A stretch of DNA of 56,571 nucleotides from positions 1 to 56,571 of the IMG/VR virus record IMGVR_UViG_3300018877_000056; one strand, given 5' to 3'. The stretch comes from a virus. Its lineage: Duplodnaviria; Caudoviricetes. Position numbers and translations under genes: made by a program. The notes below the pieces were generated by a model that did no database searches, was not told where the DNA came from, and worked only from the letters and a program-made list of their open reading frames with translations. Shown here piece after piece: positions 1 through 56,571 of the stretch (positions are counted from its first letter, which is position 1; every line of letters starts with the position of its first letter).

Positions 1-1038
1 TCATTTTACAGACTTCGTTCGCCTTTCCTTCCGTTCTCTCTTGCGCATTGCAGCCTCCGCGAGCTTCACATCGCGGCCCAGATAGTGCGTCTGCAGGATG
101 TCTTCCGCGTCCTTCAGCGAGTGCCCTGTAAGCGACGCGATCTCCGGGACGCTGGCGCCAGCAAGAGCCAGCCGCGTGACGGCGGACCCGCGGATGTCGT
201 GGAATGTCACATCGTCTATCCCGGCGCGCTCACACGCCTTGCCCCATGACGCCCGGAAACCATCGGACGTCCACGAGTTCCCCTCGGTGTTGGTCAGGAT
301 CGTAACGGCTCTCCTCTTCACCGCTGCGAGATGATCTCGCAGTGTAGGCCCAACCGGGATAACGACACGTCGCCCCGTTTTCGACTGCTTCAGCTTGATC
401 GTCTTGCCGTCATAGGCGGACCAGGGGAGGCGCAAGAGGTCGCCTTGCCGCTGTCCTGTCCAGAGCGCCAGCACGAGCGCCAATTGCAGCTCCTCAGAGG
501 CGGTGTCCATAAATCGTGAGATATGATCCGCGGTCCATAGCTTCTCCGCCCGCTCGGCTTTGTAGAGCCTGCCGCCGCGCTCGCAGGGATTGACGGTAAT
601 CCTGCCGCGGTCTTTCGCTACGGAGAGAACGCGCGCAAGAACCGTCCAGGCGTAGTCGGCCTTACGCGGCGTATCCGCCATGCCATCGCGCCACGCTTTG
701 AAATCCCCGCGGATCTCCGGGGCCGTCAGCGCCTCAAGCGGCAAGTCTCCGAACTCTTCATCAATCAGGTTCAAATAGGTCTGGTAGGCTCTCTTGGAGC
801 TATCGGACAGCGACTTGTATTCGCTGCTGCCGCGGAACTCCGTCACGAGCTGGTGCAGGGTGCCATCGGAAGCGGCCTTCCGGCCCCTGTGGGCTTCCTG
901 ATAGCTCTCAATGAACTCCGGGCTCCCCGGCTCTCCGCGGAGCCGTGGGCCGCCTCTCCAGGCATAGTAGTAGATTGACCGGGTGCCATCCGCGAGCCGC
1001 CGCGGCACCCGATGCACTCCCTTAAGCATGACGCGCAT
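1..1038 (-). CDS. int: Prophage tyrosine integrase
   Basis: TGQRQGDL, FHDIRGSA, GHS...HY catalytic motifs; N-terminal YYYAWRGGPRL arm domain; start MRVMLKG at 1038 (ORF extends to 1062). Confidence 0.93.
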   Translation of the reverse strand: MRVMLKGVHRVPRRLADGTRSIYYYAWRGGPRLRGEPGSPEFIESYQEAHRGRKAASDGTLHQLVTEFRGSSEYKSLSDSSKRAYQTYLNLIDEEFGDLPLEALTAPEIRGDFKAWRDGMADTPRKADYAWTVLARVLSVAKDRGRITVNPCERGGRLYKAERAEKLWTADHISRFMDTASEELQLALVLALWTGQRQGDLLRLPWSAYDGKTIKLKQSKTGRRVVIPVGPTLRDHLAAVKRRAVTILTNTEGNSWTSDGFRASWGKACERAGIDDVTFHDIRGSAVTRLALAGASVPEIASLTGHSLKDAEDILQTHYLGRDVKLAEAAMRKRERKERRTKSVK

Positions 1039-1270
1039 TCCGATTGGCCCTCCACCGCTCATAGGCGCTTTGTCCTGCCTCAGAGTCGGATAAGCCGGAA
1101 AGCCTGTCTAGGGCTCGGTCGATAGCCCTTACGTCCCACCGCCGAGTGCCAGGCAGGGGCTTGGGAAGCCTCCCTTGGGCTACCCATCGGGAGAACCCGG
1201 AGGGGCTTAGATGGCAATGCGCCGCGGCTTCCTCACGGGTCAGCAATCGTGCGTGCTGCACCTGTCCCAT
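1022..1270 (-). CDS. Excisionase/AlpA-like HTH protein
   Basis: LLTREEAAAHCHLSPSGFSRWVAQGRLPKP..RRWD; directly upstream of int. Confidence 0.8.
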   Translation of the reverse strand: MGQVQHARLLTREEAAAHCHLSPSGFSRWVAQGRLPKPLPGTRRWDVRAIDRALDRLSGLSDSEAGQSAYERWRANRNARHA

Positions 1271-1274
1271 GTCC

Positions 1275-1640
1275 TTACCCCTGTTCCTGTTTGGGCAAAT
1301 CCAGGACCTCTTTCATAAGCCGGTAGGTCTTCGGGGCTCGATCGCCTTTCGACCAGTCGATACCGACCTCATCGGCCATTGACTGCGCGAGGTGACCCCA
1401 CTGACTTACGAGGGCCGCCCATTCTTTCGAGTGGGCCGCCATTTCGGGGAGGCGCGGCTTCCATTCCGGGATAAGCTCCAGGAGCCGCAGGCAGCGCCCA
1501 AGGTCGGCGGGATCAAGCGGGTAGAACCAGCCGGATCGCGGCTCGCCCGCATTCATCATGTGAGCCCATATCGCCTCGGACGATGCGCCTGTGTCGTGCC
1601 CGATAATCCACTTGTGCGCGCGTTCCATGATGGAGTTCAT
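1275..1640 (-). CDS. Phage hypothetical protein
   Basis: DTGASS...YPLDPADLGRCLRLL pattern typical of phage early-left proteins; coupled to neighbours. Confidence 0.7.
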   Translation of the reverse strand: MNSIMERAHKWIIGHDTGASSEAIWAHMMNAGEPRSGWFYPLDPADLGRCLRLLELIPEWKPRLPEMAAHSKEWAALVSQWGHLAQSMADEVGIDWSKGDRAPKTYRLMKEVLDLPKQEQG

Positions 1641-2200
1641 CTCGTCTCTCCTTTTGCCGGTGGGGTGACGGGCGTCTCCGCTTCGCGGATCGCGCTGGCA
1701 GGCTTCGCCCCGAGCCCAAGGTCTCGGCCCGATGGGTGCTCATCGCTGACGCGCGGGGCGTTGATGATGGCAAGGTTTGCCTTATGTCCATTCTCCAGGG
1801 CGAGCAGAGCGTCGTGCAGAAGCTGCGCATCGCGGAGTTCCTTGAAAACGATCTGAACGCGCGGGTTCTCACCTCCGCCTGAAATGCATGTCATGAACCC
1901 AGCGGCGACTCTTTTACCGACGACATCTTCCCGCGCTCGCATGCCGGCAAGTTCGTCCAACAGATCATCAAGGTCAGGCGGCGCGACCTGTTGACTGGCC
2001 TCCGACAGCCCTTGCTCTTTCCCGAGGACCGAAGGGACGGAGGGCACCCCATCCTCCTTGACGGAGGACAGAAGGGGGAGGAGGGCGTCTGCTAGATCGT
2101 CCAGCGACTTGTCTTTCGGCAGAACCCATTCGCCGTAATCATTTACGTACATGGGACCGGAAAGTGCGTTGGCGATCTCCTCTCTCATCTTATCGCTCAT
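1637..2200 (-). CDS. Hypothetical protein
   Basis: ORF in early-left operon with overlapping start/stop. Confidence 0.55.
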   Translation of the reverse strand: MSDKMREEIANALSGPMYVNDYGEWVLPKDKSLDDLADALLPLLSSVKEDGVPSVPSVLGKEQGLSEASQQVAPPDLDDLLDELAGMRAREDVVGKRVAAGFMTCISGGGENPRVQIVFKELRDAQLLHDALLALENGHKANLAIINAPRVSDEHPSGRDLGLGAKPASAIREAETPVTPPAKGETR

Positions 2201-2432
2201 GATGCTCTGATCCTTTGGAGAGAAGGGCGGTGGCCGCATCATACTTGCGGAGCCACTTCTGTTGCTCACGCTTGCAAATCTTGATGATCTGCTGTCGCGG
2301 CCCCTCTATGTCGCTACCGTTCCCGTACAGAGTGCCGCCTTCAAGAATAGAGACGATAGATCCATAAACGGTAAGGTTGGTGAGGGCTTCGGCCGCAAGA
2401 CGGCTTTGCTTCAGGGATTGAAGATCAGTCAC
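2190..2432 (-). CDS. Hypothetical protein
   Basis: Coupled ORF in early-left operon. Confidence 0.55.
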   Translation of the reverse strand: MTDLQSLKQSRLAAEALTNLTVYGSIVSILEGGTLYGNGSDIEGPRQQIIKICKREQQKWLRKYDAATALLSKGSEHHER

Positions 2433-3937
2433 TGTCCCATCTCCTCTTCAGCGGCGGGCTTCTTTGAAAGGGCGGCGCGATCTTCAGATTGGATCAATTC
2501 AAGAGGCCCTGCCTCCACCATCTCGACACGTAGTTGCAAGTCTCGTGGATCGCCTGCCAGAGCCTTCTTTGCGGCTGCAACCCAATACTTCTTGCTGGTC
2601 TGTAACTGACGGGTACGAAGATTAAGAAGATGCTCTGCCCGCTCCACCTCACCCCTGAGCCTTTCGGCTTCTGCTTGGGAGGCGGTGATGGCGGCTTCGG
2701 CGGCGAGAGCGCGGCCTTTCCAACCCTGTTCACTTTCGACTGTCTCCCACATTCCCTCTGTGCATAGGCTCTTGAGCCTGTCCCGCTCCTCCTCCAGTTC
2801 CTTGTTCTTCTGCCGGAGGGTGGCGATTTCGATGGCTTCCGATGCAGAAGGCTCCCATGCCTCGCGTAGCAGTGGATTCTCCTGCTGGAGGGTGCGGAGG
2901 GCTTGGGCGGTATCTCGCAATTTGGTTGCCCGCTTCGCATAATACTCAGCAAAGCCTCGTGTCTCTGTCGGGCGGGCATGTTTCTCTTCGACCTCCGCTT
3001 CGTGCTCTAGCCACTCGATCAGCCCCGCATAGTCCTCCGTGACGGTGGGGTGGGGCCGCATCGGGTGTTGCCCTGCTCCTCCGCAATCCGAACAGGGCAC
3101 GGGCTCAAAGTGGTCCTCGTCTATCTGCTCGTATCCACCAGAGCCCGTCCCTTTGCATTGCTCGCATTGAACCAACTCCATGACAGTGGGGAGGGGGTGC
3201 GTGTAGAGGGCAATGATCTCATCAGCACGCTCCAGGCTCCATTCTCGGTCGCGGCGCGTGCGTCCGTTGTCATAACCCTTTGCGTCATAGTCAGACCACG
3301 CTCCGGGCGCGATGATACGGGCGATCTGCTCCCGTTTCGCCTCCCCTCTGCTTGTCTCTGCTGGAGGGGGAGAGAGGGGCGTCTCGGCTTCGCCGCCGCG
3401 CTGGCCCCCTTCGGGCTCAGCCGCTACCGCGTCTTCGTGCTTCGCAGGCTCATCGCTGACGCTGGGGTGCGCGGCGAACGGCCCATCCTGCTCAAAGCGG
3501 TTTGAGTACGAGTAGAACTCTGACCCTTCCTCGCTTAGGGACGTTCGGCGCAATCGAGCGTCAAGAGCATTCACCGCTTCGGTGAGATAGTGACCGCGTT
3601 CCTCGTCTAAGAACTCGCCATCCCCGTCAGGCTCAGCTTCGTAAACAGTTTCTCCGCCACAGTCGGGATAGTCTGCACGGAAGTAGCCATGGCGCAGCCG
3701 GAGATATCCAACTTGCTCGCCATCTTTGAGAACGTCGTATTGCTCGGGGCAGGCACCACATGTCAGTAACAACTCATAGCCGTTGATCATGCGTTTTGAT
3801 TGCTGCTCCATAGGCGGCGCAACGTAGCGACTGGGTGAAACAGCCATTGAGCTTTCCTGAGGAGAAGCGTCAGCTTCGACGGAAGGCAACATCATATTCT
3901 CTCCCCCGCTCTCAGGGGCTTTGTGTGGGTTAGACAT
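2429..3937 (-). CDS. Mosaic hypothetical protein (Zn-finger and coiled-coil segments)
   Basis: 502 aa; TCGACPEQYD, CEQCKGTG...CSDCGGAG, heptad region. Confidence 0.65.
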   Translation of the reverse strand: MSNPHKAPESGGENMMLPSVEADASPQESSMAVSPSRYVAPPMEQQSKRMINGYELLLTCGACPEQYDVLKDGEQVGYLRLRHGYFRADYPDCGGETVYEAEPDGDGEFLDEERGHYLTEAVNALDARLRRTSLSEEGSEFYSYSNRFEQDGPFAAHPSVSDEPAKHEDAVAAEPEGGQRGGEAETPLSPPPAETSRGEAKREQIARIIAPGAWSDYDAKGYDNGRTRRDREWSLERADEIIALYTHPLPTVMELVQCEQCKGTGSGGYEQIDEDHFEPVPCSDCGGAGQHPMRPHPTVTEDYAGLIEWLEHEAEVEEKHARPTETRGFAEYYAKRATKLRDTAQALRTLQQENPLLREAWEPSASEAIEIATLRQKNKELEEERDRLKSLCTEGMWETVESEQGWKGRALAAEAAITASQAEAERLRGEVERAEHLLNLRTRQLQTSKKYWVAAAKKALAGDPRDLQLRVEMVEAGPLELIQSEDRAALSKKPAAEEEMGQ

Positions 3938-3944
3938 GGGAGCC

Positions 3945-4412
3945 TCAATATGCTGGATAGGTTTCTGCCTCGCCGCGAGCGACGGCTTTCCCGAGTAGGG
4001 TAAGCTCGTACATCACTGCGTCGGGCTGACCGGCTCTGCGCTTGTCGACGCGATAGCGATTGAACAGCCCGTGGTAGTAGGCAGCCCTCATTACATGGTC
4101 GCCGTCGCTGGTGTAGAAGTGATCACGGTAGCCGGCCTTAAGGCCGGTGCCGCCATAGGCGTGAACGACGCAGTGCAGGATCTCTGCATTGATCTGACTC
4201 GCCAGCGGATGTCGTTCCGGTAGAATAACGTCACGCTCGGGGGCGCGGTAACAGCTCGCGATCTGCAAGAAGTCCCTGAAAGTGATATCCCATGCATCGC
4301 TGAGACTACGGAACGCCGACGCCATGGCTTTCCCCTTCGTTGGCGCGTACACGGTTTCTGACCCGCCATCCCTGACGTGGACTCTCCAAGCCTTTCGCAC
4401 GCGCTTACCCAT
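3945..4412 (-). CDS. Hypothetical protein
   Basis: Coupled ORF in early-left operon. Confidence 0.55.
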   Translation of the reverse strand: MGKRVRKAWRVHVRDGGSETVYAPTKGKAMASAFRSLSDAWDITFRDFLQIASCYRAPERDVILPERHPLASQINAEILHCVVHAYGGTGLKAGYRDHFYTSDGDHVMRAAYYHGLFNRYRVDKRRAGQPDAVMYELTLLGKAVARGEAETYPAY

Positions 4413-5115
4413 GCTCGTTCTCCTTGGAGAGAGGAGAAGCGGGGAGAGGCATCCAATGGGTAGGATTTAGCTCTGTGAGTTCCTCGTAAGCGAACGAGGC
4501 AACGGTGCCGTCCGTCCATGCGCCGCGATAGTCGGACTCGCCCTTCTCATCGTTATACTCATAAGCGAACTGGGCATCGTACCAGACGACAGACTTGAAG
4601 CCCCCCGGCATGACGGCAAGAACCTTCGTCCCATCCTTCGGAGCCGTCTCGATAGGCTTCCACTCTCCCCCTGGAGTCGATAGGGCGGCGATGATCGTGT
4701 TGATCTCAGTCCTGATGGCCAGAAGCTCGTTCAGCGCATCACAGATCGTCTTGCCGTCGCGCCATTCACCGTCGCCGGGTGCGCTTTCGGGATGTTGTTC
4801 TGCGACCGCATAGTGTGACCCGCCACGCGTTGCCATGATCCGCCAAGGATGGTTGTTATCCAACCAAAATTCCGACGCGCTGAGGGCTCTTGCCTTCTCT
4901 CTCAACTCAATCAGTCGTTTCACGAGCTCTGTCATGTTCTGTCCTAGGAGGCTTGGCGATAGAGGGGGCGGGGAAACGGTGACTGTTCTCAGAGCAGCTC
5001 GCATGGCGTCACGGCGGGCGTCGTGGAAGTTCTTGACCGTGATGTCAGGGCGCTTCCGCCAGGTATCGTCAAAGGCAGCAATGGCTCGCTCGACTTGCTC
5101 ATCGGTGGGGGTCAC
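4405..5115 (-). CDS. DUF551-like phage protein
   Basis: WKPIETAPKDGT...PTHWMPLP signature. Confidence 0.75.
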   Translation of the reverse strand: MTPTDEQVERAIAAFDDTWRKRPDITVKNFHDARRDAMRAALRTVTVSPPPLSPSLLGQNMTELVKRLIELREKARALSASEFWLDNNHPWRIMATRGGSHYAVAEQHPESAPGDGEWRDGKTICDALNELLAIRTEINTIIAALSTPGGEWKPIETAPKDGTKVLAVMPGGFKSVVWYDAQFAYEYNDEKGESDYRGAWTDGTVASFAYEELTELNPTHWMPLPASPLSKENEHG

Positions 5116-5471
5116 TTGTCCCTCCGCACGACGGTCCCATCCATCCGCTTCTTGAATGGCGAGTTACGGCCAAAGGGCAGGGGCGTCTTGGAACGATGGA
5201 CCCCCGTATGTCGGTCCTGCCGGCGCACTGCTCGAGCAAGATTGCCCTTGTCCTTGGCAGTCTTTTGCTTGTGGCAGTCCACGTGCGCAGGCTTCATGTT
5301 GTCGTCAGTGTCTGCCAGCTTCCCCAGCATGGAACGCGGGATGACATGCTCGACCTCCCAGCGTTCGCGGGTGCCGTCGATCTTCATGCCGCATAGGTGG
5401 CAGACGCCTCCGTGCATGAGGAACAGTTCACGGCGCTTCTTGTCGGATAGGCGGGGGCGATCGTCGGTCAT
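5112..5471 (-). CDS. HNH endonuclease
   Basis: CHLCG...WEVEHVIP...NMKPAHVDCHKQKT. Confidence 0.85.
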   Translation of the reverse strand: MTDDRPRLSDKKRRELFLMHGGVCHLCGMKIDGTRERWEVEHVIPRSMLGKLADTDDNMKPAHVDCHKQKTAKDKGNLARAVRRQDRHTGVHRSKTPLPFGRNSPFKKRMDGTVVRRDK

Positions 5472-5983
5472 GCTGCCTTCCCGACATTCCGCGTCAGCGC
5501 CTCAGGCTGAACGCCGATCATGTTGGAGACAATCTCAAGAACGGCCTGCTTGCTCTGCTGAAACTCCTCCTTGCCCATGGCGCGGCGGGACTGGCTCTTA
5601 GGCTTGCGCACGACCACGATAGGGCCTCGCACGACGACCACAGAGTATTCATCCATGCTGGCGATGAAGTTGGCGATCCGCAGCGCGGCGGCATGGCTTC
5701 CGGCATCGACTTCCTGCTGGTTGAAGTATCCAGCTTCGATGAGGGCCCGTTTACGCAGGTGCTCCGGCGTCCTGAACTGTTCTGTCAGGTGCTCAGGTAG
5801 TTGAGCCCAAGCCTCAGCTACGAAGGCGAACTCATGGTTATGGCTGGCGATAGAGCGATCCTCATGGACGACGAGGCGGTACTTCTCGCCAACCACAAAG
5901 GAGCGGTCGCAGTCTGCCTTGAAGCGCGGGAGCGGGACCATCGCATCGCCGTCCCACGTGTAGAGGATCGGAGCCGTGGACAT
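5468..5983 (-). CDS. NinB/Orf-like recombination accessory protein (putative)
   Basis: RSIASHNHEFA...KSQSRRAMGKEEF pattern; lies after exonuclease. Confidence 0.55.
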   Translation of the reverse strand: MSTAPILYTWDGDAMVPLPRFKADCDRSFVVGEKYRLVVHEDRSIASHNHEFAFVAEAWAQLPEHLTEQFRTPEHLRKRALIEAGYFNQQEVDAGSHAAALRIANFIASMDEYSVVVVRGPIVVVRKPKSQSRRAMGKEEFQQSKQAVLEIVSNMIGVQPEALTRNVGKAA

Positions 5984-6618
5984 GCCGCAGCCTTCCGGTC
6001 GTAAAGGGCGGTGAGCTCTGAGACCTTGCCATCCAGCTCGGCCAGGAATTCGCTCACGTCCTGTTCAAGTTCGGCAATTCGAGCGTCATCCCGGTGAACC
6101 CGCTTCACGAACAGGCGCATGTGCTCGGGCATGCGCGGATCGAAGGAAACGAAGTCGCACCACTGGCGGCCCGTGCAGGCCATCTGCCAGAGCATCTGTG
6201 TGACATACTTGCCGGGCACGGTCTGACTGATGAGAGTGTCGATGTGGGTTGCCGTGTTGGGGCACTTGATCTCGACCAGCCCATCATCACCGACCAAGCC
6301 GTCAGGGCTTGCTCCAGTCATGGCGATCGTCGGATGAGGAATGAACCCGACCTGCACGACCTCGGCATCCATTCGGAATTCGTAAGCAATCCGGGCGTCG
6401 GGCTCGTTCTCCGTTCCCCACTTCATGGCGGTATTCGTGAACTTCTCGGCGGGCTCGCCGGTCAGGCGTTCCGCAATCAGTTCGGCCATGTAGTTCGCGC
6501 GGGATGCGCCCCAGCCGGTCTTGGTACGAGCAATCACGTCAGCCACGCGGGACGCCGTGACCTTGCCGACCCGGATGGCCAGCCATTCCTCAGAGCCTTG
6601 AACGATCTCGGTCATCAC
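5818..6618 (-). CDS. YqaJ/lambda-exonuclease family protein
   Basis: QGSEEWLAIR, GASPDGLV, EIKCP, YVTQMLWQM motifs. Confidence 0.92.
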   Translation of the reverse strand: MMTEIVQGSEEWLAIRVGKVTASRVADVIARTKTGWGASRANYMAELIAERLTGEPAEKFTNTAMKWGTENEPDARIAYEFRMDAEVVQVGFIPHPTIAMTGASPDGLVGDDGLVEIKCPNTATHIDTLISQTVPGKYVTQMLWQMACTGRQWCDFVSFDPRMPEHMRLFVKRVHRDDARIAELEQDVSEFLAELDGKVSELTALYDRKAAACPRLRSSTRGTAMRWSRSRASRQTATAPLWLARSTASSSMRIALSPAITMSSPS

Positions 6619-7373
6619 TTGACCCTCTTTGCATTGAGGGCATCGACGGCACGCTGGTACTGATTGGCCGGCAGAGCTGCGAGGTTATCGACCTTCAGGT
6701 ATGCGAGGAACTTCTTCGGATCGGCGCCGACCTCAATAATGAGATCCTGCAGGGCCTCAACTTGCTCTTCCGAGATGGTTGCCGCGCCCCCGGCCGCCTT
6801 GCCGTCGTCGTCCTCGCCGCGGCTGGTGATGTTCAGCAGGGCCCCGGCCGTGTACCGCTTCCCGTAGGAGATGGATGAGCCGACCGCCTGGACGGAGTTC
6901 TTGCTGCCGCTGGTATCAATCGGCAGGTGCATGGTCGTCTCTTCGCTATGACCCTCGCGGTGGGACAGGACACCCGTGACCGTGATGCGACCCTCTTCCT
7001 GTCCGGTGCGGAAGCTCAGGGCGAACCCATGCTTGGCGAGGACCGGCTTGATGGCCTCGTTGATGTCTTCCCAAAGAGCGTAAGTGCTCTGGATATTGCC
7101 GCTGCGATCCTTGATCCCGCCGCGCTCGGCAATGACGGGGAGTTCCGGCTGCATCCGGGCAAGATCAGCCGCATAGGCAGCCCGTGCGTTGCGCTCCATG
7201 ATGCGCTCCTGCATCTCGAGCAAGCGTTCCATCTTGTCGATGTCGACGGCGGGGTTCATTGCCGCACGTTCGATCACCTGGATGATCGCGGCGCTTTCGG
7301 AGACCACAGGCGCAGGCACGTTATCAATGATCTCTGACCCGGAGACTGCTACGGCGGTGTTCTTGTTGCTCAT
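6615..7373 (-). CDS. ERF-family single-strand annealing protein
   Basis: YALWEDINEAIKPVLAKHGF and GSSISYGKRY..EDDDG motifs; adjacent to exonuclease. Confidence 0.88.
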   Translation of the reverse strand: MSNKNTAVAVSGSEIIDNVPAPVVSESAAIIQVIERAAMNPAVDIDKMERLLEMQERIMERNARAAYAADLARMQPELPVIAERGGIKDRSGNIQSTYALWEDINEAIKPVLAKHGFALSFRTGQEEGRITVTGVLSHREGHSEETTMHLPIDTSGSKNSVQAVGSSISYGKRYTAGALLNITSRGEDDDGKAAGGAATISEEQVEALQDLIIEVGADPKKFLAYLKVDNLAALPANQYQRAVDALNAKRVK

Positions 7374-7516
7374 TGATGCTTGTCCTTCGGGAGTTTCAGG
7401 AGCGGCTTCTTCCAGCCGCAGTGCTTGGAGAGTTCCGCGATCTTGTTGACGCGGAGCTTTTCCGTGTAGCGGGTGACTGGCCCACGAGGGCGGGGAGTGA
7501 TGACGACCTGCTTCAT
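7370..7516 (-). CDS. Small hypothetical protein
   Basis: MKQVVITPRP...; overlaps ERF start. Confidence 0.4.
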   Translation of the reverse strand: MKQVVITPRPRGPVTRYTEKLRVNKIAELSKHCGWKKPLLKLPKDKHQ

Positions 7517-7926
7517 GGACGCAGAACCCAGATGGAATGAAGCAGGACGCCAAGAGCAGCGAGGGTCACGGCTGCCACGAAGAACAGCGCGAGGTTTTGG
7601 GCCTTGCGAGAGAAGGCGCGGCAGTCCGGGCTTTTGAAGGTCATGCCTTCCTCCCGTGGCTGTCCCGCCAGTGACGGCGGGCGGCATCCTCGGTCCCGAA
7701 GTACCGCTCACAGTCGCAGCACCTGAATGGTTTGCGAGAGTGGAGATTGCGCAGCTTGCGGTTCTTGGGCTGCCAGGCGGTAATGCGCTCGGGTTGAACG
7801 GTCTGCTCCATCACCGCGCCTCCCGATCAGCCTTCATAGGCCACATGCAGACGACGAGAGCGTAAGCGGCAGAGCCGAGCAGGATCACAGCGAAGACGCT
7901 GCCCATGATGGTGTTGTAGGTGCCCA

Positions 7927-8163
7927 TCATGCAGCTCCGTCGAAGTCAGGTATTTCGATCCGGTCTTCATCCGTGCCGCCGCAAGGGCAGGGGACTACTG
8001 ACAGACCGTAGGTGTCTTGCGTGAAGATCCAGCCGCGACCCGTGCAATGCGGGCATCTACGCTCGCCCATCGTGACATTCAGGATGTCGCGGATGTCGAT
8101 TTGCTGGATTGTGATTGGCTGGGCCGCGCGACTGCGCGGACGGAAGGGGATGACCTCGCCCAT
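7927..8163 (-). CDS. Small Zn-finger protein
   Basis: MGEVIPFRPR..CPHCTGRG..PCPCGG. Confidence 0.55.
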   Translation of the reverse strand: MGEVIPFRPRSRAAQPITIQQIDIRDILNVTMGERRCPHCTGRGWIFTQDTYGLSVVPCPCGGTDEDRIEIPDFDGAA

Positions 8164-8307
8164 CTCAGTAGCCCCCGCCGAGAGCCACACAGCTGAGAGC
8201 GACAACGCCGATCAGGAACACGACGGCAAAGCCATCGCGGAGAGCTTCAAGAGTGAAGGTGGGGAGGGTCTGCATGGGCTCATCTCCGGTGAGGTGATGA
8301 GCTAATG

Positions 8308-8359
8308 ATTTCGGAAAATCAGAAAGTGGTCAAGCGGCAAAATTCAGAAAATCAGAAAT
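8308..8359 (-). promoter_or_regulatory. OL operators (2 copies) overlapping leftward early promoter PL
   Basis: TTTCGGAAAATCAGAAA and ATTCAGAAAATCAGAAA match the OR repeats at 11409-11483; minus-strand TTGACC -35 at 8328-8333. Confidence 0.8.
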
Positions 8360-8448
8360 TGTTTTGCGCCTCTTATCCACAACGTGACGGGGGTCCTGTG
8401 GAAATGGAAGGCCGATCTGGACTCTTCATTAACCTCACGCCACCATGA

Positions 8449-8463
8449 GAACATAAGCAGAAC
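8449..8463 (+). promoter_or_regulatory. Alphaproteobacterial LexA (SOS) box
   Basis: GAAC-ATAAGCA-GAAC = GAAC-N7-GAAC just upstream of 8475. Confidence 0.7.
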
Positions 8464-8474
8464 ATGAGATTGCA

Positions 8475-8726
8475 ATGGACGCAAAGCATTATGTCAGTGA
8501 GCTACGGCAGGCGAGGGCGCTGGATATCGTCTGTGAGGATTGCGGGCGGACAAGGCGCTTCCAGCGGCGTGACCTGCTTGAGCTGGATCTGGAGGGCTTT
8601 AGGAGCTTCCATCAGCTCGGGAGCAAGCTTGTCTGCAAGCATTGCCGGTCAAGGCAAGGGGCAGGGCGGAACATTTCCCTCAAGCCGCGGTGGTTCTCAC
8701 ATTTGCGGGCAACGAGGCAGCATTAG
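8475..8726 (+). CDS. Small Zn-ribbon protein, probably SOS-regulated
   Basis: CEDCG...CKHCR; LexA box upstream. Confidence 0.65.
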   Translation: MDAKHYVSELRQARALDIVCEDCGRTRRFQRRDLLELDLEGFRSFHQLGSKLVCKHCRSRQGAGRNISLKPRWFSHLRATRQH

Positions 8727-8880
8727 GCGCGAAGCCTCCCCATCTACCCGGCGACGGCGGATGGGGAGGCCTCCTGGTCTGAAGACCGGTAGGTGAAGCG
8801 GCCTTCGGAGAACTAACCCTAAAGGGGTAGGGAGCGTTTCAGCTTGGCCACAGAGCCGGGTATATTTCCAGCCTAGCAGC

Positions 8881-9108
8881 CTAGTCGTATTCCACATCGA
8901 ACTTCACCGTGCAGACGGTTGCCCCGGTCTCGTCGGTGACCCAGAGGCGCAGCTGAGTGCCCTGCCAACCCAGGCACCCGGCTCCCTTCAGAAGCTCGCC
9001 TGCTACGATGACAGCGTGGTTTCTGGCATCTTGGCTGTTCGCGAAAACAGCACCTTCTTTGTCGATGAATTCAGTCTTGTTCTGAGAGTGAAAAAAGTAA
9101 CGAGGCAT
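8881..9108 (-). CDS. DUF6894-like small protein
   Basis: MPRYFFH...DKEG...VTDETGATV. Confidence 0.7.
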   Translation of the reverse strand: MPRYFFHSQNKTEFIDKEGAVFANSQDARNHAVIVAGELLKGAGCLGWQGTQLRLWVTDETGATVCTVKFDVEYD

Positions 9109-9180
9109 GTGCGAATAGGCAGCACAGGTAACAAATCCCGGCGCCACATATCGTAGCGCCGTCGAGGTTTCAACTCGTGC

Positions 9181-9212
9181 AAAGAAAAACCCCGGCTTGG
9201 AAGCCGGGGTTT
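9181..9212 (-). terminator. Rho-independent terminator
   Basis: AAACCCCGGCTT-GG-AAGCCGGGGTTT with U-tract on minus strand, after the cI-downstream genes. Confidence 0.75.
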
Positions 9213-10008
9213 AAGCTACGAGCTTCAGGGTTCTGCCTATTCGGTTCATTGCCGCGTTTTCATCCCCTCGGAAGATAGGCATTGTCAGATCGCGGTTCTG
9301 GGCACGCTGAAACTTGCGACGGCTTATCAACTTCATATCCGGCTCTTCTATGAGCGCAATAACAGCGAAGTCCTCGCGCTTCATCATCTGGGCTTCAGTC
9401 TGAAGTAGCAGAGCCTCATTGAGTTTGTCGTTACCATTTACAAGGTATATTGCACCTGGAATGGCCACGCCGGATTCCTTAGGACGCAAGACGAGATCGG
9501 CCGGGAACTCCGCAAAATCGTCAGAGACGATAGCCCCTTCGTCTATATTGGCGACCCTACCAAAGTGGCTTTCAAGTGCGCTGATCGCGTCCTCTCGGAA
9601 GGTCGAGCGAACAACGTCCCTTGTAAAGAGTTCTAGGTCTCGAACTCTAATCAACGAGGATAGGAAGTCCACGGTGCGCGCTGAAAGATCCTCTGCCGGG
9701 AACGGGGCCGACTTTATCTCGTAGGTCTCGCGGTCCCAGTAAGCATCTGCTTGTCTCAGGATTGCATCGAGGAGGTTCCCCCGTTGCCCCTGATCTATTG
9801 GGATATCTTTCGAAATTAAGTGGGCCAGATAGTCTCCGTCGTCTTCGATGCGGAAGCCGTCCAGCGTCTCTGTTACATAAAAGCTGATAGGATCCCCAGA
9901 ACTGTCCTTGAACGCCGAACTCACGGCAAAGCCGCTCGGCACGGGGCGAACGTCAATTGCCCCGCAGAAAGCGGCTGTCAGGTGCCGTTTAAGTTCCTCA
10001 GGCGCCAT
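9211..10008 (-). CDS. DUF1828-like protein (immunity-region moron)
   Basis: GFAVSSAFKDSSGDPISFYV...FRIEDDG pattern; C-terminal nuclease-like segment. Confidence 0.65.
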   Translation of the reverse strand: MAPEELKRHLTAAFCGAIDVRPVPSGFAVSSAFKDSSGDPISFYVTETLDGFRIEDDGDYLAHLISKDIPIDQGQRGNLLDAILRQADAYWDRETYEIKSAPFPAEDLSARTVDFLSSLIRVRDLELFTRDVVRSTFREDAISALESHFGRVANIDEGAIVSDDFAEFPADLVLRPKESGVAIPGAIYLVNGNDKLNEALLLQTEAQMMKREDFAVIALIEEPDMKLISRRKFQRAQNRDLTMPIFRGDENAAMNRIGRTLKLVA

Positions 10009-10507
10009 GGTTGAATAACGGTCCGTTGTCGTCTTCGATCCTAAAAAATCGCTTCGCTGCCGTCCAGAAGGTTCCCTCTGTCCAAGCATTTACGCGACGG
10101 TGAAACTGCCCGGCAGGCGGAACCCTGACTAAGTTATCTAGGCCCGATCCACCAATTTCGATCCCACATCGCTCGCAATGAGTATGAATGTGAATTCCTG
10201 GATGGCTCCCATGGTACTCAAAGCGGCCCACTACAGAGGGTCCATCAGCTGTTTCCACGATCAGGAAGGCTTTCCAGTTGTCGCGACTAGGATTGCATAT
10301 AGCAGTTAGAATATAACTCCTCACCGGTTCTTCGAGAATATGGTTATCAGCTACTCCCTCGGCACGTGCACTTCGCCACTTCCAGCCGGCTCGGATGGGT
10401 CGCGTCTTGGCAAAGATGGGGGCATGCCTAGGCGGAAGGTCGTTAATCGACCACCCGGTATCGTACCTTTCGATCTTCCGCTCGCTAACCAAATGCCGGA
10501 CGCGCAT
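9998..10507 (-). CDS. Hypothetical protein, partner of the DUF1828-like gene
   Basis: RFEYHGSHPGIHIH His-rich motif; coupled to 9211-10008. Confidence 0.6.
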   Translation of the reverse strand: MRVRHLVSERKIERYDTGWSINDLPPRHAPIFAKTRPIRAGWKWRSARAEGVADNHILEEPVRSYILTAICNPSRDNWKAFLIVETADGPSVVGRFEYHGSHPGIHIHTHCERCGIEIGGSGLDNLVRVPPAGQFHRRVNAWTEGTFWTAAKRFFRIEDDNGPLFNHGA

Positions 10508-10659
10508 CTCTTGCTCAGCCTAACCACAAAGTGATGATTATTGTCTTAGCCTTGGAGCGTTCAGAGTTCCAGCGGGTCGACGTATAGAGCGCGCTCATCA
10601 CGTGTTCGCGCCTGACGCCTAAACCGGCAGCGCCTGATTATCGAGCACGGTCTCCGTTA

Positions 10660-11400
10660 TCAGACTCCCAAAAGCTCGTCTGTTGGGATCACCCGCAATA
10701 CCCTCTTAACCTGAGCCATTTCGAATTCCAGGTCTTTAGGCGGGTTGAACTGCGAGACCACAAGGCGGGTAGGGGTCTGCTTCACCAGGCGCTTGATATA
10801 GCCCTTGCCGGGTTCCCCCTCGCTCTCTCCGTGAAGCTCTACCACGACATATTCGCCTTGGCGTGGCTTCCGGTGCGGGTCTACGTAGAGCCGTTCTCCT
10901 GGCTCGAACTTGGGGAACATGCTGTCGTTCTCGACATAGAGGCAGAACACGTCTTTTCGATTAGCAATGCCAGGCGGCCGAGGCGCCATGTCGATCTGCT
11001 CACCGTTGAACCTAAAGTCGCCGTCCTCGTCTCCTCCACCTACTGCCGTGCCATAGACCGGGACATCCCGAGGGCCACCGAATCGTTGGTTGGCTGGGAC
11101 GGGCTCCGCTTTCGACAGGTCCACATTAGGTTCTTCGAGATCATCCCCGCGGGCACGAGCAGGGGCCTCATCAGGATTCTTCGACCGGAACACCGAGTAG
11201 ACAGCTTCCGAGATTAACTCTTTAGGGGCCTTAACCTCTAGATATTGCTCGATTTTTGGGATCTCTCGGGCCTTTAGCACCCTCTCGCCTTTTAGAAGGG
11301 CAGAGACAGCTGACGGCGCTCGCCCAAGGGCTTGCGCTAAGCCGGACTTGGTCTTCCCCGGCTTCTTAAGGCCTTCGCGTATCCACTCGATCTCATCCAT
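10660..11400 (-). CDS. cI: CI-like repressor (HTH + S24 peptidase)
   Basis: N-terminal KSGLAQALGRAPSAVS HTH; VENDSMFP and YIKRL autocleavage motifs; divergent from cro. Confidence 0.9.
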   Translation of the reverse strand: MDEIEWIREGLKKPGKTKSGLAQALGRAPSAVSALLKGERVLKAREIPKIEQYLEVKAPKELISEAVYSVFRSKNPDEAPARARGDDLEEPNVDLSKAEPVPANQRFGGPRDVPVYGTAVGGGDEDGDFRFNGEQIDMAPRPPGIANRKDVFCLYVENDSMFPKFEPGERLYVDPHRKPRQGEYVVVELHGESEGEPGKGYIKRLVKQTPTRLVVSQFNPPKDLEFEMAQVKRVLRVIPTDELLGV

Positions 11401-11408
11401 CCCGCTAT

Positions 11409-11483
11409 TTTCTGCAAACCGGAAAGATTGTCTTTTATGAAAATCCGAAATTTCGCTTGACCCGAATTTCGGAAAATCAGAAT
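11409..11483. promoter_or_regulatory. OR operators (3 copies) with PR/PRM
   Basis: TTTCTGCAAACCGGAAA, TTTATGAAAATCCGAAA, TTTCGGAAAATCAGAAT; TTGACC-17nt-GAATAT promoter before cro. Confidence 0.8.
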
Positions 11484-11491
11484 ATGCGGGC

Positions 11492-11722
11492 ATGGAACCA
11501 GCCTGCAGCATCATCAAACTCCTAGGTGGCGAGGCTGTGGTCAGTGAGATCACAGGCACCTCTTACACAGCTCCGTATCGCTGGCAGCACCCAAGGGCTC
11601 GCGGCGGTACTGGGGGCCTCATTCCTCAGCGGCATCATCCGAAGCTCTTGGCCTATGCCAAAAAACACGGGCTCAAGCTCACAGCGGAAGACTTCCTCCC
11701 ACCTTTTTCGGAGGCCGCGTGA
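11492..11722 (+). CDS. cro: Cro-like regulator
   Basis: IIKLLGGEAVVSEITG...WQHPRARGGTGGLIP; divergent from cI. Confidence 0.85.
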   Translation: MEPACSIIKLLGGEAVVSEITGTSYTAPYRWQHPRARGGTGGLIPQRHHPKLLAYAKKHGLKLTAEDFLPPFSEAA

Positions 11723-12008
11723 TGGTTCCTCATCTCCATGCCTCCATCAGCTCTTCCTCCCTGGCTGATGGCACCTGCGCGGGCGACCTCGTGCAACCGT
11801 CTTTGGTCGCCCGCGCCTTTCTTCTTCTCTCCACTCTTCGGCAACAGCTGCTTCAGCACGCTGCGAATGTGAGCGCGAACCTGTCTGTCGCTGGCTCCCT
11901 TCGCCTTGCTGTCTTTGCTGTCACCCATCGCTTCAGCCCCCTCGCTACGGCTGCTGTTTTCGCATCCCTCCTGTCCATCGTCATCGCAATTAATCCTGAG
12001 AACGTGGC

Positions 12009-12512
12009 ATGAACTCTCGTTATCTCGCCCGCATCGATTACGACCGCCTGAAGAAGGCGCAAGACGAGCTGATCAGGCATCCTGAGGTCGGCGGTCCGAA
12101 GGCGGCTGCTGAAGTCACCCGCGTGGATCCAGCCCGCCTGTCCCGCTATGGGAGCCCGCACGAAACGACTAACGCGCCGGTCGACGTGATTGCGGATCTG
12201 GAAGCAAAGGCGAATGCACCCATCGTCACCCGCATTCTGGCTGACCTGCATGATTGCGACCTCGTTCCTCGTGATCGCTCCCTCAAGCAAGAAGCGGATT
12301 ACGACGAGCACGCCACCGATCTGACCCGCGCTGCATGCGCTCTGATGGTGAAGCTACAGGAAGCCCGCAGGGACGGCATTGATGCCGTGGAGCTGGTGCA
12401 GCTGGAGTCTCTCGCCGCGCAGCTGCAGATCGAGATTGCCGAGTTCAGGCGGGATGCAAAGCGCGACCTCAGCGCTCCGGTGCCAATGCGCCGGAATGGA
12501 GGTGCAGCATGA
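12009..12512 (+). CDS. CII-like regulatory protein
   Basis: GGPKAAAEVTRV...APVDVIADLE; position after cro. Confidence 0.65.
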   Translation: MNSRYLARIDYDRLKKAQDELIRHPEVGGPKAAAEVTRVDPARLSRYGSPHETTNAPVDVIADLEAKANAPIVTRILADLHDCDLVPRDRSLKQEADYDEHATDLTRAACALMVKLQEARRDGIDAVELVQLESLAAQLQIEIAEFRRDAKRDLSAPVPMRRNGGAA

Positions 12513-12811
12513 GCCGCCGTCTTCCTGACGAGACCATTGCCACCATCAAAACTCTTCGCGCCAAAGGCCACAGCATCAGCGAAATCCAGGCTCTCGCGAA
12601 GGTGAAGGGCAGGGGATCTGTCTACGAGCGCACGAAGGGCATTCAGCTCCCCTTCGGCCCTCTCAAGCGCGGGCCTCGGAAGAAGATCGCCTTCAACGTC
12701 TGCAAGGCGCTTCAGGACCAGGGCCTCAACTATCGCCAGATCGCCGCGCGTCTCGGCTGCGCCCATTCCGCGGTCTACCGCACCCTCAAGACCGGAAAGG
12801 CTGCAGCATGA
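12509..12811 (+). CDS. HTH DNA-binding protein
   Basis: GLNYRQIAARLGCAHSAVYR. Confidence 0.7.
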   Translation: MSRRLPDETIATIKTLRAKGHSISEIQALAKVKGRGSVYERTKGIQLPFGPLKRGPRKKIAFNVCKALQDQGLNYRQIAARLGCAHSAVYRTLKTGKAAA

Positions 12812-13086
12812 GCGACGGATCGAACGTTGAGCCGGTCGCCTCCTTCATGGACCGCATCCTGCGCCTGAAGTCCGAAGAGGACCAGATTAAGGAAGACATC
12901 AAGAGCGTCTATGCCGAGGCCAAGGCTACGGGCTTCGACAAGACTGCCTTGGGCGATGCCATCGCACGCATCCGCAAGATGCAGAAGGATCCCGAGAAGC
13001 TCTCCGAACGTGAGACGATCCGTGACCTGTACCTGCAGGCCTACGAGGACGCCTCGCGTACGCATGCGCATGCGCGTGAGGACTGA
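12808..13086 (+). CDS. GapR/DUF2312-family DNA-binding protein
   Basis: RILRLKSEEDQIKEDIKSVYAEAKATGFD. Confidence 0.8.
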   Translation: MSDGSNVEPVASFMDRILRLKSEEDQIKEDIKSVYAEAKATGFDKTALGDAIARIRKMQKDPEKLSERETIRDLYLQAYEDASRTHAHARED

Positions 13087-13088
13087 GC

Positions 13089-13574
13089 ATGAGCGATATC
13101 TGCATCCTCGGTGTCGACCCCGGTTCATCCGGCGCAATCGCCCTCTACTGGCCGTCCGCTCCTCACATGATCATTGCCGAGGACGTGCCGACCGTTGACG
13201 GGTCGATCAATCCGGCTGCTCTGGCGCGCCGGCTGGAGGAGGCGAGACCGGCTCTTGCGATGATCGAACTGGTTGGCGCTATGCCGAAGCAGGGCGTCTC
13301 ATCCACGTTCAAGTTCGGTGTCGCGTATGGCCTGGTCCGCGGCGTCATCGGTGCCGCCTTCATCCCCATGCACCTTGTTACCCCCGGCAAGTGGAAGAAG
13401 CACTTCCGCCTGTCGTCTGACAAGGAAGAGGCGAGGGCGCTTGCAACCCGTCTCTGGCCGGCAGCGACATGCTTCTCCCGCAAGAAGGACCACGGCAGGG
13501 CCGAGGCCGCTCTCATCGCCCGCTATGCCGCTGAGACGATGTTCCGCGACTTCCAGTTCACGGAGGTGCGGTGA
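13089..13574 (+). CDS. RuvC-like Holliday junction resolvase
   Basis: ILGVDPG, QGVSSTFKFG, DHGRAEAALIA. Confidence 0.85.
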   Translation: MSDICILGVDPGSSGAIALYWPSAPHMIIAEDVPTVDGSINPAALARRLEEARPALAMIELVGAMPKQGVSSTFKFGVAYGLVRGVIGAAFIPMHLVTPGKWKKHFRLSSDKEEARALATRLWPAATCFSRKKDHGRAEAALIARYAAETMFRDFQFTEVR

Positions 13575-14143
13575 TGGATTGGCCCTTTGATCAGCTCCGC
13601 CCGTTTTCATACGACCTTATCATGGCTGATCCGCCGTGGCGCTTCGATACATGGAGCCTCGCGGGCAAGAAGCACAAGAGCCCGGAGTCCCACTACTCCA
13701 CGATGACGCTGGAAGAGATCAAGGCTCTGCCAGTTGGGCATCTGGCCGGCCGCGATTGCCTGCTCTGGCTGTGGGCCACGCACCCTATGCTGCCGCAGCA
13801 GCTTGAGGTGATTGCGGCGTGGGGATTCCGCTTCGTCACGTCTGGCGTGTGGGTGAAGCGCACTGTCAACGGTGGCCTCGCCTTCGGGACAGGTTACCGC
13901 CTCCGCTGTGCCTCGGAGCCCTTCCTGCTGGCAACCAATGGGGACCCGGAGACGGCTCGCAATGTCCGCACTGTCATTGAAGGGCCGCTTCGTGAGCACT
14001 CGCGTAAGCCAGATGAGGCGTTCGCAGCTGCGGAGGCGCTGATGCCCAACGCTCGCCGCCTGGAGTTGTTCAGCCGTCAATCGCGTCCTGGCTGGGATGT
14101 GTGGGGCAATGAGACCACCAAGTTCGATGAGGTGGCGGCATGA
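13574..14143 (+). CDS. MT-A70 family adenine methyltransferase
   Basis: ADPPW, HSRKP, LELFSR motifs. Confidence 0.88.
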   Translation: MDWPFDQLRPFSYDLIMADPPWRFDTWSLAGKKHKSPESHYSTMTLEEIKALPVGHLAGRDCLLWLWATHPMLPQQLEVIAAWGFRFVTSGVWVKRTVNGGLAFGTGYRLRCASEPFLLATNGDPETARNVRTVIEGPLREHSRKPDEAFAAAEALMPNARRLELFSRQSRPGWDVWGNETTKFDEVAA

Positions 14144-14403
14144 GCGAACGCCCCTCTCTTGACGCACAGATTGATGCCGTCGCTTGCGACATGCTTTCCC
14201 GCCGTGGCTTCTTGGAAGCATCAGAGCGCCGCCTTCAGAGCGACCGCCTGAAGGACAGCGAGCGCCAGACGATCGAACTGGACCGCCTCAACACCCTCCG
14301 GTCTCAGCCGGCGCTTGAGGCTGCCGTCGAAACCCTCCGCTGGCTCAAGGCCAACGAAGAAGAGGTTCGCGCCTTCATCGCCAGCAAGCGAGGTGCGGCA
14401 TGA
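14140..14403 (+). CDS. Hypothetical protein
   Basis: ATGA-coupled ORF. Confidence 0.55.
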   Translation: MSERPSLDAQIDAVACDMLSRRGFLEASERRLQSDRLKDSERQTIELDRLNTLRSQPALEAAVETLRWLKANEEEVRAFIASKRGAA

Positions 14404-14726
14404 GCGGGCTGTCACCAGAGATGATCGATGCCATGCTCGCCGCTGGTCTCACTGCTGAGCAGATGGGAGCAGTGATCAAGGCTCACCTTGCGGCTCATCT
14501 GCCGCAAGGGCCGCGCTGCGTCCCTTCCGAGATGCGGGAGGCTGTCCTGATCCGCGACAACTACACCTGTGCCTACTGCGGGTCTCGCCTGGCCCCACTT
14601 CATTGCGACCACGTGATCCCATACAGCCGCGGCGGTCGGACCGTCATGGAGAACCTTGTGACCGCGTGCCAGTCGTGCAACTGCGCCAAGCGTGATCGCA
14701 CTCCTGACGAATGGAGGCGGTCATGA
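14400..14726 (+). CDS. HNH endonuclease
   Basis: CAYCG...DHVIPYSRGG...NLVTACQSCN. Confidence 0.88.
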   Translation: MSGLSPEMIDAMLAAGLTAEQMGAVIKAHLAAHLPQGPRCVPSEMREAVLIRDNYTCAYCGSRLAPLHCDHVIPYSRGGRTVMENLVTACQSCNCAKRDRTPDEWRRS

Positions 14727-15484
14727 GCATCGTTGAATTGATGCGCCGCATGCGCGAACTCGGCGCCCCTCCAGAAGCCATTGAGCTTGCTGTCGAGGCT
14801 ATCGAGGCCGAGCAGAAGAAGGACGCTGAGCGACGTGCGAAGCGTGCTGCTCAGAAGGCAAAGGAGCGGGCTGCGAAGTCTGAGAAGGGTAGCGACAGTC
14901 GCGCGACAGTCGCGCGACATGGTGGCGACAGTCGCAACGACCTCCCCTCCGATGGTTCCCCCCAAGAGAATATAACTCAACCCCCCTCCTTACCTCCCCA
15001 CAGTTCCGATGCTGACGCATCGGCGCAGCCTGCCGGCCGCGCTTCGGATGTTTCGATCAACGATCAGATCTGGAACTCGAAAGCGGCCCTGGCGGACCTG
15101 TCGGGGAAATCCGAGGAGGCGGTTGGCCGCTGGATCGGCAAGGCGCTGAAAGACCACCCGCCCGATGTCGTGAAGCAGGGCATCGACGCAGCCCTGCTCG
15201 CCGGAACCCGCGACCCCTTCAGCTACGCCCGCAGCGTGATGCTCAATTCCCGAGGAGCCAAGAATGCCCAGCAATCAACTCGCAACGGTCGAACCTATCC
15301 CGCCGCTCGACCCGAAGGCACCGCGGCTCGAGTCGCTGCCCTCATGGGCTATGAGCCTGAACCAGAAGTGCATGGATCTGAGGAAGAACGACGCCTACCG
15401 GATCGGGACGCATGGCCGAAAGGTCGTCACGCTTCCGGCTTCCTCGATGCCGAGCCCGACGCAGCGGGCGTTTATCGAGCGTAG
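14723..15484 (+). CDS. Replication initiator-like protein (O analogue)
   Basis: Position and internal iteron repeats; GRWIGK..DPFSY C-terminal domain. Confidence 0.6.
   Translation: MSIVELMRRMRELGAPPEAIELAVEAIEAEQKKDAERRAKRAAQKAKERAAKSEKGSDSRATVARHGGDSRNDLPSDGSPQENITQPPSLPPHSSDADASAQPAGRASDVSINDQIWNSKAALADLSGKSEEAVGRWIGKALKDHPPDVVKQGIDAALLAGTRDPFSYARSVMLNSRGAKNAQQSTRNGRTYPAARPEGTAARVAALMGYEPEPEVHGSEEERRLPDRDAWPKGRHASGFLDAEPDAAGVYRA
14892..14935. repeat. Helper origin iterons (GCGACAGTCGC palindromes)
   Basis: GCGACAGTCGC GCGACAGTCGC GCGACA TGGTG GCGACAGTCGC inside the initiator gene. Confidence 0.65.
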
Positions 15485-16046
15485 GATCGCAGAGCTTGAG
15501 CTGCTGGAGCAGCCAGGGCCTGCCAAGGACATCGACGCAACCATCGGCGCCATCATCGTCCGCTATGCCACTGCTCGCCAGGATGATGACATGATGCGGG
15601 CTCGCATGGAGGGCTACCGGATCGTGCTGCGCGACTTTCCAGCCTGGGCCGTCCGCGAGGCTTACGCCCGCTGGCTCAAGGGCGAGATCGGCCGCGAATA
15701 CGATGCTTCGTTCCCCCCGCCTGAGAGGGTGCTGCACGATTGCGCGAAGAGCCTGACGCTTGCCGCCATTGGGCAGAAGGTCGGCTTGCAGCTCGTGCTC
15801 GATGCCGAGGGCTATGAGCCACTTACCGAGGAGGAGATGGCCGAGCGCCGCGCCCGTCTGGACGCGCTCATGCACAACATCGCAACGACGGCGAGCCCCG
15901 AAGATCGCGGCCCCGGTAAGCCGAAACGCCAGCCTGAAACACCCGAAGAGCAGGCCCGCAAGGAGCGGATCCTGAAGAGCCCAGGCAAGGGCATCCTCGT
16001 CGGGCTGCGCGAACTGCAGGAGGCTGAAAATGCAGCAGCCGAATGA
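15264..16046 (+). CDS. Replication-associated protein (P-like position)
   Basis: LRDFPAWAVREA...FPPP pattern; follows initiator. Confidence 0.6.
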   Translation: MPSNQLATVEPIPPLDPKAPRLESLPSWAMSLNQKCMDLRKNDAYRIGTHGRKVVTLPASSMPSPTQRAFIERRIAELELLEQPGPAKDIDATIGAIIVRYATARQDDDMMRARMEGYRIVLRDFPAWAVREAYARWLKGEIGREYDASFPPPERVLHDCAKSLTLAAIGQKVGLQLVLDAEGYEPLTEEEMAERRARLDALMHNIATTASPEDRGPGKPKRQPETPEEQARKERILKSPGKGILVGLRELQEAENAAAE

Positions 16047-16254
16047 TCAGGCGACACCCGAGCAGCGAGCCCGCGCAGTCCGGTTTTGGGAAGAGGTTGT
16101 GAGGCCAGAGATGAACACCAAGGAAGCTGCAAAGCCCAAAGAGACGCCATTCGAGACGCTGGAACGCTTGAAGGCAGAGGCCAGCAAGCCGGTCGTGATT
16201 GGGCCCGAGCTCGCCAAGATCCTCACCGGCATGAAGTCGAGGGCTGCGGCATGA
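16030..16254 (+). CDS. Hypothetical protein
   Basis: Coupled ORF. Confidence 0.45.
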   Translation: MQQPNDQATPEQRARAVRFWEEVVRPEMNTKEAAKPKETPFETLERLKAEASKPVVIGPELAKILTGMKSRAAA

Positions 16255-16598
16255 AGAGGTTTCCGGAAGCTCTTCCTCGTGACGTCGTTCGAAAGATCCG
16301 AAAGGCGAAATGGAATGGAGCCTCGCTGTTCGACATCGCTTGCGAGTTCGACATCTGCAAGTCGACCGTTTCCCGCTACACCGACGACATTCCAGTGAAG
16401 GCGAGAGCAGGGCGACCAGCTGAGCACGACCATGCCAAGGTGATCCGGCTCCTTGAACAGGGGCTCTCCGCCACCGTCATCAAGGAGCGGCTCGGCGTCT
16501 CTCGTGCCCATGTCTACCGCATTTGTAAGCGGCATAGCGGAATGACGCCCTCTGAGCTCCTCGCCCATACACGCCACAACGAACGGACGGCAGCATGA
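16251..16598 (+). CDS. Tandem HTH protein
   Basis: SLFDIACEFDICKSTVSRY and SATVIKERLGVSRAHVYR. Confidence 0.65.
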   Translation: MKRFPEALPRDVVRKIRKAKWNGASLFDIACEFDICKSTVSRYTDDIPVKARAGRPAEHDHAKVIRLLEQGLSATVIKERLGVSRAHVYRICKRHSGMTPSELLAHTRHNERTAA

Positions 16599-17248
16599 CG
16601 AACCTCCCCCGCTTCGCCCTGTCTGCTGACGTTGGACAGGTTCACTACTTCCGATCACCCATCATCGACCATACGCCTCCGGAGACGTTCGAAGGCTTCA
16701 CCTGGTTCGTGGTCGTCTGTAATCCCAAGTGCGAGAGGAGGGCGCAGCTCGGCCTCCGTCGTGCCGGATACCAGACCTATCTCCCCCAGACGAAGCGTTG
16801 GGTCGTGCACGCCAGGAAGAAGGAGACCAAGGAATACCCGCTGTTCCCGCGCTACCTGTTCATCGGCATCCGCCCCGATCAGGACTTCTTCAAAATGCGA
16901 GGCGTGGACGGCGTTGAAGGTCTTGTCCGCGATGGCTACGGCTCGCCGGCCCGGATTCCCGCTCCTGAGCCACGAGACGGGCAGGAAGCGCCCTTCCATC
17001 CACTGGCGAGGCTGCTTGAGCGGGAGATGGCCGGAGAGTTCGACTTCACGCGCCTGCCAGATCTCGGGCCGCAGTATCAGCCAGGAGAGGTCGTGCGGCT
17101 CACGGTCGGAGCCTTCGCAGACCTTCAGGCGCAAGTCGTCTCCATGCTCTCAAAGGGCAGGGTGGAGGTGCTGCTCGATATCATGGGCCGAGGGACGAAG
17201 GTGCAGATGAAGGCGACGGAACTGCAGCGTCTGGAGGCGGCGGAGTAA
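16595..17248 (+). CDS. NusG-family antiterminator (late regulator)
   Basis: WFVVVCNPKCE, PLFPRYLF NGN domain and KOW (GEVVRLTVGAF). Confidence 0.88.
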   Translation: MTNLPRFALSADVGQVHYFRSPIIDHTPPETFEGFTWFVVVCNPKCERRAQLGLRRAGYQTYLPQTKRWVVHARKKETKEYPLFPRYLFIGIRPDQDFFKMRGVDGVEGLVRDGYGSPARIPAPEPRDGQEAPFHPLARLLEREMAGEFDFTRLPDLGPQYQPGEVVRLTVGAFADLQAQVVSMLSKGRVEVLLDIMGRGTKVQMKATELQRLEAAE

Positions 17249-17315
17249 GACAGACGGCTTATTCCCCTATGTCACAGGCATGATAGACTCAGGGCCTCAA
17301 AATTGGGGGCTCAAT

Positions 17316-17621
17316 ATGCGTATTCTCACCGTTGCGGCCGTTGCCGCTTTCACCGCTTCCGCGCCAGCATGGGCGGCACCGCTTTCTAAGAGCGAGTGCC
17401 GCTACCTTGACACCCACTTGCGTAAAATGATCGAGGGCGTAAGTGCGATGGCAGAAGCAGCTGAATCTCTCGACACTGGACCAATTGAGCAGCGGACGAG
17501 TGGCGCCCTGCTTGCCTCGATCCGAGAGATGGATGCGAAGCGCGCACAAATGGTGCCGGTAATACGTGATTTCATTGAGGCTTCGGAGGATATGTCGCGC
17601 CAGCTTCGGCGGTGTCCATAA
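17316..17621 (+). CDS. Secreted hypothetical protein (moron)
   Basis: Signal peptide MRILTVAAVAAFTASAPAWA. Confidence 0.6.
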   Translation: MRILTVAAVAAFTASAPAWAAPLSKSECRYLDTHLRKMIEGVSAMAEAAESLDTGPIEQRTSGALLASIREMDAKRAQMVPVIRDFIEASEDMSRQLRRCP

Positions 17622-17722
17622 GTCGCATTTAACTCTTGCAACGCTTGAACCACTGCGCTAGAAATAAGTTCTCAAAGCACTCTCGGTGATTTTCACCCGG
17701 AGTGCGTTAGCTTTAGGCAGGT

Positions 17723-17755
17723 GCCCCGGCGAGATGATCGCACGGGGCTTTTCTT
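17723..17755 (+). terminator. Rho-independent terminator (candidate late-leader terminator)
   Basis: GCCCCG...CGGGGC TTTTCTT, preceded by hairpin 17677-17705 and AT-rich promoter-like DNA. Confidence 0.6.
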
Positions 17756-18038
17756 ATACAGGAACTGCAGAGAGCCTGAGCCCGAGCGACTTCATAACCT
17801 TGACGACGGTTGCAAGCTCAGGATTGCCCTCTGCACTGAGAGACCGATAGAGGCTCTCACGGGAAAGCCCGGTCTCTCTGGCAAGCTGGCTCATGCCCTT
17901 TGCCCTGGCGATATCGCCAAGGGCGGCAGAGATGAGGGCAGGGTCTCCATCCTCAAGAGCGGCATCGAGATAGGCCGCCATGGCTTCTTCGCTGTCGAGG
18001 TGCTCGGCAGCATCCCAAGGCTTGGTTTCGAGGGGCAT
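17754..18038 (-). CDS. Addiction-module antitoxin (HigA-like HTH)
   Basis: WDAAEHLDSEEAMAAYL...GMSQLARETGLSRESLYRSLS. Confidence 0.9.
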   Translation of the reverse strand: MPLETKPWDAAEHLDSEEAMAAYLDAALEDGDPALISAALGDIARAKGMSQLARETGLSRESLYRSLSAEGNPELATVVKVMKSLGLRLSAVPV

Positions 18039-18042
18039 AGGC

Positions 18043-18339
18043 TCACTCCTTCCATTCTTTGGCGAGGGCTTTCGCCTTTTCGATGTCCCGGCTCTGGCTG
18101 CTCTTGTCGCCACCACAGAGCAGAAGAGCCACAACCTGACCACGCTGAACGAAGTAGATCCGATAGCCGGGGCCGTAATCGACCCGCATCTCACTGACGC
18201 CTTCACCCACCGGCTTCACATCGCCGGGGTTGCCAAGGGAGAGACGGCGGATGCGGACGTTGATCCTGGCCTTGGCGTTCACATCCCGAAGGGTGTCGAA
18301 CCACTTGGCATACTCGGCTGTCTGGCGAACTTCGATCAT
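18043..18339 (-). CDS. RelE/HigB-family addiction-module toxin
   Basis: GNPGDVKPVGEGVSEMRVDYGPGYRIYF...LLCGGDKSSQ. Confidence 0.92.
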   Translation of the reverse strand: MIEVRQTAEYAKWFDTLRDVNAKARINVRIRRLSLGNPGDVKPVGEGVSEMRVDYGPGYRIYFVQRGQVVALLLCGGDKSSQSRDIEKAKALAKEWKE

Positions 18340-18346
18340 GCTTACT

Positions 18347-18364
18347 TGTAGCTTATAGGCTACA
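18347..18364. promoter_or_regulatory. TA operator palindrome
   Basis: TGTAGC-TTATAG-GCTACA directly upstream of the toxin. Confidence 0.65.
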
Positions 18365-18490
18365 AATTGTCAAGCGATATGTCCACCAAACCCCGCAACA
18401 CCTACATCCGCTCCGATGATGGAGCGACCATGGTAGAGATCGCTCCTCACCAGTATGTGGAAGAGAGCGTCGCGGAGAGGCTGGGGCTGT

Positions 18491-18760
18491 TCAGGAGTTA
18501 GATGCTGGGATGAGCGCTACCTTCCGATCCCGCTCCCAGATTTCCACGGCATGATCATTGGCAAGACGACGGGCCTGCTCAATCGCATCCTCGTCATCCC
18601 GGCAGAAGAGCTCAATCACGTTCATAAAGCGACCCTGCTCATTGAGCAGGTAGGCACGATAAGCGTGCAACGAGACCGAATGGTCGATTGAAGGAAGTTT
18701 CTGGATCATGAACTTGCCCGACTCCGCCAGTGCCTTACCCCTTTCGGACAAGCTGGACAA
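18491..18760 (-). CDS. Hypothetical protein
   Basis: YRAYLLNEQG...DDEDAIEQA...VEIW, common in Hyphomicrobiales. Confidence 0.5.
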   Translation of the reverse strand: MSSLSERGKALAESGKFMIQKLPSIDHSVSLHAYRAYLLNEQGRFMNVIELFCRDDEDAIEQARRLANDHAVEIWERDRKVALIPASNS

Positions 18761-18925
18761 TATCCAGCAGGGTCGCGGGGAACCAGCACTCGATGGAGCC
18801 GAGCCAGCCTCCTTATGCGTAATAACGTAGCCCTATGGGCATTCTCTACCGCTTCCTCACCCTGACACTCAGGGAAAACCAGACGGAATTGCAGCTATCC
18901 GAGATGCTGAGGGATCAGCTTCGGA

Positions 18926-19180
18926 TCATCGCCGCTTCAATCCATCTCGCTTAGGCATAATCTTCGTGACTTTGTAGACCTCGCCATTCTTATCGTATGT
19001 GGTCCATTCTCCAACCTGCTCGCCGTTCTCGAAGTAGCCAGAGCGCAGCTTGGTCCCATCGATCCTGAACCACTCCCAATAGCCTGTTGCAACGCCGTCA
19101 ATCGTCTGCCCCTTGGCCCAGAGGCTACCATCCTTGTGCCTCTGGATATGCTCTTTGATGCGAGTGTCTTCGGTTGTCAT
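18926..19180 (-). CDS. MORN-variant repeat protein
   Basis: GYWEWFRIDG...GEWTTYDKNG repeats. Confidence 0.7.
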   Translation of the reverse strand: MTTEDTRIKEHIQRHKDGSLWAKGQTIDGVATGYWEWFRIDGTKLRSGYFENGEQVGEWTTYDKNGEVYKVTKIMPKRDGLKRR

Positions 19181-19227
19181 GGCGGACCCTTCTGCAAAGT
19201 CCGCTCATCTTGCCAGAGCACGCCTGA

Positions 19228-19554
19228 ATGCCCAAACCCCTAGACCACAGAGCCCGCAACAGGGAATACGACCAGCGCAGAGGTTCGGCTCGGGAGCGGG
19301 GCTACAACTCACGCTGGGAGAAAGCCCGCAAGACCTACCTGATGCGCAATCCGCTCTGCGTCATGTGCAAGCGGGAAGGGCGAGTGACCCCGGCCACGGT
19401 GGTTGACCACGTCATCGCGCATAAGGGCGACACAGCGTTGTTCTGGGATACAGATAACTGGCAGGCCTTGTGCAAGCCCCACCACGATAGGGACAAACAG
19501 CGAGAGGAGCGAGGACGCTTCCAGGCTGTAGGAGAAGATGGGTGGCCTCTCTAA
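19228..19554 (+). CDS. Packaging-associated HNH endonuclease (HK97 gp74-like)
   Basis: RGYNSRWEKAR, PLCVMC, VVDHVIAHKGD, NWQALCKPHH; upstream of cos/terS. Confidence 0.9.
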   Translation: MPKPLDHRARNREYDQRRGSARERGYNSRWEKARKTYLMRNPLCVMCKREGRVTPATVVDHVIAHKGDTALFWDTDNWQALCKPHHDRDKQREERGRFQAVGEDGWPL

Positions 19555-19778
19555 TCTGCGAATGTGACGTTCCCCTGCCCAGCCGCAGCGATCCTGATGA
19601 TGTCATCAGTTGGGCGCAATGCAAGATTTCTGAAGACTAGTTTCGCCCCACTCCGCACGGACGCAGCAGCTATCCGCACCAGGTCTGCGGTGGGTCTCAC
19701 AGCCGCGTCTATGGTGAAGCCGCCCCCAGATGAGGCAATCCTCACCAACTCATCAGTCGTGCGCAGTTCGAACATCAA
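19551..19778 (-). CDS. Small repeat protein (moron)
   Basis: Three R(P/T)T.D(L/I).RIA repeats. Confidence 0.6.
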   Translation of the reverse strand: MMFELRTTDELVRIASSGGGFTIDAAVRPTADLVRIAAASVRSGAKLVFRNLALRPTDDIIRIAAAGQGNVTFAD

Positions 19779-19831
19779 AGCCCCCCATATGCGCGGTCAA
19801 GCATCATAGAGCGGGCGCGCTTGGTCAAGCC

Positions 19832-19920
19832 GGGGGGAGGTCAAAAGTCCAGAGCCTTCCCACCATGGACCGGCGCCCTCAGTCAAATGCGAAATGCCGC
19901 AAGTTTTCAGAAAAAGTTCC
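19832..19920 (+). other. Putative helper cos packaging site
   Basis: G-run GGGGGGAGGTCAAAAG...GGACCGGCGCCCTCAGTCAAATGCGAAATGCCGCAAGTTT between HNH and terS; copied in the satellite. Confidence 0.75.
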
Positions 19921-19921
19921 A

Positions 19922-20410
19922 ATGGGTAAGCGAGGGCCAAAGCCGAAGCTGGCGAGCATCCGTAAAATCGAGGGCAACCCTTCAAAGCGGCCGATTGTCG
20001 ATCTCGGGATCGAGGCCACCGGGGAGGTCTTCGCCCCCGAGCATCTGCATGATGACGCGCAGGCCTGCATTGAGATGATCCGGCGCTCGATGCCGCCGAA
20101 GACCTACGCGGCCGTAGACACATTCGCCCTCTCAGCTTTCGCCACGGCATGGGCCTGGCACAAGAGGGCCACTCACGAGATGAACGCCCCTGATTTCGAG
20201 CCTGTCGTAGACGGGAGCAAGGGGCAGAAACAACCAAACCCATGGTTTCGCATACTGAAGGCCATGTCCGAGGAAATGAGATCGTGGGGCGACCGCCTCG
20301 GGCTGGATCCAAAGGCAAGGGCCGCTCTGCAACTTCCCGAAAGCAAGCCAAGGAGCAAGTTCGACGGCCTGATCGGGCAGCCCGAGTCATTGCCTTCATC
20401 GAGGCATTGA
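19922..20410 (+). CDS. terS: Terminase small subunit (P27 family)
   Basis: MGKRGPKPK...GNPSKR, NPW, LGLDPKAR. Confidence 0.88.
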   Translation: MGKRGPKPKLASIRKIEGNPSKRPIVDLGIEATGEVFAPEHLHDDAQACIEMIRRSMPPKTYAAVDTFALSAFATAWAWHKRATHEMNAPDFEPVVDGSKGQKQPNPWFRILKAMSEEMRSWGDRLGLDPKARAALQLPESKPRSKFDGLIGQPESLPSSRH

Positions 20411-21930
20411 CGGTTCCGAGCGGCGAGGGGGCAGGCGGCCCGTTCGTCCTCCGGGAATGGCAGAAACAGTTCATCCGGGACATCTACGAGCCGCACGCTC
20501 TCACCAAGGGGCAGTATCGGCGCCAGGTTAGACGGGCCATCCTCTCGATTGCCCGTAAGAACGGCAAGACGGCTCTGATTGCGGCTCTCGTGCTGGTCCA
20601 TCTGGTCGGGCCGGAAGCCATCCAGAACGGGGAGATCTACTCCGCGGCGAACGACCGGGAGCAGGCAGGACAGGTCTACAAGGTCGCCTCGCAGATCGTG
20701 AAGGCAGACCCGGAGCTTTCAACCATGCTCCGCTGCGTTGACTCAACGAAAACGATTGCCTGCTATAGCAATGGGTCATTCTACAAAGCCATTTCAGCAG
20801 AGGCGGGCACGAAACATGGCCTCAACCCGAGTTTCGTCATCTTTGACGAGCTGGCTCAAGCGAAAGATCGCGAACTTTACGACGTTCTTGATACTTCGAT
20901 GGGTGCTCGTGCGGAGCCGCTCTTTGTAACCATCTCGACGCAGAGCAACGACCCCGAGCACATCCTGTCGAAGCTCATTGACGACGGGCTGGGGGCGAAA
21001 GACCCGACTATCGTCTGCCATCTCTACGCTGTTCCTGAGGAGCAGGAGGACATCTTCGACCCGAAGTGCTGGAAGCTGGCGAACCCGGCTCTAGGCGACT
21101 TCCGCGACTTCGATGACCTGAAGGCTATTGCCGACAAGGCACGGCGAATGCCAGCCGAGGAGCCGAAGTTCCGCAACCTCTACCTCAACCAGCGCGTGGC
21201 GCCGGTCGCATCCCTCATCTCCCGAGCCGAATGGATGGCCTGCAAGGGCGAGGTTGAATTCGAAGATGGCGAGGAAGTCTATCTCGGCTTGGACCTGTCC
21301 TCGATCAACGATCTGACGGCCCTTGTGATGGTCAGCGCGAGCGACCCGAGCCGAGTACAACCCTTTCTCTGGAAGCCGAAAGACTTCCTCAAGGAGCATT
21401 CAAACCGGGACTTTGGCCGAGGCAACCACCGCTTTGTCGAGTGGCACAAGCAGGGGTACCTTCTGGCGACCCCAGGCCGCTCGATCGACAAGGAAGTGAT
21501 CGCCCGCCACATCGCAGACCTTTGCGGCCGCTACCGCGTCCTCGGCATGGCCTATGACCGCTGGCGGATTGACGACTTGATCAAGGAATTCGACCGCATC
21601 GACTTCGCCTCTCATAAAGATGGCGAGAAGGGCGATGGGTTGCGGATCATCCCCTGGGGCCAGGGCTTCAAGGACATGACGCCGGCCATTGACGCGATGG
21701 AACTGGCGGTGATCGACCGGAAGCTGGTCCACGACAACAACCCTGTCCTCAACTGGAACATGGCGAACGCCGTCGCGGTCACGGATCCGGCAGGCGGACG
21801 CAAGATCGACAAGAATAAGGCCCGGTTCCGCATTGACGGCGCGGTGGCGCTCACGATGGCGCTTGGGCTGAAGTCTCGTGACCGCAAGGACGAGCGAAAG
21901 CCCGACTACCAGATGTTCGTGCTGGGCTGA
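20284..21930 (+). CDS. terL: Terminase large subunit
   Basis: Walker A ARKNGKT, IFDE Walker B, GLDLS and RIDGAVA nuclease motifs; start uncertain (20242 or 20284). Confidence 0.95.
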   Translation: MGRPPRAGSKGKGRSATSRKQAKEQVRRPDRAARVIAFIEALTVPSGEGAGGPFVLREWQKQFIRDIYEPHALTKGQYRRQVRRAILSIARKNGKTALIAALVLVHLVGPEAIQNGEIYSAANDREQAGQVYKVASQIVKADPELSTMLRCVDSTKTIACYSNGSFYKAISAEAGTKHGLNPSFVIFDELAQAKDRELYDVLDTSMGARAEPLFVTISTQSNDPEHILSKLIDDGLGAKDPTIVCHLYAVPEEQEDIFDPKCWKLANPALGDFRDFDDLKAIADKARRMPAEEPKFRNLYLNQRVAPVASLISRAEWMACKGEVEFEDGEEVYLGLDLSSINDLTALVMVSASDPSRVQPFLWKPKDFLKEHSNRDFGRGNHRFVEWHKQGYLLATPGRSIDKEVIARHIADLCGRYRVLGMAYDRWRIDDLIKEFDRIDFASHKDGEKGDGLRIIPWGQGFKDMTPAIDAMELAVIDRKLVHDNNPVLNWNMANAVAVTDPAGGRKIDKNKARFRIDGAVALTMALGLKSRDRKDERKPDYQMFVLG

Positions 21931-21943
21931 GAAGGATCACAGA

Positions 21944-23071
21944 ATGAACCGGATGTATTCGGTCCTCCACGTTAAGGCTGTGGAGGAGGAGCAGCGCATT
22001 ATCCGCGGCGTGGCCACGACACCCAATCCCGACCGGGTCGGGGACATCGTGGAGCCCTTGGGCGTCCAGTTCAAGAACCCGATGCCACTGCTGCACCAGC
22101 ACGACCACAATCGTCCTGTCGGCACTGTCACCTTTGACAGACCCACCAAGGACGGCATCACCTTCAAGGCGCGCCTCCCGAAGATCGAGGAACCTGGCCC
22201 ACTGCGTGACCGCGTGGAAACGGCTTGGGGCGAGATCAAGGCCGGTCTGGTCCGTGCCGTCTCCATCGGCTTCCGCGCTCTCGAATACGCCTTCCTGGAT
22301 GAAGGCGGGATCCGCTTCACCAAAAGCGAGGTCCTTGAACTCTCTCTCGTCTCCGTGCCGGCCAATGCCGACGCGGTGATCTCCACCATCAAGTCGATCG
22401 ACGCCCCCTTGCTCGCCGCGACCGGCAAAGAGCCCAAGGCGGATGATCGGCCTGTCCGCCCGGGCGCTGCCGGGAAAACCGTCAAATCCGTCAACTTGCG
22501 CCCGAAGGAGGGCACGAACATGAAGACCATTGCAGAACAGATTGCGGCGCTTGAGGCCTCTCGTCAGGCCAAGTCCGCGCGCATGGCCGAGGTCATGCAG
22601 AAGTCCATCGATGAGGGCCGTTCGACCGATCCGGCCGAGCAGGAGGAGTTCGACACCCTCGAGGGCGAGGTGGTCGCCATCGACGGCGACCTGAAGCGGC
22701 TCCGGGCCCTGGAGAAGGCCCAGGCCGCCTCTGCCAAGCCGGTTTCCGGCCAGAAGTCCGACGAAGGCACGGCTGCCCGCTCCCGCATTCAGGTCCAGCC
22801 CGTCGAGAAACTCGACAAGGGCATCGGCTTCGCCCGCCTGGCCAAGGTCAAGGCGATCGCGAAGCTGGATGGCGAGAGCGTCCGCACCGTGGCGAAGGAA
22901 CTGTATGGCGAGAACTCGTCCATCTACGGCCTGTTCGTCAAGGCCCCGGTCCCGGCCGGCACCACGCAGGACGGCAACTGGGCGGCTCCCCTCGTCGGCG
23001 AAGGCACCGATGTGATCGCCGACTTCGTGGAGTTCCTGCGGCCAAGAACAGACATGCGCCTTGCGGCGTGA
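21944..23071 (+). CDS. Prohead protease-major capsid fusion, 5' part (interrupted by satellite at 23033-23043)
   Basis: HK97 protease motifs LLHQHDH, AVSIGF, ELSLVSVPAN; coiled coil; capsid N-terminus ending DFVEFLRP. Confidence 0.92.
   Translation: MNRMYSVLHVKAVEEEQRIIRGVATTPNPDRVGDIVEPLGVQFKNPMPLLHQHDHNRPVGTVTFDRPTKDGITFKARLPKIEEPGPLRDRVETAWGEIKAGLVRAVSIGFRALEYAFLDEGGIRFTKSEVLELSLVSVPANADAVISTIKSIDAPLLAATGKEPKADDRPVRPGAAGKTVKSVNLRPKEGTNMKTIAEQIAALEASRQAKSARMAEVMQKSIDEGRSTDPAEQEEFDTLEGEVVAIDGDLKRLRALEKAQAASAKPVSGQKSDEGTAARSRIQVQPVEKLDKGIGFARLAKVKAIAKLDGESVRTVAKELYGENSSIYGLFVKAPVPAGTTQDGNWAAPLVGEGTDVIADFVEFLRPRTDMRLAA
23033..23043 (+). repeat. Satellite left att core TTCCTGCGGCC
   Basis: Identical to 33528-33538. 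Confidence 0.9.
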
Positions 23072-23096
23072 AATAAATCTAGAACATCAAAGACTT

Positions 23097-23119
23097 AGCC
23101 GCTCCCGAGCGGCTTTTTT
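23097..23119 (+). terminator. Rho-independent terminator just inside the satellite left end
   Basis: AGCCGCT-CCCG-AGCGGCT-TTTTT. Confidence 0.8.
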
Positions 23120-23153
23120 CATGTCTGCCGCTCGTTACAACGAGCACCAACAG

Positions 23154-23217
23154 AATCAATGACTTAACAAGACGGCCCAACGCAATCCGGCACGTCCACG
23201 CGACAACGACGCAACAA
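23154..23217 (+). promoter_or_regulatory. IHF site and integrase arm-type repeats of the left att arm
   Basis: AATCAATGACTTA fits WATCAANNNNTTR; ACGCGACAA-CG-ACGCAACAA echoes 33473-33492. Confidence 0.6.
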
Positions 23218-23238
23218 CAAACTGAGAAAGCATGCGAC

Positions 23239-23460
23239 ATGGAGAGATACATGGAGACCCCTCTTAACAGCACCGATCTGCTGCATGGGATGGAGGCCAT
23301 CGCGGCCTTCCTCGGCATCAAGAAAAGGCAGGCACAGCACTGGGCTGACACGACCGACATGCCGACATTCAAGATCGGCCGGACCGTGTGCGCTCGCCGG
23401 TCGAGCCTCAAGGAATGGCTTGCCAAGCGTGAACGCGGGGAGGCAGCCAATGACCGATGA
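23239..23460 (+). CDS. Satellite excisionase/AlpA-like HTH protein
   Basis: DLLHGMEAIAAFLG...MPTFKIGRTVCARRSSLKEWL. Confidence 0.8.
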   Translation: MERYMETPLNSTDLLHGMEAIAAFLGIKKRQAQHWADTTDMPTFKIGRTVCARRSSLKEWLAKRERGEAANDR

Positions 23461-23701
23461 CATCCTTGTCGCCACCATTCGCAAGAATTCCCGCGAGGAG
23501 ATCCGGGTCAGCCTGGGGGAGTATCAGGGCCATACCGTCGCGCACGCCCGTGTCTGGTTCAAGGCTGCCGATGGGACGATGCGTCCCTCTAGGTCGGGTC
23601 TCGCCTTCCGGGTGGACCTCCTGCCTGAGATTGCCCGCGCTCTGAGCGAGGCGAACGACCACGCTGAAAGTCTCGGCCTTGTCGCTCCCGCTCCCCGGTA
23701 A
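23450..23701 (+). CDS. PC4/p15-like ssDNA-binding protein
   Basis: RKNSREEIRVSLGEYQG...RVWF...PSRSGLAF. Confidence 0.75.
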   Translation: MTDDILVATIRKNSREEIRVSLGEYQGHTVAHARVWFKAADGTMRPSRSGLAFRVDLLPEIARALSEANDHAESLGLVAPAPR

Positions 23702-23724
23702 GCCAGCGGCACCGGAGGCGCGGA

Positions 23725-24243
23725 ATGAGCGCAAAGAAACGACGCAACAGCATCGGGCAACAATTCATCGCCCATCGCCGCGATATGAGAGAGGCCCCGG
23801 CCTGGAGGCACCTGCCGGACAATGCCCGGCGCATCCTCGACCGGCTGGAGCTCGAACACATGAGGCATGGCAGCGCTGAGAATGGCCGGCTGCCCTGCAC
23901 CTATGCCGACTTCGAAAAGGCAGGCATCCGGCGCAAGTCGATTGCCCTGGCCATCCGGCAGTGTGTGGGTTTGGGCTTCCTTGAAGTCACAAGACAGGGT
24001 CGCCGATCCGTGGCCGAGTTCAGAACGCCCTCTCTCTACAGGCTTACTTATGTGCACGGGACCGGCCGCAGCCAGGCCCCGACCGACGAGTGGCAGAGGA
24101 TCAGCACGGATGAGCATGCGCTTGCTGTGCTGGAGGCTCTAAAGGCTGTACCCTCCCGAGATCTAGAAAGTAGGGGCAATAGCGCCCCTAGGACTGTAGG
24201 GGCGAAAACGACCCCGGCACATGGTCTCCATAAGGGGCGATAG
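23725..24243 (+). CDS. Satellite winged-helix replication initiator (putative)
   Basis: AWRHLPDNARRIL, NGRL, LGFLEVTRQG, PSLYRLTY; iterons at its 3' end. Confidence 0.6.
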   Translation: MSAKKRRNSIGQQFIAHRRDMREAPAWRHLPDNARRILDRLELEHMRHGSAENGRLPCTYADFEKAGIRRKSIALAIRQCVGLGFLEVTRQGRRSVAEFRTPSLYRLTYVHGTGRSQAPTDEWQRISTDEHALAVLEALKAVPSRDLESRGNSAPRTVGAKTTPAHGLHKGR

Positions 24244-24272
24244 CGCCCCCGGATAAGGGGCGAAAACGCCCC
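24172..24272. repeat. Four palindromic iterons AGGGGC(G/A)AWASG(A)CCCC (putative satellite origin)
   Basis: Copies start at 24172, 24198, 24233, 24256; followed by AT-rich TTTTTAATTT. Confidence 0.75.
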
Positions 24273-24300
24273 CGGCTTTTTAATTTCAGCAGGTATCGAG

Positions 24301-24582
24301 ATGACACAGCAACGAGGCTCACGCCGCGAGGGCATCGCGCATGCCAAGCCGACGAGGCAATACGCATGGCAGATGCGAAACCCTGAGAAGCGCCGAGCCC
24401 ATCTTGCGGTTCAGCAGGCGTTGAGACGGGGCCAACTCGTGCGCCAACCATGCGCTGTTTGCGGGACCACTCAGAACGTGGATGCCCATCACGAAGATTA
24501 TCGAGCGGCGCTTGAGGTGAAATGGTTGTGCCGACGCCATCACAAGCAGAGGCACCGACAGATGAGGTGCGAGGGTGGGTGA
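24301..24582 (+). CDS. Satellite HNH-like Zn-binding protein
   Basis: CAVCG...DAHHEDY...WLCRRHH; immediately before the cos-like array. Confidence 0.7.
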   Translation: MTQQRGSRREGIAHAKPTRQYAWQMRNPEKRRAHLAVQQALRRGQLVRQPCAVCGTTQNVDAHHEDYRAALEVKWLCRRHHKQRHRQMRCEGG

Positions 24583-24850
24583 GGGGCGGTGTCTCTCTGC
24601 TCCCACTCCTGAGGTCCCGGACCGGCGCCCTCAGTCAAACGCGAAATGCCGCAAGTTTCCATAGGGGGGAGCCTCCAGGCTCAAAGACCCTTAGGCCGGA
24701 ACCGGTGATCGGCCCAAACTTCTCGTTTTTGCAGATTGATGTACTGCGACGTGAATTCTGCAACGAGGGGGGCACGGTCGAAATCTCGGCCGCCCAATCC
24801 CGGACCGGCGGTCCAAGCTTTCCTTTCCAAAACCTGTAGAAAAAAGATTT
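24583..24850 (+). repeat. Array of three cos-like units
   Basis: G-run followed 37-38 nt later by ACCGG, three times; unit 1 (24619-24658) is 39/40 identical to 19867-19906. Confidence 0.75.
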
Positions 24851-24854
24851 CAGG

Positions 24855-25220
24855 ATGGATGAAACGAACACCCTCCTGCGAGCCTTGATTGCTGAGGTGA
24901 AGGGGCTCCGAGCCGATCTGGCACGGCAGACAGGGGCAGAAGACCCAGCCTCAACCCTCGGGGATCTGGTGGAGGCTATCGCCTTCACCGTAGGGGATCG
25001 CGTGTTTACTGCTCCAGAACTCGCAAAGTTTGCAGAGGCAGCACCTCCCGAAAAGCTGCAGATCGCACTCCATGCAGCGGGCGGCACGAACCCTCGCAAA
25101 GTCGGGAAACTATTGCGCCGCATGGAAAAGCAGGAGTGCGGCGGCTGGCGTGTAGTTCAAATCGGCAGCGACCGCGACGGGCTGCTCTGGAAAGTACAGC
25201 CTGCAAGTTTGGCCCGCTGA
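24855..25220 (+). CDS. Satellite hypothetical protein
   Basis: 121-aa ORF, same strand as satellite operon. Confidence 0.55.
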   Translation: MDETNTLLRALIAEVKGLRADLARQTGAEDPASTLGDLVEAIAFTVGDRVFTAPELAKFAEAAPPEKLQIALHAAGGTNPRKVGKLLRRMEKQECGGWRVVQIGSDRDGLLWKVQPASLAR

Positions 25221-25300
25221 AACTCGCAAACTCGCACAGTCGATTGAGACGGCGAAAGTACACCCTCAATATACCCTCAGAAATCCACGACCAAAGGAAC

Positions 25301-26368
25301 ATGACCTTGGACCGTCTCGCCAGTCTTACCAGCCAATACGAGTCCCATTCGAAGGCGATGGCCTTCATTCAGTTCGCCATTACCAAGGCGATAGCACGAG
25401 ACCAGAGTGTAGACCCGCTGGAATTGTTTCAGGCGCGGTATCCGCATTCCAAGCATCTCGCCGCGATCCAGAAGGCCGCTGTCTCAGCCGGATCGACGGA
25501 CAACTGGGGCGCTCCTCTTGTCCCCCTGCCGGGCTATGCCTCAGAGTTCTTGGAGCTGGTAAGGCCTGCGAGTGTCGTAGGCCGGATGCGCGGTTTCCGC
25601 CGCGTCCCATTCCGGGTGAAGTTCACCAGGCAGACCTCCGGAGCGACGGCGGGCTGGGTTGGCGAGTTCAAGCCCATCCCGGTCGGCAAGCTCGATATGA
25701 GCACGGAGACTTTCGAGCATTCGAAGGTTGCTGGCATCATCGTCATTTCCAAGGAATTGGCCCGCTCCGCCGATCCGGCTGCCGAGCCCCTGATCCAGCG
25801 GGATATCGTGGCGGCCGTCGCCAAGTTCACGGACGAGCAATTCCTTGACCCTGCGGTGGCAGAGACGGGCGTACACCCGGCCTCCGTCACCCACGGTGCA
25901 ACGGAGGTGGTATCCAGCGGCAACGGCGCCGATGCAATTGCCGCCGATCTTAAGGCACTTGTGGCTGCTGTTGTCGGATCAGGTGCGCTGCTCACCGCAC
26001 CGTATTTCGTCATGAAGCCCTCGACGGCTCTTCACCTTGCGACCCTTGAGGGGACGAACGGTAAGGTTTTCCCGAACGTCAATGTCATGGGCGGTGACAT
26101 CTGGGGCATTCCGGTCCTCGTCTCTGGTAATGCGGGCGATCAGATCACGCTAGTTGACGCAGCCGAGCTGATGCTTGCCGACGGCGATGTTCAGTTGGAC
26201 ACGGCCGAGGAAGCAGCCCTCCAAATGGACGATGCGCCAGCCGATGGCGCGGTTCAGTTGGTCAGTCTGTTCCAGACCAACAGCATTGCCATCCGGGCCA
26301 TCCGCACAATCCGGTGGCGCATGCGCAACCCCGGCGCCGTCGCCTACCTCTCTGGCGTGACCTACTGA
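25301..26368 (+). CDS. Satellite HK97-fold major capsid protein
   Basis: Homologous to helper capsid (VPF, WVGE.KP.P, KVA.I.V, SLFQTNS.A.R); AAAGGA RBS before 25301. Confidence 0.92.
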   Translation: MTLDRLASLTSQYESHSKAMAFIQFAITKAIARDQSVDPLELFQARYPHSKHLAAIQKAAVSAGSTDNWGAPLVPLPGYASEFLELVRPASVVGRMRGFRRVPFRVKFTRQTSGATAGWVGEFKPIPVGKLDMSTETFEHSKVAGIIVISKELARSADPAAEPLIQRDIVAAVAKFTDEQFLDPAVAETGVHPASVTHGATEVVSSGNGADAIAADLKALVAAVVGSGALLTAPYFVMKPSTALHLATLEGTNGKVFPNVNVMGGDIWGIPVLVSGNAGDQITLVDAAELMLADGDVQLDTAEEAALQMDDAPADGAVQLVSLFQTNSIAIRAIRTIRWRMRNPGAVAYLSGVTY

Positions 26369-26378
26369 GGGCCCCGCC

Positions 26379-26591
26379 ATGGATGACGAGGCCTGGAACA
26401 AGAAGCTCGTTGAAGCCGCCGATGGCGCGATGGACGGTGGCGGCAAGAGCCTGGGCGAACGCTTCGGCGCGATGCTTGCCGCATGCGTCAGAACCGTTCG
26501 GGACGAGATGCGGGAGAAGCACCGCAAGACAGACGAGCGCCTCACCGCCATCGAGGAGCATCTGACAGCCATACGAGAGGGCAGGGAATGA
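26379..26591 (+). CDS. Small coiled-coil protein
   Basis: GAGG RBS; follows capsid gene. Confidence 0.55.
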   Translation: MDDEAWNKKLVEAADGAMDGGGKSLGERFGAMLAACVRTVRDEMREKHRKTDERLTAIEEHLTAIREGRE

Positions 26592-26815
26592 CCACGTTCA
26601 AGATCAAGTCCTTTGCTGACCTCGAGGCCTGCTTCGATGAGATCGCAGAAGGGAAGCTGCAGGACACGGCACGACTCCTCTCCCGCAAGGGCGCGACTGA
26701 TGAGGAGATCGAGGCCGAGCTAGCCCATCAGCGAGCGGCGATGGCAGCATCCAGGGCTCAGTTCATGGAACAGGCCAAGGGCTTTATCCAGCGCGGTGGA
26801 GAGAGCCTCCAGTGA
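26588..26815 (+). CDS. Hypothetical protein
   Basis: ATGA overlap; MTTFKIKSF... Confidence 0.5.
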   Translation: MTTFKIKSFADLEACFDEIAEGKLQDTARLLSRKGATDEEIEAELAHQRAAMAASRAQFMEQAKGFIQRGGESLQ

Positions 26816-26879
26816 GATTGCTGTGCCCTCCCTTCGCAGCAAGCGGTCGGCTCCTGAAGCGCCAGGGCCGACCGCACCC

Positions 26880-26970
26880 GGGGGGGTATTTGCCAGCTTT
26901 GGAAAGAACGGATCGTGGACCGGCGCCCTCAATCAAACGCGCGATGCCGCAAATTTCAGTAAAAAGTTCC
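26880..26970 (+). repeat. Fourth cos-like unit (helper-type core)
   Basis: G7...GGACCGGCGCCCTCAATCAAACGCGCGATGCCGCAAATTTCAGTAAAAAGTTCC, similar to 19867-19920. Confidence 0.75.
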
Positions 26971-26980
26971 GATCAACCCC

Positions 26981-27229
26981 ATGGATGAAACCCAAACTCG
27001 CCAATGTGGCGCAAGAACCCGCTCAGGAGAGCCGTGCAGGCGATCTCCGGCCCCCGGCAAGCGCAGATGCCGGCTCCATGGTGGCGCTCCTGGCAGCGGG
27101 GCTCCTACAGGCGAGCGCAACGGTGCATGGAAGGGCGGACGATACAGCAGGGCGATCACGCCCGAACAGAGACACCTGGCCTGGAAGGAATATTGGGCCG
27201 AGAAGAGGGCTAAGAGACATGGCAACTGA
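26981..27229 (+). CDS. HGGxSTG-domain protein (TerS-like position)
   Basis: CGARTRSGEPC...RCRLHGG..GSGAP.G.RN..WKGGRYS. Confidence 0.8.
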   Translation: MDETQTRQCGARTRSGEPCRRSPAPGKRRCRLHGGAPGSGAPTGERNGAWKGGRYSRAITPEQRHLAWKEYWAEKRAKRHGN

Positions 27230-27452
27230 AGTGATCGAGGCAGACCCCCACGACGTGGTGGCACAATATGCCCTTGAACGGCTCATGGAGATGGTGAGCG
27301 ACACGCCTATCCCGTCCCGTGCTTTGGCAATCGCCATGATTGCCAACGGTGGCGGCGCTATTGCCGCCCTCGATGGTCGTGAGGCGGCTGCGCAACTCCT
27401 TCGGGACGCTGCAGACCGGATCGAGAACCCCGAACTAGCCGGGAGAGCATGA
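27219..27452 (+). CDS. Hypothetical protein
   Basis: Overlapping start MATEVIEADP. Confidence 0.5.
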   Translation: MATEVIEADPHDVVAQYALERLMEMVSDTPIPSRALAIAMIANGGGAIAALDGREAAAQLLRDAADRIENPELAGRA

Positions 27453-27826
27453 CGATGAGCAGGAAACTCCATTACGTGATGTCAACATTCGGTGGCGAGC
27501 CAGCAATGTTCTGCCTCACCCGCCGCAGGCTCGAAATCTTCGAAGTAGGCCTTGAGGCCGGAAGCGCATTCGAGTTCCTCCGTAGGCTCCTGAACGGCAC
27601 CTGGGCAACGAGGGATCTCGTCAGCCTCCTTCAGGACGCTTACCGCGAACACGACGGGAACGTGAACCTCAAGGCGCATTCCCACGTGCGAGCCGTGATC
27701 GAGAAGAACGGTCCCGGGCACTATGTCGGCTTGGCCGCCAAAATCATCGAAGCCGCTCTCTTCGGAATACCAGAGAAGGATGCAGTCTTTGATGAGGCCA
27801 AGCAGCTCACAGGAGAGGCAGGTTGA
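27449..27826 (+). CDS. Satellite tail assembly chaperone-like protein
   Basis: FLRRLLNGTWATRDL resembles helper 39694 LLHRLMDGSWMVDDA. Confidence 0.6.
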   Translation: MTMSRKLHYVMSTFGGEPAMFCLTRRRLEIFEVGLEAGSAFEFLRRLLNGTWATRDLVSLLQDAYREHDGNVNLKAHSHVRAVIEKNGPGHYVGLAAKIIEAALFGIPEKDAVFDEAKQLTGEAG

Positions 27827-28269
27827 GCCAGGGCCTGAAGCGCTGGGAGCAGAGGCTAAAGAACATACCGAAGACGGTACGGGCGCGAGTGCGTGAAGCC
27901 ATTCACCAGGGAGCGGCTGAAATCGTTTCGGCTCAGAAGCGCTTGGCGCCAGTCAGGACCGGCAAACTGCGAGACAGTATCACGGCCACCATTGGCGGGC
28001 AGGCTCCAAAATACTCCCAGTTCGGCCGCATGGGCGGCAAGGGTGACGCCGATCTCACAGCAGTCATCACGGTCGGCAACTCCGAGGTTCGATATGCGCA
28101 CCTCGTGGAGTTCGGTTCCGCTCCGCATATCGCAGGCGGTAGGTTCAAGGGGGCGGACCATCCCGGCACGACCGCACAGCCCTTTTTCTATCCCGGCTAT
28201 CGCATGGTGCGGCGACGGGTGAAGAGCCGCATTACCCGCGCCGTCAACAAGGGCATCAAGGAGGCCTGA
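27823..28269 (+). CDS. Satellite HK97 gp10-like neck/tail protein
   Basis: QKRLAPVRTGKLRDSI, YAHLVEFG, HPGTTAQPFFYPG; paralogue of 38291-38797. Confidence 0.88.
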   Translation: MSQGLKRWEQRLKNIPKTVRARVREAIHQGAAEIVSAQKRLAPVRTGKLRDSITATIGGQAPKYSQFGRMGGKGDADLTAVITVGNSEVRYAHLVEFGSAPHIAGGRFKGADHPGTTAQPFFYPGYRMVRRRVKSRITRAVNKGIKEA

Positions 28270-28272
28270 GCC

Positions 28273-30300
28273 ATGGCAGTTGAACGCGATGCAATGATCG
28301 TCTCGGTTGAGGCGCGCATCAACAATATCGAGCGTCAAATGGCGAAGGCCTCAGCCACATCGCGGAAGCATTTCACGCGGATCGAGTCCGATGCAAAGAC
28401 CATGGCGAGCCGGGTAAATGCCACTATGGGCAAAGTCGGGGAGGGGCTGAAAACAGCCTTCGTAGGGTTCGCCGGTGGTCTTGTTGGGGGGCTTGCTGCC
28501 GGAGGTGTTCTAGGAGTCCTCGGAAGCGTCCAGGGAGCCATGTCTGAATTGGCGAACGTGGCGGCTGAGGCCAAGCGGGCGGGTCTAGGCGGAGAAGCCT
28601 TCCAGGAATTGAGTTATGCCGCCATGCAGAGCCGGGTGAGCATTGACGCTCTGACGGACGGCCTCAAGGAGATGCAGCTCCGGGCGGATGAATTCATCGT
28701 CACGGGCAAGGGCAGCGGCGAGGAAGCCTTTAAGCGCCTCGGCTACTCGGCAACCGAACTGAATGAGAAGCTGAAGGACCCGCCAAAGCTGTTCGAAGAG
28801 ATCATCGACAAGCTAGGGCAACTCGATAAGTCGTCACAGATCCGCATTGCCGATGAGATCTTCGGCGGTGAGGGTGGCGAGCAGTTTGTGCGCTTTCTGG
28901 ACAAGGGGGCGGGTGCAATCGCCCGGGCGCGCCAGGAGGCAAGGGACACCGGCAATGTCCTTAGTGAGGATATGCTGAAGAAGGCCGTCGAGATCGATCA
29001 GCAGTTCGAGACCATAGCCCGCACCATCGGAACCAATGTCAAGGGCGCAATTGTCAGCGTGGTGTCCGCTCTAAAGGAGTTCGTGGGCGAGGCGAGCATG
29101 CTCAACAGCAGGAGCATTGAGGCAGTCTCCGACAGGATCAGCAAGATCAAGACAGAAATGGAAAGCCTGCAGAAGATCGAGGCTGATGCACGGCGAATGT
29201 TCCCGAACGCTCTCGAAAGCGCCTTCGCAGGCAATGCAGACAAACTGAAAGCCTACCGCGACGAGCTGGGCAAGCTCGAGGAACACCTGGGGCGACTCAA
29301 GACGAGCGCCCCGACCTCTCCGGGAGAGGCCCCGCCGACAACGCCGGCAGGCGGCAAGGGAGATCTGAGCCAAATCGACGTTGCCGGTAGCAAAAAGAAG
29401 GCACTGGAGGGCTATGCCGCGCTCGAACAAGCGGCCCTAGCTCGCATCAATACTCTGCGGGTGGAGCAGCAGGCTCTCGGCCTCACGACGGGAGAGGCTG
29501 AAAAGCTCCGGTTTGAGCAACAACTCCTGGCTGAAGCAACGCGAGACGGGACGATACTTACCCAGACACAAAAGGATCGTATCTCGGAGCTCGCGGGGCA
29601 GTACGGAGCACTTACGGCAGCAATTGAGCAAACTGAGAAGGCACAGCAGGAAGCTAATCAGGCTGCGGAATATTTCGGGGATGTGGCCGTTGATGCTATA
29701 TCCGATCTGGCCTTAGAGGGGCGCAATCTCGATGACGTGCTGCAGAACATCGCGAAGAGCCTCGCCCAGGCAGCAATTCAAGCCGCCATCCTCGGCCAAG
29801 GGCCTCTTGCCGGTCTCCTCGGGACGAGTGGCGTGAATGGTGCGCCTGGGGGCATCATTGGCGCATTGCTAAAATCATTCTCTCCGGTCAAAGCGGCTAC
29901 AGGCGGTTACATTAGAGGGAGAGGCACAGGAACGAGCGACAGCATTCCGGCCCGTCTCAGCAATGGCGAATATGTCGTGAATGCCAGAGCGACAGCTGCC
30001 AATCGAAAGCTGCTGGACGCAATCAACTATGGGCGTGTGCCGCGCTTCGCTGAGGGGGGATTTGTGGGCGTGCCGACCGTGCCGACACCTATTGCGCGCG
30101 GAAGTGGCGGCGGGATGAAAACAGAGGTCCACATCCACGAAGCCCAGGGAGTGAAGACCACCGTTAAAGAGACGCGTGGACCTAGTGGTGTGCGGTTCGA
30201 TGTGTATGCCCGTCAACTCGTTGAGGGCATGGTGGCAGACGGTAGCCTAGATCGGGTTGCAAAAGGCCGCTGGGGGGTGAATCCCATGCGGGGACGTTAG
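28273..30300 (+). CDS. Satellite tape measure protein
   Basis: 675 aa helical; ATGGYIRG.GT.TSDSIPARLSNGEYV; C-terminus matches helper TMP. Confidence 0.88.
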   Translation: MAVERDAMIVSVEARINNIERQMAKASATSRKHFTRIESDAKTMASRVNATMGKVGEGLKTAFVGFAGGLVGGLAAGGVLGVLGSVQGAMSELANVAAEAKRAGLGGEAFQELSYAAMQSRVSIDALTDGLKEMQLRADEFIVTGKGSGEEAFKRLGYSATELNEKLKDPPKLFEEIIDKLGQLDKSSQIRIADEIFGGEGGEQFVRFLDKGAGAIARARQEARDTGNVLSEDMLKKAVEIDQQFETIARTIGTNVKGAIVSVVSALKEFVGEASMLNSRSIEAVSDRISKIKTEMESLQKIEADARRMFPNALESAFAGNADKLKAYRDELGKLEEHLGRLKTSAPTSPGEAPPTTPAGGKGDLSQIDVAGSKKKALEGYAALEQAALARINTLRVEQQALGLTTGEAEKLRFEQQLLAEATRDGTILTQTQKDRISELAGQYGALTAAIEQTEKAQQEANQAAEYFGDVAVDAISDLALEGRNLDDVLQNIAKSLAQAAIQAAILGQGPLAGLLGTSGVNGAPGGIIGALLKSFSPVKAATGGYIRGRGTGTSDSIPARLSNGEYVVNARATAANRKLLDAINYGRVPRFAEGGFVGVPTVPTPIARGSGGGMKTEVHIHEAQGVKTTVKETRGPSGVRFDVYARQLVEGMVADGSLDRVAKGRWGVNPMRGR

Positions 30301-30304
30301 GACC

Positions 30305-30619
30305 TTACCGTGTTGTCTCTGGCGTCCCGGCGAGATCATCCAGAAACGAGCTATAGGGGAGACGTGCCAGGATAGTGCCCCTTGATGCCACCATCGCCGC
30401 AGTTGTGCCGCGGCAAAGCAGAGTCACATTGCCGGTGGTTCGCTTGCAGAAGGCGTCAGGGCTGTCGATGAAGTTCAAGCCAGACGGCCCCATAACAATG
30501 GCGGTTACGCCGTCCGGGATTGCACCGATCGGTTTGATGACGAACACCCGTAGCCCCGCAAGGTAGGCAATGAAAACTAGGGCGGCCAACCCGAACGAAA
30601 CTAGGAATAAAGCTCTCAT
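30305..30619 (-). CDS. Membrane-anchored cargo protein
   Basis: N-terminal hydrophobic helix; FVIKPIGAIPDG; two Cys. Confidence 0.55.
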   Translation of the reverse strand: MRALFLVSFGLAALVFIAYLAGLRVFVIKPIGAIPDGVTAIVMGPSGLNFIDSPDAFCKRTTGNVTLLCRGTTAAMVASRGTILARLPYSSFLDDLAGTPETTR

Positions 30620-30668
30620 CAACTCACGATGGCACAGGCTGGGCGCAGTTCGCAAGGCTAGTAAATTC

Positions 30669-31262
30669 TTAAGCGGCCCACCAAGATAGCAAAGCGAGAG
30701 CGCCCCTGACGCCCCAGTAAACCAGCGTAAACACCCCAACCAGCATACTCAATCCGATAATGATATTGATCGAGCGCGGGAAGATGCGATTGGGGGCAAC
30801 ACGAATATGCTTGCCCTGTGCTCCATCGAAACGAACGTTTACCAAGTGGGGCATATCATTGTTCAGATGGAGCAAATAGAGATTGAAGCTTTCTTTTGGG
30901 TTTAACCGTTCGACCTCAATAATTAATCGCTCATCAGGATTGTCTCTGATGACAAAGGGGAGTGGAGGAGAGAGCTCCAAATGGTAGGGCCGGAAGTTGA
31001 ATATAATCTCTACATTATTGGCTGTTTGCCTACCTGCGTTGGTAAAAAAGAGCGTTTGTGTTCTAACGGGAGAGTATTTTCCTTCTCCGTCTTTGGGTAG
31101 GAGGTATGCCGACTGTAATTCTGAGTAATGTAGTTTGGGTTTGGCCGCAAAGAACCCAAGGATCAGCGATCCTAAGCCCGTCAAAAGTGTCGTAATGATA
31201 CCAGCTGTTATTTCTTTATTATTATTTGCGAACTCTAATACTGCGGCAAACATTGCTTCCAC
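30669..31262 (-). CDS. Two-TM cargo protein, AT-rich
   Basis: Terminal hydrophobic helices, NAGRQTANNV beta-domain. Confidence 0.65.
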   Translation of the reverse strand: MEAMFAAVLEFANNNKEITAGIITTLLTGLGSLILGFFAAKPKLHYSELQSAYLLPKDGEGKYSPVRTQTLFFTNAGRQTANNVEIIFNFRPYHLELSPPLPFVIRDNPDERLIIEVERLNPKESFNLYLLHLNNDMPHLVNVRFDGAQGKHIRVAPNRIFPRSINIIIGLSMLVGVFTLVYWGVRGALALLSWWAA

Positions 31263-31526
31263 GAAGTCCAGCTAAGCTACTTTAAGCAATGAGTGGACTT
31301 GATCGTAGCTGAAGAGTCAATGCTGTTGGGACGTGTCAGCGCGCGCGAAAACCCCTTCCGCCTTGCCGGGCGGTGGGTTCGCGTGTCATATTTGTAATTG
31401 GAGCGTAGCAACTCCCGAAGCGGGCCCTTGCCGGGGCTGGCGCTTCAGTCACAGAGCGGTGGCGATCCCTTGCCGGGGATAGGCCATCGAAAGCAAACGC
31501 GCTTCACCTAGTGAAGCGTGACCGGC

Positions 31527-31626
31527 TCACTATGCCGGGAGTCCATCCGTTATACAAGACCCTTTCGAGGGGAAGACGGTTGGGCGTGCTCTCTGTGGCG
31601 CGTTGCTACCCTCCCGGTGCCAGTGA
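31527..31626 (+). ncRNA. c4/CI-type antisense immunity RNA (putative)
   Basis: Closing stem TCACTATGCCGGGAG/CTCCCGGTGCCAGTGA; carries CTCTGTG and GTTGCTAC complementary to flanking CACAGAG and GTAGCAA targets on both sides. Confidence 0.65.
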
Positions 31627-31707
31627 CGACCGCTGGCAACTGGAGACAAACCCGTAGCAAGGCGAGTCTCCCCGGCCGTAGCAAGCCGGTTCTCCACAGA
31701 GTAACCC

Positions 31708-32154
31708 ATGACTTCACAATTCTACGCCCGCAGTGGGCCAATAGCGTCTCCGGCTATCGATCCGGAGCGCACGCGTCTCCGCGCCTTGAGAGCTGAGATT
31801 GAGCGAGAGTTAGAGCGGATGATTGATCTGCTCGACGCCATCGACGGCGACCCGGACTTTGAACCTTCCTTTGGCTCGGTTGCCCCGGGACACGTTGACG
31901 AGGCTGAACCCGACGCAGACCTTGAACCTTCCCTCGGCTGGACGAGCACCTATGCCCATGGCTCCGATCAGGACCTTGAGGAGGAGCATGACGGTCGGGA
32001 GCCCGATGAGGATTTCGAGGGCAACACCGATGACAACGGCATAGGCGACCGTGGCGGGCTTGATGAGCAGTACGGCATTGATGCGACTGTGACCCGCTTC
32101 CCGCTCTACGGAACGATTGACGGCACCGCTCACATCATCCCTGAAACGTACTGA
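31708..32154 (+). CDS. Acidic D-x-D-x-EPS repeat protein
   Basis: IDLLDAIDGDPDFEPS, DADLEPSLG, DQDLEEEHDGREPD. Confidence 0.7.
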   Translation: MTSQFYARSGPIASPAIDPERTRLRALRAEIERELERMIDLLDAIDGDPDFEPSFGSVAPGHVDEAEPDADLEPSLGWTSTYAHGSDQDLEEEHDGREPDEDFEGNTDDNGIGDRGGLDEQYGIDATVTRFPLYGTIDGTAHIIPETY

Positions 32155-32161
32155 TCCAAAC

Positions 32162-32194
32162 GGCCCGGCTGCATTCCGTGGCCGGGCCTCTTTT
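32162..32194 (+). terminator. Rho-independent terminator before satellite integrase
   Basis: GGCCCGGC...GCCGGGCC-TCTTTT. Confidence 0.6.
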
Positions 32195-32211
32195 CATGAA
32201 AGGAGAGCAAC

Positions 32212-33519
32212 GTGGCAAGCGTGAACAAAAGAGAGTGGACCTATAAGGGCGAGACAAAAACCGCCTGGGTGGTTCGGTATACGGACCAAGGCGGCAAGCG
32301 TCGAATGAAGACTTTCGAGAAGAAGAAGGAGGCGGATGCTTTCCGGGTTCAAGTAGAAAGCGAGATCACGCAGGGAGTGCATACCGCCTACAACGAGAGC
32401 GTGACCTTCGACAAGGCGGTCGATGAGTTTATAAAGGACTGCTATCGGCGGGAGAAGCTAGGGGACATAACGCTAAGTGGCGTGAAGGGCTACGAGTATC
32501 GGCTTGAACATTACACAGTCCCCAAGTTCGCTAAGCGTCGTGTCTCCACGATCACGGCGGCAGAAATCCAAACCTATGTAGAGGAACTGCGCGAGAAGCT
32601 GTCCCCCCATACCATCCATGGGATCTATGGCTCGCTGCATGTGCTGCTGACCTTTGCCGTGTCCAAGAAGTGGGTTCGCCGGAATGTGCTGCGAGACGAG
32701 CCCTGCAAGCTGCCGACCAAGCCGAAGCGCAAGTCGATCCCGACCAAGGACGACATAAGGGCGCTCCTAGAGGCTGCTTCTCGCCTCGACAAGGGAGAGA
32801 ACCTCCTGACGTTCGTAAACCGCTCTGTGGTCATTGCCTGCGGCGTCTTCTGCGGTTTCCGTCCAGGGGAGACCTTTGGCCTGCATTGGGAGGACATCGA
32901 CTGGGAAAGGGGAGTGATCCATGTTCGCCGTGCGCACTCGAAGGTGAACGGGCTGAAAACGCCCAAGACCGAGGCGGGCTTCCGTGACGTGCCGCTCACC
33001 GAGCCTGTGCGCCGTGCTCTCTATCAGGCCGCGCGCTATTGGATCATCAGGAGGATGGCGACGGAGACAGGCGGAAGACGAGGCTCTATGAACCCGAAGG
33101 CTATTTTCAGCCGCATCGCCCGCATGTGGGAAACAGAGGTGGTTCACGTCGATCCGACGCAACTTAAGGGCTTCGTGATCCTGACGAAGGTGGGCAAACC
33201 CATGTCGGCAACAGCCAGCGCGACGACGTTCTGGAAGCGCCTTATGGATGCGGCCGGACTGTACGATCACGAGGCCAAGAGAAACAAGTTCACGCCTCAC
33301 GCCCTGCGGCATGTGGCAGCCAGTCTGCTAATCGAAGCGGGGCTCGATGACATGAACCTAAAGCGCTTCATCGGGCATGCCTCGATCCAGACAACCAAGG
33401 ACATCTACGGTCATCTTTTCCCGACCGATCAGCGCATGGTTGCGACAACAGAGGCCGTTGCGGCGAGCCTAGACGCGACAAGAACGCGACAAATCGCTGT
33501 AAGGCATTCATTCAACTAA
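32212..33519 (+). CDS. int: Satellite tyrosine integrase
   Basis: GFRPGE, PKT, PHALRH, GHASIQTTKDIYGH; ends 8 nt before att core; GAAAGGAG RBS. Confidence 0.95.
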   Translation: MASVNKREWTYKGETKTAWVVRYTDQGGKRRMKTFEKKKEADAFRVQVESEITQGVHTAYNESVTFDKAVDEFIKDCYRREKLGDITLSGVKGYEYRLEHYTVPKFAKRRVSTITAAEIQTYVEELREKLSPHTIHGIYGSLHVLLTFAVSKKWVRRNVLRDEPCKLPTKPKRKSIPTKDDIRALLEAASRLDKGENLLTFVNRSVVIACGVFCGFRPGETFGLHWEDIDWERGVIHVRRAHSKVNGLKTPKTEAGFRDVPLTEPVRRALYQAARYWIIRRMATETGGRRGSMNPKAIFSRIARMWETEVVHVDPTQLKGFVILTKVGKPMSATASATTFWKRLMDAAGLYDHEAKRNKFTPHALRHVAASLLIEAGLDDMNLKRFIGHASIQTTKDIYGHLFPTDQRMVATTEAVAASLDATRTRQIAVRHSFN

Positions 33520-33527
33520 CAAAAATA

Positions 33528-33538
33528 TTCCTGCGGCC
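33528..33538 (+). repeat. Satellite right att core TTCCTGCGGCC
   Basis: Identical to 23033-23043. Confidence 0.9.
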
Positions 33539-34409
33539 CCGCACCATCCTCGGCCGGTTCGGCCAGAACGGCATCCCGTCCCTCCGGAACGTGCCCTTCA
33601 ATGTGCCGCTGGTCGGCCAGACCGAAGGCGGCGAGGGCTACTGGGTGGGTGAAGGCAAGGCGAAGCCGCTGACCCGGTTCGGCTATGAGCGCAACATCCT
33701 TGAGATCTTCAAGGTGGCGAACATTGCTGTGGTCACGGAAGAGCTTCTGCGTCGGTCCAACCCGGCCGCCGAGGCGCTGCTCCGCGACAACCTGGCTGCG
33801 GCAATCGCTGCGCGCCTCGACATCGACTTCATCAACCCGGCCAAGGCTCTGGTCGCCGGCGTCTCGCCTGCCTCGATCACCAACGGCTTGACCCCGGTCA
33901 CGTCGTCCGGTGGCGATGCCGACGCGATCCGCGCCGACATCCGCGCCCTGATGGCGACCTTCATCGCGGCGAACAACGCCCCGACGAACGGCGTCTGGAT
34001 CATGGGCTCGGCGACTGCTCTCGCTCTGTCGATGATGGTCAACCCGCTCGGCCAGGCCGAATTCCCGGGCATCACGATGAATGGCGGCACCTTCGCAGGC
34101 CTGCCGGTGATCGTGTCCGACTACATCCCCGCGGGGACGGTCGTCCTGGCCAACGCCAGCGACATCTATCTGGCCGACGAAGGCGGCGTTCAGGTGGATA
34201 TGTCCCGCGAGGCCTCGCTGGAGATGGCGGACAACCCGGCGCATGACTCAAGCACACCGACCGGCGCCACGTCGCTCGTGTCGATGTTCCAGACCAACTC
34301 GGTAGCGTTCCGCGTCGAGCGGTTCATCAACTGGGCTCGTCGCCGTCCGTCGGCTGTCGCGATCCTGACCGGCGCGACCTGGGGCGCTCCTGCTGCCGAG
34401 ACTCCCTAA
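33528..34409 (+). CDS. Major capsid protein, 3' part (functional only after satellite excision)
   Basis: Frame reads FLRPRTILGRFGQNGIPSLRNVPFNVPL...SMFQTNSVAFRVERFINW and joins 21944-23043 in frame. Confidence 0.92.
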   Translation, partial: FLRPRTILGRFGQNGIPSLRNVPFNVPLVGQTEGGEGYWVGEGKAKPLTRFGYERNILEIFKVANIAVVTEELLRRSNPAAEALLRDNLAAAIAARLDIDFINPAKALVAGVSPASITNGLTPVTSSGGDADAIRADIRALMATFIAANNAPTNGVWIMGSATALALSMMVNPLGQAEFPGITMNGGTFAGLPVIVSDYIPAGTVVLANASDIYLADEGGVQVDMSREASLEMADNPAHDSSTPTGATSLVSMFQTNSVAFRVERFINWARRRPSAVAILTGATWGAPAAETP

Positions 34410-34429
34410 TCGGTAGCCTGAACCTCACG

Positions 34430-34460
34430 CCCGGCCGCGATCCGTTGCGGCCGGGTTTTT
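34430..34460 (+). terminator. Terminator after capsid gene
   Basis: CCCGGCCGCGA-TCCG-TTGCGGCCGGG-TTTTT. Confidence 0.8.
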
Positions 34461-34474
34461 CATAGGAGGCCAAT

Positions 34475-34708
34475 ATGCGTTCCCTCAGCTATATGGACCG
34501 CGCTCTTCGCGCTCAGGATCCTCGTTATGCCCGCATTCTCGGCAAGCTGGGATATGGCCGCCGCGACATGCAGGCCCGCCAGGCTCCCGATCCGGAAGAG
34601 GAACTGAAAGCCCTGCGCGAGGAATACCAGGATGTCGTCGGCAAGAGGCCTTATCATGGCTGGGATGCCGAGACCCTGAAAGCCAAAATCGCTGAAGCGA
34701 AGGGCTGA
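34475..34708 (+). CDS. Small head-associated protein
   Basis: GGAGG RBS; GKRPYHGWDAETLKAKI helix-extension-helix-like end. Confidence 0.7.
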   Translation: MRSLSYMDRALRAQDPRYARILGKLGYGRRDMQARQAPDPEEELKALREEYQDVVGKRPYHGWDAETLKAKIAEAKG

Positions 34709-34711
34709 TCC

Positions 34712-36085
34712 ATGCGCCTTTTCGGCATCAACATTTCCCGCGCTCAGGCGACGGAGGAGAAGGCGCTCGCGCCTGTCGCCCAAGGGCGCGGCGGATGGTG
34801 GCGCATCTTCGAGTCATATGCCGGCGCTTGGCAGCAGAATGTCGAGGTCAAGTATGACTCCGTTCTGTCCAATCATGCCGATTTTGCCTGCCGGACGCTG
34901 ATCGCATCCGACATCGCGAAGCTTCGTATCAAGCTGGTCCAGAAGGATGCGGACGGCATCTGGGCCGAGACGACCAATCCGGCCTATTCGCCGGTTCTGC
35001 GCAAGCCGAACCATTTCCAGAACCGGATGCAGTTCATAGAGAGTTGGGTTCTCTCCAAGCTCCAGCGCGGGAATACAGTCGCTCTCAAGCAGCGGGACGG
35101 ACGCGGCGTCGTTAAGGCGCTCTATGTGCTGGATTGGACCCTCGTCACGCCGCTCGTGGCAGATGACGGCAGCGTGTTCTATGACCTCAAGACAGATCAC
35201 CTGGCGGGGCTGCCTGCCAGTGTCACGGTGCCGGCCCGGGAGGTCATCCACGACCGTTTCAACTGCTTCTTTCACCCGCTGATCGGCCTCTCGCCCATCT
35301 TCGCGGGCGGTCTGGCGGCAACGCAAGGGCTCGCAATCCAGAACGACAGCACCCTGTTCTTTCAGAACGGGGCACAGCCTGGCGGCATCCTGACAGCCCC
35401 GGGCGCGATCAGCGACGAGACAGCCAAGCGCCTCAAGGAGCATTGGGACACAAATTTCGCGGGCAAGAACTCGGGCAAGGTGGCCGTCCTAGGCGATGGC
35501 CTGAAATACGAGGCCATGAAGGCGAAGGCCGTCGACTCGCAGCTCATTGAACAGCTGAAGTGGTCTGCCGAGGTCGTCTGCTCGACCTATCACGTCCCAC
35601 CCTACAAGATCGGCGTGGGGCAGATGCCGACCTACAACAACATCCAGAGCCTGAACGTCGAGTATTATGCCCAGTGCCTGCAAGTTCTCATCGAGGCTAT
35701 TGAGCTCTGTCTCGATGAAGGTCTCGGCATGGGCGAGAACATCGGCACCGAGTTCGACACGGACAACCTTCTGCGCATGGACAGCGTGACGCAGATGGAC
35801 GTGCTGGAGAAGGCCAAGAGCGTCATGACGCTCGATGAGCGCCGCAAGAGGCTGGAACTCAAGAAGGTTCCGGGCGGCAATACGATCTACCTGCAGCAGC
35901 AGGACCACTCGATCGAGGCCATTGCAGCCCGCGATGCTCAGTTGATCGCCCAGGCCGAGGCGCAAAGGAACGCACCTGTGCCCGCCCCGGAGGGTCGTGA
36001 GGAAGATGCCGCGCGGCAGCAAGCCGAAGAGCGGGCATTCTTCGCAGAGGCAGCTCTGGCATTTCAGAAGAGGCTTGCGGCATGA
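34712..36085 (+). CDS. Portal protein (HK97 family)
   Basis: KPNHFQ, GLSPI, FFQNGAQPGGIL, HVPPYKIG. Confidence 0.93.
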   Translation: MRLFGINISRAQATEEKALAPVAQGRGGWWRIFESYAGAWQQNVEVKYDSVLSNHADFACRTLIASDIAKLRIKLVQKDADGIWAETTNPAYSPVLRKPNHFQNRMQFIESWVLSKLQRGNTVALKQRDGRGVVKALYVLDWTLVTPLVADDGSVFYDLKTDHLAGLPASVTVPAREVIHDRFNCFFHPLIGLSPIFAGGLAATQGLAIQNDSTLFFQNGAQPGGILTAPGAISDETAKRLKEHWDTNFAGKNSGKVAVLGDGLKYEAMKAKAVDSQLIEQLKWSAEVVCSTYHVPPYKIGVGQMPTYNNIQSLNVEYYAQCLQVLIEAIELCLDEGLGMGENIGTEFDTDNLLRMDSVTQMDVLEKAKSVMTLDERRKRLELKKVPGGNTIYLQQQDHSIEAIAARDAQLIAQAEAQRNAPVPAPEGREEDAARQQAEERAFFAEAALAFQKRLAA

Positions 36086-36939
36086 TCGACGCTAAGACTT
36101 TCGGCCAGGAGCTTGCCGAAATCGTTAAGGGGCAGTTGGCCCCAATCCTGAACCGGATGGAGGCACTGGAGAAGCGCTTCGACGCTCTGCCGACGCCTCG
36201 TGACGGCAAGGATGCAGACCTCGGTGAGGTTCGCCAGATCATCGCGGAAGAGGTCTCCGGACTGAGGACGGCCATTGAGACGATTGAACTGCCAGCACTG
36301 CCCGATATCCCGGCTATCGTGTCGGAAGAGGTCCAGAAAGCGGTTGCCGCCATCCCAGCGCCGCAGGATGGCAAGAGCGTCACGGCCGAGGACGTTGCCC
36401 CCCTCATCGCCTCCGAAGTCGAGAAGCGCATCAAGGAATTGCCCGTGCCCAAAGATGGCGAACCGGGCAAAGATGGGGTCGGTCTCGCGGGCGCAATCAT
36501 CGACCGTGCCGGCGAGCTCGTCGTCACGCTGACTAACGGCGAAACCCGAAACCTCGGGCCCGTGGTCGGGAGGGACGGCGCTCCTGGCAAGGATGGGGCT
36601 GACGGCTTCGGCTTCGATGATCTGGAAGCCACCTATGACGGTGAGAAGACCGTCACCCTGAAATTCGCCCAAGGCGATCGCGTCAAGGAATTCCCCTTTA
36701 CGCTGCCGGTAGTGATCGATCGCGGCATCTTCAGCGAGGGCAAGAATTACGCGGCTGGCGATGGCGTGACCTGGGGCGGCTCGTTTTGGATTGCCCAGAA
36801 GGACACCGCAACCAAGCCAGGCGAGGGCGGTGATTGGCGCCTCGCCGTGAAGAAGGGCAGGGACGGCCGAGACGGTGTGATGAAGGAGGCCAAGCCGAAA
36901 GAGCCAGTGCGCATCGGCGTTCCGGTTAAGGGGGCATGA
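36082..36939 (+). CDS. Collagen-like repeat structural protein
   Basis: GKD/GRD Gly-X-Y runs; C-terminal YAAGDGVTWGGSFWIA beta-domain. Confidence 0.7.
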   Translation: MIDAKTFGQELAEIVKGQLAPILNRMEALEKRFDALPTPRDGKDADLGEVRQIIAEEVSGLRTAIETIELPALPDIPAIVSEEVQKAVAAIPAPQDGKSVTAEDVAPLIASEVEKRIKELPVPKDGEPGKDGVGLAGAIIDRAGELVVTLTNGETRNLGPVVGRDGAPGKDGADGFGFDDLEATYDGEKTVTLKFAQGDRVKEFPFTLPVVIDRGIFSEGKNYAAGDGVTWGGSFWIAQKDTATKPGEGGDWRLAVKKGRDGRDGVMKEAKPKEPVRIGVPVKGA

Positions 36940-36940
36940 A

Positions 36941-37240
36941 ATGGCGGCACTAATCACCAAGGATCAGGCCAAGCAGCAGCTGCGCATCGATTTCGATGAT
37001 CAGGATGCCGATCTTGAGATGAAAATAGAACAGGCCAGCGAGATCGTGATCGACTATCTGAAACGGCCTGATCACGGTTGGACCGAAACAACGGTCCCGA
37101 AGCCTGTCCAGGCCGCAATCCTATTGGTGCTGACGGCACTTTGGGACGACCGCGACGGTCATGGTGATGGGGACTACCTGGCTCCTGATGGCCCTGTGGC
37201 TCGTCTTCTCACGCGGTTTAGGGATCCGGCTCTCGCATAG
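36941..37240 (+). CDS. Head-tail connector (gp6-like)
   Basis: AKQQLRID, VQAAILL, RFRDPALA. Confidence 0.88.
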   Translation: MAALITKDQAKQQLRIDFDDQDADLEMKIEQASEIVIDYLKRPDHGWTETTVPKPVQAAILLVLTALWDDRDGHGDGDYLAPDGPVARLLTRFRDPALA

Positions 37241-37283
37241 AGCAGAGAGCTGATTGGAGTGAGGGTTGCTAAAGCAGCCCTCA

Positions 37284-37472
37284 CTAGCAACGGCTTTTAT
37301 CGATGCCGATGTCACGCAGCATGTGTGCGCTCAGCGTATTTCGCAGCGCTTTTTCTAATTCGGCGGTGACGATTGGCGGTTTGGGATCGTTCGCGGGCTT
37401 CCGAGGTACCCGGATGAACTCAAAGCGGAATGCGAACCCTACAAAGGGCAGGGGAAAGACGGTCGATTTCAT
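37284..37472 (-). CDS. DUF1127-like small protein (moron)
   Basis: LSAHMLRDIGI motif; hairpin 37258-37285 downstream. Confidence 0.5.
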   Translation of the reverse strand: MKSTVFPLPFVGFAFRFEFIRVPRKPANDPKPPIVTAELEKALRNTLSAHMLRDIGIDKSRC

Positions 37473-37801
37473 GGCAGCCTACAGCAGCAAAAGCATTGAC
37501 GAAGAAGGGGCGTTGGGTTGCGTAAAGTCGCATGGACATGAAACGCCTCCTCTTGCTGTGGCTGTGAAACGAGCGGGTCTTCCCGCGGGGCAGCGTTGAT
37601 AGCTGATTCTTGGCTTTAAGACTAGCGCCTGAAAGGCGCCCCAACCGAGGGGTCTCTGAAAGACCTCCGGCTTGGGAGCGCGAAAAGCCCTGACTGATGG
37701 AATCGGGTGAATCCCCAGTCCAGGCGAATGCAGCCCAAGGGGGCCGAGGGCTGCACGAGCAACCTTAGCCGTTGAATCGTGGCCATATTATGGACGCCTG
37801 T

Positions 37802-38152
37802 ATGCCCACAGCCGGACAACTCAAAGATCGTCTTACGTTTCAGCGCCGTGGTTCCGCTCAGGATGAATATGGGAATGAGCAGACAGGTGCCTGGGAGAAT
37901 GTGTTCACGGTCTCCGCTCGTGTGACTGCTTCGCCAGGCCGCGAGACTGTCACCGCTCAGCGACTGCAGGGCGTGAACCCCGTCGATGTGTGGGTCAGGT
38001 GGTCGGCGCAGACGGCGACCATCAAGACAGAATGGCGGGCCGTGGATGCGCGTGACCCGTCCCGCGTCTTCGCCATCCTGTCCGTCACGGACCCGGAAGA
38101 ATATCGGAGGCAGTTCCGCCTCCTGTCCTGCACCCTTGGAGGAGCAAGCTGA
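37802..38152 (+). CDS. Head closure/head-tail adaptor (SPP1 gp16-like)
   Basis: AGQLKDRLTFQRR..DEYGN..W. Confidence 0.85.
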   Translation: MPTAGQLKDRLTFQRRGSAQDEYGNEQTGAWENVFTVSARVTASPGRETVTAQRLQGVNPVDVWVRWSAQTATIKTEWRAVDARDPSRVFAILSVTDPEEYRRQFRLLSCTLGGAS

Positions 38153-38451
38153 TGCCCCGCGTCTCCTTTACCCGCGACTTCGATTTCCAGGCAGCCCCTG
38201 GCGTGGTTCTCGCCAACAAGGCTGGTCAGAAAAACGTGCTGATCACAACGGCCCACGCGAAAGCGGCCGTCGACGCAGGAGCGGCAACCTATGACGAAGG
38301 TTCGGAACCGCGAGAGAGCGCTCAAGCGGCTGTCGGCAATCCAGGGGGCACCACGACAGGCAATCCGCGACGCACTAAAACAAGGCGCCGAGGAAGTGAC
38401 GGCAATGCAGAAGCGCCTCGCTCCGCACAAAAACGGGGATCTGCAGAATAG
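38152..38451 (+). CDS. Small virion-associated hypothetical protein
   Basis: GGAGGAG RBS; RVSFTRDFDF...AVDAGAA; 3' end overlaps next gene. Confidence 0.5.
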   Translation: MPRVSFTRDFDFQAAPGVVLANKAGQKNVLITTAHAKAAVDAGAATYDEGSEPRESAQAAVGNPGGTTTGNPRRTKTRRRGSDGNAEAPRSAQKRGSAE

Positions 38452-38797
38452 CATTGGCTACACGTTCGGCTCTTACCGCCCGGAGAACTCCAACGTTCGA
38501 GGGATGACGGCAAGTAGCGGCGGCGGGGATCCTGATCTGACCGTGACCATCCACGCAGGCGATGCCAAGGCGTTCTATGCGGCCTTCGTGGAGTTTGGCA
38601 CTTCAGCCCACGAGATTAAGCCGAAACGTCCTGGTGGGCTGTTGAACGTTTATGGGCGCTTGCTCACCACCGTGAGCCATCCCGGTGCAACTCCACAACC
38701 CTTCTTTTTCCCAGGCTGGCGGGCGACTCGCAAGCGCGTGAAGTCCCGTATCAGCCGAGCGACCACGAAATCGGTTAGGAAAGCAGCCGGTCGATGA
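38291..38797 (+). CDS. HK97 gp10-like protein
   Basis: YAAFVEFGT, HPGATPQPFFFP. Confidence 0.88.
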   Translation: MTKVRNRERALKRLSAIQGAPRQAIRDALKQGAEEVTAMQKRLAPHKNGDLQNSIGYTFGSYRPENSNVRGMTASSGGGDPDLTVTIHAGDAKAFYAAFVEFGTSAHEIKPKRPGGLLNVYGRLLTTVSHPGATPQPFFFPGWRATRKRVKSRISRATTKSVRKAAGR

Positions 38798-39189
38798 GCG
38801 ATCCTTCCTTGCCTCTGCAGGGCGCGTATGTGGCGCGGCTCAAGTCGCAGGTCTCCGAGGCCGGAGGGCGCGTCTATGACAGCATCCCGGCAGCTGCCGT
38901 CTTTCCCTACTTCAACATCGGAGACATTCAGACGGTTTCGGACGGAGCCGATTGCCTCGACTCCACAGAGGTCTTCGTCACGCTGCACATCTGGTCCCGT
39001 GCCGTTGGTCAGGTGGAGGTTCGCAGGCTCGCGGCAGCGGCCCGTACGGCTTTGCATGGCTGGCTACCGTCGCTCCAGGGCTTCCGCGTCGTGGAACATG
39101 AGCATCAGGACACCCGCACGTTGGACGATCCGGACGGCATTACAAGCCATGCCGTTCTCACCTTTCGGGCGTTGATCGACCCGGCTTAA
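38794..39189 (+). CDS. Tail terminator (DUF3168-like)
   Basis: LQGA, RVYD, FPY, DPDGITSHAVL. Confidence 0.85.
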   Translation: MSDPSLPLQGAYVARLKSQVSEAGGRVYDSIPAAAVFPYFNIGDIQTVSDGADCLDSTEVFVTLHIWSRAVGQVEVRRLAAAARTALHGWLPSLQGFRVVEHEHQDTRTLDDPDGITSHAVLTFRALIDPA

Positions 39190-39232
39190 CCCGCGCTTCC
39201 CGGTCGGAAGCAATTCAAGAGAGGGCGACAAA

Positions 39233-39694
39233 ATGGCTGCTCCCACTACGCTCCGCTTTGGCGCGGGCGCTTTCTACATTGGCGACGGGGCAACCCCGAC
39301 CGAAGTCTTTGCGAAGGTCTGCGGCTTCACTGAGATGGAGCTCACCATCGACAAGGAAACGAACGATACCACGGTGCCGGATTGTGACGATCCCGACGCG
39401 GCCGCTTGGACCGAGCGCGATGTCGTGGCGTTGGCCTGGTCGATGACCTTCTCTGGCGTGCTCGCCAAGGAGGCTCTGCCGCTGCTTGAGGATGCCACGT
39501 TCTCGTCGGCCCCGACGAACGTCCGTCTCGATCTGGCCGGCGCAGGCGAAGGATCGGGCACGCCGAATAAGCGCTATGCTGGCCGGGCGCATATCAATCA
39601 CTCCATCACCGGCGCCCGTGGCGAGAAGTGGCAGGTGAGTGTCACTGTGACAGGTGACGGCGAGCTCGTCCGCTCCGACGTTGCGGCCGCCTAA
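39233..39694 (+). CDS. Tail tube protein
   Basis: IGDGATPTEVFAKVCG, VPDCDDPD. Confidence 0.85.
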   Translation: MAAPTTLRFGAGAFYIGDGATPTEVFAKVCGFTEMELTIDKETNDTTVPDCDDPDAAAWTERDVVALAWSMTFSGVLAKEALPLLEDATFSSAPTNVRLDLAGAGEGSGTPNKRYAGRAHINHSITGARGEKWQVSVTVTGDGELVRSDVAAA

Positions 39695-40095
39695 TGTCGC
39701 GGGACGCTTCTATCTCCTTCGATTGGGCGGATGGGCACCACACCTTCCGCCTAGCCATCGGCCAGTTGCGTGAGCTGCAGGAAAAGACCGGCGTCGGTCC
39801 CCTGCGGCTCCTGCATCGGCTCATGGACGGTTCATGGATGGTCGATGATGCCCGCGAAGTCATGCGCCTTGGCCTGATTGGCGGCGGCATGGAGCCCGCG
39901 CAGGCTTTGCGCCTGGTCCAGCGCTATGTCGACGCTCGCCCTCTGATGGAGGCTCAGGCACCGGCCATGCTGGTGCTGGGCGCTGCGCTCCACGGAACCG
40001 ACCAGGAGGGCCAGCCGGGAAAAGGGGAAGCGCCCGACGCGGCGACGAGCGCACCCTCATCCAGTTCGCCGCCCTCTACGGAACAGGAGCCGTAA
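39694..40095 (+). CDS. Tail assembly chaperone G
   Basis: WADGHHTFRLAIGQLRELQEKTG...RLGLIGGG; follows tube gene. Confidence 0.82.
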   Translation: MSRDASISFDWADGHHTFRLAIGQLRELQEKTGVGPLRLLHRLMDGSWMVDDAREVMRLGLIGGGMEPAQALRLVQRYVDARPLMEAQAPAMLVLGAALHGTDQEGQPGKGEAPDAATSAPSSSSPPSTEQEP

Positions 40096-40262
40096 TGGGT
40101 TTCCCACCCCGTGAGGTGGATGCAATGAGCTTGTGGCAGTTCTTTGCCTGCCTCGATGGCTGGAATGCAGCACACGGGGGCGACCAGACCAAGGAAATGA
40201 CCGACGCGGAGTTCGACGCCGCGAGCCGGGCCTACGATGCGTTCCCCGATCAGACGACCTGA
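40017..40262 (+). CDS. Tail chaperone GT extension via -1 frameshift
   Basis: G GGA AAA slippery heptamer at 40017-40023; -1 frame reads FAALYGTGAVMGFPPREVDAMSLWQFFAC. Confidence 0.75.
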   Translation, partial: GKRGSARRGDERTLIQFAALYGTGAVMGFPPREVDAMSLWQFFACLDGWNAAHGGDQTKEMTDAEFDAASRAYDAFPDQTT

Positions 40263-40676
40263 TTAGCCCATTCGATCAATATCAGCCTTGAAATCATCAA
40301 GACTTTTCCACGACCGGCGTTCCCCCAAAACAATGGCTTTAACCCCACTCCCGAGGTGGTGGGCGTACGGTATTCCTCGATAGTTGCCTGTAGGGCGGAA
40401 AAGCTCTGCAGCGGTGACCTTGGGGGCTTCTACCTCAGGGGGCTGTGTGGAGGCTGGTTGGGGCGGGGCCGTATTCCGGGAAATGGTTTCTAACAGTTCA
40501 AGGGCATAGGCAAAGCCGAGGAGTGGCGCCCCCGCGAGGAGCATTCCAACGCCCCAAGCCGCGACCGTGAAGACCAGCGGCCCCGTTAGGATGCTGAAAC
40601 CCAAAGCACCGAAACCGGCCAATACGCTGATAAAGCCGAAAAAGCGCAACAGACCTATTGCCATACTGCCCCCCAT
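40263..40676 (-). CDS. Membrane protein moron
   Basis: Two N-terminal TM helices; antisense between chaperone and TMP. Confidence 0.6.
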   Translation of the reverse strand: MGGSMAIGLLRFFGFISVLAGFGALGFSILTGPLVFTVAAWGVGMLLAGAPLLGFAYALELLETISRNTAPPQPASTQPPEVEAPKVTAAELFRPTGNYRGIPYAHHLGSGVKAIVLGERRSWKSLDDFKADIDRMG

Positions 40677-40705
40677 TCTGGGGCATATTACCCCGCGAGA
40701 CCCTC

Positions 40706-42718
40706 ATGGCAACCGACATCGAACGCCTCACCGTCGTCCTTGAGGCGAACATCAAGAAATACGAACGCGAGATGGCGCGGACCCGCTCTGTGATGGATCG
40801 GTCTATGCGCGATGTGGAGCGGCGCGCCCAAAGCTCTATGAAGCGGCTCGATGCCATCATTGGCGGGATCGGGAACAGCGTGAAGGGGGCTTTTGCGGGT
40901 ATACTTACCGGGTTCTCCGTTCAGCAGGTGACGCAGTTCGCGGACAGTTTCACCCGTATCCAGAACGCTTTGCGAGTAACGGGCCTAGAAGGAGAAAAAC
41001 TCCAGAACACCTATCGCGAGATCTTTGCGATAGCGCAGCGTCAGAATGCGCCGCTTGAGGCTACGGCACAACTTTACGGGCGCATCAGTCAAGCCCAGCG
41101 AGGATTGAACGCTACGGGTGCGGAGATGATGCGTGTGACTGAGGGCGTCACTATGGCACTCAAGATACAAGGCACCGGCACTGACCAAGCTGCCGGGGCG
41201 CTGCTCCAGTTCGGCCAAGCGTTGAGCAATGGTAAGGTCCAGGCAGAAGAATACAACAGCCTTCTGGATGGAGCCTACCCTGTGCTGCAAGCTGTTGCGA
41301 CCGGTCTCCGTGAGGCGGGCAGCGATGTCGGGAAGCTGACGCAGCTCGTAAAAGACGGGAAAGTCTCCTCGGAGGCATTCTTCCGCGCGTTCCTTGCAGG
41401 CATGCCACTTTTGGAGCAGAAGGCCGCGAGCGCCGCTTCGACGACAAGCCAAGCCTGGGAGAACGTCCGAACCTCAATGACAAACCTTGTTGGGGAGCTC
41501 GACAAGGTTGTGAACTATTCCGGCACGACGGCCTCATCCCTTGGGAAGATTGCTGAAGTCATCGACGGTATCTCCGCAGCGGTACTGAACGTCGCCAAGG
41601 CGAACAAGGCCTACCGTGAGAGCCTCCCAGGGGGAGGAAGCGGCCCCGCGATCGATCCGGCACAGTTCGGACGGACGCAACGCATCCAGCAGCTCCAGGG
41701 GCTCCTGTCGCGGAATCCGAACACCAGCGCAGCGAGGAGTTGGCGGCAGGAACTGGAAGAACTGACGGAACTCCAGCGTCAGGCTGCTCGCTTGGGTCAA
41801 CCAACCCCGCCATCCTCCTCAGGCCCGGCCCCAGCCTCTCTGGTCGGAGCCCCGCCGCCAAAGATCAACCCAGTCTCTCTGGCGAGTTTCCCTGCCGGCG
41901 GGGACGAGAAGGGCAAGAAGGAAAAGCTCAATGACTATCAACGTGAGATCAAGCTCATTCAGGAGCGCACCGCGGCGCTCCAGCAGGAAGCCACGACCGT
42001 TGGGCAGTCGGCCGCGCAGGTAGCCGCCGCAAAAGCTGAGTTTGAACTCCTCGCGGCTGCTAAAGAGGCCAACATTCAGATTTCGCCAGCGCTTGAAGCA
42101 GATATCAAAAATCTCGCAACGGCTTACGGCGAAGCGACCGCGAAGCTGGAGGAGGCGCGACAGGCACAAGAGAGCTTTGCCGAACTGCAGAACTTCATTG
42201 GCCAATCGATCAGTGGGTTCTTTTCGGACATCATTTCTGGTGGGGAGAACGCTGAGGAAGCCCTGATGAACCTCACCAAGAGGCTCGCGGATATGGCGCT
42301 GCAGGCCGCTCTCCTGGGACAGGGGCCTCTTGCTGGTCTCTTCGGAACGGCTGGAGCAAACGGCGCTGTGGGTGGTCTCATCGGGTCGCTCTTCAAGGGC
42401 CTCGGCTTTGGCACCGGAAAAGCGTCGGGCGGTGCCGTTTATCCGGGTCGCGCCTACACAGTGGGCGAGAGCGGGCGAGAGACGTTTGTCCCTACGACGC
42501 CGGGGCGCATCATCCCGAACGGGAAGGGCGGTGGCAATATGACTGTCCAGATCCTTCCACCGGCTGGCTATCAGGCAAAGCAGAGCCGAGTGAACGGCCC
42601 ACAGGGGCCGACCTTGAAGGTTCAATTTGAGCAGATAGTTGGTGGTATGATCGCGGATGGTAGCCTCGACAAGCACCTTAAGGGTCGCTTCGGCGTCTCC
42701 CCTATGGGAGGACGTTAG
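40706..42718 (+). CDS. Helper tape measure protein
   Basis: 670 aa; FAIAQRQNAPLEATAQLY tape-measure domain; ASGG.V..G..Y.VGE.G.E. Confidence 0.92.
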   Translation: MATDIERLTVVLEANIKKYEREMARTRSVMDRSMRDVERRAQSSMKRLDAIIGGIGNSVKGAFAGILTGFSVQQVTQFADSFTRIQNALRVTGLEGEKLQNTYREIFAIAQRQNAPLEATAQLYGRISQAQRGLNATGAEMMRVTEGVTMALKIQGTGTDQAAGALLQFGQALSNGKVQAEEYNSLLDGAYPVLQAVATGLREAGSDVGKLTQLVKDGKVSSEAFFRAFLAGMPLLEQKAASAASTTSQAWENVRTSMTNLVGELDKVVNYSGTTASSLGKIAEVIDGISAAVLNVAKANKAYRESLPGGGSGPAIDPAQFGRTQRIQQLQGLLSRNPNTSAARSWRQELEELTELQRQAARLGQPTPPSSSGPAPASLVGAPPPKINPVSLASFPAGGDEKGKKEKLNDYQREIKLIQERTAALQQEATTVGQSAAQVAAAKAEFELLAAAKEANIQISPALEADIKNLATAYGEATAKLEEARQAQESFAELQNFIGQSISGFFSDIISGGENAEEALMNLTKRLADMALQAALLGQGPLAGLFGTAGANGAVGGLIGSLFKGLGFGTGKASGGAVYPGRAYTVGESGRETFVPTTPGRIIPNGKGGGNMTVQILPPAGYQAKQSRVNGPQGPTLKVQFEQIVGGMIADGSLDKHLKGRFGVSPMGGR

Positions 42719-43029
42719 TCATCCTTACCACCCCGGATTACTTGAAACGTTGGGCGAAGCTCGCTCTCATCAACTATCAAGTCGTTCACGTCAGCTCGGA
42801 ATTGCGCTGCTTGTGTGGTGGAAAGGCCTAGTTGCTCAACATTCTTCGCCAGCTCACGAAAGACATTGTTAAAGGTCTCTCTATCGATAGTGTCAGTCTG
42901 GATCAGGTATGTCCGCAGAACCGAGATGAGTGTTCGGTGGCTGACAATTTTGTCTTCAAGAACTGCGACTCTCCGGGAGATGTTCTCCAACGCCTTATCC
43001 AGCGGCATCGAGACTACTTCGTGTGTCAT
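42715..43029 (-). CDS. Hypothetical moron protein
   Basis: AT-richer antisense ORF ending FQVIRGGK. Confidence 0.5.
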   Translation of the reverse strand: MTHEVVSMPLDKALENISRRVAVLEDKIVSHRTLISVLRTYLIQTDTIDRETFNNVFRELAKNVEQLGLSTTQAAQFRADVNDLIVDESELRPTFQVIRGGKDD

Positions 43030-43085
43030 TGCATAGGCCTTTCCCTCGGAACGCAAAGCATAAATAAATCTGGAATGGATACAAC

Positions 43086-43454
43086 ATGCCTATTCCTGTC
43101 TGGCCGGCAACCGTGCCTCATGCGCCTCTTGCGCCTTCGGGCATTTCGGAGCCTCATCGCGGCGTTCTCGAAAGTGAAATGCAGTCGGGGGCGACCCGCT
43201 CGCGGCGCCAGTTCACGGCTGTCGTCGGCGTGGTCGACATGACCATCCGCATGACAACCGAGCAGTTCCTCACCTTCAAGGCCTTCGTTCGGGACACGCT
43301 TTCGCATGGGGCGGCTGAGTTCACCATGCCGGTCTTCGATCTGACCGGCTGCACGGACAGGCGCGTGCGCCTCCGCAACGGAGGGAAGTATACCGCAACC
43401 CGTGCCGGATCGCGCATCAACGTCTCCTTTTCTCTCGACGTTTGGGATCTCTAA
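43086..43454 (+). CDS. Distal tail protein-like
   Basis: SEMQSGATRSRRQFT...TLSHGAAEFTMP; follows TMP. Confidence 0.75.
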   Translation: MPIPVWPATVPHAPLAPSGISEPHRGVLESEMQSGATRSRRQFTAVVGVVDMTIRMTTEQFLTFKAFVRDTLSHGAAEFTMPVFDLTGCTDRRVRLRNGGKYTATRAGSRINVSFSLDVWDL

Positions 43455-43991
43455 GTGCCGATTTCAGCAACCCAAGCCTGGGCCGAGGCAGCCGCTTCCG
43501 CGCCCAAGGATGAGGTCATGCTCATCACCATTGAGCTGATCCATCCGGTCTTTGTCGAGAACGGCCAACCCGCCCCGATCCGAGCCGTCCGCAACACAGT
43601 CGACATGAACTTCAAGCTGGAAGCGGGGGCTCCTGTGGGCGGGGGGCAGACAGTGCTCTTCAAGGCCATTCCCTTCGAGATCGACTATCCCCGCATCGGC
43701 AACCTTGGGGCAGAGGCCACCATCCGGCTCGACAACGTGAACCGGGAGGCCTCCCGCTATCTCGAGGAAGCCGTGAAACTCAATACGCCTATTCAGGCGA
43801 TCTTCCGTGGCTATCTGGCCTCCGATCCGAACACGGTCGGGCAGGGGCCTTACAAGCTGATCCTGCGCAACGTGAAGCGCACGGCGCGGCAGCTTGAAGG
43901 GCAACTCGCCATCGCCCGCCCGCAGAACATGCGCGTCATGCGCGAGGTCTATGACATGGTTCGTTTCCCGAGCCTCTTGGCGGTGTCGTGA
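43455..43991 (+). CDS. DUF1833-like minor tail protein
   Basis: EAAASAP, TIELIHP, RLDNV, RFPSL. Confidence 0.8.
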   Translation: MPISATQAWAEAAASAPKDEVMLITIELIHPVFVENGQPAPIRAVRNTVDMNFKLEAGAPVGGGQTVLFKAIPFEIDYPRIGNLGAEATIRLDNVNREASRYLEEAVKLNTPIQAIFRGYLASDPNTVGQGPYKLILRNVKRTARQLEGQLAIARPQNMRVMREVYDMVRFPSLLAVS

Positions 43992-44063
43992 TGAAGCCCC
44001 TGATGTTCCTGTTTGGCCTTGGCGTCCTTGCTGGGCTTCTCGATTGGTTGCTGCAAATTTCCT

Positions 44064-44270
44064 ATGAATAGACACATGCTCTCACGTCGAAAGCTTTTCG
44101 GGTTCTTGGCTGCGGCTCCTGTGGCAGGTGCAGCGGCAGCGAAGGCTCTTGCGAAAGAGCCAGAGGCACCGGTGCGCGCAGTCAAGCACGCTGAGCAGAC
44201 GGCCTTTCGGATCAGAAACGACAAATTCCTGATCAACCTGAAGGAAGGGCGCATTGAGATCGATGACTGA
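44064..44270 (+). CDS. Small protein with Tat-like signal peptide
   Basis: LSRRKLFGFLAAAPVAGAAAA. Confidence 0.5.
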   Translation: MNRHMLSRRKLFGFLAAAPVAGAAAAKALAKEPEAPVRAVKHAEQTAFRIRNDKFLINLKEGRIEIDD

Positions 44271-44685
44271 ACGCCTCGCCTTCTATGAGAGCCTGATCGG
44301 AAAGCCCTACAGGATCGGGGCACGAGGCCCTCATGAGTTCGATTGCTATGGCTTGGCCCGTCATATTCAGAACGAGCTTGCCGGGATCGAGATGCCGGAT
44401 GTGCCCTTTGCCGAGCCGACGACCCGGGCCCAGGCCGAGGCCATGCTCTCGCATCCCGAGCGGAAGGCTTGGGAAGAGGTGACAGAAGCCGAGGCTCGTG
44501 AACTCGATCTCGTTCTGATGGGTAACGTCGCCAAGCGGGACTTCCATCTCGGCACCTACATCGTGCCTGCCACAACGGGCGCAGTGATCCACATCGACAA
44601 GGCTGCCGGCGTGGTCGTGGACGATCTCCCGGCGCTCCGAGCCTCCGGGTTCAATTTCCTCCGCTTCTTCAGGCGCAAATCCTAA
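44263..44685 (+). CDS. NlpC/P60 tail-tip protein
   Basis: IGKPY..GARGPHEFDCYGL, HLG. Confidence 0.85.
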   Translation: MTERLAFYESLIGKPYRIGARGPHEFDCYGLARHIQNELAGIEMPDVPFAEPTTRAQAEAMLSHPERKAWEEVTEAEARELDLVLMGNVAKRDFHLGTYIVPATTGAVIHIDKAAGVVVDDLPALRASGFNFLRFFRRKS

Positions 44686-44688
44686 TCC

Positions 44689-47600
44689 ATGAAGCTCGCT
44701 GTCAAGCATAACCTCCTGGTCTTCGACCCGGACCGCGACGACGTTCGCCAGATCGAGAGCGGCCTCGTGATCCCCATTGCCGAGCACAAGACCCGCAAGC
44801 GCAAGCCGACCATCGAGCAGGTTCTTGCGGAGACAGGCTGGCGGTTCGACCTGCCGACCGTCTGCAAGGTCAACGGCGTCTATTATGGCCGCACTGAATG
44901 GGCGACCCATAAGCTCACCGCCAATGATAACGTCGAGTTCATCAGCCGTCCGCTCGGCGGCAACAGCGGCGGGGGAAACTCCACGGCCAAGAGCATCGGC
45001 GCCATCGTCGCCATGGTCGCGCTCACAGCTCTCGCACCCTACGCCATGGCTGCCATCGGCCTCACGGGCATCGCTGCCTCTATCGGCTCTTCGCTGCTTA
45101 TCGCAGGCGGCGCGATGGCGATCAGCCATTTCCTGAAGCCTAAGGCTGGCGGCAAGACCGAGGCGAAGGAGGAGCTATATTCCTTCGGGTTCGGCGGCAA
45201 CCAGGCCCGTCCGCTGCAGCCGATCCCGGTCCTGTATGGACGCACGCTTTCCTTCCCCGACTTCGCCGCTCCGAAATATTCCGAGTTCGACGGCGACAAC
45301 ATGACGGAATATGCCCTGCTGTGCCTGGGCTGCGGCAGCTATGACATCGAAGAGCTGCGTATTGCCGACACTCGCATCTGGACCAAGAGCGGCGGCTATA
45401 ACCCGTCCTTCCCCGGCATCAGGATCCAGATCTGCGACCCTGGCGAGAAGGTCACGCTCTTCCCGGTCAATGTGGTCTCGGCCAGCGAAGTCTCCGGGAT
45501 CGAACTGTCCACGACCTATACACCGGGCTACACCGCCAATGCTGCCGGCACGAAGGCAACCCAGCTGCTGTTCGACTTCGTGTTTCCTGGTGGCCTTGCC
45601 GACACCTACAAGGGCGAGCTCCACCCCAACGCCGTTCACGTCGTGGCGCAGGCTCGGCTTGTCAACGATGCGGGAGCCCCGGTCGGGAGTTGGGAAACGG
45701 TTTTCGACAAGACCTATACCTACGCCAAGACTAGCCAGATCCGGATCACGGAGCGCGTCACGGTTCCTCCCGGGCGCTACGAGGTGCGCGTCCGCCGCAC
45801 TGACCCAAAAATGGAGGGCACCACCAGCAACAACGGCAAGGTGACGACGGTCGACAACATTGTCTGGTCTGCCTTGCGGGCTCAGATCGACGGGCCAAAC
45901 GCCTTTCCGCGTGTGACGACCATTGCCGTGCGCGCCCGCGCCGGTGAGGGGCTTCAGGGCATCACGAACGGCCAGATCGGGGTGATTGCCACGCGCAAGA
46001 TCCCGGTCTGGAACGGCTCAGGCTTCGTCACGCAGCCTTCGCGGTCGATTGCCTGGGCCGCGCTCGATATCTGGCGCAATGCAGATTATGGGGCTGGGCT
46101 GTCGATCGATCAGGTCGACTTCCAGAGCTTCTACGCCTACGACCAGCTTTGGACATCCCTCGGGCACACCTTCGATCACGTCTTCAAGGAGCCGCAGACG
46201 CTCGATGATGCGCTCGAGACCATCCTGAAGGCAGGCCGAGCCATGCCGGCGCCTGTGGGCGACCGCCTGACTATCGTCCGCGACGAGCCCCGCGGCATCC
46301 CGCGCATGATGTTCACGGATTACGACATCGTGAAGGACTCGCTCACCATCGACTACACGCTGGCGGACGACGATATCGCTGACGGCATTGTGGGCGAGTA
46401 TCTCGATGAGACGACCTTCCGGTTGGCCGAGGTATCGAGCGCGCCGGCGGGAACGACGCTCGCCAAGCCCGCCCGAGTGCAGCTGCAGGGTGTCCAGAAG
46501 CGCTCGCAAGCGGCTGGGCTCGTCCGGTTCATGGCGGCCGAAAATGCCCTCCGGCGTGTCACCGTGTCGTGGACGGCGCGGGCAGAGGGCCGACTGCTCA
46601 AGCGCGGCGATCTGGTCGTGCTCTCGTGCGAGGAGCCTGAGACGTGGGGCCAATCCGCCGAGGTCGTGGCTTACAACGACGCCACGCGAGCGCTCACCTT
46701 CGACCATGATCTCGAATGGGAGGAGACCGGCAACCACTATGTGGAGGTCCGGCGCCGGGACGGACAGCCCTGGGGGCCTGTGCGTGTCACGCGCGGCGCG
46801 TCCGATCGGATTGCCATCGTCAACGCGGGCGATATGGCGGCAGAGGCAACCCGGCAGGGCATGACCCTGGCCGATGCGATTGCCCGTTCCGACCTGGCCG
46901 ACCGCCCGACTGCTGCCTTCTCGCCCGGCCAGCCGCGCACCTTCCGGGTGCTGATCACCGAAGGAACGCCTGACACGGACGGCGAGCACATCGCTCTGAC
47001 CGGCGTGGTGGACGATCCCGCCGTCTATGATGTGACCGAAACCGGCTTTGAGCCGCTTCCGGACGTGCCGGATGTATTCTCGCCGTCGATCCCGGTGGTG
47101 ACGACACTTGCCGCCAATGTCTACCAACGTGGAACCAATCTGATCCTGCAAGCGGGCTGGCGACCGGCCAAGGGCGCCATCAGCTACATCGCGGATGTGT
47201 CCTATGATGGCGGCGAGACATGGGTTCGGGCGTATAGCGGCGACAAGACAACCTTTGAGGCTATCGTTGCTCCAGCCCAGACCATCCGGCTACGAGTGGC
47301 CGGCGTTACCGCATCGAACGTGATCGGCGGTTTCAGCATCGTGGAGAGGAATGCACCGCCTCTGGTGCTGAGCGGCGACCACCTGATCATGAAGGTGCAG
47401 CCGGATGACCTGATCCCGGCTCTCGCCCGGCGCATGGACAGCCTCGATATCCTGCTGCAGACGGCGGACCTCGTGGGCGAAGCCCGCGTCGTTGCCGAGG
47501 AAGCGGATGAGAGGGGCAGGGCGGCCATCACCCAGGTCGCACAGGTCAAGGTCACTGCCGACAAGGCGCTGGCCATCTTCGGCACTGATGTCACGGCAGA

Positions 47601-48036
47601 ATTCGAGCAGACCGGCGTCACCGTGGGCGAGCGCTTCACCGCCGTTGCCGATGTCACCGGGCAGCTCATCGGTGCCTGGAAAGTCACGCTCGACTCCAAC
47701 GGCTTCTTTGGCGGGTTGCAGCTCGTTGGCACCAACGGGCCGGGTGGGCTTCAGAGTGAGCTCAAGATCGCGGTCGACAAGTTCCTCGTCGGCGCTCCTG
47801 GCTCAGGGTTTGGCGAGGAAGCGGTGTTCGCCATCAGCACCCGCAACGGCGTGGCCCGTGTGACCATGCGCGGCGACTTCATCGCGGATGGCTCGATTAA
47901 CGCCACACAGATCAACGTTGGGTCGCTCGGGGCCATCTCGGCCGTCATCGGAACGGTCTCCTCGTCCAGCGATGTGACAACCGTGGGAGGGTTCCGGCTC
48001 GATGGTCCGAACCGTCGTATTGAGGTCTGGGACTAG
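44689..48036 (+). CDS. Tail tip/host-specificity protein (J-like, with I-like N-terminus)
   Basis: 1115 aa; NQARPLQPIPVLYG, YEVRVRR, C-terminal ADGSINA. Confidence 0.88.
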   Translation: MKLAVKHNLLVFDPDRDDVRQIESGLVIPIAEHKTRKRKPTIEQVLAETGWRFDLPTVCKVNGVYYGRTEWATHKLTANDNVEFISRPLGGNSGGGNSTAKSIGAIVAMVALTALAPYAMAAIGLTGIAASIGSSLLIAGGAMAISHFLKPKAGGKTEAKEELYSFGFGGNQARPLQPIPVLYGRTLSFPDFAAPKYSEFDGDNMTEYALLCLGCGSYDIEELRIADTRIWTKSGGYNPSFPGIRIQICDPGEKVTLFPVNVVSASEVSGIELSTTYTPGYTANAAGTKATQLLFDFVFPGGLADTYKGELHPNAVHVVAQARLVNDAGAPVGSWETVFDKTYTYAKTSQIRITERVTVPPGRYEVRVRRTDPKMEGTTSNNGKVTTVDNIVWSALRAQIDGPNAFPRVTTIAVRARAGEGLQGITNGQIGVIATRKIPVWNGSGFVTQPSRSIAWAALDIWRNADYGAGLSIDQVDFQSFYAYDQLWTSLGHTFDHVFKEPQTLDDALETILKAGRAMPAPVGDRLTIVRDEPRGIPRMMFTDYDIVKDSLTIDYTLADDDIADGIVGEYLDETTFRLAEVSSAPAGTTLAKPARVQLQGVQKRSQAAGLVRFMAAENALRRVTVSWTARAEGRLLKRGDLVVLSCEEPETWGQSAEVVAYNDATRALTFDHDLEWEETGNHYVEVRRRDGQPWGPVRVTRGASDRIAIVNAGDMAAEATRQGMTLADAIARSDLADRPTAAFSPGQPRTFRVLITEGTPDTDGEHIALTGVVDDPAVYDVTETGFEPLPDVPDVFSPSIPVVTTLAANVYQRGTNLILQAGWRPAKGAISYIADVSYDGGETWVRAYSGDKTTFEAIVAPAQTIRLRVAGVTASNVIGGFSIVERNAPPLVLSGDHLIMKVQPDDLIPALARRMDSLDILLQTADLVGEARVVAEEADERGRAAITQVAQVKVTADKALAIFGTDVTAEFEQTGVTVGERFTAVADVTGQLIGAWKVTLDSNGFFGGLQLVGTNGPGGLQSELKIAVDKFLVGAPGSGFGEEAVFAISTRNGVARVTMRGDFIADGSINATQINVGSLGAISAVIGTVSSSSDVTTVGGFRLDGPNRRIEVWD

Positions 48037-48039
48037 GCT

Positions 48040-48465
48040 ATGACCCGACGCATCGTGATGGGGAAGATCGGCACGGCCTATGACCTTCGCATCTCAAGGC
48101 AGGGGTTTGACGCCGCCACAGGCGACATCAACAACAACCGCGTCATCTCGTTCTCGGCTCTAAGGGATGCCAATGCGAAGGCCGTGTCCGTAGGCCAGAT
48201 CACGAGTTTGTTCCAATGGGTCAGCTTGGGGGCATCCTACACCCTGCCACCGCCATGCATCTTCTCCCTCAAACGCAACGGGAACATGGTAATCGATCAG
48301 ATCGAAAGGCAATACTTCACAGGCGACTTCGATTTCGGGTGGTGGGACGGCACGCCTTACGCCCTTATCGTTTCAACAACGGCCGTCATGGTCGGCGTCC
48401 CGTTCCCCAAGCAATCGCCGATTTCTTCGGGAGACAAATTCATCTTCATGACGGTGCGGCCATGA
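48040..48465 (+). CDS. Tail-tip accessory protein, paralogue 1
   Basis: MTRRIVMG...LRISRQGFDA. Confidence 0.65.
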   Translation: MTRRIVMGKIGTAYDLRISRQGFDAATGDINNNRVISFSALRDANAKAVSVGQITSLFQWVSLGASYTLPPPCIFSLKRNGNMVIDQIERQYFTGDFDFGWWDGTPYALIVSTTAVMVGVPFPKQSPISSGDKFIFMTVRP

Positions 48466-48845
48466 CACGGCGGATCATCCTCGGACGGCGCGGGTCGCAG
48501 TATGGCTTATGGGTCTCTCCGGCTGGGGTGGATGCCGAGACGGTCAGCGATGCCGCCGCTCTGTTTTCGATGAGCACGAAGCATCTCATGGCCCTTGCCT
48601 CCGGGAGTTTCGTCTGCCCTGCCGGGGGCGGTTCCATCAGGGTGAGCTTCGGAAAGACTTTCCCTGTGGTGCCATTCCTGTTCTGTGGCCGCTTGGTCGA
48701 GTTCCCCACATTCTCCACCGTCTATAGCGATGTCGATCAATCCGGGTTTTACGCCAGGGCCGGGGAGTCGGTCGAAAACCCCGGAACCTATCCGGCGGCA
48801 GGGAAAACCATTCGCTGGTTTGCCTTCATGAAGAACCAGGGGTAG
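48462..48845 (+). CDS. Tail-tip accessory protein, paralogue 2
   Basis: MTRRIILG...LWVSPAGVDA. Confidence 0.65.
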   Translation: MTRRIILGRRGSQYGLWVSPAGVDAETVSDAAALFSMSTKHLMALASGSFVCPAGGGSIRVSFGKTFPVVPFLFCGRLVEFPTFSTVYSDVDQSGFYARAGESVENPGTYPAAGKTIRWFAFMKNQG

Positions 48846-48849
48846 GCCT

Positions 48850-49380
48850 ATGGCGCGGCGCATTGTTCTCGGGGATGTCGGCTCAAACTATGTGTTCCGG
48901 GTCTCCCGCGCGGGCTATGACGCGGCAACAGCCGATCTCGATGGGCTGCTCTTCGATGCCGACCATATTCCGGCACGCTGGGAGAATGAGGGAACGGTCA
49001 CATGCCCCGGCGGGCGCGGGCCTGTCAGCGGCGAAGTGGATCTCTGGTATCCGGGCACGGTTACGGTCTCTCATGGCTCAACCCCGTCCGTCATCATGGG
49101 GCTGGCCTATCCTTTGTCATCCAACAACCGATGGTACACTGTCCACGCGACGGTTGACCATGTTTCGGGCACGGGCAACACCCATTATCACACGTATGAG
49201 TTCAGCCATATGGACGACAATTACTGTTCTCCGCATTGGCTGACATCGGATTACGACAATGGGGACAGTTTGCAGCAGTTGCGGGGCGGCTGGAAGCTGG
49301 AGTGGAACAGTTCCACCATCACCATCACGAACAATTCGCCCTATCCCATCCGCGTGCGCTGGCTCGCGATCAAAATCTGA
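48850..49380 (+). CDS. Tail-tip accessory protein, paralogue 3
   Basis: MARRIVLG...FRVSRAGYDA. Confidence 0.65.
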   Translation: MARRIVLGDVGSNYVFRVSRAGYDAATADLDGLLFDADHIPARWENEGTVTCPGGRGPVSGEVDLWYPGTVTVSHGSTPSVIMGLAYPLSSNNRWYTVHATVDHVSGTGNTHYHTYEFSHMDDNYCSPHWLTSDYDNGDSLQQLRGGWKLEWNSSTITITNNSPYPIRVRWLAIKI

Positions 49381-49402
49381 AATCACATCGGAGCAATAAC
49401 TC

Positions 49403-49819
49403 ATGATCGTTCAATACGATGCTGAGGGGCGGTACATCGCGCATCTCGAGGACGGCTATCCGGCCAGGCCTGAGGTTCTCGAAAAGGTAACGCAGGACAC
49501 CAACCTTGGGGCTGTCGATGTCCCGCCGTTCTCGCATGAATGGTGGTATTTCCCGGATGGCGTTCCGACCATCCGCCCGCGCCTCGACTACACGATCAGC
49601 GAGCGCCAGGAGGGGGATGACAAGGTGACTGTCATCAGCGGTATCCCGGCCGGGACGAAGGTCAATGTTCAGGGCCCCGACTACGGGCAGTCGATCGAGT
49701 CGGATGGTGACGATCTTGAGCTCGTCCTGCGCATCCCGGGCGACTACATGATCGCCTTCGATGCGTTCCCCTATCAGCCTGTCTCGATCTTCCTCCAGGT
49801 TACGGCGGCGGAGGCCTGA
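49403..49819 (+). CDS. Tail-region hypothetical protein
   Basis: GIPAGT...PGDY..FPY. Confidence 0.65.
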   Translation: MIVQYDAEGRYIAHLEDGYPARPEVLEKVTQDTNLGAVDVPPFSHEWWYFPDGVPTIRPRLDYTISERQEGDDKVTVISGIPAGTKVNVQGPDYGQSIESDGDDLELVLRIPGDYMIAFDAFPYQPVSIFLQVTAAEA

Positions 49820-49820
49820 C

Positions 49821-50168
49821 ATGGCGCGCCTCGAAATTGGCCCCGATCTGGAGCAGCTCCGCTCGTTGGCCGAGAAGGCTATCGACAAGCACTTCGAACC
49901 GGCACGGCAGCGCATGGCGCTCTATAACCGCAAGGTCACGGAAGCGCGTCGTCATCTTGCCGGGCATCCGTCCGACATGCTCAACCGCGAAGCCCAGATC
50001 CGGCATATCAAAGCTGATGAGATCGCCCGCCAGGTGATTGCGCTCGCGGAAGCCGATGAGGCGACGGAGCCGCAGCGTGTGGCACTCAAGGCGAAAGTGC
50101 GCAAGGCCCTGACGCCCCAAAAGATCCGCAAGATCCTTGCCGACAACGGCATTCGCCTGACCCGCTAA
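49821..50168 (+). CDS. Tail-region hypothetical protein
   Basis: GGAGG RBS; LYNRKVTEA. Confidence 0.6.
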   Translation: MARLEIGPDLEQLRSLAEKAIDKHFEPARQRMALYNRKVTEARRHLAGHPSDMLNREAQIRHIKADEIARQVIALAEADEATEPQRVALKAKVRKALTPQKIRKILADNGIRLTR

Positions 50169-50229
50169 TCCTCCCCCAAAATTCAAGCCCCCGCCATCGG
50201 CCAAGCCCCATTTGGCCGGGAGATTTTGC

Positions 50230-51792
50230 ATGGCTCTCGACCCCTCATACTTCTTCTACAGCGACGGCACGATCACGCTGACCAATGGCTCGGACATCGC
50301 GACCGGCACCATGGTGGCATGGGATCCGGCTGTGTTGCCGTTCGACTTCGTGTTCCCGCAGAACGGCACCGCGGGCATGGCGGTGATCGCGGAAGTGCTG
50401 GCGGTCAACCAGATCCGGCTTGCCATGCCGTGGACAGGTCCGACCCTGACGGACGTGCCTTACTACATGGTGCGCTGGGCCAACCACATTGACCCGCGCT
50501 TCTATGCGATCAGGGTGTCGGAGTACCTGACCCGTATTCGCGACATGCCAGCGACAGGCCCGAACGGCTGGGCTCCTGTTCCGGTGCCGGTGGATGACGG
50601 GGAGCGGAGCGTCCTGCAGATTGCGGATTGGATCGGCGGCTATGGCACCAAGCCCGCGACAGGCGGATATCTCGGCCCAACCGGGATCGTCAGCGACATC
50701 TCCCAGGCGACCGACATTCGCGGCCCTCAGGGAGAGGACAGCACTGTGCCCGGGCCTCCGGGAGACAAGGGCTGGTCTCCGGTCTATGCCATCGTCGCTG
50801 ACGGGGCTCGCCGCGTGAAGCAGCTTGTCGATTATGTCGGCGGTGAAGGCACCAAGCCCACAGTCCCGGCGAACACCTACGTCGGGCCGACCGGCTACAC
50901 GACGGACATTTCGCAGGCGACGGACGAACGAGGGCCAGAGGGACCGGCAGTGGGTGCGAACAGCGTCGACAACACGCTGCTCGCGGACATGCCGGCGAAT
51001 ACCCTGAAGGGGAACAATACGGGTGCGTCGAGCGACCCGAAAGACCTGACTGTGGCGCAGGTCAAGGCGATGCTCGGCCTCGGCATATCCATGGCGAAAG
51101 CCCCGCCTGAAATCGTCTATGTCAACGCCACCACAATTACGGTCAAGGCGGGCAAATGCCGGGATGAGGACGACACGACCGACCTTATCAACCCCGCCAA
51201 TTTCAACATTACGCTGGCCGGCGCTCCGGTCTCAGCGCACCGTCATGTGCTGTTCGGCTATGATGGGAGCGGCAATCCAGCGGCGACGTTCTCGACAACG
51301 ATCGCTCTTCCCGCGGGGTGGCAGGCATATCGCCGTATCGGCTCGATCCGCACGGATGCGAGTGGGCAGATCCGGTCGTTCATCCAACTTGGCGACCGGT
51401 TCGATTTTCTGTCTCCGGTCAAGGACGTTTCGGACAGTGCGCAATCGACAGCGGGCACGCTACGCACACTGTCCGTGCCGCTGGATGTTCAGGTCGAGGC
51501 CATCCTCAATGTCCGCGCAGTCAAGGTGAACAGCCAAGTCGCCGTACACGTATACCCGTCGAGTTTATCTGACCCGACTCTCACTCTGGCTGGCGCCGCA
51601 GCCGGTACAGGCGGCGTCGACCCGTCTGTAAGCGGCTTCGCAGGAACGTCCGGTACGACTTCGGCGGGGGCAACCCAGCTCCGTGTTCCAACCAATACGC
51701 TCGGGCAGGTGAAATCAATATCGAGTGTTGCCACCACGATCCTCGAAATCACGACCATGGGATGGATCGATAGGCGCGGGAGGGACAAGTAA
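50230..51792 (+). CDS. Tail fibre protein
   Basis: GTITLTNGS N-terminus, duplicated GW.PV domains, GPxG collagen links. Confidence 0.8.
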   Translation: MALDPSYFFYSDGTITLTNGSDIATGTMVAWDPAVLPFDFVFPQNGTAGMAVIAEVLAVNQIRLAMPWTGPTLTDVPYYMVRWANHIDPRFYAIRVSEYLTRIRDMPATGPNGWAPVPVPVDDGERSVLQIADWIGGYGTKPATGGYLGPTGIVSDISQATDIRGPQGEDSTVPGPPGDKGWSPVYAIVADGARRVKQLVDYVGGEGTKPTVPANTYVGPTGYTTDISQATDERGPEGPAVGANSVDNTLLADMPANTLKGNNTGASSDPKDLTVAQVKAMLGLGISMAKAPPEIVYVNATTITVKAGKCRDEDDTTDLINPANFNITLAGAPVSAHRHVLFGYDGSGNPAATFSTTIALPAGWQAYRRIGSIRTDASGQIRSFIQLGDRFDFLSPVKDVSDSAQSTAGTLRTLSVPLDVQVEAILNVRAVKVNSQVAVHVYPSSLSDPTLTLAGAAAGTGGVDPSVSGFAGTSGTTSAGATQLRVPTNTLGQVKSISSVATTILEITTMGWIDRRGRDK

Positions 51793-52172
51793 TGCCTTAT
51801 GTCCAGCGTGATGAGAACGGCCAGATCGTCGGCGCCTATGCGGTTGCGCAGCCGGGCTATGCTGAGGAATGGATCGAGGAAGCCGATCTGTCCATGCCGG
51901 TCCCGCAATCACACCGCTCGGTCGCCATGTGGCGGGCGCGCACGATCATGAAGGTGACACCATGGGGCGGAGGAACGCTGTTCGATGCAGTGCAGCAGGC
52001 CATCGCAGGGCTCACCGATCCACTTCAAAAGGCAGCAGCTGAAGAGGCCCTCGAACGCGGCGACGTGTTCGATCGCGACGGCATGTTTGTTCCCATGTTT
52101 TCCAAAGCTCTCGGCATCAGCGATGAGCAACTCGACACTCTGATGCGGCAAGCCGCCGAACTGCCGGCCTAA
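51792..52172 (+). CDS. Tail fibre assembly-like protein
   Basis: ALGISDEQLDTLMRQA; follows fibre. Confidence 0.6.
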   Translation: MPYVQRDENGQIVGAYAVAQPGYAEEWIEEADLSMPVPQSHRSVAMWRARTIMKVTPWGGGTLFDAVQQAIAGLTDPLQKAAAEEALERGDVFDRDGMFVPMFSKALGISDEQLDTLMRQAAELPA

Positions 52173-52197
52173 TCACCCCGAACACCACGAGGACACC

Positions 52198-52854
52198 ATG
52201 ACCACCGAGACATTCGGGCGGGCGCTTTCGCTCGTCCTAAAACATGAAGGCGGCTACGTTGATCACCCAAAGGATCCAGGCGGGGCGACGAACCGAGGGA
52301 TTACGCTCGCGACTCTTAGCACCTGGCGCGGACGGCCAGTGACGAAGGCCGAAGTCAAAGCACTCACTGAAACAGAAGCAGCGGCCATCTATCGGGCCAA
52401 CTACTGGAATGTCGTCAAAGGGGATGACCTGCCGAGAGGTGTTGATCTTGCGGTCTTCGACTTTGCTGTCAATTCCGGGCCTGCTCGGGCAGCGAAACAC
52501 CTTCAGTCACTCGTCGGCGTCGATGTGGACGGCGTGATCGGCCCAGAGACTTTAGCCGCCATCCGCTCCACGAAGCCGGCTGATCTTATCCGAAGACTGA
52601 CCAGATCGCGCCTCGCCTTCCTCTCTGGGCTTCCGACATGGCCGACCTTTGGCAAGGGCTGGCGGGCTCGCGTGCTTGGCGTTGAAAAGGAGGCTCTTGC
52701 TATGGCGGGAGATGCTTCCGGACCAATCCTGACACCGCCACCTCCTGACATTGAACCGCCACCGGTTCCCGTCTCCCAGCCCGCCTCATCAGGCGGGTTT
52801 TTCTATGCCGCTCTCAAGAACGCTCTTGAGGTTCTCTTCGGAAGGAAAGCGTGA
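52198..52854 (+). CDS. Endolysin, glycoside hydrolase family 108
   Basis: HEGGYVDHPKDPGGATNRGIT, FDFAVNSG, FGKGW. Confidence 0.93.
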   Translation: MTTETFGRALSLVLKHEGGYVDHPKDPGGATNRGITLATLSTWRGRPVTKAEVKALTETEAAAIYRANYWNVVKGDDLPRGVDLAVFDFAVNSGPARAAKHLQSLVGVDVDGVIGPETLAAIRSTKPADLIRRLTRSRLAFLSGLPTWPTFGKGWRARVLGVEKEALAMAGDASGPILTPPPPDIEPPPVPVSQPASSGGFFYAALKNALEVLFGRKA

Positions 52855-53405
52855 TGCCTCCTATCATTGGACTGCTCTTGCAATATGCCCCGGACCTTAT
52901 CGGGCTCTTCGCCGGCGCGAAGGCAGGCACGGCAGCGGGGAAGGTGGCCGATGCTGCCAAGGTCGTGTTCGGGACGGACGACCCGCAGAAGGCGCAGGCT
53001 CAGATCAACGCCAACCCGGCGCTGGCTCAGGCCTTCGTTGAACAGGCCAAGATCCAGCTGGAAGAGGCGCGGCTCGCCGTCGAGGACGTGCAGAGCGCCC
53101 GAGCCCAGACCCTTGAGCTCGCCAAGCAGGGCTCGGCCATCTCCTGGGGCGCCCCAGTGGTGTCCGTCATTGTGATCGTCGGGTTCTTCATCGTCATGGG
53201 CCTGCTCTTCCTCCAGCCGGTCGATCTCCCCCCGTCACAGGCTCAACTCCTGAATGTGCTCTTTGGTGCGCTCATCCCGGCCTTCGGGACGGTCGTTCAG
53301 TACTGGCTCGGCTCGTCGGCCGGTTCCAAGCGCAGCGGGGACTCCGTGCGTGCCATTGCCGAGACGCTCCTGCCGCAGGCCATCAATCGGAAAACGGGGG
53401 TCTGA
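52854..53405 (+). CDS. Holin-like membrane protein
   Basis: DVQSAR, two TMs, VVQYWLGSSAGS. Confidence 0.7.
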   Translation: MPPIIGLLLQYAPDLIGLFAGAKAGTAAGKVADAAKVVFGTDDPQKAQAQINANPALAQAFVEQAKIQLEEARLAVEDVQSARAQTLELAKQGSAISWGAPVVSVIVIVGFFIVMGLLFLQPVDLPPSQAQLLNVLFGALIPAFGTVVQYWLGSSAGSKRSGDSVRAIAETLLPQAINRKTGV

Positions 53406-53408
53406 CCC

Positions 53409-53879
53409 ATGCCGCACCGGATCGTGCTCCGCATAGGGCAGGGGATTGCTGAGCACTTCCCTGTCCGCGTGTCCGAATGGATCATGCTCGTTCCGCTTCT
53501 GGGGTGGGCTAACACCCTCGCCCTGGACCCTCTCACCTTCGACAAATCCACCTCATTCATAGAGATGTCTCGCTGGGCGGATGAGGTCACATGGGGGTGG
53601 ATCTGCTTTGCCGCGGCATTCCTTCGGCTATCCGCCCTTATCGTCAACGGCACCTTCAAATCCAGCTTCCCTTACTCACCTCACTTCCGGGGCTTCGCCT
53701 CCCTCGTGATCTGCATCTTCTGGGGGCAGATCACTCTCGGGATCCTTGTTTCCGTGGTGAGCAACGGAGGCGTCTTTACCGGCTTCTGGGCCTATCTCGG
53801 GTTCATGCTTCTCGAGATGTGGAACCTGTTCAGGGCATGGGTCGATGTCGGGGCTCTCAAGGCAGCGCGTTCAGCATGA
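53409..53879 (+). CDS. Multi-TM lysis-region protein
   Basis: About four TMs; RLSALIVNG. Confidence 0.65.
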   Translation: MPHRIVLRIGQGIAEHFPVRVSEWIMLVPLLGWANTLALDPLTFDKSTSFIEMSRWADEVTWGWICFAAAFLRLSALIVNGTFKSSFPYSPHFRGFASLVICIFWGQITLGILVSVVSNGGVFTGFWAYLGFMLLEMWNLFRAWVDVGALKAARSA

Positions 53880-54202
53880 TCGATTTGACCTCACCGAACA
53901 CGGTCGCGTTCCTCCAGTTCCTCGGCCTTGGCCTCCTTGGCGTGCTGGCTGCCTTTGGGCAATGGTTCGGGAAGCGCAAGGAGAGCAGCCCGGCAGGCTC
54001 AAAGGATGTGGTTGTTCCATCGCTCGCCATTGCAGACAATGCCGCGATTACGCACCTGGCAGAAACCTTGCGAGAAGCAAACCGGGTCGCCCAAACCCAT
54101 CGTGAGCACGATACTGAGATGCTCTACGAACTGAAGGCGATCAAGGAGAGCCTGCATCGGCTTGAGAGCATGATGGGGCGGGGCCTAGATCTGGTGCGAT
54201 AA
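53876..54202 (+). CDS. Membrane-anchored lysis-region protein
   Basis: N-terminal TM and C-terminal coiled coil; ATGA overlap. Confidence 0.6.
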   Translation: MIDLTSPNTVAFLQFLGLGLLGVLAAFGQWFGKRKESSPAGSKDVVVPSLAIADNAAITHLAETLREANRVAQTHREHDTEMLYELKAIKESLHRLESMMGRGLDLVR

Positions 54203-54522
54203 GCTAAAAAGAAGCGCCCCCTTTTCGGCGGGCGCTGAGTTGCCGATCCGCAGGGGCAAAAAGAGGATCGGGGCAGGTGAAAAGCATGCCCGGTCTAATG
54301 GTTCGGCTACAGCGGCCACTCTTTTGGGGGAGGAGGGCACTCTCCTTATCCTTCATGGACAGTGTGCCAGCACGCCTCCTGGTTCTATGTTGAGGATTGG
54401 GAGATGCGGCACATCGCCTGAACAACACGCCCCGTTTGGCCATTGGGTCGGCGGGGTTTTTCTGTAACCCGGATTCCCCGCTATACACCGGCGGGAGAGT
54501 TTGACTCACCAGGGCAACTTAT

Positions 54523-54537
54523 GTTCTCAAAATGTTC
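54523..54537 (+). promoter_or_regulatory. Alphaproteobacterial LexA (SOS) box
   Basis: GTTC-TCAAAAT-GTTC downstream of TTGACT -35 at 54501. Confidence 0.7.
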
Positions 54538-54554
54538 TCATTTGGGAGCATCTC

Positions 54555-54782
54555 ATGAGTCGCCGCCGCTCACAGGAATTGCCGATTGATCTCTTCCGAA
54601 AGATCGAGGGTCCAGATCTTCTGAAGGCCCTTGGCGATGTCCGGCATAGGCTCACCCGATCCCGAATCCCCCTGGGCTCGCCCGACTACCACGTTGCTCA
54701 AGCCATCATCGACCGGATCGATGACATGGCCGAGCTTTTGACCGGGAGCCGTGAGCACTTTCATCTAAAAATGCACAGCTAG
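54555..54782 (+). CDS. Small hypothetical protein, probably SOS-regulated
   Basis: GGGAG RBS; IDDMAELLTGSREHF. Confidence 0.6.
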   Translation: MSRRRSQELPIDLFRKIEGPDLLKALGDVRHRLTRSRIPLGSPDYHVAQAIIDRIDDMAELLTGSREHFHLKMHS

Positions 54783-54901
54783 GCCTGTGAACTATGAGGA
54801 TATCGAGTGTAAGCCTCTTTATGCCTAGTCCCTGTGAAACTCGTCACACGAGGCTCTGTTTCCGTGTTCGTCGGGGGCGTAATGGGACATGGAGTTGGGC
54901 G

Positions 54902-55129
54902 ATGGGACGCCGCTACTTCTACCACCTGACCGATGGTACAAGCCTGATTATCGACCGCGAAGGACGGCGGTTTTCCTCAAGGCTACGAGCAAAAGTCGAG
55001 GCTCTCAGCTATGCCGAGCGGACGATGCAGGAGGCCCCGCCCGGTGTTGACTGGACGGGCTGGCAGGTGAGCGTCCACGACGCCCGTGGGCATGCCATTG
55101 CGAACCTCCCGTTCCCGCAGGCCCTATAA
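54902..55129 (+). CDS. DUF6894-like small protein
   Basis: RYFYHLTDG...DREG...WQVSVHDARG. Confidence 0.7.
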   Translation: MGRRYFYHLTDGTSLIIDREGRRFSSRLRAKVEALSYAERTMQEAPPGVDWTGWQVSVHDARGHAIANLPFPQAL

Positions 55130-55321
55130 ATTCCTACAGTGTCGGATGAAACAATATAGGCGTAGCGTCTCAATGCGCGGCCCGGATGACGAGTCCAGGG
55201 CGGGGTAGGGAGGTCGGCTGGCGTCATGAACCAGCCGTGAAAGCACCAGCTATTCTTCCCGTGCCGGGCGACCGGCCCGCGCGCCTTGCTCCCAAGCGGC
55301 AGGGTTTTGTATGTAGGTGGC

Positions 55322-55996
55322 ATGAAACGCCGCCTTGCCTGCCTCTGTCTTCTCCTCCTTTCGTCCGCCGCCGCCGCTGAAACGCTCTCTGGCCGTGCCG
55401 AGGTGGTCGATGGCGATACCCTTGCCATCCAAGGAGCATCCTCCCGCATTCGCCTCTATGGCGTCGATGCGCCTGAGAGCCAGCAACCCTGTGAGGATGC
55501 CTCGGGCAAGCGCTACCTCTGCGGCTCAAAGGCGGCGGATGCGCTCAGTGCCCTGATCGGCAGGAACGGCCGCGTGACCTGCAAGGAGGAGGATCGCGAC
55601 CGCTATGGCCGCATCGTCGCGGTCTGCTCGGCTAACGGGCAGGAGCTCAATGCGGAGCTGGTCCGCCAGGGATGGGCGCTCGAATACAAGCAATACTCCG
55701 ATGGCCGCTATGCTGACGAGGAGGCCGAGGCCCGTAGGGCAAAGCGCGGCCTGTGGGCCGGTAAGTTCGCCGCTCCGTGGGAATGGAGGCGGGGTGAGCG
55801 GTTGCCGTCCGAGGCATCAACAGGATCGGACCGGAAATGCCCGATCAAGGGGAATATCTCAAGCTCAGGCAAGATCTATCACCTGCCGGACAGCAAGGAT
55901 TACGCTAAGACAACCATCAACGAGGCCGATGGCGAACGTTGGTTCTGTACTGAAGAGGAAGCCAAGGCGGCCGGGTGGCGGGCGCCGAGGCAATAA
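55322..55996 (+). CDS. Secreted thermonuclease (SNase-like)
   Basis: VVDGDT, IRLYGVDAPE, DRDRYGR; C-terminal CPIKGNI...WFCTEEEA. Confidence 0.9.
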   Translation: MKRRLACLCLLLLSSAAAAETLSGRAEVVDGDTLAIQGASSRIRLYGVDAPESQQPCEDASGKRYLCGSKAADALSALIGRNGRVTCKEEDRDRYGRIVAVCSANGQELNAELVRQGWALEYKQYSDGRYADEEAEARRAKRGLWAGKFAAPWEWRRGERLPSEASTGSDRKCPIKGNISSSGKIYHLPDSKDYAKTTINEADGERWFCTEEEAKAAGWRAPRQ

Positions 55997-56015
55997 ACAT
56001 CGTGGGGGCACGGTA

Positions 56016-56303
56016 ATGCGTAAGATTTTGATGATGGCTGTGGCCGGGATGGTGCTTGCCGGGCCGGTGGGTGCTGTCGGCACACCTCCGGAGCAGCCGG
56101 CCAAGCCAAGCGTGGAGCGCGTGAATGAGTTCGTGCTTGCGCAACGCAGGAGCTGCAAGGCTGCAAGCACCTGCGAAGAGGCCGTTGAGATGTGGTGCGG
56201 GGGCTACAGCCGGGCCGATGCCGACGACGATGGTATCCCTTGTGAGAACGTCTGCCGTTCCAGGTCGCAGGTCGATGCCATCAAGCAGCGGATCGGCTGC
56301 TGA
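56016..56303 (+). CDS. Excalibur calcium-binding domain protein
   Basis: Signal peptide; DADDDGIPCE. Confidence 0.75.
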   Translation: MRKILMMAVAGMVLAGPVGAVGTPPEQPAKPSVERVNEFVLAQRRSCKAASTCEEAVEMWCGGYSRADADDDGIPCENVCRSRSQVDAIKQRIGC

Positions 56304-56304
56304 T

Positions 56305-56571
56305 TTAGCTTCGGCGGCTCCTGGCTTCCTGAAGCCTTTCCACCGTCGCCTTGATCTCCTCAGCGGCCTTCAGGCCCCGGATGCCAACGACCCCACGGTC
56401 GATGGTCTTCCCGTCCTGATCCTTCCGGCCGTTGAAGAAGGCGTCCCTCTGCTCCTTGGACATCTTCAGGATGGTCCGGGCTTCTGTCTCAATGCGCCAT
56501 TCCTCAGACCAGGTGCTGACAGGCTGGCCGGTGAGTTCTGAGAGGGCAGTGGTGTCGCGGGAGTAGATCAT
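56305..56571 (-). CDS. Hypothetical protein
   Basis: TWSEEWRIETEAR...RG pattern; ORF at window edge. Confidence 0.55.
   Translation of the reverse strand: MIYSRDTTALSELTGQPVSTWSEEWRIETEARTILKMSKEQRDAFFNGRKDQDGKTIDRGVVGIRGLKAAEEIKATVERLQEARSRRS

What the first reader, a model, noticed from the sequence alone, without database searches (positions are those of the whole stretch)
23033..33538. Satellite integrated inside the helper's major capsid gene; excision rebuilds the gene
Seen: TTCCTGCGGCC at 23033 and 33528 flank 10,495 bp. Joining 21944-23043 to 33539-34409 gives 1971 nt, an uninterrupted 656-aa protein reading ...DFVEFLRPRTILGRFGQNG... Established: helper-embedded PICIs that integrate in prophage late genes have been described. 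Inference: an alphaproteobacterial example with atypical content, in which the helper cannot make heads until the satellite excises.
Basis: partly seen in the sequence, partly recalled or inferred. Interest (0 to 1): 0.9.

Follow-up and report, generated by a model that had tools for sequence, protein, structure and literature searches.

The report
Phage satellite embedded in helper capsid gene
A 10.5-kb mobile element with its own integrase and capsid gene sits precisely inside the capsid gene of a prophage in a soil alphaproteobacterium, and it belongs to a previously undescribed family that always uses this same site, echoing a lifestyle so far reported only for E. coli-type satellites.

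Summary
TTCCTGCGGCC occurs only at 23033 and 33528. Removing one copy plus the 10,484 bp between them gives a 1971-nt, 656-aa open frame. That frame is 93% identical, without gaps, to an uninterrupted 659-aa protease-capsid fusion named Microvirga lenta.

The insert is a real mobile element, not a misassembly:
- Four other integrated relatives (integrase 63-90% identical) lie at the same capsid codon in diverged capsid alleles.
- A fifth relative is a free 10.7-kb circle carrying the predicted attP.
- In a sequencing run that holds this DNA, contigs break exactly at both repeats. A 49-nt contig joins the element's right end to its left end (attP). No attB contig was seen.

The element has a tyrosine integrase, an Xis/AlpA-like HTH, HNH, its own capsid homologue without protease or scaffold, gp10, chaperone and tape-measure genes. 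No terminase, portal or tail tube was found. It carries two copies of a sequence from the helper's HNH-terS gap, and the shared sequence differs from pair to pair.

It works like the helper-embedded PICIs of Enterobacteria (PMC10111431), but its integrase is unrelated. I class it as a new variant of a known kind.

The parts
19867..19909 (+). Helper cos-like segment. It lies between helper HNH (19228-19554) and the terS start (ATG 19923).
   Evidence: It is shared with two places in the insert. Helper HNH, TerS and TerL were identified by PHROGs. Function as cos is inferred from its position.
21944..23043 (+). Helper protease-scaffold-capsid fusion gene, 5' part (capN). As it stands it reads on to a stop at 23071 (375 aa).
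   Evidence: phrog_617 positions 10-370 and phrog_80 protease. 93% identical to P0003 residues 1-369.
23033..23043 (+). attL core (TTCCTGCGGCC)
   Evidence: The contig break falls here.
23044..33527 (+). Body of the embedded element (10,484 bp), co-oriented with the helper late genes
23097..23122 (+). Terminator-like hairpin plus T run just inside the left end
   Evidence: Found by the scan. Fold z-score is -2.98, with similar hairpins of different sequence at the same place in L009 (z -3.05) and L096 (z -3.82). L014 was not significant (z -0.78).
23239..23460 (+). HTH_17 protein, a candidate excisionase/AlpA-like regulator
   Evidence: PF12728 E 1.3e-5, 25.8 bits, under Pfam's cut-off of 27. 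The homologue in the free circle L097 scores 32.8 bits. Homologues are present in 5 of 5 integrase-bearing elements.
23450..23701 (+). PC4-like (ssDNA-binding fold) protein
   Evidence: PF02229 E 1.1e-6, 28.5 bits against a cut-off of 25.
23725..24243 (+). 172-aa protein of unknown function
   Evidence: No Pfam, PHROG or PADLOC hit. The Atlas gives only hypothetical clusters, one with HTH_36 in 18% of members.
24301..24582 (+). HNH endonuclease of the element
   Evidence: phrog_2340 E 1.2e-21. Only 25% identical to the helper HNH.
24619..24661 (+). cos-like copy 1
   Evidence: 95% identical over 43 nt to helper 19867-19909, E 5.7e-13. First seen as a stray match.
24855..25220 (+). 121-aa protein of unknown function upstream of the capsid gene
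   Evidence: No family hit. The Atlas structure search resembles the C-terminal parts of primase-type proteins, which is a lead only.
25301..26368 (+). The element's own major capsid homologue (355 aa), without protease or coiled-coil scaffold
   Evidence: PF05065 E 6.7e-15 and phrog_617 positions 273-626. 41% identical to the helper's capsid part. A homologue is present in 5 of 5 integrase-bearing elements.
26916..26973 (+). cos-like copy 2, followed by an 82-aa ORF (26981-27229)
   Evidence: 86% identical over 59 nt to helper 19866-19923.
27449..27826 (+). Tail assembly chaperone-like protein (GTA-gp10 family)
   Evidence: PF11836 E 9.3e-9.
27823..28269 (+). HK97 gp10-like tail completion/neck protein
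   Evidence: PF04883 E 8.9e-14 and phrog_5. 41% identical to helper 38291-38797.
28273..30300 (+). Tape measure protein (675 aa; the helper's is 686 aa)
   Evidence: phrog_10574 E 2.4e-119. 31% identical to the helper TMP over the C-terminal half.
30305..31262 (-). Two opposite-strand ORFs (144 and 197 aa) that look hydrophobic by eye. Cargo of unknown function.
   Evidence: Listed. No Pfam or PADLOC hit.
31708..32154 (+). Acidic 148-aa protein just upstream of the integrase
   Evidence: Conserved next to the integrase in L009 (76%), L014/L097 (40%) and L015 (39%). No family assigned.
32212..33519 (+). Tyrosine integrase
   Evidence: PF00589 E 5.7e-23 and phrog_1. R217, K252, H363, R366, H389 and Y399 are invariant in 15 clade members. 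Assigning those positions to the catalytic set is from my own knowledge.
33528..33538 (+). attR core (TTCCTGCGGCC)
   Evidence: The contig break falls here.
33528..34409 (+). Helper capsid gene, 3' part (capC)
   Evidence: phrog_617 positions 363-626. 94% identical to P0003 residues 364-649.

Best explanation
This is a helper-embedded phage satellite of a new alphaproteobacterial family.

Integration. Its tyrosine integrase recombines an attP, whose core is the 11-nt repeat, with the codons for F-L-R-P (residues 364-367) of the protease-scaffold-capsid fusion gene of an HK97/933W-type siphovirus prophage. The element is co-oriented with the late operon. In this state the helper gene ends after 375 aa, and a terminator-like hairpin sits about 55 nt inside the element.

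Excision (inferred). After induction, the integrase cuts the element out as a 10.5-kb circle, probably helped by the HTH_17 protein. That would rebuild the capsid frame exactly.

Packaging (inferred). The circle is recognised by the helper's terminase through copies of the helper's own HNH-terS intergenic (cos-like) sequence. It is packaged into particles to which the element contributes its own capsid protein, neck protein, chaperone and tape measure. The helper supplies terminase, portal, protease/scaffold, tail tube, baseplate and lysis.

Shown here:
- the clean split of the gene;
- the conserved site across relatives;
- the circular form of a relative;
- the attP junction in reads;
- the shared cos-like sequences;
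- the gene content.
For: 1. Clean split and exact restoration in silico.

2. Same site elsewhere. I scanned 12 loci. Seven of them carry an integrase 63-90% identical to this one. Those seven make five distinct elements, because L094 equals L009 and L014 equals L097.
- The 4 integrated elements (L009/L094 named Microvirga lupini, L095, L096, L015) all have the capsid 3' part starting at P0003 residue 364 directly after the integrase.
- Their capC identities to ours are 56-91%.
- The capsid 5' part was found on the other side in 3 of 4. The L015 contig is only 3.1 kb.
- 0 of 6 loci with integrases at 41% identity or less had a capsid match beside the integrase.

3. Free form. L097 (10,756 bp) has a 56-bp terminal overlap. 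L014 (10,878 bp) is the same element, 99.96-100% identical, but circularly permuted. In it the integrase is followed by a core and a left arm instead of capsid sequence.

4. Run X1 (Logan contigs).
- One contig covers exactly 23033-33538, at depth 21.4.
- The flanking contigs have depths 17.7 and 16.2.
- A 49-nt contig of depth 8.4 joins 33509-33527 to 23033-23062, which is the attP junction.

5. The element shares 43 nt (95%) and 59 nt (86%) with helper 19866-19923, just upstream of terS.
- The M. lupini element shares a different 57 nt (96.5%) with its own helper, just after that helper's HNH.
- The G100 element shares 75 nt (96%) with its helper.
- So 3 of 4 pairs tested are positive, and the sequences differ between pairs.

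6. Gene content. Integrase, HTH_17, HNH, capsid homologue, chaperone, gp10 and TMP are present. No terminase, portal, protease or tail tube was found among the ORFs scanned. Integrase, HTH_17 and capsid homologue occur in 5 of 5 integrase-bearing elements.

7. The helper looks complete. It has integrase, exonuclease, Erf, CI, CII, HNH, TerS, TerL, portal, connectors, tail tube, TMP, J, fibre and endolysin.

8. L365, R366 and P367 are invariant in 19 capsid alleles aligned. The site is therefore available in many helpers.
Against: - No attB (restored capsid) contig was among the 5 X1 records laid, and the left flank contig runs unbroken through attL. Excision with restoration is therefore not observed directly.
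- The attP junction could also come from tandem copies.
- X1 may be the run the assembly came from, and contigs drop rare variants.
- No replication gene was identified in the element.
- Helper dependence, packaging, and any effect on capsid size are untested.
- The G101 pair shows only a weak shared segment near its helper's HNH (30 nt, 87%, E 3e-4).
- The window's HTH_17 hit is under Pfam's cut-off (25.8 against 27 bits).
- The terminator scan found 3 sites in 22800-25300, against 2.5 expected. The count alone is therefore not above chance.
- L014 and L097 may come from one sample, so they count as one observation.
Confidence: 0.8

Rival explanations
1. Nested cryptic prophage remnant. A small decayed phage happens to use a conserved phage gene as its att site. 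It has no satellite-helper dependence, and its structural genes are leftovers.
For: The structural genes are only 31-41% identical to the helper's. Gene content varies between relatives: HNH, gp10 and TMP are in only 2 of 5 elements. No replication or regulatory circuit was identified.
Against: Integrated element sizes are 9.6, 9.9, 10.5 and 15.7 kb, and the free circle is 10.7 kb. The capsid homologue is kept in 5 of 5 elements. The catalytic positions of the integrase are intact. Each element carries a copy of its own helper's cos-like sequence in 3 of 4 pairs. The attP junction is present in reads. Decay would not keep these features.
Confidence: 0.08
2. Regulatory intervening element that benefits the prophage. 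The insert acts as a lock on late-gene expression, and programmed excision serves as a switch. This would resemble the elements that interrupt sigK or comK in Firmicutes (recalled from my own knowledge, not from a call).
For: Excision restores an essential gene exactly. A terminator-like hairpin follows attL.
Against: The element carries its own capsid, tail and packaging-related genes and helper cos-like copies. It also occurs as a free 10.7-kb circle. That points to an element that spreads by itself, not one that merely excises and is lost. Uninterrupted capsid alleles are far more common. All 120 listed full-length hits are intact fusions of 544-679 aa. The integrase was found in only 2 of 76 genomes of the genus.
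Confidence: 0.05
3. Functional composite phage. The insertion has turned a fusion gene into a separate protease-scaffold gene, with the element's own capsid gene taking over head building. The 57-kb composite then propagates as one phage without excision.
For: The truncated product keeps the protease and the coiled coil. The element's capsid protein lacks both.
Against: The attP junction and contig breaks at both cores show a separate form. A relative exists as a free circle. The element has its own cos-like copies. A composite 10.5 kb longer than the helper would have to fit the head.
Confidence: 0.04
4. Assembly artefact joining two phages.
For: The genome is a draft of 82 contigs, and the contig is almost entirely prophage.
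Against: Logan contigs of run X1 cross attL (to 23062) and attR (from 33509) at the depth of the flanks. The same nested layout is found in four other assemblies, including a genome record named Microvirga lupini.
Confidence: 0.01

Closest known systems
Helper-embedded PICIs (HE-PICI), type 11capE in E. coli NRG857c (Tommasini, Mageeney and Williams 2023, PMC10111431; abstract and passages read; locus fetched)
   Same: Both are elements of about 11 kb inside, and co-oriented with, the major capsid gene of the helper prophage. Both have a short identity block (10 bp there, 11 bp here). Both carry their own diverged capsid homologue, which lacks the att sequence; here it reads FLELVRP instead of FLRP. 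In both, excision is needed to restore the helper gene. Both have captured late genes.
   Different: The integrase is unrelated: the best BLASTP match is 34% over 47 aa, E 0.005. 11capE has the P4-type Arm-DNA-bind_3 domain and ours does not. In 11capE the integrase sits at the left end; here it sits at the right end. We found no AlpA-family (PF05930) or primase gene; 11capE has both. The target is an HK97-type protease-scaffold-capsid fusion, not a lambda E-type capsid. The host is an alphaproteobacterium. In the text passages searched, that paper has 0 mentions of Alphaproteobacteria and 0 of tape measure. Its supplements were not available.
   Same: A satellite that encodes its own HK97-fold capsid protein and takes other parts from a helper.
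   Different: cf-PICIs are described as carrying a whole head and packaging module and stealing only tails. Here no portal, protease or small terminase was found, while tail-related genes (chaperone, gp10, TMP) are present.
P4 and cos-type PICIs (recalled from my own knowledge)
   Same: Small integrative elements that carry a copy of the helper's cos site, so that the helper terminase packages them.
   Different: No Sid/Psu-type gene or primase was recognised here. The integration site is inside the helper, not in a chromosomal tRNA or other gene.
Marine VEIMEs (PMC9618062; passages read)
   Same: Small integrase-bearing satellites found in Alphaproteobacteria among other groups. Some encode HNH endonucleases.
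   Different: That paper states that VEIMEs encode no major capsid genes, and it describes integration into host genomes. This family always carries a capsid homologue (5 of 5) and sits inside a prophage gene.

Membership tests
HE-PICI (PMC10111431) | [quoted passage not shown] | tested here: met
HE-PICI (PMC10111431) | Integrase belongs to the single HE-PICI integrase clade | tested here: not met
   Tested against the type integrase of 11capE only. BLASTP gives 34% over 47 aa, E 0.005. The N-terminal arm-binding domains differ. No tree was built.
HE-PICI (PMC10111431) | Gram-negative PICI layout: int plus AlpA zone, Bro-N zone, primase/ori zone, late zone | tested here: not met
   No PF05930 (AlpA) and no primase among the ORFs scanned. 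An HTH_17 protein and a late zone are present.
HE-PICI (PMC10111431) | The element excises, giving attP, and restores the late gene, giving attB | tested here: inconclusive
   The attP junction contig is present and no attB contig is present. Restoration was shown only in silico.
Phage satellite (general) | Lacks genes needed to form and fill a virion by itself | tested here: met
   No terminase, portal, protease, tail tube, baseplate or lysis gene was found in 23044-33527.
Phage satellite (general) | Carries the helper's packaging signal or redirects packaging | tested here: inconclusive
   Helper-specific shared segments at the expected cos position occur in 3 of 4 pairs. Function as cos was not tested.
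Phage satellite (general) | Helper-dependent transfer in particles | not testable with these tools
   Needs induction and virion DNA.
cf-PICI | Own complete head and packaging module (capsid, portal, protease, connectors, small terminase) | tested here: not met
   Only the capsid homologue and a gp10-like protein were found. The definition is recalled from my own knowledge.
Tyrosine recombinase | PF00589 catalytic domain with conserved R, K, H-x-x-R, H and Y | tested here: met
   PF00589 E 5.7e-23. R217, K252, H363, R366, H389 and Y399 are invariant in 15 sequences.

The most novel reading that the evidence does not exclude
The insertion point is chosen so that the helper's fusion gene is cut just after its protease and scaffold. 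The integrated element would thereby turn the helper gene into a stand-alone protease-scaffold gene that serves the element's own scaffold-less capsid protein. Satellite heads, probably small ones sized for about 10 kb, could then be built while helper heads cannot. The same portable capsid module also rides on a 10.3-kb ParA plasmid in the same cell (contig C82). One helper would then be parasitised by both an embedded and a plasmid-borne capsid-bearing satellite.
Probability: 0.15. Interest if true: 0.8.

Novelty: new variant of a known kind. Interest (0 to 1): 0.62.

Why it matters
Helper-embedded satellites have been described for one integrase clade of enterobacterial PICIs. I found only PMC10111431 and its preprint as primary reports. 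The search for 'helper-embedded' with 'satellite' and 'prophage' returned 6 papers holding all three terms, and the search for 'HE-PICI' returned 1.

This locus shows that an unrelated integrase lineage in Alphaproteobacteria reached the same lifestyle. It even targets the same kind of gene, the major capsid gene, and again carries its own capsid homologue. That points to convergent evolution and to a real advantage in sitting inside the helper's head gene.

The family offers a defined att site in an invariant capsid motif and a free circular form. It also has packaging-site copies that differ with the helper, and tail genes (tape measure, chaperone, gp10) that I did not find discussed for satellites. 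The one search on that point listed 4 papers, whose listings did not concern such genes. It could be tested in a non-pathogenic soil genus.

Tried and rejected
The contexts of the database integrases P0129, P0132 and P0133 could therefore not be looked up that way. I used the search for related loci and the genome search instead.
- Complex prediction gave no verdict (score 0.00 in two runs, controls not folded). The chains were the element's capsid protein (alignment A3) and helper residues 186-300 (alignment A4). This says nothing either way.
- PADLOC found nothing for the two opposite-strand ORFs, the acidic protein, orf172 or orf121.
- The Atlas look-ups of orf172 and orf121 gave only hypothetical clusters and weak leads.
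- The Rfam scan of 22500-34500 gave one match, below threshold.
- The window's cos-like motif was not found in the other elements or helpers. Only chance-level short matches appeared. Each pair has its own sequence.
- In run X3 only short, diverged pieces matched. I draw nothing from them.
- No attB contig was found in X1. Contigs drop rare variants, so this does not show absence.
- tRNA scan of the window: 0 genes, so this is not a tRNA att site.
- The phage collection holds no close relative of the integrase. All 712 matching records are below 60% identity, and the ten best-ranked rows listed are 24-27% identical.
- Supplements of PMC10111431 were not available. Its site tables might list hosts outside Enterobacteria.

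Full report
OBSERVATION

The 11-nt word TTCCTGCGGCC occurs only at 23033 and 33528. The expected count was 0.07, and 0 of 100 shuffles gave two copies.

The ORF ending at 23071 (P0001, 375 aa) and the frame opening at 33528 (P0002, 293 aa) match one PHROG family of protease-capsid fusions. P0001 covers phrog_617 positions 10-370 and P0002 covers positions 363-626.

A search for longer relatives of P0002 scored 8000 candidates and found 3303 with E at or below 0.001. The 120 listed are 544-679 aa long, and most carry both protease (PF04586) and capsid (PF05065) domains.

The best hit, P0003 (659 aa, named Microvirga lenta by its source), aligns with P0001 over residues 1-369 (93%). It aligns with P0002 over residues 364-649 (94%).

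Joined by reference, the two pieces give 1971 nt and 656 codons with no internal stop. The product is 93.4% identical to P0003 over 649 residues without a gap.

THE SURROUNDINGS

The window is almost a whole contig of a 4.2-Mb, 82-contig genome. It holds a complete-looking temperate siphovirus:
- integrase (1-1062, minus strand), exonuclease, Erf, CI-like repressor and CII-like protein;
- HNH (19228-19554), TerS and TerL (20242-21930);
- the split protease-capsid gene;
- portal (34712-36085), adaptor, head closure and neck;
- tail terminator, major tail protein, chaperone, TMP (40658-42718, 686 aa) and a J-like protein;
- fibre and endolysin.

THE INSERT

The 10,484 bp between the cores read as follows on the plus strand, unless noted:
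- a terminator-like hairpin (23097-23122);
- an HTH_17 protein (23239-23460; 25.8 bits, under Pfam's cut-off of 27);
- a PC4-like protein;
- a 172-aa unknown protein;
- an HNH endonuclease;
- a 121-aa unknown protein;
- a capsid homologue of 355 aa that matches only the capsid part of phrog_617 (positions 273-626);
- small ORFs;
- a GTA-gp10-type chaperone;
- an HK97 gp10-like protein;
- a 675-aa tape measure;
- two opposite-strand ORFs;
- an acidic protein;
- a tyrosine integrase (32212-33519).

No terminase, portal, protease, tail tube or lysis gene was found. The structural genes are diverged copies of helper genes. Identities are 41% for the capsid protein, 41% for gp10, 31% for the TMP over half its length and 25% for HNH.

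At the position of the att site, the element's own capsid gene has two extra codons (FLELVRP). It therefore offers no target for self-insertion.

A FAMILY WITH ONE SITE

The integrase has 15 database clusters at 52-92% identity, after which identity drops to 47% and below. It was found in 2 of 76 genomes of the genus.

Collection scans gave loci with close integrases. I scanned 12 of the fetched loci with the window's proteins.

In the record named Microvirga lupini (L009, which equals L094; integrase 90%), a 9.9-kb relative lies between capsid residues 1-375 and 364-onward. That capsid allele is diverged: the 5' part is 75% identical to ours and the 3' part 61%. The repeat there is TTCCTCCGGCC.

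Three more relatives use the same site:
- In L096 (integrase 69%), a 9.6-kb element occupies the site.
- In L095/G100 (integrase 67%), a 15.7-kb element occupies it.
- In L015 (integrase 63%), the integrase is followed by the capsid 3' part from residue 364. That contig is too short to show the other side.

Six loci with integrases at 41% identity or less had no capsid match next to the integrase.

L365, R366 and P367 of the capsid protein are invariant in 19 alleles aligned. The element's left and right arms next to the core are alike in the window, L009 and L014.

FREE AND EXCISED FORMS

L097 (10,756 bp) has a 56-bp terminal overlap. L014 (10,878 bp) is the same element, 99.96-100% identical, but circularly permuted. 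Together they describe a circle of about 10.7 kb. In it the integrase gene is followed by a core variant and the element's left arm, not by capsid sequence. Its gene order is HTH_17, HNH, capsid, chaperone, gp10, TMP, integrase. The two contigs may come from one sample, so I count them once.

For the window itself, one public run (X1, possibly the source of the assembly) holds the element. All 5 of its Logan contigs that were laid are listed:
- One is 10,506 nt, covers exactly 23033-33538, and has depth 21.4.
- The flanks are separate contigs. One reaches 23062 (depth 17.7) and one starts at 33509 (depth 16.2).
- A 49-nt contig of depth 8.4 joins 33509-33527 to 23033-23062.

Its words cannot come from attL or attR. 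No attB contig was laid, and the left flank contig is not split at the core.

The data therefore show a right-end-to-left-end junction. That means a circle, or possibly tandem copies, together with about a quarter more depth on the element than on the helper. They do not show the restored capsid gene.

LINK TO THE HELPER'S PACKAGING

A stray 40-nt match led to this result. Helper 19867-19909 lies between the HNH gene and the terS start codon at 19923. It recurs in the element at 24619-24661 (95% of 43 nt) and at 26916-26973 (86% of 59 nt).

The same relation holds with different sequences elsewhere:
- The M. lupini element shares 57 nt (96.5%) with its own helper, just after that helper's HNH.
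- The G100 element shares 75 nt (96%) with its helper, downstream of that helper's HNH.
- The G101 pair gave only 30 nt at 87%.

From my own knowledge, cos in HNH-bearing HK97-like phages lies in this interval. Function as cos was not tested here.

COMPARISON WITH WHAT IS KNOWN

Tommasini et al. (PMC10111431; abstract and passages read) described HE-PICIs. The type, 11capE, is an 11-kb element in the capsid gene of an E. coli prophage. It has a 10-bp identity block and its own capsid gene. They mapped 491 further cases at 14 late-gene sites, all from one integrase clade.

I fetched 11capE. Its integrase shares only 34% over 47 aa with ours (E 0.005). It also has a P4-type arm-binding domain that ours lacks. 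Its neighbour is an AlpA-family protein, whereas ours is HTH_17. 11capE also has a primase, and none was found here.

Marine VEIMEs lack capsid genes. Searches found no paper on such an element in this bacterial group (0 papers; none relevant by listing or passages).

VERDICT

The element works like a helper-embedded satellite, but it is not a member of the HE-PICI clade. It is a new variant of a known kind.

The parts of the mechanism that remain inferred are:
- excision on induction;
- packaging by the helper terminase;
- the role of the element's capsid, neck and tape-measure proteins;
- any reduction in head size.

Noticed in passing
G000 contig C82 (L119, 1-10434): A second capsid-bearing element in the same genome. 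It is a 10,434-nt contig with a 141-nt exact terminal overlap, so it is a circle of about 10.3 kb. It carries ParA, an RHH protein, an AAA_25 protein, a GNAT and a LuxR-type regulator. It also has a module homologous to window 24719-27210 (71% nt identity; capsid protein 63-66% identical). No integrase was found among the ORFs scanned.
   Followed up: partly
L098 (IMGVR_UViG_3300013485_000003), 1-15645: A more distant integrase (41% identical) with the same acidic neighbour lies between a TerS-TerL pair and a major tail gene. The stretch holds two tape-measure genes. It may be another embedded configuration at a different site.
   Followed up: partly
window 31533-31627 (+): A weak match to Rfam sRNA-Xcc1 (34.9 bits, gathering score 53, E 0.0047) in the gap upstream of the acidic protein and integrase genes.
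   Followed up: no
window 9211-10089 (-): The gene next to the helper's CI-like repressor matches the candidate defence family PDC-M24B of PADLOC (E 3.8e-12).
   Followed up: no
window 34712-36939 (+): Two successive helper ORFs both match portal family phrog_2271. The first covers positions 30-430 and the second positions 771-857 of 859. The portal may be split, or it may be followed by a fused-domain relative.
   Followed up: no
window 23044-23049 and 33539-33544: After the core, the element's left arm and the capsid gene both encode Arg-Thr with different codons. The truncated helper product therefore keeps the native residues up to position 369.
   Followed up: partly
window 26981-27229 (+): An 82-aa ORF right after cos-like copy 2. 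It is 85% identical to an ORF on plasmid C82, and no family was assigned.
   Followed up: no

Follow-up and report, generated by a model that had tools for sequence, protein, structure and literature searches.

The window analysed here is a 56,571-nt stretch of viral DNA (Duplodnaviria; Caudoviricetes; IMG/VR record IMGVR_UViG_3300018877_000056) containing a helper prophage interrupted by a smaller satellite, and all features described below lie on the + strand. The packaging region of the helper consists of an HNH endonuclease gene (19228–19554; Pfam HNH, E 4e-6), a cos-type site (19832–19921), terS (19922–20410; Pfam Terminase_4), terL (20242–21930; Pfam match, product 42% identical to HK97 TerL), and the 5′ part of a protease-capsid fusion gene (21878–23071; Peptidase_S78 plus Phage_capsid), which is interrupted by the satellite and has its 3′ part at 33591–34409. 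The helper site, designated type H, has the layout of the mapped HK97 cos, with a G-run at 19832–19837, ACCGG at 19869, a 40-nt core at 19867–19906, and an A-tract followed by the terS ATG at 19922, placing ACCGG 53 nt from terS. The type-H core was found again upstream of terS in the IMG/VR phages L054 and L053. At the place after terL equivalent to that of the interrupted gene, L053 has a 656-aa ORF (a match of position only, without family scan or alignment), and in the genome G401 the uninterrupted protease-capsid homologue is a 709-aa open frame. A blastn search of the helper cos-terS stretch and of the satellite unit array described below against deposited phages returned nothing, or a chance 73-nt match within the HNH gene.

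The satellite is an integrase-bearing element of ~10.5 kb inserted in the helper protease-capsid gene, which is split by an 11-bp direct repeat; the two copies of this att core, TTCCTGCGGCC, lie at 23033–23043 (left) and 33528–33538 (right), and the satellite genes are co-oriented with the capsid gene. Contigs from the Logan run X1 ended exactly at both att cores, these being ends of contigs and not of molecules, and the satellite contig had a depth of 21.4 compared to 17.7 and 16.2 for its flanks, which is only a hint of helper mobilisation. Runs X2 and X3 held only relatives or scraps, and no depth or cover figure from them was taken as evidence. The tyrosine integrase (32212–33519; Phage_integrase, E 6e-23) at the right end of the element is 90% identical to the integrase of a satellite in the genome G291, which uses the same insertion site.

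An HNH-like endonuclease gene (24301–24582; phrog_2340, E 1e-21), whose product shows only 25% identity to the helper HNH protein, is missing in the G291 satellite and in a second relative on the contig C82. The following orf121, major capsid gene, orf70, and orf75 (24855–26815) form a stretch conserved in both relatives; the capsid gene (25301–26368; Phage_capsid) codes for a protein 42% identical to the helper capsid, and a PDB sequence search with orf121 gave no meaningful match. Further downstream, a gene in the terS position (26981–27229) codes for a small Cys-rich (‘HGGxSTG’) protein with weak PHROG matches, including one terS family at E 9e-4. Save for this weak match, a scan of 17 satellite ORFs detected no terminase family, and neither alpA nor pri of the GN-PICI gene order (int, alpA, pri, ori, late) was identified in the satellite. 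Rfam and tRNA scans of the window found nothing; a crude scan of 24100–27100 found no σ70-like promoter, and the three terminator-like hairpins in the same interval equalled the number in shuffles.

A G-run followed ~37 nt later by ACCGG occurs at five + strand sites, the helper site starting at 19832 (ACCGG at 19869) and four satellite units. Unit 1 (type H, 24583–24658; ACCGG at 24621, core 24619–24658) adjoins the stop codon of the HNH-like gene, has a weak G-run (GGGGCGG) and no A-tract, and differs from the helper 40-nt core at 1 position, a similarity that is lost after 38–40 nt and that no shuffle out of 100 reproduced with any match. Unit 2 (type 2, 24664–24746; G-run 24664–24669, ACCGG at 24701) carries GGAACCGG at ACCGG and a core that includes CAAACTTCTCGTTTTTGCAGATTGATGT. 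An inverted repeat, TTGCAGATT ... GAATTCTGCAA (24729–24763), is 88% identical to G291 over 50 nt; its left arm TTGCAGATT lies within the unit 2 core and its right arm GAATTCTGCAA is found only in three satellites. Unit 3 (type 3, 24767–24854; G-run 24767–24772, ACCGG at 24804) has a GGTCGA box and an A-tract at 24838–24846, followed by the orf121 ATG at 24855. Unit 4 (type H, 26880–26980; G-run 26880–26886, ACCGG at 26919, core 26917–26956) has an A-tract at 26959–26966 followed by the ATG at 26981, and is 83% identical to the helper over 58 nt, with 5 mismatches in the 40-nt core by manual count. An HNH gene lies ahead of just one satellite unit, unit 1, and no recognised terS comes after any of the four. 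The locus thus contains a small satellite inside a prophage capsid gene with four copies of the cos layout in three sequence types; two of these copies (units 1 and 4) match the helper in an element for which the ORF scan found no terminase family.

A first-pass annotation, made from sequence alone, had already reported the G-run and ACCGG positions of all these sites, and every coordinate held, as did the 39/40 identity of unit 1 to the helper core, the different cores of units 2 and 3, and the labelling of helper and satellite, the unit-bearing element being the integrase-bearing insert. Its description of a tandem array held in part: units 1–3 are in tandem (24583–24854), whereas unit 4 is separated from them by 2.1 kb and follows the capsid gene.

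To address whether the layout exceeds chance, a G-run of at least five residues, 24–36 nt, and GGA(A)CCGG were searched in the 4.2-Mb assembly, giving 15 matches compared to ~8.4 expected from the frequencies of the parts. Because four of these matches cluster on one strand within 7.1 kb of this contig and two more lie on the 10.4-kb contig C82, we judged the pattern not to be due to chance; a looser version of the motif matched 65 times in the other 4.13 Mb of the assembly. Of 30 Terminase_4 loci fetched from the same family of bacteria, 13 carried the motif in their terS leaders (13 matches in 97,089 bp compared to 1.5 expected), with ACCGG located 52–81 nt ahead of the first long ORF in 8 of the 13, and the other 17 loci lacked the motif as defined. 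The motif is established, and we regard the layout as a family trait of terS leaders on the basis of these 13 of 30 loci. An nhmmer profile built from 10 phage sites was weak: in the satellite’s own genome it gave six matches, of which one was the helper site (E 11) and another unit 3 (E 41); units 1, 2, and 4 and the C82 units were not listed.

Each of the three unit types matched the packaging site of a different phage: units 1 and 4 that of the resident helper, unit 2 those of the G291 helper and the G129 prophage, and unit 3 that of the IMG/VR provirus L096. These phage sites (helper, G291 helper, G129, and L096) all meet the expected placement between HNH and terS, just upstream of terS. 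Unit 2 aligned to the HNH-terS spacer of the G291 helper prophage with a local score of 25, equalled by none of 400 genomic controls led by GGACCGG, and also matched the G129 spacer, with the first ~14 nt past ACCGG differing from both phages. Unit 3 was identical at 45 of 55 positions to the L096 spacer, at a distance of 53 nt from the downstream terS, and its score of 33 compares with a maximum of 11 among 1001 controls. Against 18 phage sites, unit 1 scored 32 and unit 4 scored 35 (its match to L054), and the related satellites scored 18 (C82 unit A), 16 (C82 unit C), 39 (G291 unit b), and 17 (the relative L089); these values, and that of unit 2, were reached by 0/400 controls. C82 unit B matched L096 with a score of 24 (control maximum 11, n=1001). 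The homology of the units to phage sites and the assignment of types to phages are therefore established. Exact 22-mers of units 2 and 3 were absent from viral contigs, and degenerate unit 3 patterns from genome and metagenome contigs. In a blastn search of the array over 401 family genomes, the matches outside its own genome and G291 were short (E 7e-4 to 0.01) and were taken as chance, the scanned loci having no motif or not lying near terS.

The three cognate TerS proteins have hardly any recognisable similarity to one another: no alignment was obtained between those of the helper and L096, those of L096 and G291 aligned at E 0.16, and those of the helper and G291 shared 34% identity over 58 aa, with 25% identity between the TerL proteins of the latter pair. 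Across 13 phages, core similarity and TerS similarity gave a Spearman coefficient of 0.32 (78 non-independent pairs), which is indirect evidence for TerS specificity without binding data. The target gene of the satellite is common to the three phage types (protease-capsid identity of 75% for G291 and 69% for G401), and the uninterrupted G401 gene holds 10 of the 11 att-core bases.

The order of the types is conserved. The plasmid-like relative C82 contains type 2, type 3, orf121-capsid, and type H in the same order at ~70% DNA identity, and the unit 3 stretch is 79–84% identical to C82 compared to ~67% for the neighbouring coding DNA. The C82 array adjoins Rep iterons; that C82 and the helper share one cell is not established, because the assembly may stem from a metagenome-labelled run. 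A site occupies the position of unit 4 in both C82 and L089, so that the first-pass view of unit 4 as a diverged copy held only in part: it is diverged, but it is also the helper-type site whose position is conserved across the satellite family, and not merely a decayed copy. In the G291 satellite, three of four units had no clear phage partner, their scores being reached by 295 (unit a), 64 (unit d), and 1 (unit c) of 400 controls. The other first-pass proposals fared unequally. An origin of the cos sites from distinct helpers was supported, since the comparison it had suggested, of units 2 and 3 with HNH-terS spacers, gave cognates for both; packaging by several terminases remains an inferred function without end mapping, cleavage, or transduction data; and the variant in which the units are terminase decoys was neither supported nor excluded. 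The claim that no such array was known failed in part, as the following comparison shows.

The closest mapped counterpart of the units is HK97 cos, where a 9-G run is followed after 30 nt by ACCG beginning 12 nt before the right genome end, and terS begins 49 nt into the left end. HK97-type cos is cut by terminase together with HNH, leaving a 3′ overhang given as 10 or 12 nt in two papers (PMC11331095, PMC9410871), and HK97 TerS binds +15 to +29 from the cut, A-tract included (PMC11331095). Common to both systems are the location between the HNH gene and terS, a G-run ~30 nt before ACCG (PMC11331095, PMC9410871), a cut (here only predicted) ~50–60 nt before terS, and a downstream A/T-tract, which is bound by TerS in HK97. 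In contrast, HK97 has ACCGCC where ACCGG is found here, the cores are unrelated, and the present sites are several on one small element with unmapped ends. Cos-type satellites (SaPIbov5/SaPIbov4, P4) likewise lack terminase and carry a near-copy of the helper cos and a capsid-protein homologue (PMC5052747, PMC10690885), but have a single cos type for similar helpers instead of three matching unrelated TerS proteins. The helper-embedded PICIs (11capE, in the lambda-like capsid gene E) are also integrase-bearing, lie inside and co-oriented with the helper capsid gene, contain their own capsid gene, and have cos-region sequence in common with the helper (PMC10111431); they are enterobacterial and lambdoid with one common cos region, whereas the helpers here are HK97-like and belong to a different bacterial family. 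Satellites with two cos sites have been published, namely EcCICFT073 with cos1 and cos2 and SaPIbov4 (PMC6092414, PMC6739421), and for this reason we do not claim a fully new class; new here are three types matching unrelated TerS proteins. The E. coli PICI EcCICFT073 also has more than one functional cos, with common cosQ/cosN-like parts and differing cosB (PMC6092414, PMC6739421), but its cosB, which has no phage match, is recognised by a hybrid of Rpp and TerS, and both sites serve the same helpers, whereas in the present satellite each variable part matches a real phage site.

We lean, by a modest margin, toward the reading that the units are alternative cos sites keyed to different terminases, with neither cleavage nor packaging demonstrated. 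In this view, the units would be HK97-type cos sites in which the G-run, ~30 nt, and the conserved GGACCGG as putative nick place precede a variable stretch bound by TerS. The terminase-less satellite would present three specificities, type H (units 1 and 4) for the resident helper, type 2 (unit 2) for the G291/G129 terminase module, and type 3 (unit 3) for L096/G401, and could land in helpers with different TerS because its target capsid gene is common to phages with unrelated terminase modules. Whichever TerS is present in the cell would bind its own unit, and the conserved TerL/HNH nuclease would cut there. Since each type has its own predicted overhang, the unit that begins a packaging round and the unit that finishes it would have to be of one type. 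Cutting of the sites, the nick position, TerS binding, and multi-helper use are all inferred, and packaging of the satellite by several helpers is a possibility without cleavage or packaging data behind it. Counting against this reading, the two type-H units are co-oriented and separated by 2.3 kb, an awkward arrangement for unit-length packaging.

The best-surviving alternative, which we consider unlikely, is that the array combines a record of past helpers with a regulatory leader, with use confined to whichever unit fits the helper now present. As leftovers of earlier helper switches, units 2 and 3 would have been gained by recombination with phage cos-terS leaders and retained because the orf121-capsid operon now has its promoter, operator, 5′ leader, or origin in the same place. 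In its favour, unit 3 stops at the orf121 start as its phage counterpart does at the terS start, and this abutment to a start codon in phage and satellites means that a leader or ribosome-binding region could account for its conservation. The restriction of the right arm of the inverted repeat to three satellites, the cut-proximal bases of unit 2 that are unlike the cognate phages, the array beside Rep iterons in C82, the several G291 units without phage partner, and the dispensability of EcCICFT073 cos2 for transfer (PMC6092414) point the same way. However, units 2 and 3, like C82 units A and B, retain an intact G-run, spacing, and GGACCGG, which a leader would not need, the type order is kept at ~70% overall identity, and the crude scan detected no σ70-like promoter around the array.

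An interference device is much harder to sustain. Here the units would bind helper TerS or stall terminase, lowering helper packaging rather than serving satellite packaging, in agreement with the stalling of the packaging motor by cos-bound HK97 TerS in vitro (PMC9410871), the two type-H copies on a single small element, and the common targeting of helper packaging by satellites (PMC5052747, PMC6739421). Yet units 2 and 3, having no match in the resident helper, cannot titrate its TerS, and a terminase-less satellite requires its own cos site anyway. Equally improbable is a late-gene control element without packaging role, shared between helper and satellite as the target of a phage activator (P2/P4 late promoters being a precedent), which would fit the matching helper and satellite copies and the invariable location of the units directly upstream of the first gene in a co-oriented operon, but not the coincidence of the same layout in HK97 with a mapped genome end and TerS footprint (PMC11331095), the lack of promoter-like hexamers, or the negative Rfam result across the window.

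Returning to alternative cos sites, a bolder version, for which we see slightly more reason to doubt than to believe and which none of the results rule out, holds that one satellite lineage, found in two forms, an integrative element embedded in a helper and a ParA/Rep plasmid, keeps heterologous HK97-type cos sites in a fixed order, with a different TerS family for each site. Such an element would be a naturally occurring cosmid with several keys, open to packaging by different mosaic phages that have one capsid module in common but unrelated terminases. If true, it would do for packaging what several oriTs do for mobilizable plasmids such as pEC156, in which several transfer-initiation sites widen the helper range (PMC11389934), an analogy drawn from conjugation and not from phage packaging. 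As a by-product, the analysis provides a sequence signature of HK97-type cos (G-run, ~30 nt, GGACCGG, and a variable TerS part) that might aid the prediction of genome ends and TerS specificity in prophages. How broad the helper range of satellites is, and what determines it, is an open question; known cos satellites either copy the site of one helper or retarget TerS by a protein. If the reading is correct, an array with matches to unrelated small terminases would widen the helper range by cis-acting means alone, and would explain how a satellite can track a capsid gene across phages with mosaic packaging modules.

The window comes from contig C35 (minus strand) of a 4.2 Mb assembly and carries an HK97-like prophage, the helper, on its + strand from ~12 kb on. 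The helper genes, all on the + strand, comprised an HNH gene (19228-19554), a small ORF followed by a 112-nt spacer, terS of the Terminase_4 family (19922-20410), terL (20242-21930), a prohead-protease/capsid fusion gene starting at 21878, the portal gene (34712-36085), connector genes and the tape measure gene (40658-42718). The helper TerL showed 42% identity to HK97 TerL over 92% of its length. Its top matches (44%) came from four Ralstonia "phage" records of only 12.9-18.7 kb (ON170149, ON170171, ON170322 and ON170310), whose small size raises the possibility that they are capsid- or terminase-bearing satellites, not complete phages. The protease-capsid gene was split, with its 5′ part ending at 23071 and the capsid part resuming at 33591. 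Its homologue in the provirus of record G401 formed an uninterrupted 709-aa open frame, and the IMG/VR phage contig L053 had a 656-aa ORF after terL at the equivalent position, although this ORF was neither scanned for families nor aligned. An 11-bp direct repeat, TTCCTGCGGCC, occurred at 23033 and again at 33528, flanking the satellite (23033-33538), and a tyrosine integrase gene (32212-33519) lay just inside the right copy. The split gene, the flanking repeat and the integrase together identified the ~10.5 kb insert as an integrative element in the helper capsid gene. No terminase family was found among the 17 satellite ORFs scanned. The words "helper" and "satellite" used in the first-pass annotation were appropriate.

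The same annotation had placed a helper site and four cos-like satellite units (at 24583, 24664, 24767 and 26880), and all of these coordinates were correct. The claimed near-identity of unit 1 to the helper core also held: the 40-nt cores following GGACCGG (helper, 19867; unit 1, 24619) differed by one mismatch, a match reached by no shuffled sequence. Unit 4 (26916), assigned with unit 1 to type H, showed 83% identity over 58 nt. The different cores claimed for units 2 and 3 (types 2 and 3) were likewise confirmed, with the G-run, spacing and GG(A)ACCGG kept and the continuation differing. The motif was rare in the whole assembly (15 matches versus ~8.4 expected from its parts); four of these matches fell within 7.1 kb in the window, and two on C82, a 10.4 kb contig of the same assembly.

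All three core types were recovered upstream of phage terminase genes. The type H core preceded terS in two IMG/VR phages (L054 and L053), and a diverged version did so in prophages of the G156 and G163 genomes. For type 2, the matching phage was found in G291, a genome of the same genus, where a related protease-capsid gene carries a related satellite, inserted at the same site. The G291 helper shows the order HNH, stop codon, G-run, ACCGG, core with CAAAACTTCTCGCTTTTGCAGATTAATGT and terS, and its satellite repeats this core at 46/50 positions. Unit 2 of the window and unit A of C82 were recognisable versions of the G291 core, and a core of the same type was present in a prophage of G129, whose TerS is 73% identical to that of G291. 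A degenerate pattern built from unit 3 and C82 unit B matched a single IMG/VR provirus, L096 in record G401 (54,048 nt, estimated 98% complete). At the L096 site, an eight-G run and a spacer lead to GGACCGG, and the core that follows matches unit 3 at 45/55 positions; it ends 10 nt upstream of a 137-aa ORF occupying the terS position, with terL next. Local scores were compared with those of control genomic sequences also beginning with GGACCGG. None of 400 controls reached the scores of unit 1 (32), unit 4 (35), unit 2 (25), G291 satellite unit b (39), C82 units A (18) and C (16) or the unit of the satellite remnant L089 (17). Against L096, unit 3 scored 33 and C82 unit B 24, compared to a maximum of 11 among 1001 controls. 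G291 units a and d matched no phage site (295/400 and 64/400 controls, respectively, did as well), and unit c was borderline (1/400).

We take the layout of the units to be the signature of an HK97-type cos region. The HK97 record has 319 nt between the end of the HNH gene and the right genome end; a nine-G run precedes ACCG by 30 nt, and ACCG itself begins 12 nt short of that end. On the other side, terS begins 49 nt in from the left end. The helper was arranged likewise, its ACCGG lying 53 nt ahead of terS. HK97 cos is cleaved with 3′ overhangs and HNH stimulation, and its motor stalls there in a TerS-dependent manner (PMC9410871); the TerS footprint spans +15 to +29 from the cut, with a G plus an A-tract stressed (PMC11331095). 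By analogy, GGACCGG would be the nick region, its nick position being inferred, and the following stretch the TerS-specific part. Among 401 sampled genomes of the bacterial family, 44 carried a Terminase_4 terS. The motif was present in 13 of 30 fetched terS loci (13 matches in 97,089 bp versus 1.5 expected at the rate of 65 per 4.13 Mb seen in the window's own genome), and in 8 of these 13 ACCGG lay 52-81 nt before the first long ORF, whose N-terminus was terS-like; the other 17 loci had no match to the pattern as written. A GGTCGAAAGTC-like box after the G-run was common to many phage spacers, with GGTCGA at that place in unit 3 and in C82 units A and B.

The terminases associated with the three types differed substantially. 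Helper TerS did not align with that of L096, and only 58 N-terminal residues (34%) were in common with G291 TerS; L096 and G291 TerS compared at E 0.16, and neither matched Pfam. TerL of the helper and of G291 showed 25% identity. Across 13 phage sites, pairs with TerS identity of ≥65% had core scores of 12-33, whereas the mean for TerS pairs below 100 bits was 7.3 and the highest score 17; over all 78 pairs, which were not independent of one another, Spearman was 0.32.

We regard the array as a family trait of these satellites. C82 has a 141-nt terminal overlap and assembles as a ~10.3 kb circle encoding ParA, a ribbon-helix-helix protein, an AAA_25 Rep with GGAACG iterons, GNAT and a LuxR-type regulator; it lacks an integrase. 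Only 24719-27210 of the window satellite was shared with C82 (~70% identity), and the order there was the same: type-2 unit, type-3 unit, orf121, capsid gene and type-H-like unit. Identity to C82 was 79-84% in unit 3 and 78-88% in the distal core of unit 4, compared to ~67% on average in neighbouring coding DNA and 57% in the unit 4 spacer. In L089, from another species of the genus, the place of unit 4 is still taken by a type-H-like unit. Neither G291 nor C82 has unit 1 or the HNH-like gene (24301-24582), indicating that these were added later. On sequence grounds, C82 is a plasmid-form relative that amounts to a natural cosmid: it combines the satellite capsid module with three cos-type units.

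The satellite is co-oriented with the helper protease-capsid gene, and the same insertion site is used in G291. At its left end, directly 3′ of the truncated capsid ORF, a GC-rich hairpin followed by a T-run (23096-23122, AGCCGCTCCCGAGCGGCTTTTTT) resembles an intrinsic terminator, which would also block helper late transcription entering the satellite. Between orf172 and the short HNH-like gene (24169-24275), a 23-nt GGGGC...GCCCC hairpin is present as four direct repeats, with a T-run after the last; the repeats could represent an origin or a terminator set. Downstream, orf121 (24855-25220) adjoins the array and is conserved in all relatives; its Atlas model resembled primase/helicase proteins in their C-terminal part (TM by query 0.64-0.66, no more than a lead), and on the IMG/VR contig L087 a distant homologue directly follows a 616-aa ORF. 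Next come a capsid gene belonging to the satellite itself (25301-26368; 42% identity to the helper capsid), two small ORFs, a gene for a small Cys-rich protein, and tail-related genes (tail-tube-like, Neck1-like/tail-completion and tape measure; 27449-30300), which are unusual cargo in a small satellite. The 675-aa tape measure (phrog_10574, E 2e-119) is similar in size to the helper's (686 aa). A PC4-like gene is also present.

Contigs of the source sequencing run covered 19000-23062 at depth 17.7, exactly 23033-33538 (10,506 nt) at 21.4, and the region from 33509 at 16.2. Breaks exactly at both att cores fit a de Bruijn graph with a second junction, whether from a circular satellite, a tandem one or some other context; such reasoning depends on the assembler's k-mer size. 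Depth and breaks are thus consistent with extra circular or tandem satellite copies, although this is a weak sign. In a second run of the same study, a relative's contig end had an L096-type GGACCGG core and its capsid gene was bridged without an insert; these contigs, relatives at 85% likeness, were excluded from the evidence.

On balance, and with moderate confidence, we read the units as alternative cos sites of a terminase-less satellite, each type corresponding to one TerS family. The common G-run and GGACCGG would serve the conserved nuclease, and specificity would come from the variable part of each unit. Since the predicted overhangs differ, a packaging round would have to start and finish on the same type. 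Skipping of too-close cos sites, proposed for EcCICFT073 to explain packaging in full-sized capsids (PMC6092414), would ease the difficulty that two type-H units lie 2.3 kb from each other. Among the alternatives, retention of the units as relics serving as leader, operator or origin DNA is unlikely, and a role as TerS decoys or roadblocks appears more doubtful still. A late-gene control element rather than cos ranks lowest.

Several elements of the alternative-cos reading are known: satellites copying a helper's cos (P4, SaPIbov5), the HE-PICI 11capE, embedded in a helper capsid gene while carrying a capsid gene, the two functional sites cos1/cos2 of EcCICFT073, and two putative cos sites in SaPIbov4 (PMC5052747, PMC10111431, PMC6092414, PMC6739421). 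A review notes that multiple oriTs widen helper range and does not mention multiple, second, additional or several cos sites (PMC11389934). An array that combines heterologous cos types, each matching a different helper, was not found in the literature searched and, within that limit, is the new part. The configuration is the "helper-embedded" one of enterobacterial PICIs; the helpers in this case are HK97-like, and the bacterial family is a different one.

The capsid target was common to helpers with different terminases. Between the helpers of the window and of G291, the protease-capsid protein was 75% identical, and between their satellites the integrase was 90% identical; the uninterrupted G401 protein showed 69% identity, with 10/11 att-core bases at homologous codons. 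In L054, terS and cos were those of the helper, whereas the head module differed (32%). Helper-type phages (L054/G402, L096/G401 and L026) are mosaic, and one head module occurs with three unrelated terminase modules (window, G291 and G401). The same head with differing terminases, and the same terminase with a differing head, indicated that head and terminase modules reassort; a satellite targeting the head gene will meet different terminases.

Follow-up and report, generated by a model that had tools for sequence, protein, structure and literature searches.

[quoted passage not shown] The window, here the whole stretch of viral DNA that was analyzed (56,571 nucleotides; Caudoviricetes, IMGVR_UViG_3300018877_000056), comes from an alphaproteobacterial host, and a protein of a sister genome carries the NCBI name Microvirga lupini. 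Judged by sequence comparison, the satellite TMP is a mosaic in which a foreign N-terminal two-thirds is followed by a helper-like Gly-rich motif and by a helper-type stretch of the last ~55 residues, with an overall length within 5 aa of that of the helper TMP.

The satellite occupies 10,506 bp (positions 23033 to 33538, plus strand) inside the protease-capsid gene of the helper. It is bounded by an 11-bp direct repeat, TTCCTGCGGCC, that forms the left (23033 to 23043) and right (33528 to 33538) att cores, and joining the flanks across this repeat brings the capsid gene back in frame. The downstream end of the element is marked by a tyrosine integrase gene (32212 to 33519, plus strand; Pfam Phage_integrase, E 5.7e-23) whose product is 89-90% identical in a second genome, G291. 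Repeat, restored frame and integrase justify the name satellite that the earlier note had given the element. Within the source sequencing run, a separate contig spans exactly 23033 to 33538 at a read depth of 21.4, as compared to 17.7 and 16.2 for the flanks, and a 49-nt contig (depth 8.4) links the right end of the satellite to its left end, as at a junction between circularized or tandem copies. Among the contigs of that run, from which rare forms are dropped, none represents the empty, excised site. The insert is a discrete integrative element within the helper capsid gene and is apparently active.

Besides the integrase, the satellite encodes a major capsid protein that lacks a protease domain (25301 to 26368, plus strand; Pfam Phage_capsid, E 6.7e-15; phrog_617, E 1.4e-58), copies of which, 67% identical, occur in contig C82 of genome G000 and in G291. 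Two overlapping membrane-protein ORFs with hydrophobic segments lie on the minus strand (30305 to 31262); they match phrog_37309, of unknown function, have no PADLOC match and share a variable cargo slot with the tail module. Outside the named families, the 14 satellite ORFs scanned with Pfam and PHROGs comprise a PC4-like protein and unknowns. Promoter and terminator sites were no more frequent in the satellite than in shuffled sequences. Among the sequencing runs listed as containing the stretch there is only the probable source run, of DNA, and none of RNA.

The tail module takes up about 2.9 kb of the satellite and lies on the plus strand. The TAC gene (27449 to 27826; 125 aa) is assigned by Pfam Phage_TAC_11 (E 9.3e-9) and phrog_8985 (E 4.6e-5), and the TCP gene (27823 to 28269; 148 aa, TTG start) by HK97-gp10_like (PF04883, E 8.9e-14) and phrog_5, 'tail completion or Neck1' (E 1.1e-25). 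The TMP gene (28273 to 30300; 675 aa) matches phrog_10574, 'tail length tape measure protein', over residues 4-630 (E 2.4e-119), as well as PhageMin_Tail (PF10145, E 4.9e-8), the latter at 33.5 bits and thus barely over the cut-off of 33.2. All three frames are open, oriented as the helper late genes and tightly coupled: the TAC gene overlaps the upstream ORF by ATGA, the TCP start overlaps the TAC stop by TTGA, and AAGGAGG precedes the ATG of the TMP gene. The TMP gene belongs to a tail gene set in the order TAC, TCP, TMP. A TCP gene usually precedes the terminator and tube genes, as the helper copy does, whereas that of the satellite sits between TAC and TMP genes. Scans of the 14 satellite ORFs with Pfam and PHROGs gave no match to a tube, terminator, tip or fibre family. 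These assignments agree with the earlier note, which had described a satellite with its own tape measure, chaperone and gp10 protein and with no tube or tip genes.

The helper has its own versions of the same genes on the plus strand, namely an intact TCP of the gp10 family (38291 to 38797), an intact TAC (39694 to 40095; Pfam Phage_TAC_11, E 7e-24) and an intact TMP of 670 aa (40706 to 42718; Pfam TMP_3, E 2.6e-48; phrog_17300, E 7.6e-95), so the satellite module has nothing to complement. The longest ORF of the helper TMP begins with a TTG at 40658 and would give 686 aa; a start at the ATG at 40706 is supported by end-to-end alignment with a homolog, P0123. The tail tube gene (39233 to 39694; Pfam Phage_tail_2, E 1.3e-12) has no satellite counterpart. 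Tail tip genes (43086 to 48036, plus strand) encode a 122-aa virion protein, a DUF1833 minor tail protein, an NlpC/P60-like protein and a 1115-aa J-like protein whose N-terminus looks like lambda gpI; the NlpC/P60, J-like and gpI-like labels come from reading of the sequence and naming of homologs rather than from a family scan. The gp10-like proteins of satellite and helper are identical at 64 of 158 positions (41%, E 4e-37), while the two TACs have a common Pfam family yet are barely alignable. Between the TAC and TMP genes, the helper carries a minus-strand ORF for a membrane protein with a hydrophobic N-terminus (40263 to 40676), for which there was no Pfam or PHROGs family, no PADLOC match and no homolog among the 400 other family genomes searched.

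The two TMPs are related in part. BLASTP aligns only their C-terminal halves (115/368 identical, 31%, E 5e-37), and the alignment contains both the Gly-rich motif and the C-termini that had been quoted as shared. The quoted lengths of 675 and 670 aa are also correct, the helper figure being counted from the ATG at 40706. The N-terminal two-thirds fall into different Pfam families; the earlier note was therefore right about different domains and wrong in calling them central, and residues 1-69 are still alignable at 30%. When segments of the satellite TMP were ranked against the 120 relatives listed and the helper, the helper came 121st of 121 for residues 1-300, 115th of 119 for 301-480 and 104th of 108 for 546-620. 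By contrast, in the region of the Gly-rich hydrophobic motif (residues 496-530, at 29758 to 29862 on the plus strand), satellite and helper are 56% identical over residues 483-544 and the helper ranks 3rd of 99 matches. Length is weak evidence by itself, since 8 of 118 relatives also lie within 5 aa of 670 (25 of 118 within 27 aa).

For residues 621-675 the helper TMP becomes the best non-self match, ahead of all 119 relatives listed. This helper-type C-terminal cassette (about residues 612-675; 30106 to 30297, plus strand) is the putative tip-docking end. Over the C-terminal segment the two proteins share 25 of 55 residues, a third protein, P0121, being slightly closer at 29 of 55. The match is not due to chance, to judge from a phmmer search with the last 60 aa, which retrieved 8 other clusters (E<=0.001) among 1.84 billion representatives; one of them, P0123, is helper-type along its whole length. 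On the same sequence evidence this type of C-end is rare. Among all stored loci, including 48 related-TMP loci, a profile of it gave strong scores only for the two TMPs of the window, and of 70 matches to the C-terminal half of the helper TMP in 55 other family genomes, only 3 reach the last residues. A homolog search with residues 616-675 alone recovered the query and none of the other candidates (12 in all). Ordinary family-wide conservation of the C-terminus is rejected by the segment ranking, the phmmer rarity, the profile and the 3/70 count. Co-variation between C-ends and tip proteins was followed at 12 TMP loci taken from the 70 matches. A single locus (L109) had a strong C-end score (47.5 bits) and also the tip proteins closest to those of the helper (gpI-like part 49%, J-like 54%), but its whole prophage is nearer to the helper (TMP N-part 44%), and the case is therefore confounded and left uncounted; two others (L110 and L111) had weak C-end scores and no helper-like tip genes. 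A structure prediction that combined three copies of the last 60 aa of the satellite TMP with three copies of the N-terminal 200 aa of the J-like protein had a median score of 0.00, which counts neither for nor against docking. A satellite C-end compatible with the helper tail is plausible from these comparisons, and of the swap of the satellite TMP into helper tails proposed in the earlier note, the helper-type C-end and near-helper length on a foreign body stand at the level of sequence.

A sister TMP, P0002, is informative about how such a mosaic may arise. It has the same length as the satellite TMP (675 aa) and is 81% identical to it, with a single internal one-residue indel in the alignment. 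Identity is 530 of 621 (85%) up to residue 620 and then falls to 15 of 55 (27%), which indicates that a swap of the C-terminal cassette distinguishes the two proteins. Within the last 30 residues the helper matches the satellite TMP at 19 of 30 positions, and P0002 matches it at 11 of 29. P0002 is probably located in a sister satellite, a placement inferred solely from contig figures (Logan, 2 contigs, the longest of 6,446 bp) equal to those of P0132, itself an 80% homolog of what the satellite encodes at 31708 to 32154, next to the integrase.

The module is optional cargo and not a core strategy of the satellite family. Sister elements occupy the same Phe-Leu-Arg-Pro codons in the capsid genes of two other helpers (G291/L069, integrase 89%; L071, 67%), whose own TMPs have unrelated C-ends. 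TAC, TCP and TMP are absent from both of these satellites and from the related 10.4-kb contig C82, so the satellite family can dispense with them, and the DNA of the cargo slot (26724 to 31341) matches nothing in the G291 satellite. Such a distribution would suit a captured passenger, a trio left from recombination with the late region of another phage and either roleless in transfer or a redundant back-up. Indeed, ordinary prophages in Xanthobacter, Martelella and Cohaesibacter hold the nearest relatives of the module, namely TMP and gp10 genes at 32-47% identity, and capture of late genes, possibly dispensable ones, with subsequent loss has been reported for enterobacterial helper-embedded phage-inducible chromosomal islands (PICIs; PMC10111431). 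A mere passenger would, however, hardly be expected to keep three open and coupled frames over more than a quarter of a small element, or to hold 85% identity at constant length over 620 residues of the sister TMP. Selective retention of TAC, TCP and TMP without tube or terminator, and with a helper-type C-end, is likewise unexpected for a random fragment; the passenger account is unlikely, though not negligible.

Satellites commonly interfere with the morphogenesis of their helpers, and the satellite TMP might dock on helper tips mainly to spoil or divert tail assembly and cut helper yield, while being unneeded for satellite infectivity. Its helper-type C-end would allow it to compete for those tips, and tail assembly is a known target, both of Tai, a type of system borne by satellites or prophages (PMC11364771), and of Rta of the satellite PLE11 (PMC12987554). 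Nevertheless the satellite itself requires tails, a length-matched TMP accompanied by a TAC and a TCP from the same element seems made for complete ones, and no inhibitor-like family was detected by PHROGs or PADLOC, which together make this role improbable. The insert could also be a second prophage, now decayed, that lies by chance within the first, given its phage-type capsid, HNH, TAC, TCP and TMP genes. That account is very hard to sustain, as it leaves unexplained the exact repeat with the restored target frame, the junction in the reads, the occurrence of this integrase type at the same codons of two further helpers, and 10.5 kb devoid of terminase, portal, protease, tube, tip and lysis genes.

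Replacement of the tail interior by the satellite remains the preferred reading. TACs act as chaperones of TMPs. In the 80alpha/SaPI1 neck, the TCP (the equivalent of HK97 gp10) is described in the tail lumen, where it is paired with the N-terminal ends of three TMP molecules (PMC11661146). From these two roles, the trio may be understood as a tail interior with its chaperone. Upon induction, the satellite TMP would be held soluble by the satellite TAC and would dock through its C-terminal cassette in the helper tip complex; the helper tube would then polymerize around it to normal length, and, on the side of the head, the N-termini of the foreign TMP would be capped by the satellite TCP. The product would be a chimeric tail with a satellite interior and a helper exterior, the latter conferring the host range of the helper.

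Two candidate benefits can be proposed: the satellite might escape blocks directed at the helper TMP, be they exclusion during entry or inhibitors of tail assembly, or it might reserve private tails for its own heads. The att site of the satellite lies only in the helper capsid gene, so it can settle only in cells that carry the helper. In lambda and Bas14, N-terminal or middle regions of the TMP are reported to set the entry route and sensitivity to defence, as with SNIPE (PMC13190303; PMC3594210). A more specific version, which is speculative and rather doubtful, holds that the swapped interior (foreign TMP body plus own TCP) is an anti-exclusion device against a TMP-directed entry block in lysogens, and that the exchangeable C-terminal cassette retunes docking upon a change of helper. 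The candidate for such a block is the helper membrane ORF at 40263 to 40676, which by position resembles the gp15 exclusion moron of HK97 between TAC and TMP genes, although it lies on the opposite strand and is without a detected relative (PMC3594210). Position is the kind of support this idea has.

Chimeric tails are already a known kind of strategy, having been proven experimentally in 2026 in the PLE satellites of Vibrio cholerae (Nature 2026, PMC12987554). PLEs are reported there to encode a TMP, a TAC and a hub protein; their virions contain the PLE TMP and exclude that of the phage, and deletion of the PLE tmp lowers transduction by 96-99.9%. The present satellite likewise has its own tmp and tac without tube and fibre genes, its TMP has low identity to that of the helper, and a mixed tail is proposed, here from the genes alone. 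Compared by description, the two systems differ in the helper, a lytic myovirus for PLEs and an HK97-like temperate siphovirus here, and in that PLEs add a baseplate hub protein where the extra gene here is a TCP. The PLE11 TMP is 95 aa off that of its helper and gives tails ~10 nm shorter, while here the lengths match; the helper-type C-terminal cassette and the location inside the helper also set the present element apart (PMC12987554). EPIPs of Mycolicibacterium similarly carry capsid and TMP genes, the TMP being proposed for tail hijacking (bioRxiv Dec 2025, PMC12822802). In contrast to this satellite, with its matched TMP lengths and no terminase or connector genes, they have a serine integrase, small terminase, adaptor and stopper, and their tails are reported as longer and more variable than those of the helper.

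Helper-embedded PICIs offer a further comparison (NAR Genom Bioinform 2023, PMC10111431). As in those islands, the satellite lies inside a late gene of the helper prophage and has a short att identity block. They are, however, enterobacterial and laid out as int, alpA, primase and late genes, whereas here the integrase is downstream, the host is alphaproteobacterial and no AlpA-type regulator or primase/replicase family was found by Pfam or PHROGs in the 14 ORFs. The words 'tape measure' are absent from the main text of that paper. Capsid-forming cf-PICIs share a capsid protein of their own and dependence on helper tails, yet the large and small terminase, portal, head-tail adaptor and connector described as their core (PMC10085698) were not found in the satellite by Pfam or PHROGs. 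[quoted passage not shown] Current satellite finders would miss elements such as the present one, because tail genes are treated as forbidden components (PMC10085698).

Taken together, the encoding of a tail interior by a satellite is a recent theme, with satellite-encoded TMPs first proven functional in 2025-2026 and in one Vibrio system, and it is met here in a new bacterial group. The element offers a natural dissection of how a satellite TMP fits helper tails: a helper-type end follows a TMP body of foreign origin, only that end is exchanged in a sister, and the TCP carried alongside touches, per the 80alpha structure, the other end of the TMP. The element widens the range of helper-embedded, tail-remodelling satellites to include soil alphaproteobacteria and points to testable rules on the regions in which a TMP has to agree with its helper.

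The window, nearly one entire contig of a 4.2-Mb genome, carries an HK97-like siphovirus prophage (the helper). Its head genes run from small and large terminase to a prohead-protease/capsid fusion gene, and it further encodes a portal, a gp6-type connector, a head completion protein, a gp10-type protein, a gp17 tail completion protein, a tail tube, a tail assembly chaperone (TAC; Phage_TAC_11), a 670-aa tape measure protein (TMP; 40706-42718, Pfam TMP_3) and, at the tip, a DUF1833 protein and a 1115-aa J-like protein. Minus-strand ORFs lie on both sides of the TMP gene (40263-40676 and 42715-43056); the upstream one, a membrane protein, has no relative among 400 other family genomes. The fusion gene is interrupted, with a stop at 23071 (21878-23071) and its capsid part continuing from 33591 (33591-34409). 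The satellite in between, 10,506 bp long, is bounded by an 11-bp direct repeat (23033-23043 and 33528-33538); once it is removed, the flanks again form a single open capsid frame. The insert encodes a PC4-like protein, an HNH endonuclease, a capsid protein without protease, several unknown ORFs, a TAC, a tail completion protein (TCP) and a TMP, two minus-strand membrane-protein ORFs, an acidic 148-aa protein and a tyrosine integrase. Terminase, portal, terminator and lysis genes are all absent from its 10,506 bp, as are the tube and tip genes that the earlier note had reported missing.

This satellite behaves like an independent mobile element. In the only run containing it, probably the source run, exactly 23033-33538 forms a contig of its own (10,506 bp), at a depth of 21.4 compared with 17.7 and 16.2 for the flanks. 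In addition, a 49-nt contig (depth 8.4, about half the flank depth) fuses the right end of the satellite (33509-33527) to its left end (23033-23062). At 30 + 19 letters this piece falls under the 31-letter rule for bridging, and it is a strong hint, not proof, of a circular or tandem junction. Together, the junction contig and the raised depth suggest that excised, replicating or tandem copies were present in the sequenced material.

Family searches bear out the proposal that the satellite encodes its own chaperone (TAC, 27449-27826), HK97-gp10-family TCP (27823-28269) and TMP (28273-30300). Overlaps of the ATGA and TTGA type, together with an AAGGAGG ahead of the TMP start, couple the three genes in translation. 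The satellite and helper TACs have a family in common and nothing further, and the TCPs are 41% identical. Alignment of the two TMPs is confined to the C-terminal half (115 of 368 residues identical, E 5e-37), and both the Gly-rich motif and the C-termini already described as shared fall within it. The claim that their central domains differ calls for a correction, in that the two belong to different Pfam families (PF10145 vs PF20155) over the N-terminal two-thirds; even so, residues 1-69 align at 30%.

When segments of the satellite TMP were ranked against 120 listed relatives plus the helper, the helper TMP came 121st of 121 for residues 1-300, 115th of 119 for 301-480, 3rd of 99 for 481-545 (the Gly-rich motif), 104th of 108 for 546-620, and first after the query itself for 621-675. 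Over the last 30 residues the satellite matches the helper at 19/30 positions and its closest relative, the sister TMP P0002, at 11/29. P0002, also 675 aa and 81% identical overall, agrees at 530 of 621 positions up to residue 620 and at 15 of 55 thereafter, with one internal one-residue indel; so sharp a breakpoint is typical of cassette exchange. This end is rare. A phmmer search of 1.84 billion representatives with the last 60 residues returned just 8 other clusters at E<=0.001 (in six, a longer protein ends with the match; one is a 59-aa fragment, and one matches internally). One of them, the helper-type P0123, aligns with the helper TMP end to end at 46% identity, and the others join the same end to other bodies. 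A profile of this end, run on all stored loci, including 48 related-TMP loci (some being one record in two collections), scored strongly only on the window's two TMPs and weakly on two further loci. Among 70 matches to the C-terminal half of the helper TMP in 55 other family genomes, three extend to its last residues, and the TMPs of two other helpers targeted by the same integrase type have quite different ends. The satellite TMP thus bears a rare end common to its own host phage, a match that exceeds family resemblance.

The lengths given earlier, 675 and 670 aa, hold. A TMP spans about 1.5 Å per residue, at which the difference lies inside one tube ring. Lengths near 670 occur among 118 relatives (8 within 5 aa, 25 within 27 aa), and the length match is suggestive only.

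The module's relatives, TMP and gp10 genes at 32-47% identity, belong to ordinary prophages in Xanthobacter, Martelella, Cohaesibacter and Hoeflea; some of these prophages have helper-like tip genes directly after the TMP, and none of the loci is a satellite. Several Xanthobacter-type prophages (L006, L007, L008, L012, L013, L015, L043, L044) show an unusual late-gene order, with a large-terminase-like gene immediately upstream of the TMP and gp10 and gp17 homologs further upstream. The satellite's acidic protein, which adjoins the integrase, has an 80% homolog, P0132, which has the same source class as P0002 and, like it, two contigs, the longest of 6,446 bp; judged by these matching figures, P0002 probably sits in a sister satellite itself.

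Two sister satellites have integrases 89-90% (G291, IMG/VR locus L069) and 67% (L071/G402, 15.7 kb) identical to the window's. All three carry their own capsid gene and interrupt the protease-capsid fusion genes of three different helpers (window; G291:C5, L038-L040; L071/L076/L077) at identical Phe-Leu-Arg-Pro codons. The trio is absent from both sisters and from C82, a related 10.4-kb contig, and DNA homology to the G291 satellite is broken throughout 26724-31341. The module is thus optional cargo in a variable slot. In L071 its place is taken by a DUF2793 protein, an AbiJ-N-terminal-domain protein and a DUF4238 protein (53-1433, 3757-6186, 7578-8603). DUF2793 is known from phage fibre-like proteins, and the slot may accommodate further cargo related to tails or defence.

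C82 (G000:C82, L041; 10,434 bp) is another contig of the genome that holds the window and is probably circular, its ends overlapping exactly over 141 bp. Besides a capsid module of the satellite's type, comprising a 67% identical capsid and homologs of the ORFs at 24855 and 26483, it has ParA-like, AAA_25 (RepA-like), LuxR-like and GNAT-like genes, AAA_25 alone being labelled by family scan and the rest by sequence reading. It may be a satellite in plasmid form. Upstream of the TAC gene, 450 bp (26764-27210; L041 1778-2220) are 81% identical in DNA between window and C82, with unlike protein frames and no counterpart in the G291 satellite; this stretch may act in cis instead of being a gene. 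A more distant ~9.8-kb element in the IMG/VR provirus L070 (~1460-11290) has inserted at the Walker A codons of a helper's large-terminase gene. The whole integrase matches the window's at 34% identity and its N-terminus nearly completely, and the element's capsid gene is directly followed by a ~590-aa TMP gene; no TAC or TCP was detected in it.

Helper-embedded satellites have been described in enterobacteria (PMC10111431), a configuration matched by the window satellite and its sisters, and the satellites in three capsid genes are an alphaproteobacterial counterpart of those PICIs. Publications on PLEs (PMC12987554, in which a figure legend also names some cf-PICIs and PLE-like elements) and on EPIPs of mycobacteria likewise report satellite TMPs. 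Non-exhaustive keyword searching of the open-access literature found no satellite co-carrying a TCP, no mosaic TMP of matching length whose helper-type end is exchangeable and no such elements in alphaproteobacteria.

Published structures offer a rationale for the trio. In 80alpha/SaPI1 three TMP copies pair through their N-termini with the TCP, which occupies the tail lumen between these termini and the end of the DNA (PMC11661146); SPP1 gp16.1 is required for head joining and for DNA routing into the cell (PMC11099176); and in lambda the gpI tripod carries the C-terminal helix of the TMP, within the lumen of the tip (PMC10721106). By these structures, the trio would comprise the entire tail interior and its chaperone. 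The N-terminal side of the foreign TMP would be served by the satellite's own TCP and its tip side by the helper-type cassette, which by analogy would most likely give chimeric tails, helper outside and satellite inside. Such tails were shown for PLE satellites, where virions contain the PLE TMP, phage TMP is excluded and tmp deletion costs 96-99.9% of transduction (PMC12987554). As a candidate benefit, the escape from exclusion proposed in the earlier note is logically attractive, because only helper lysogens offer the satellite an att site. The helper has a membrane ORF (40263-40676) at the position of HK97 gp15, and in lambda and Bas14 TMP regions outside the C-end are reported to determine entry route and defence sensitivity (PMC13190303).
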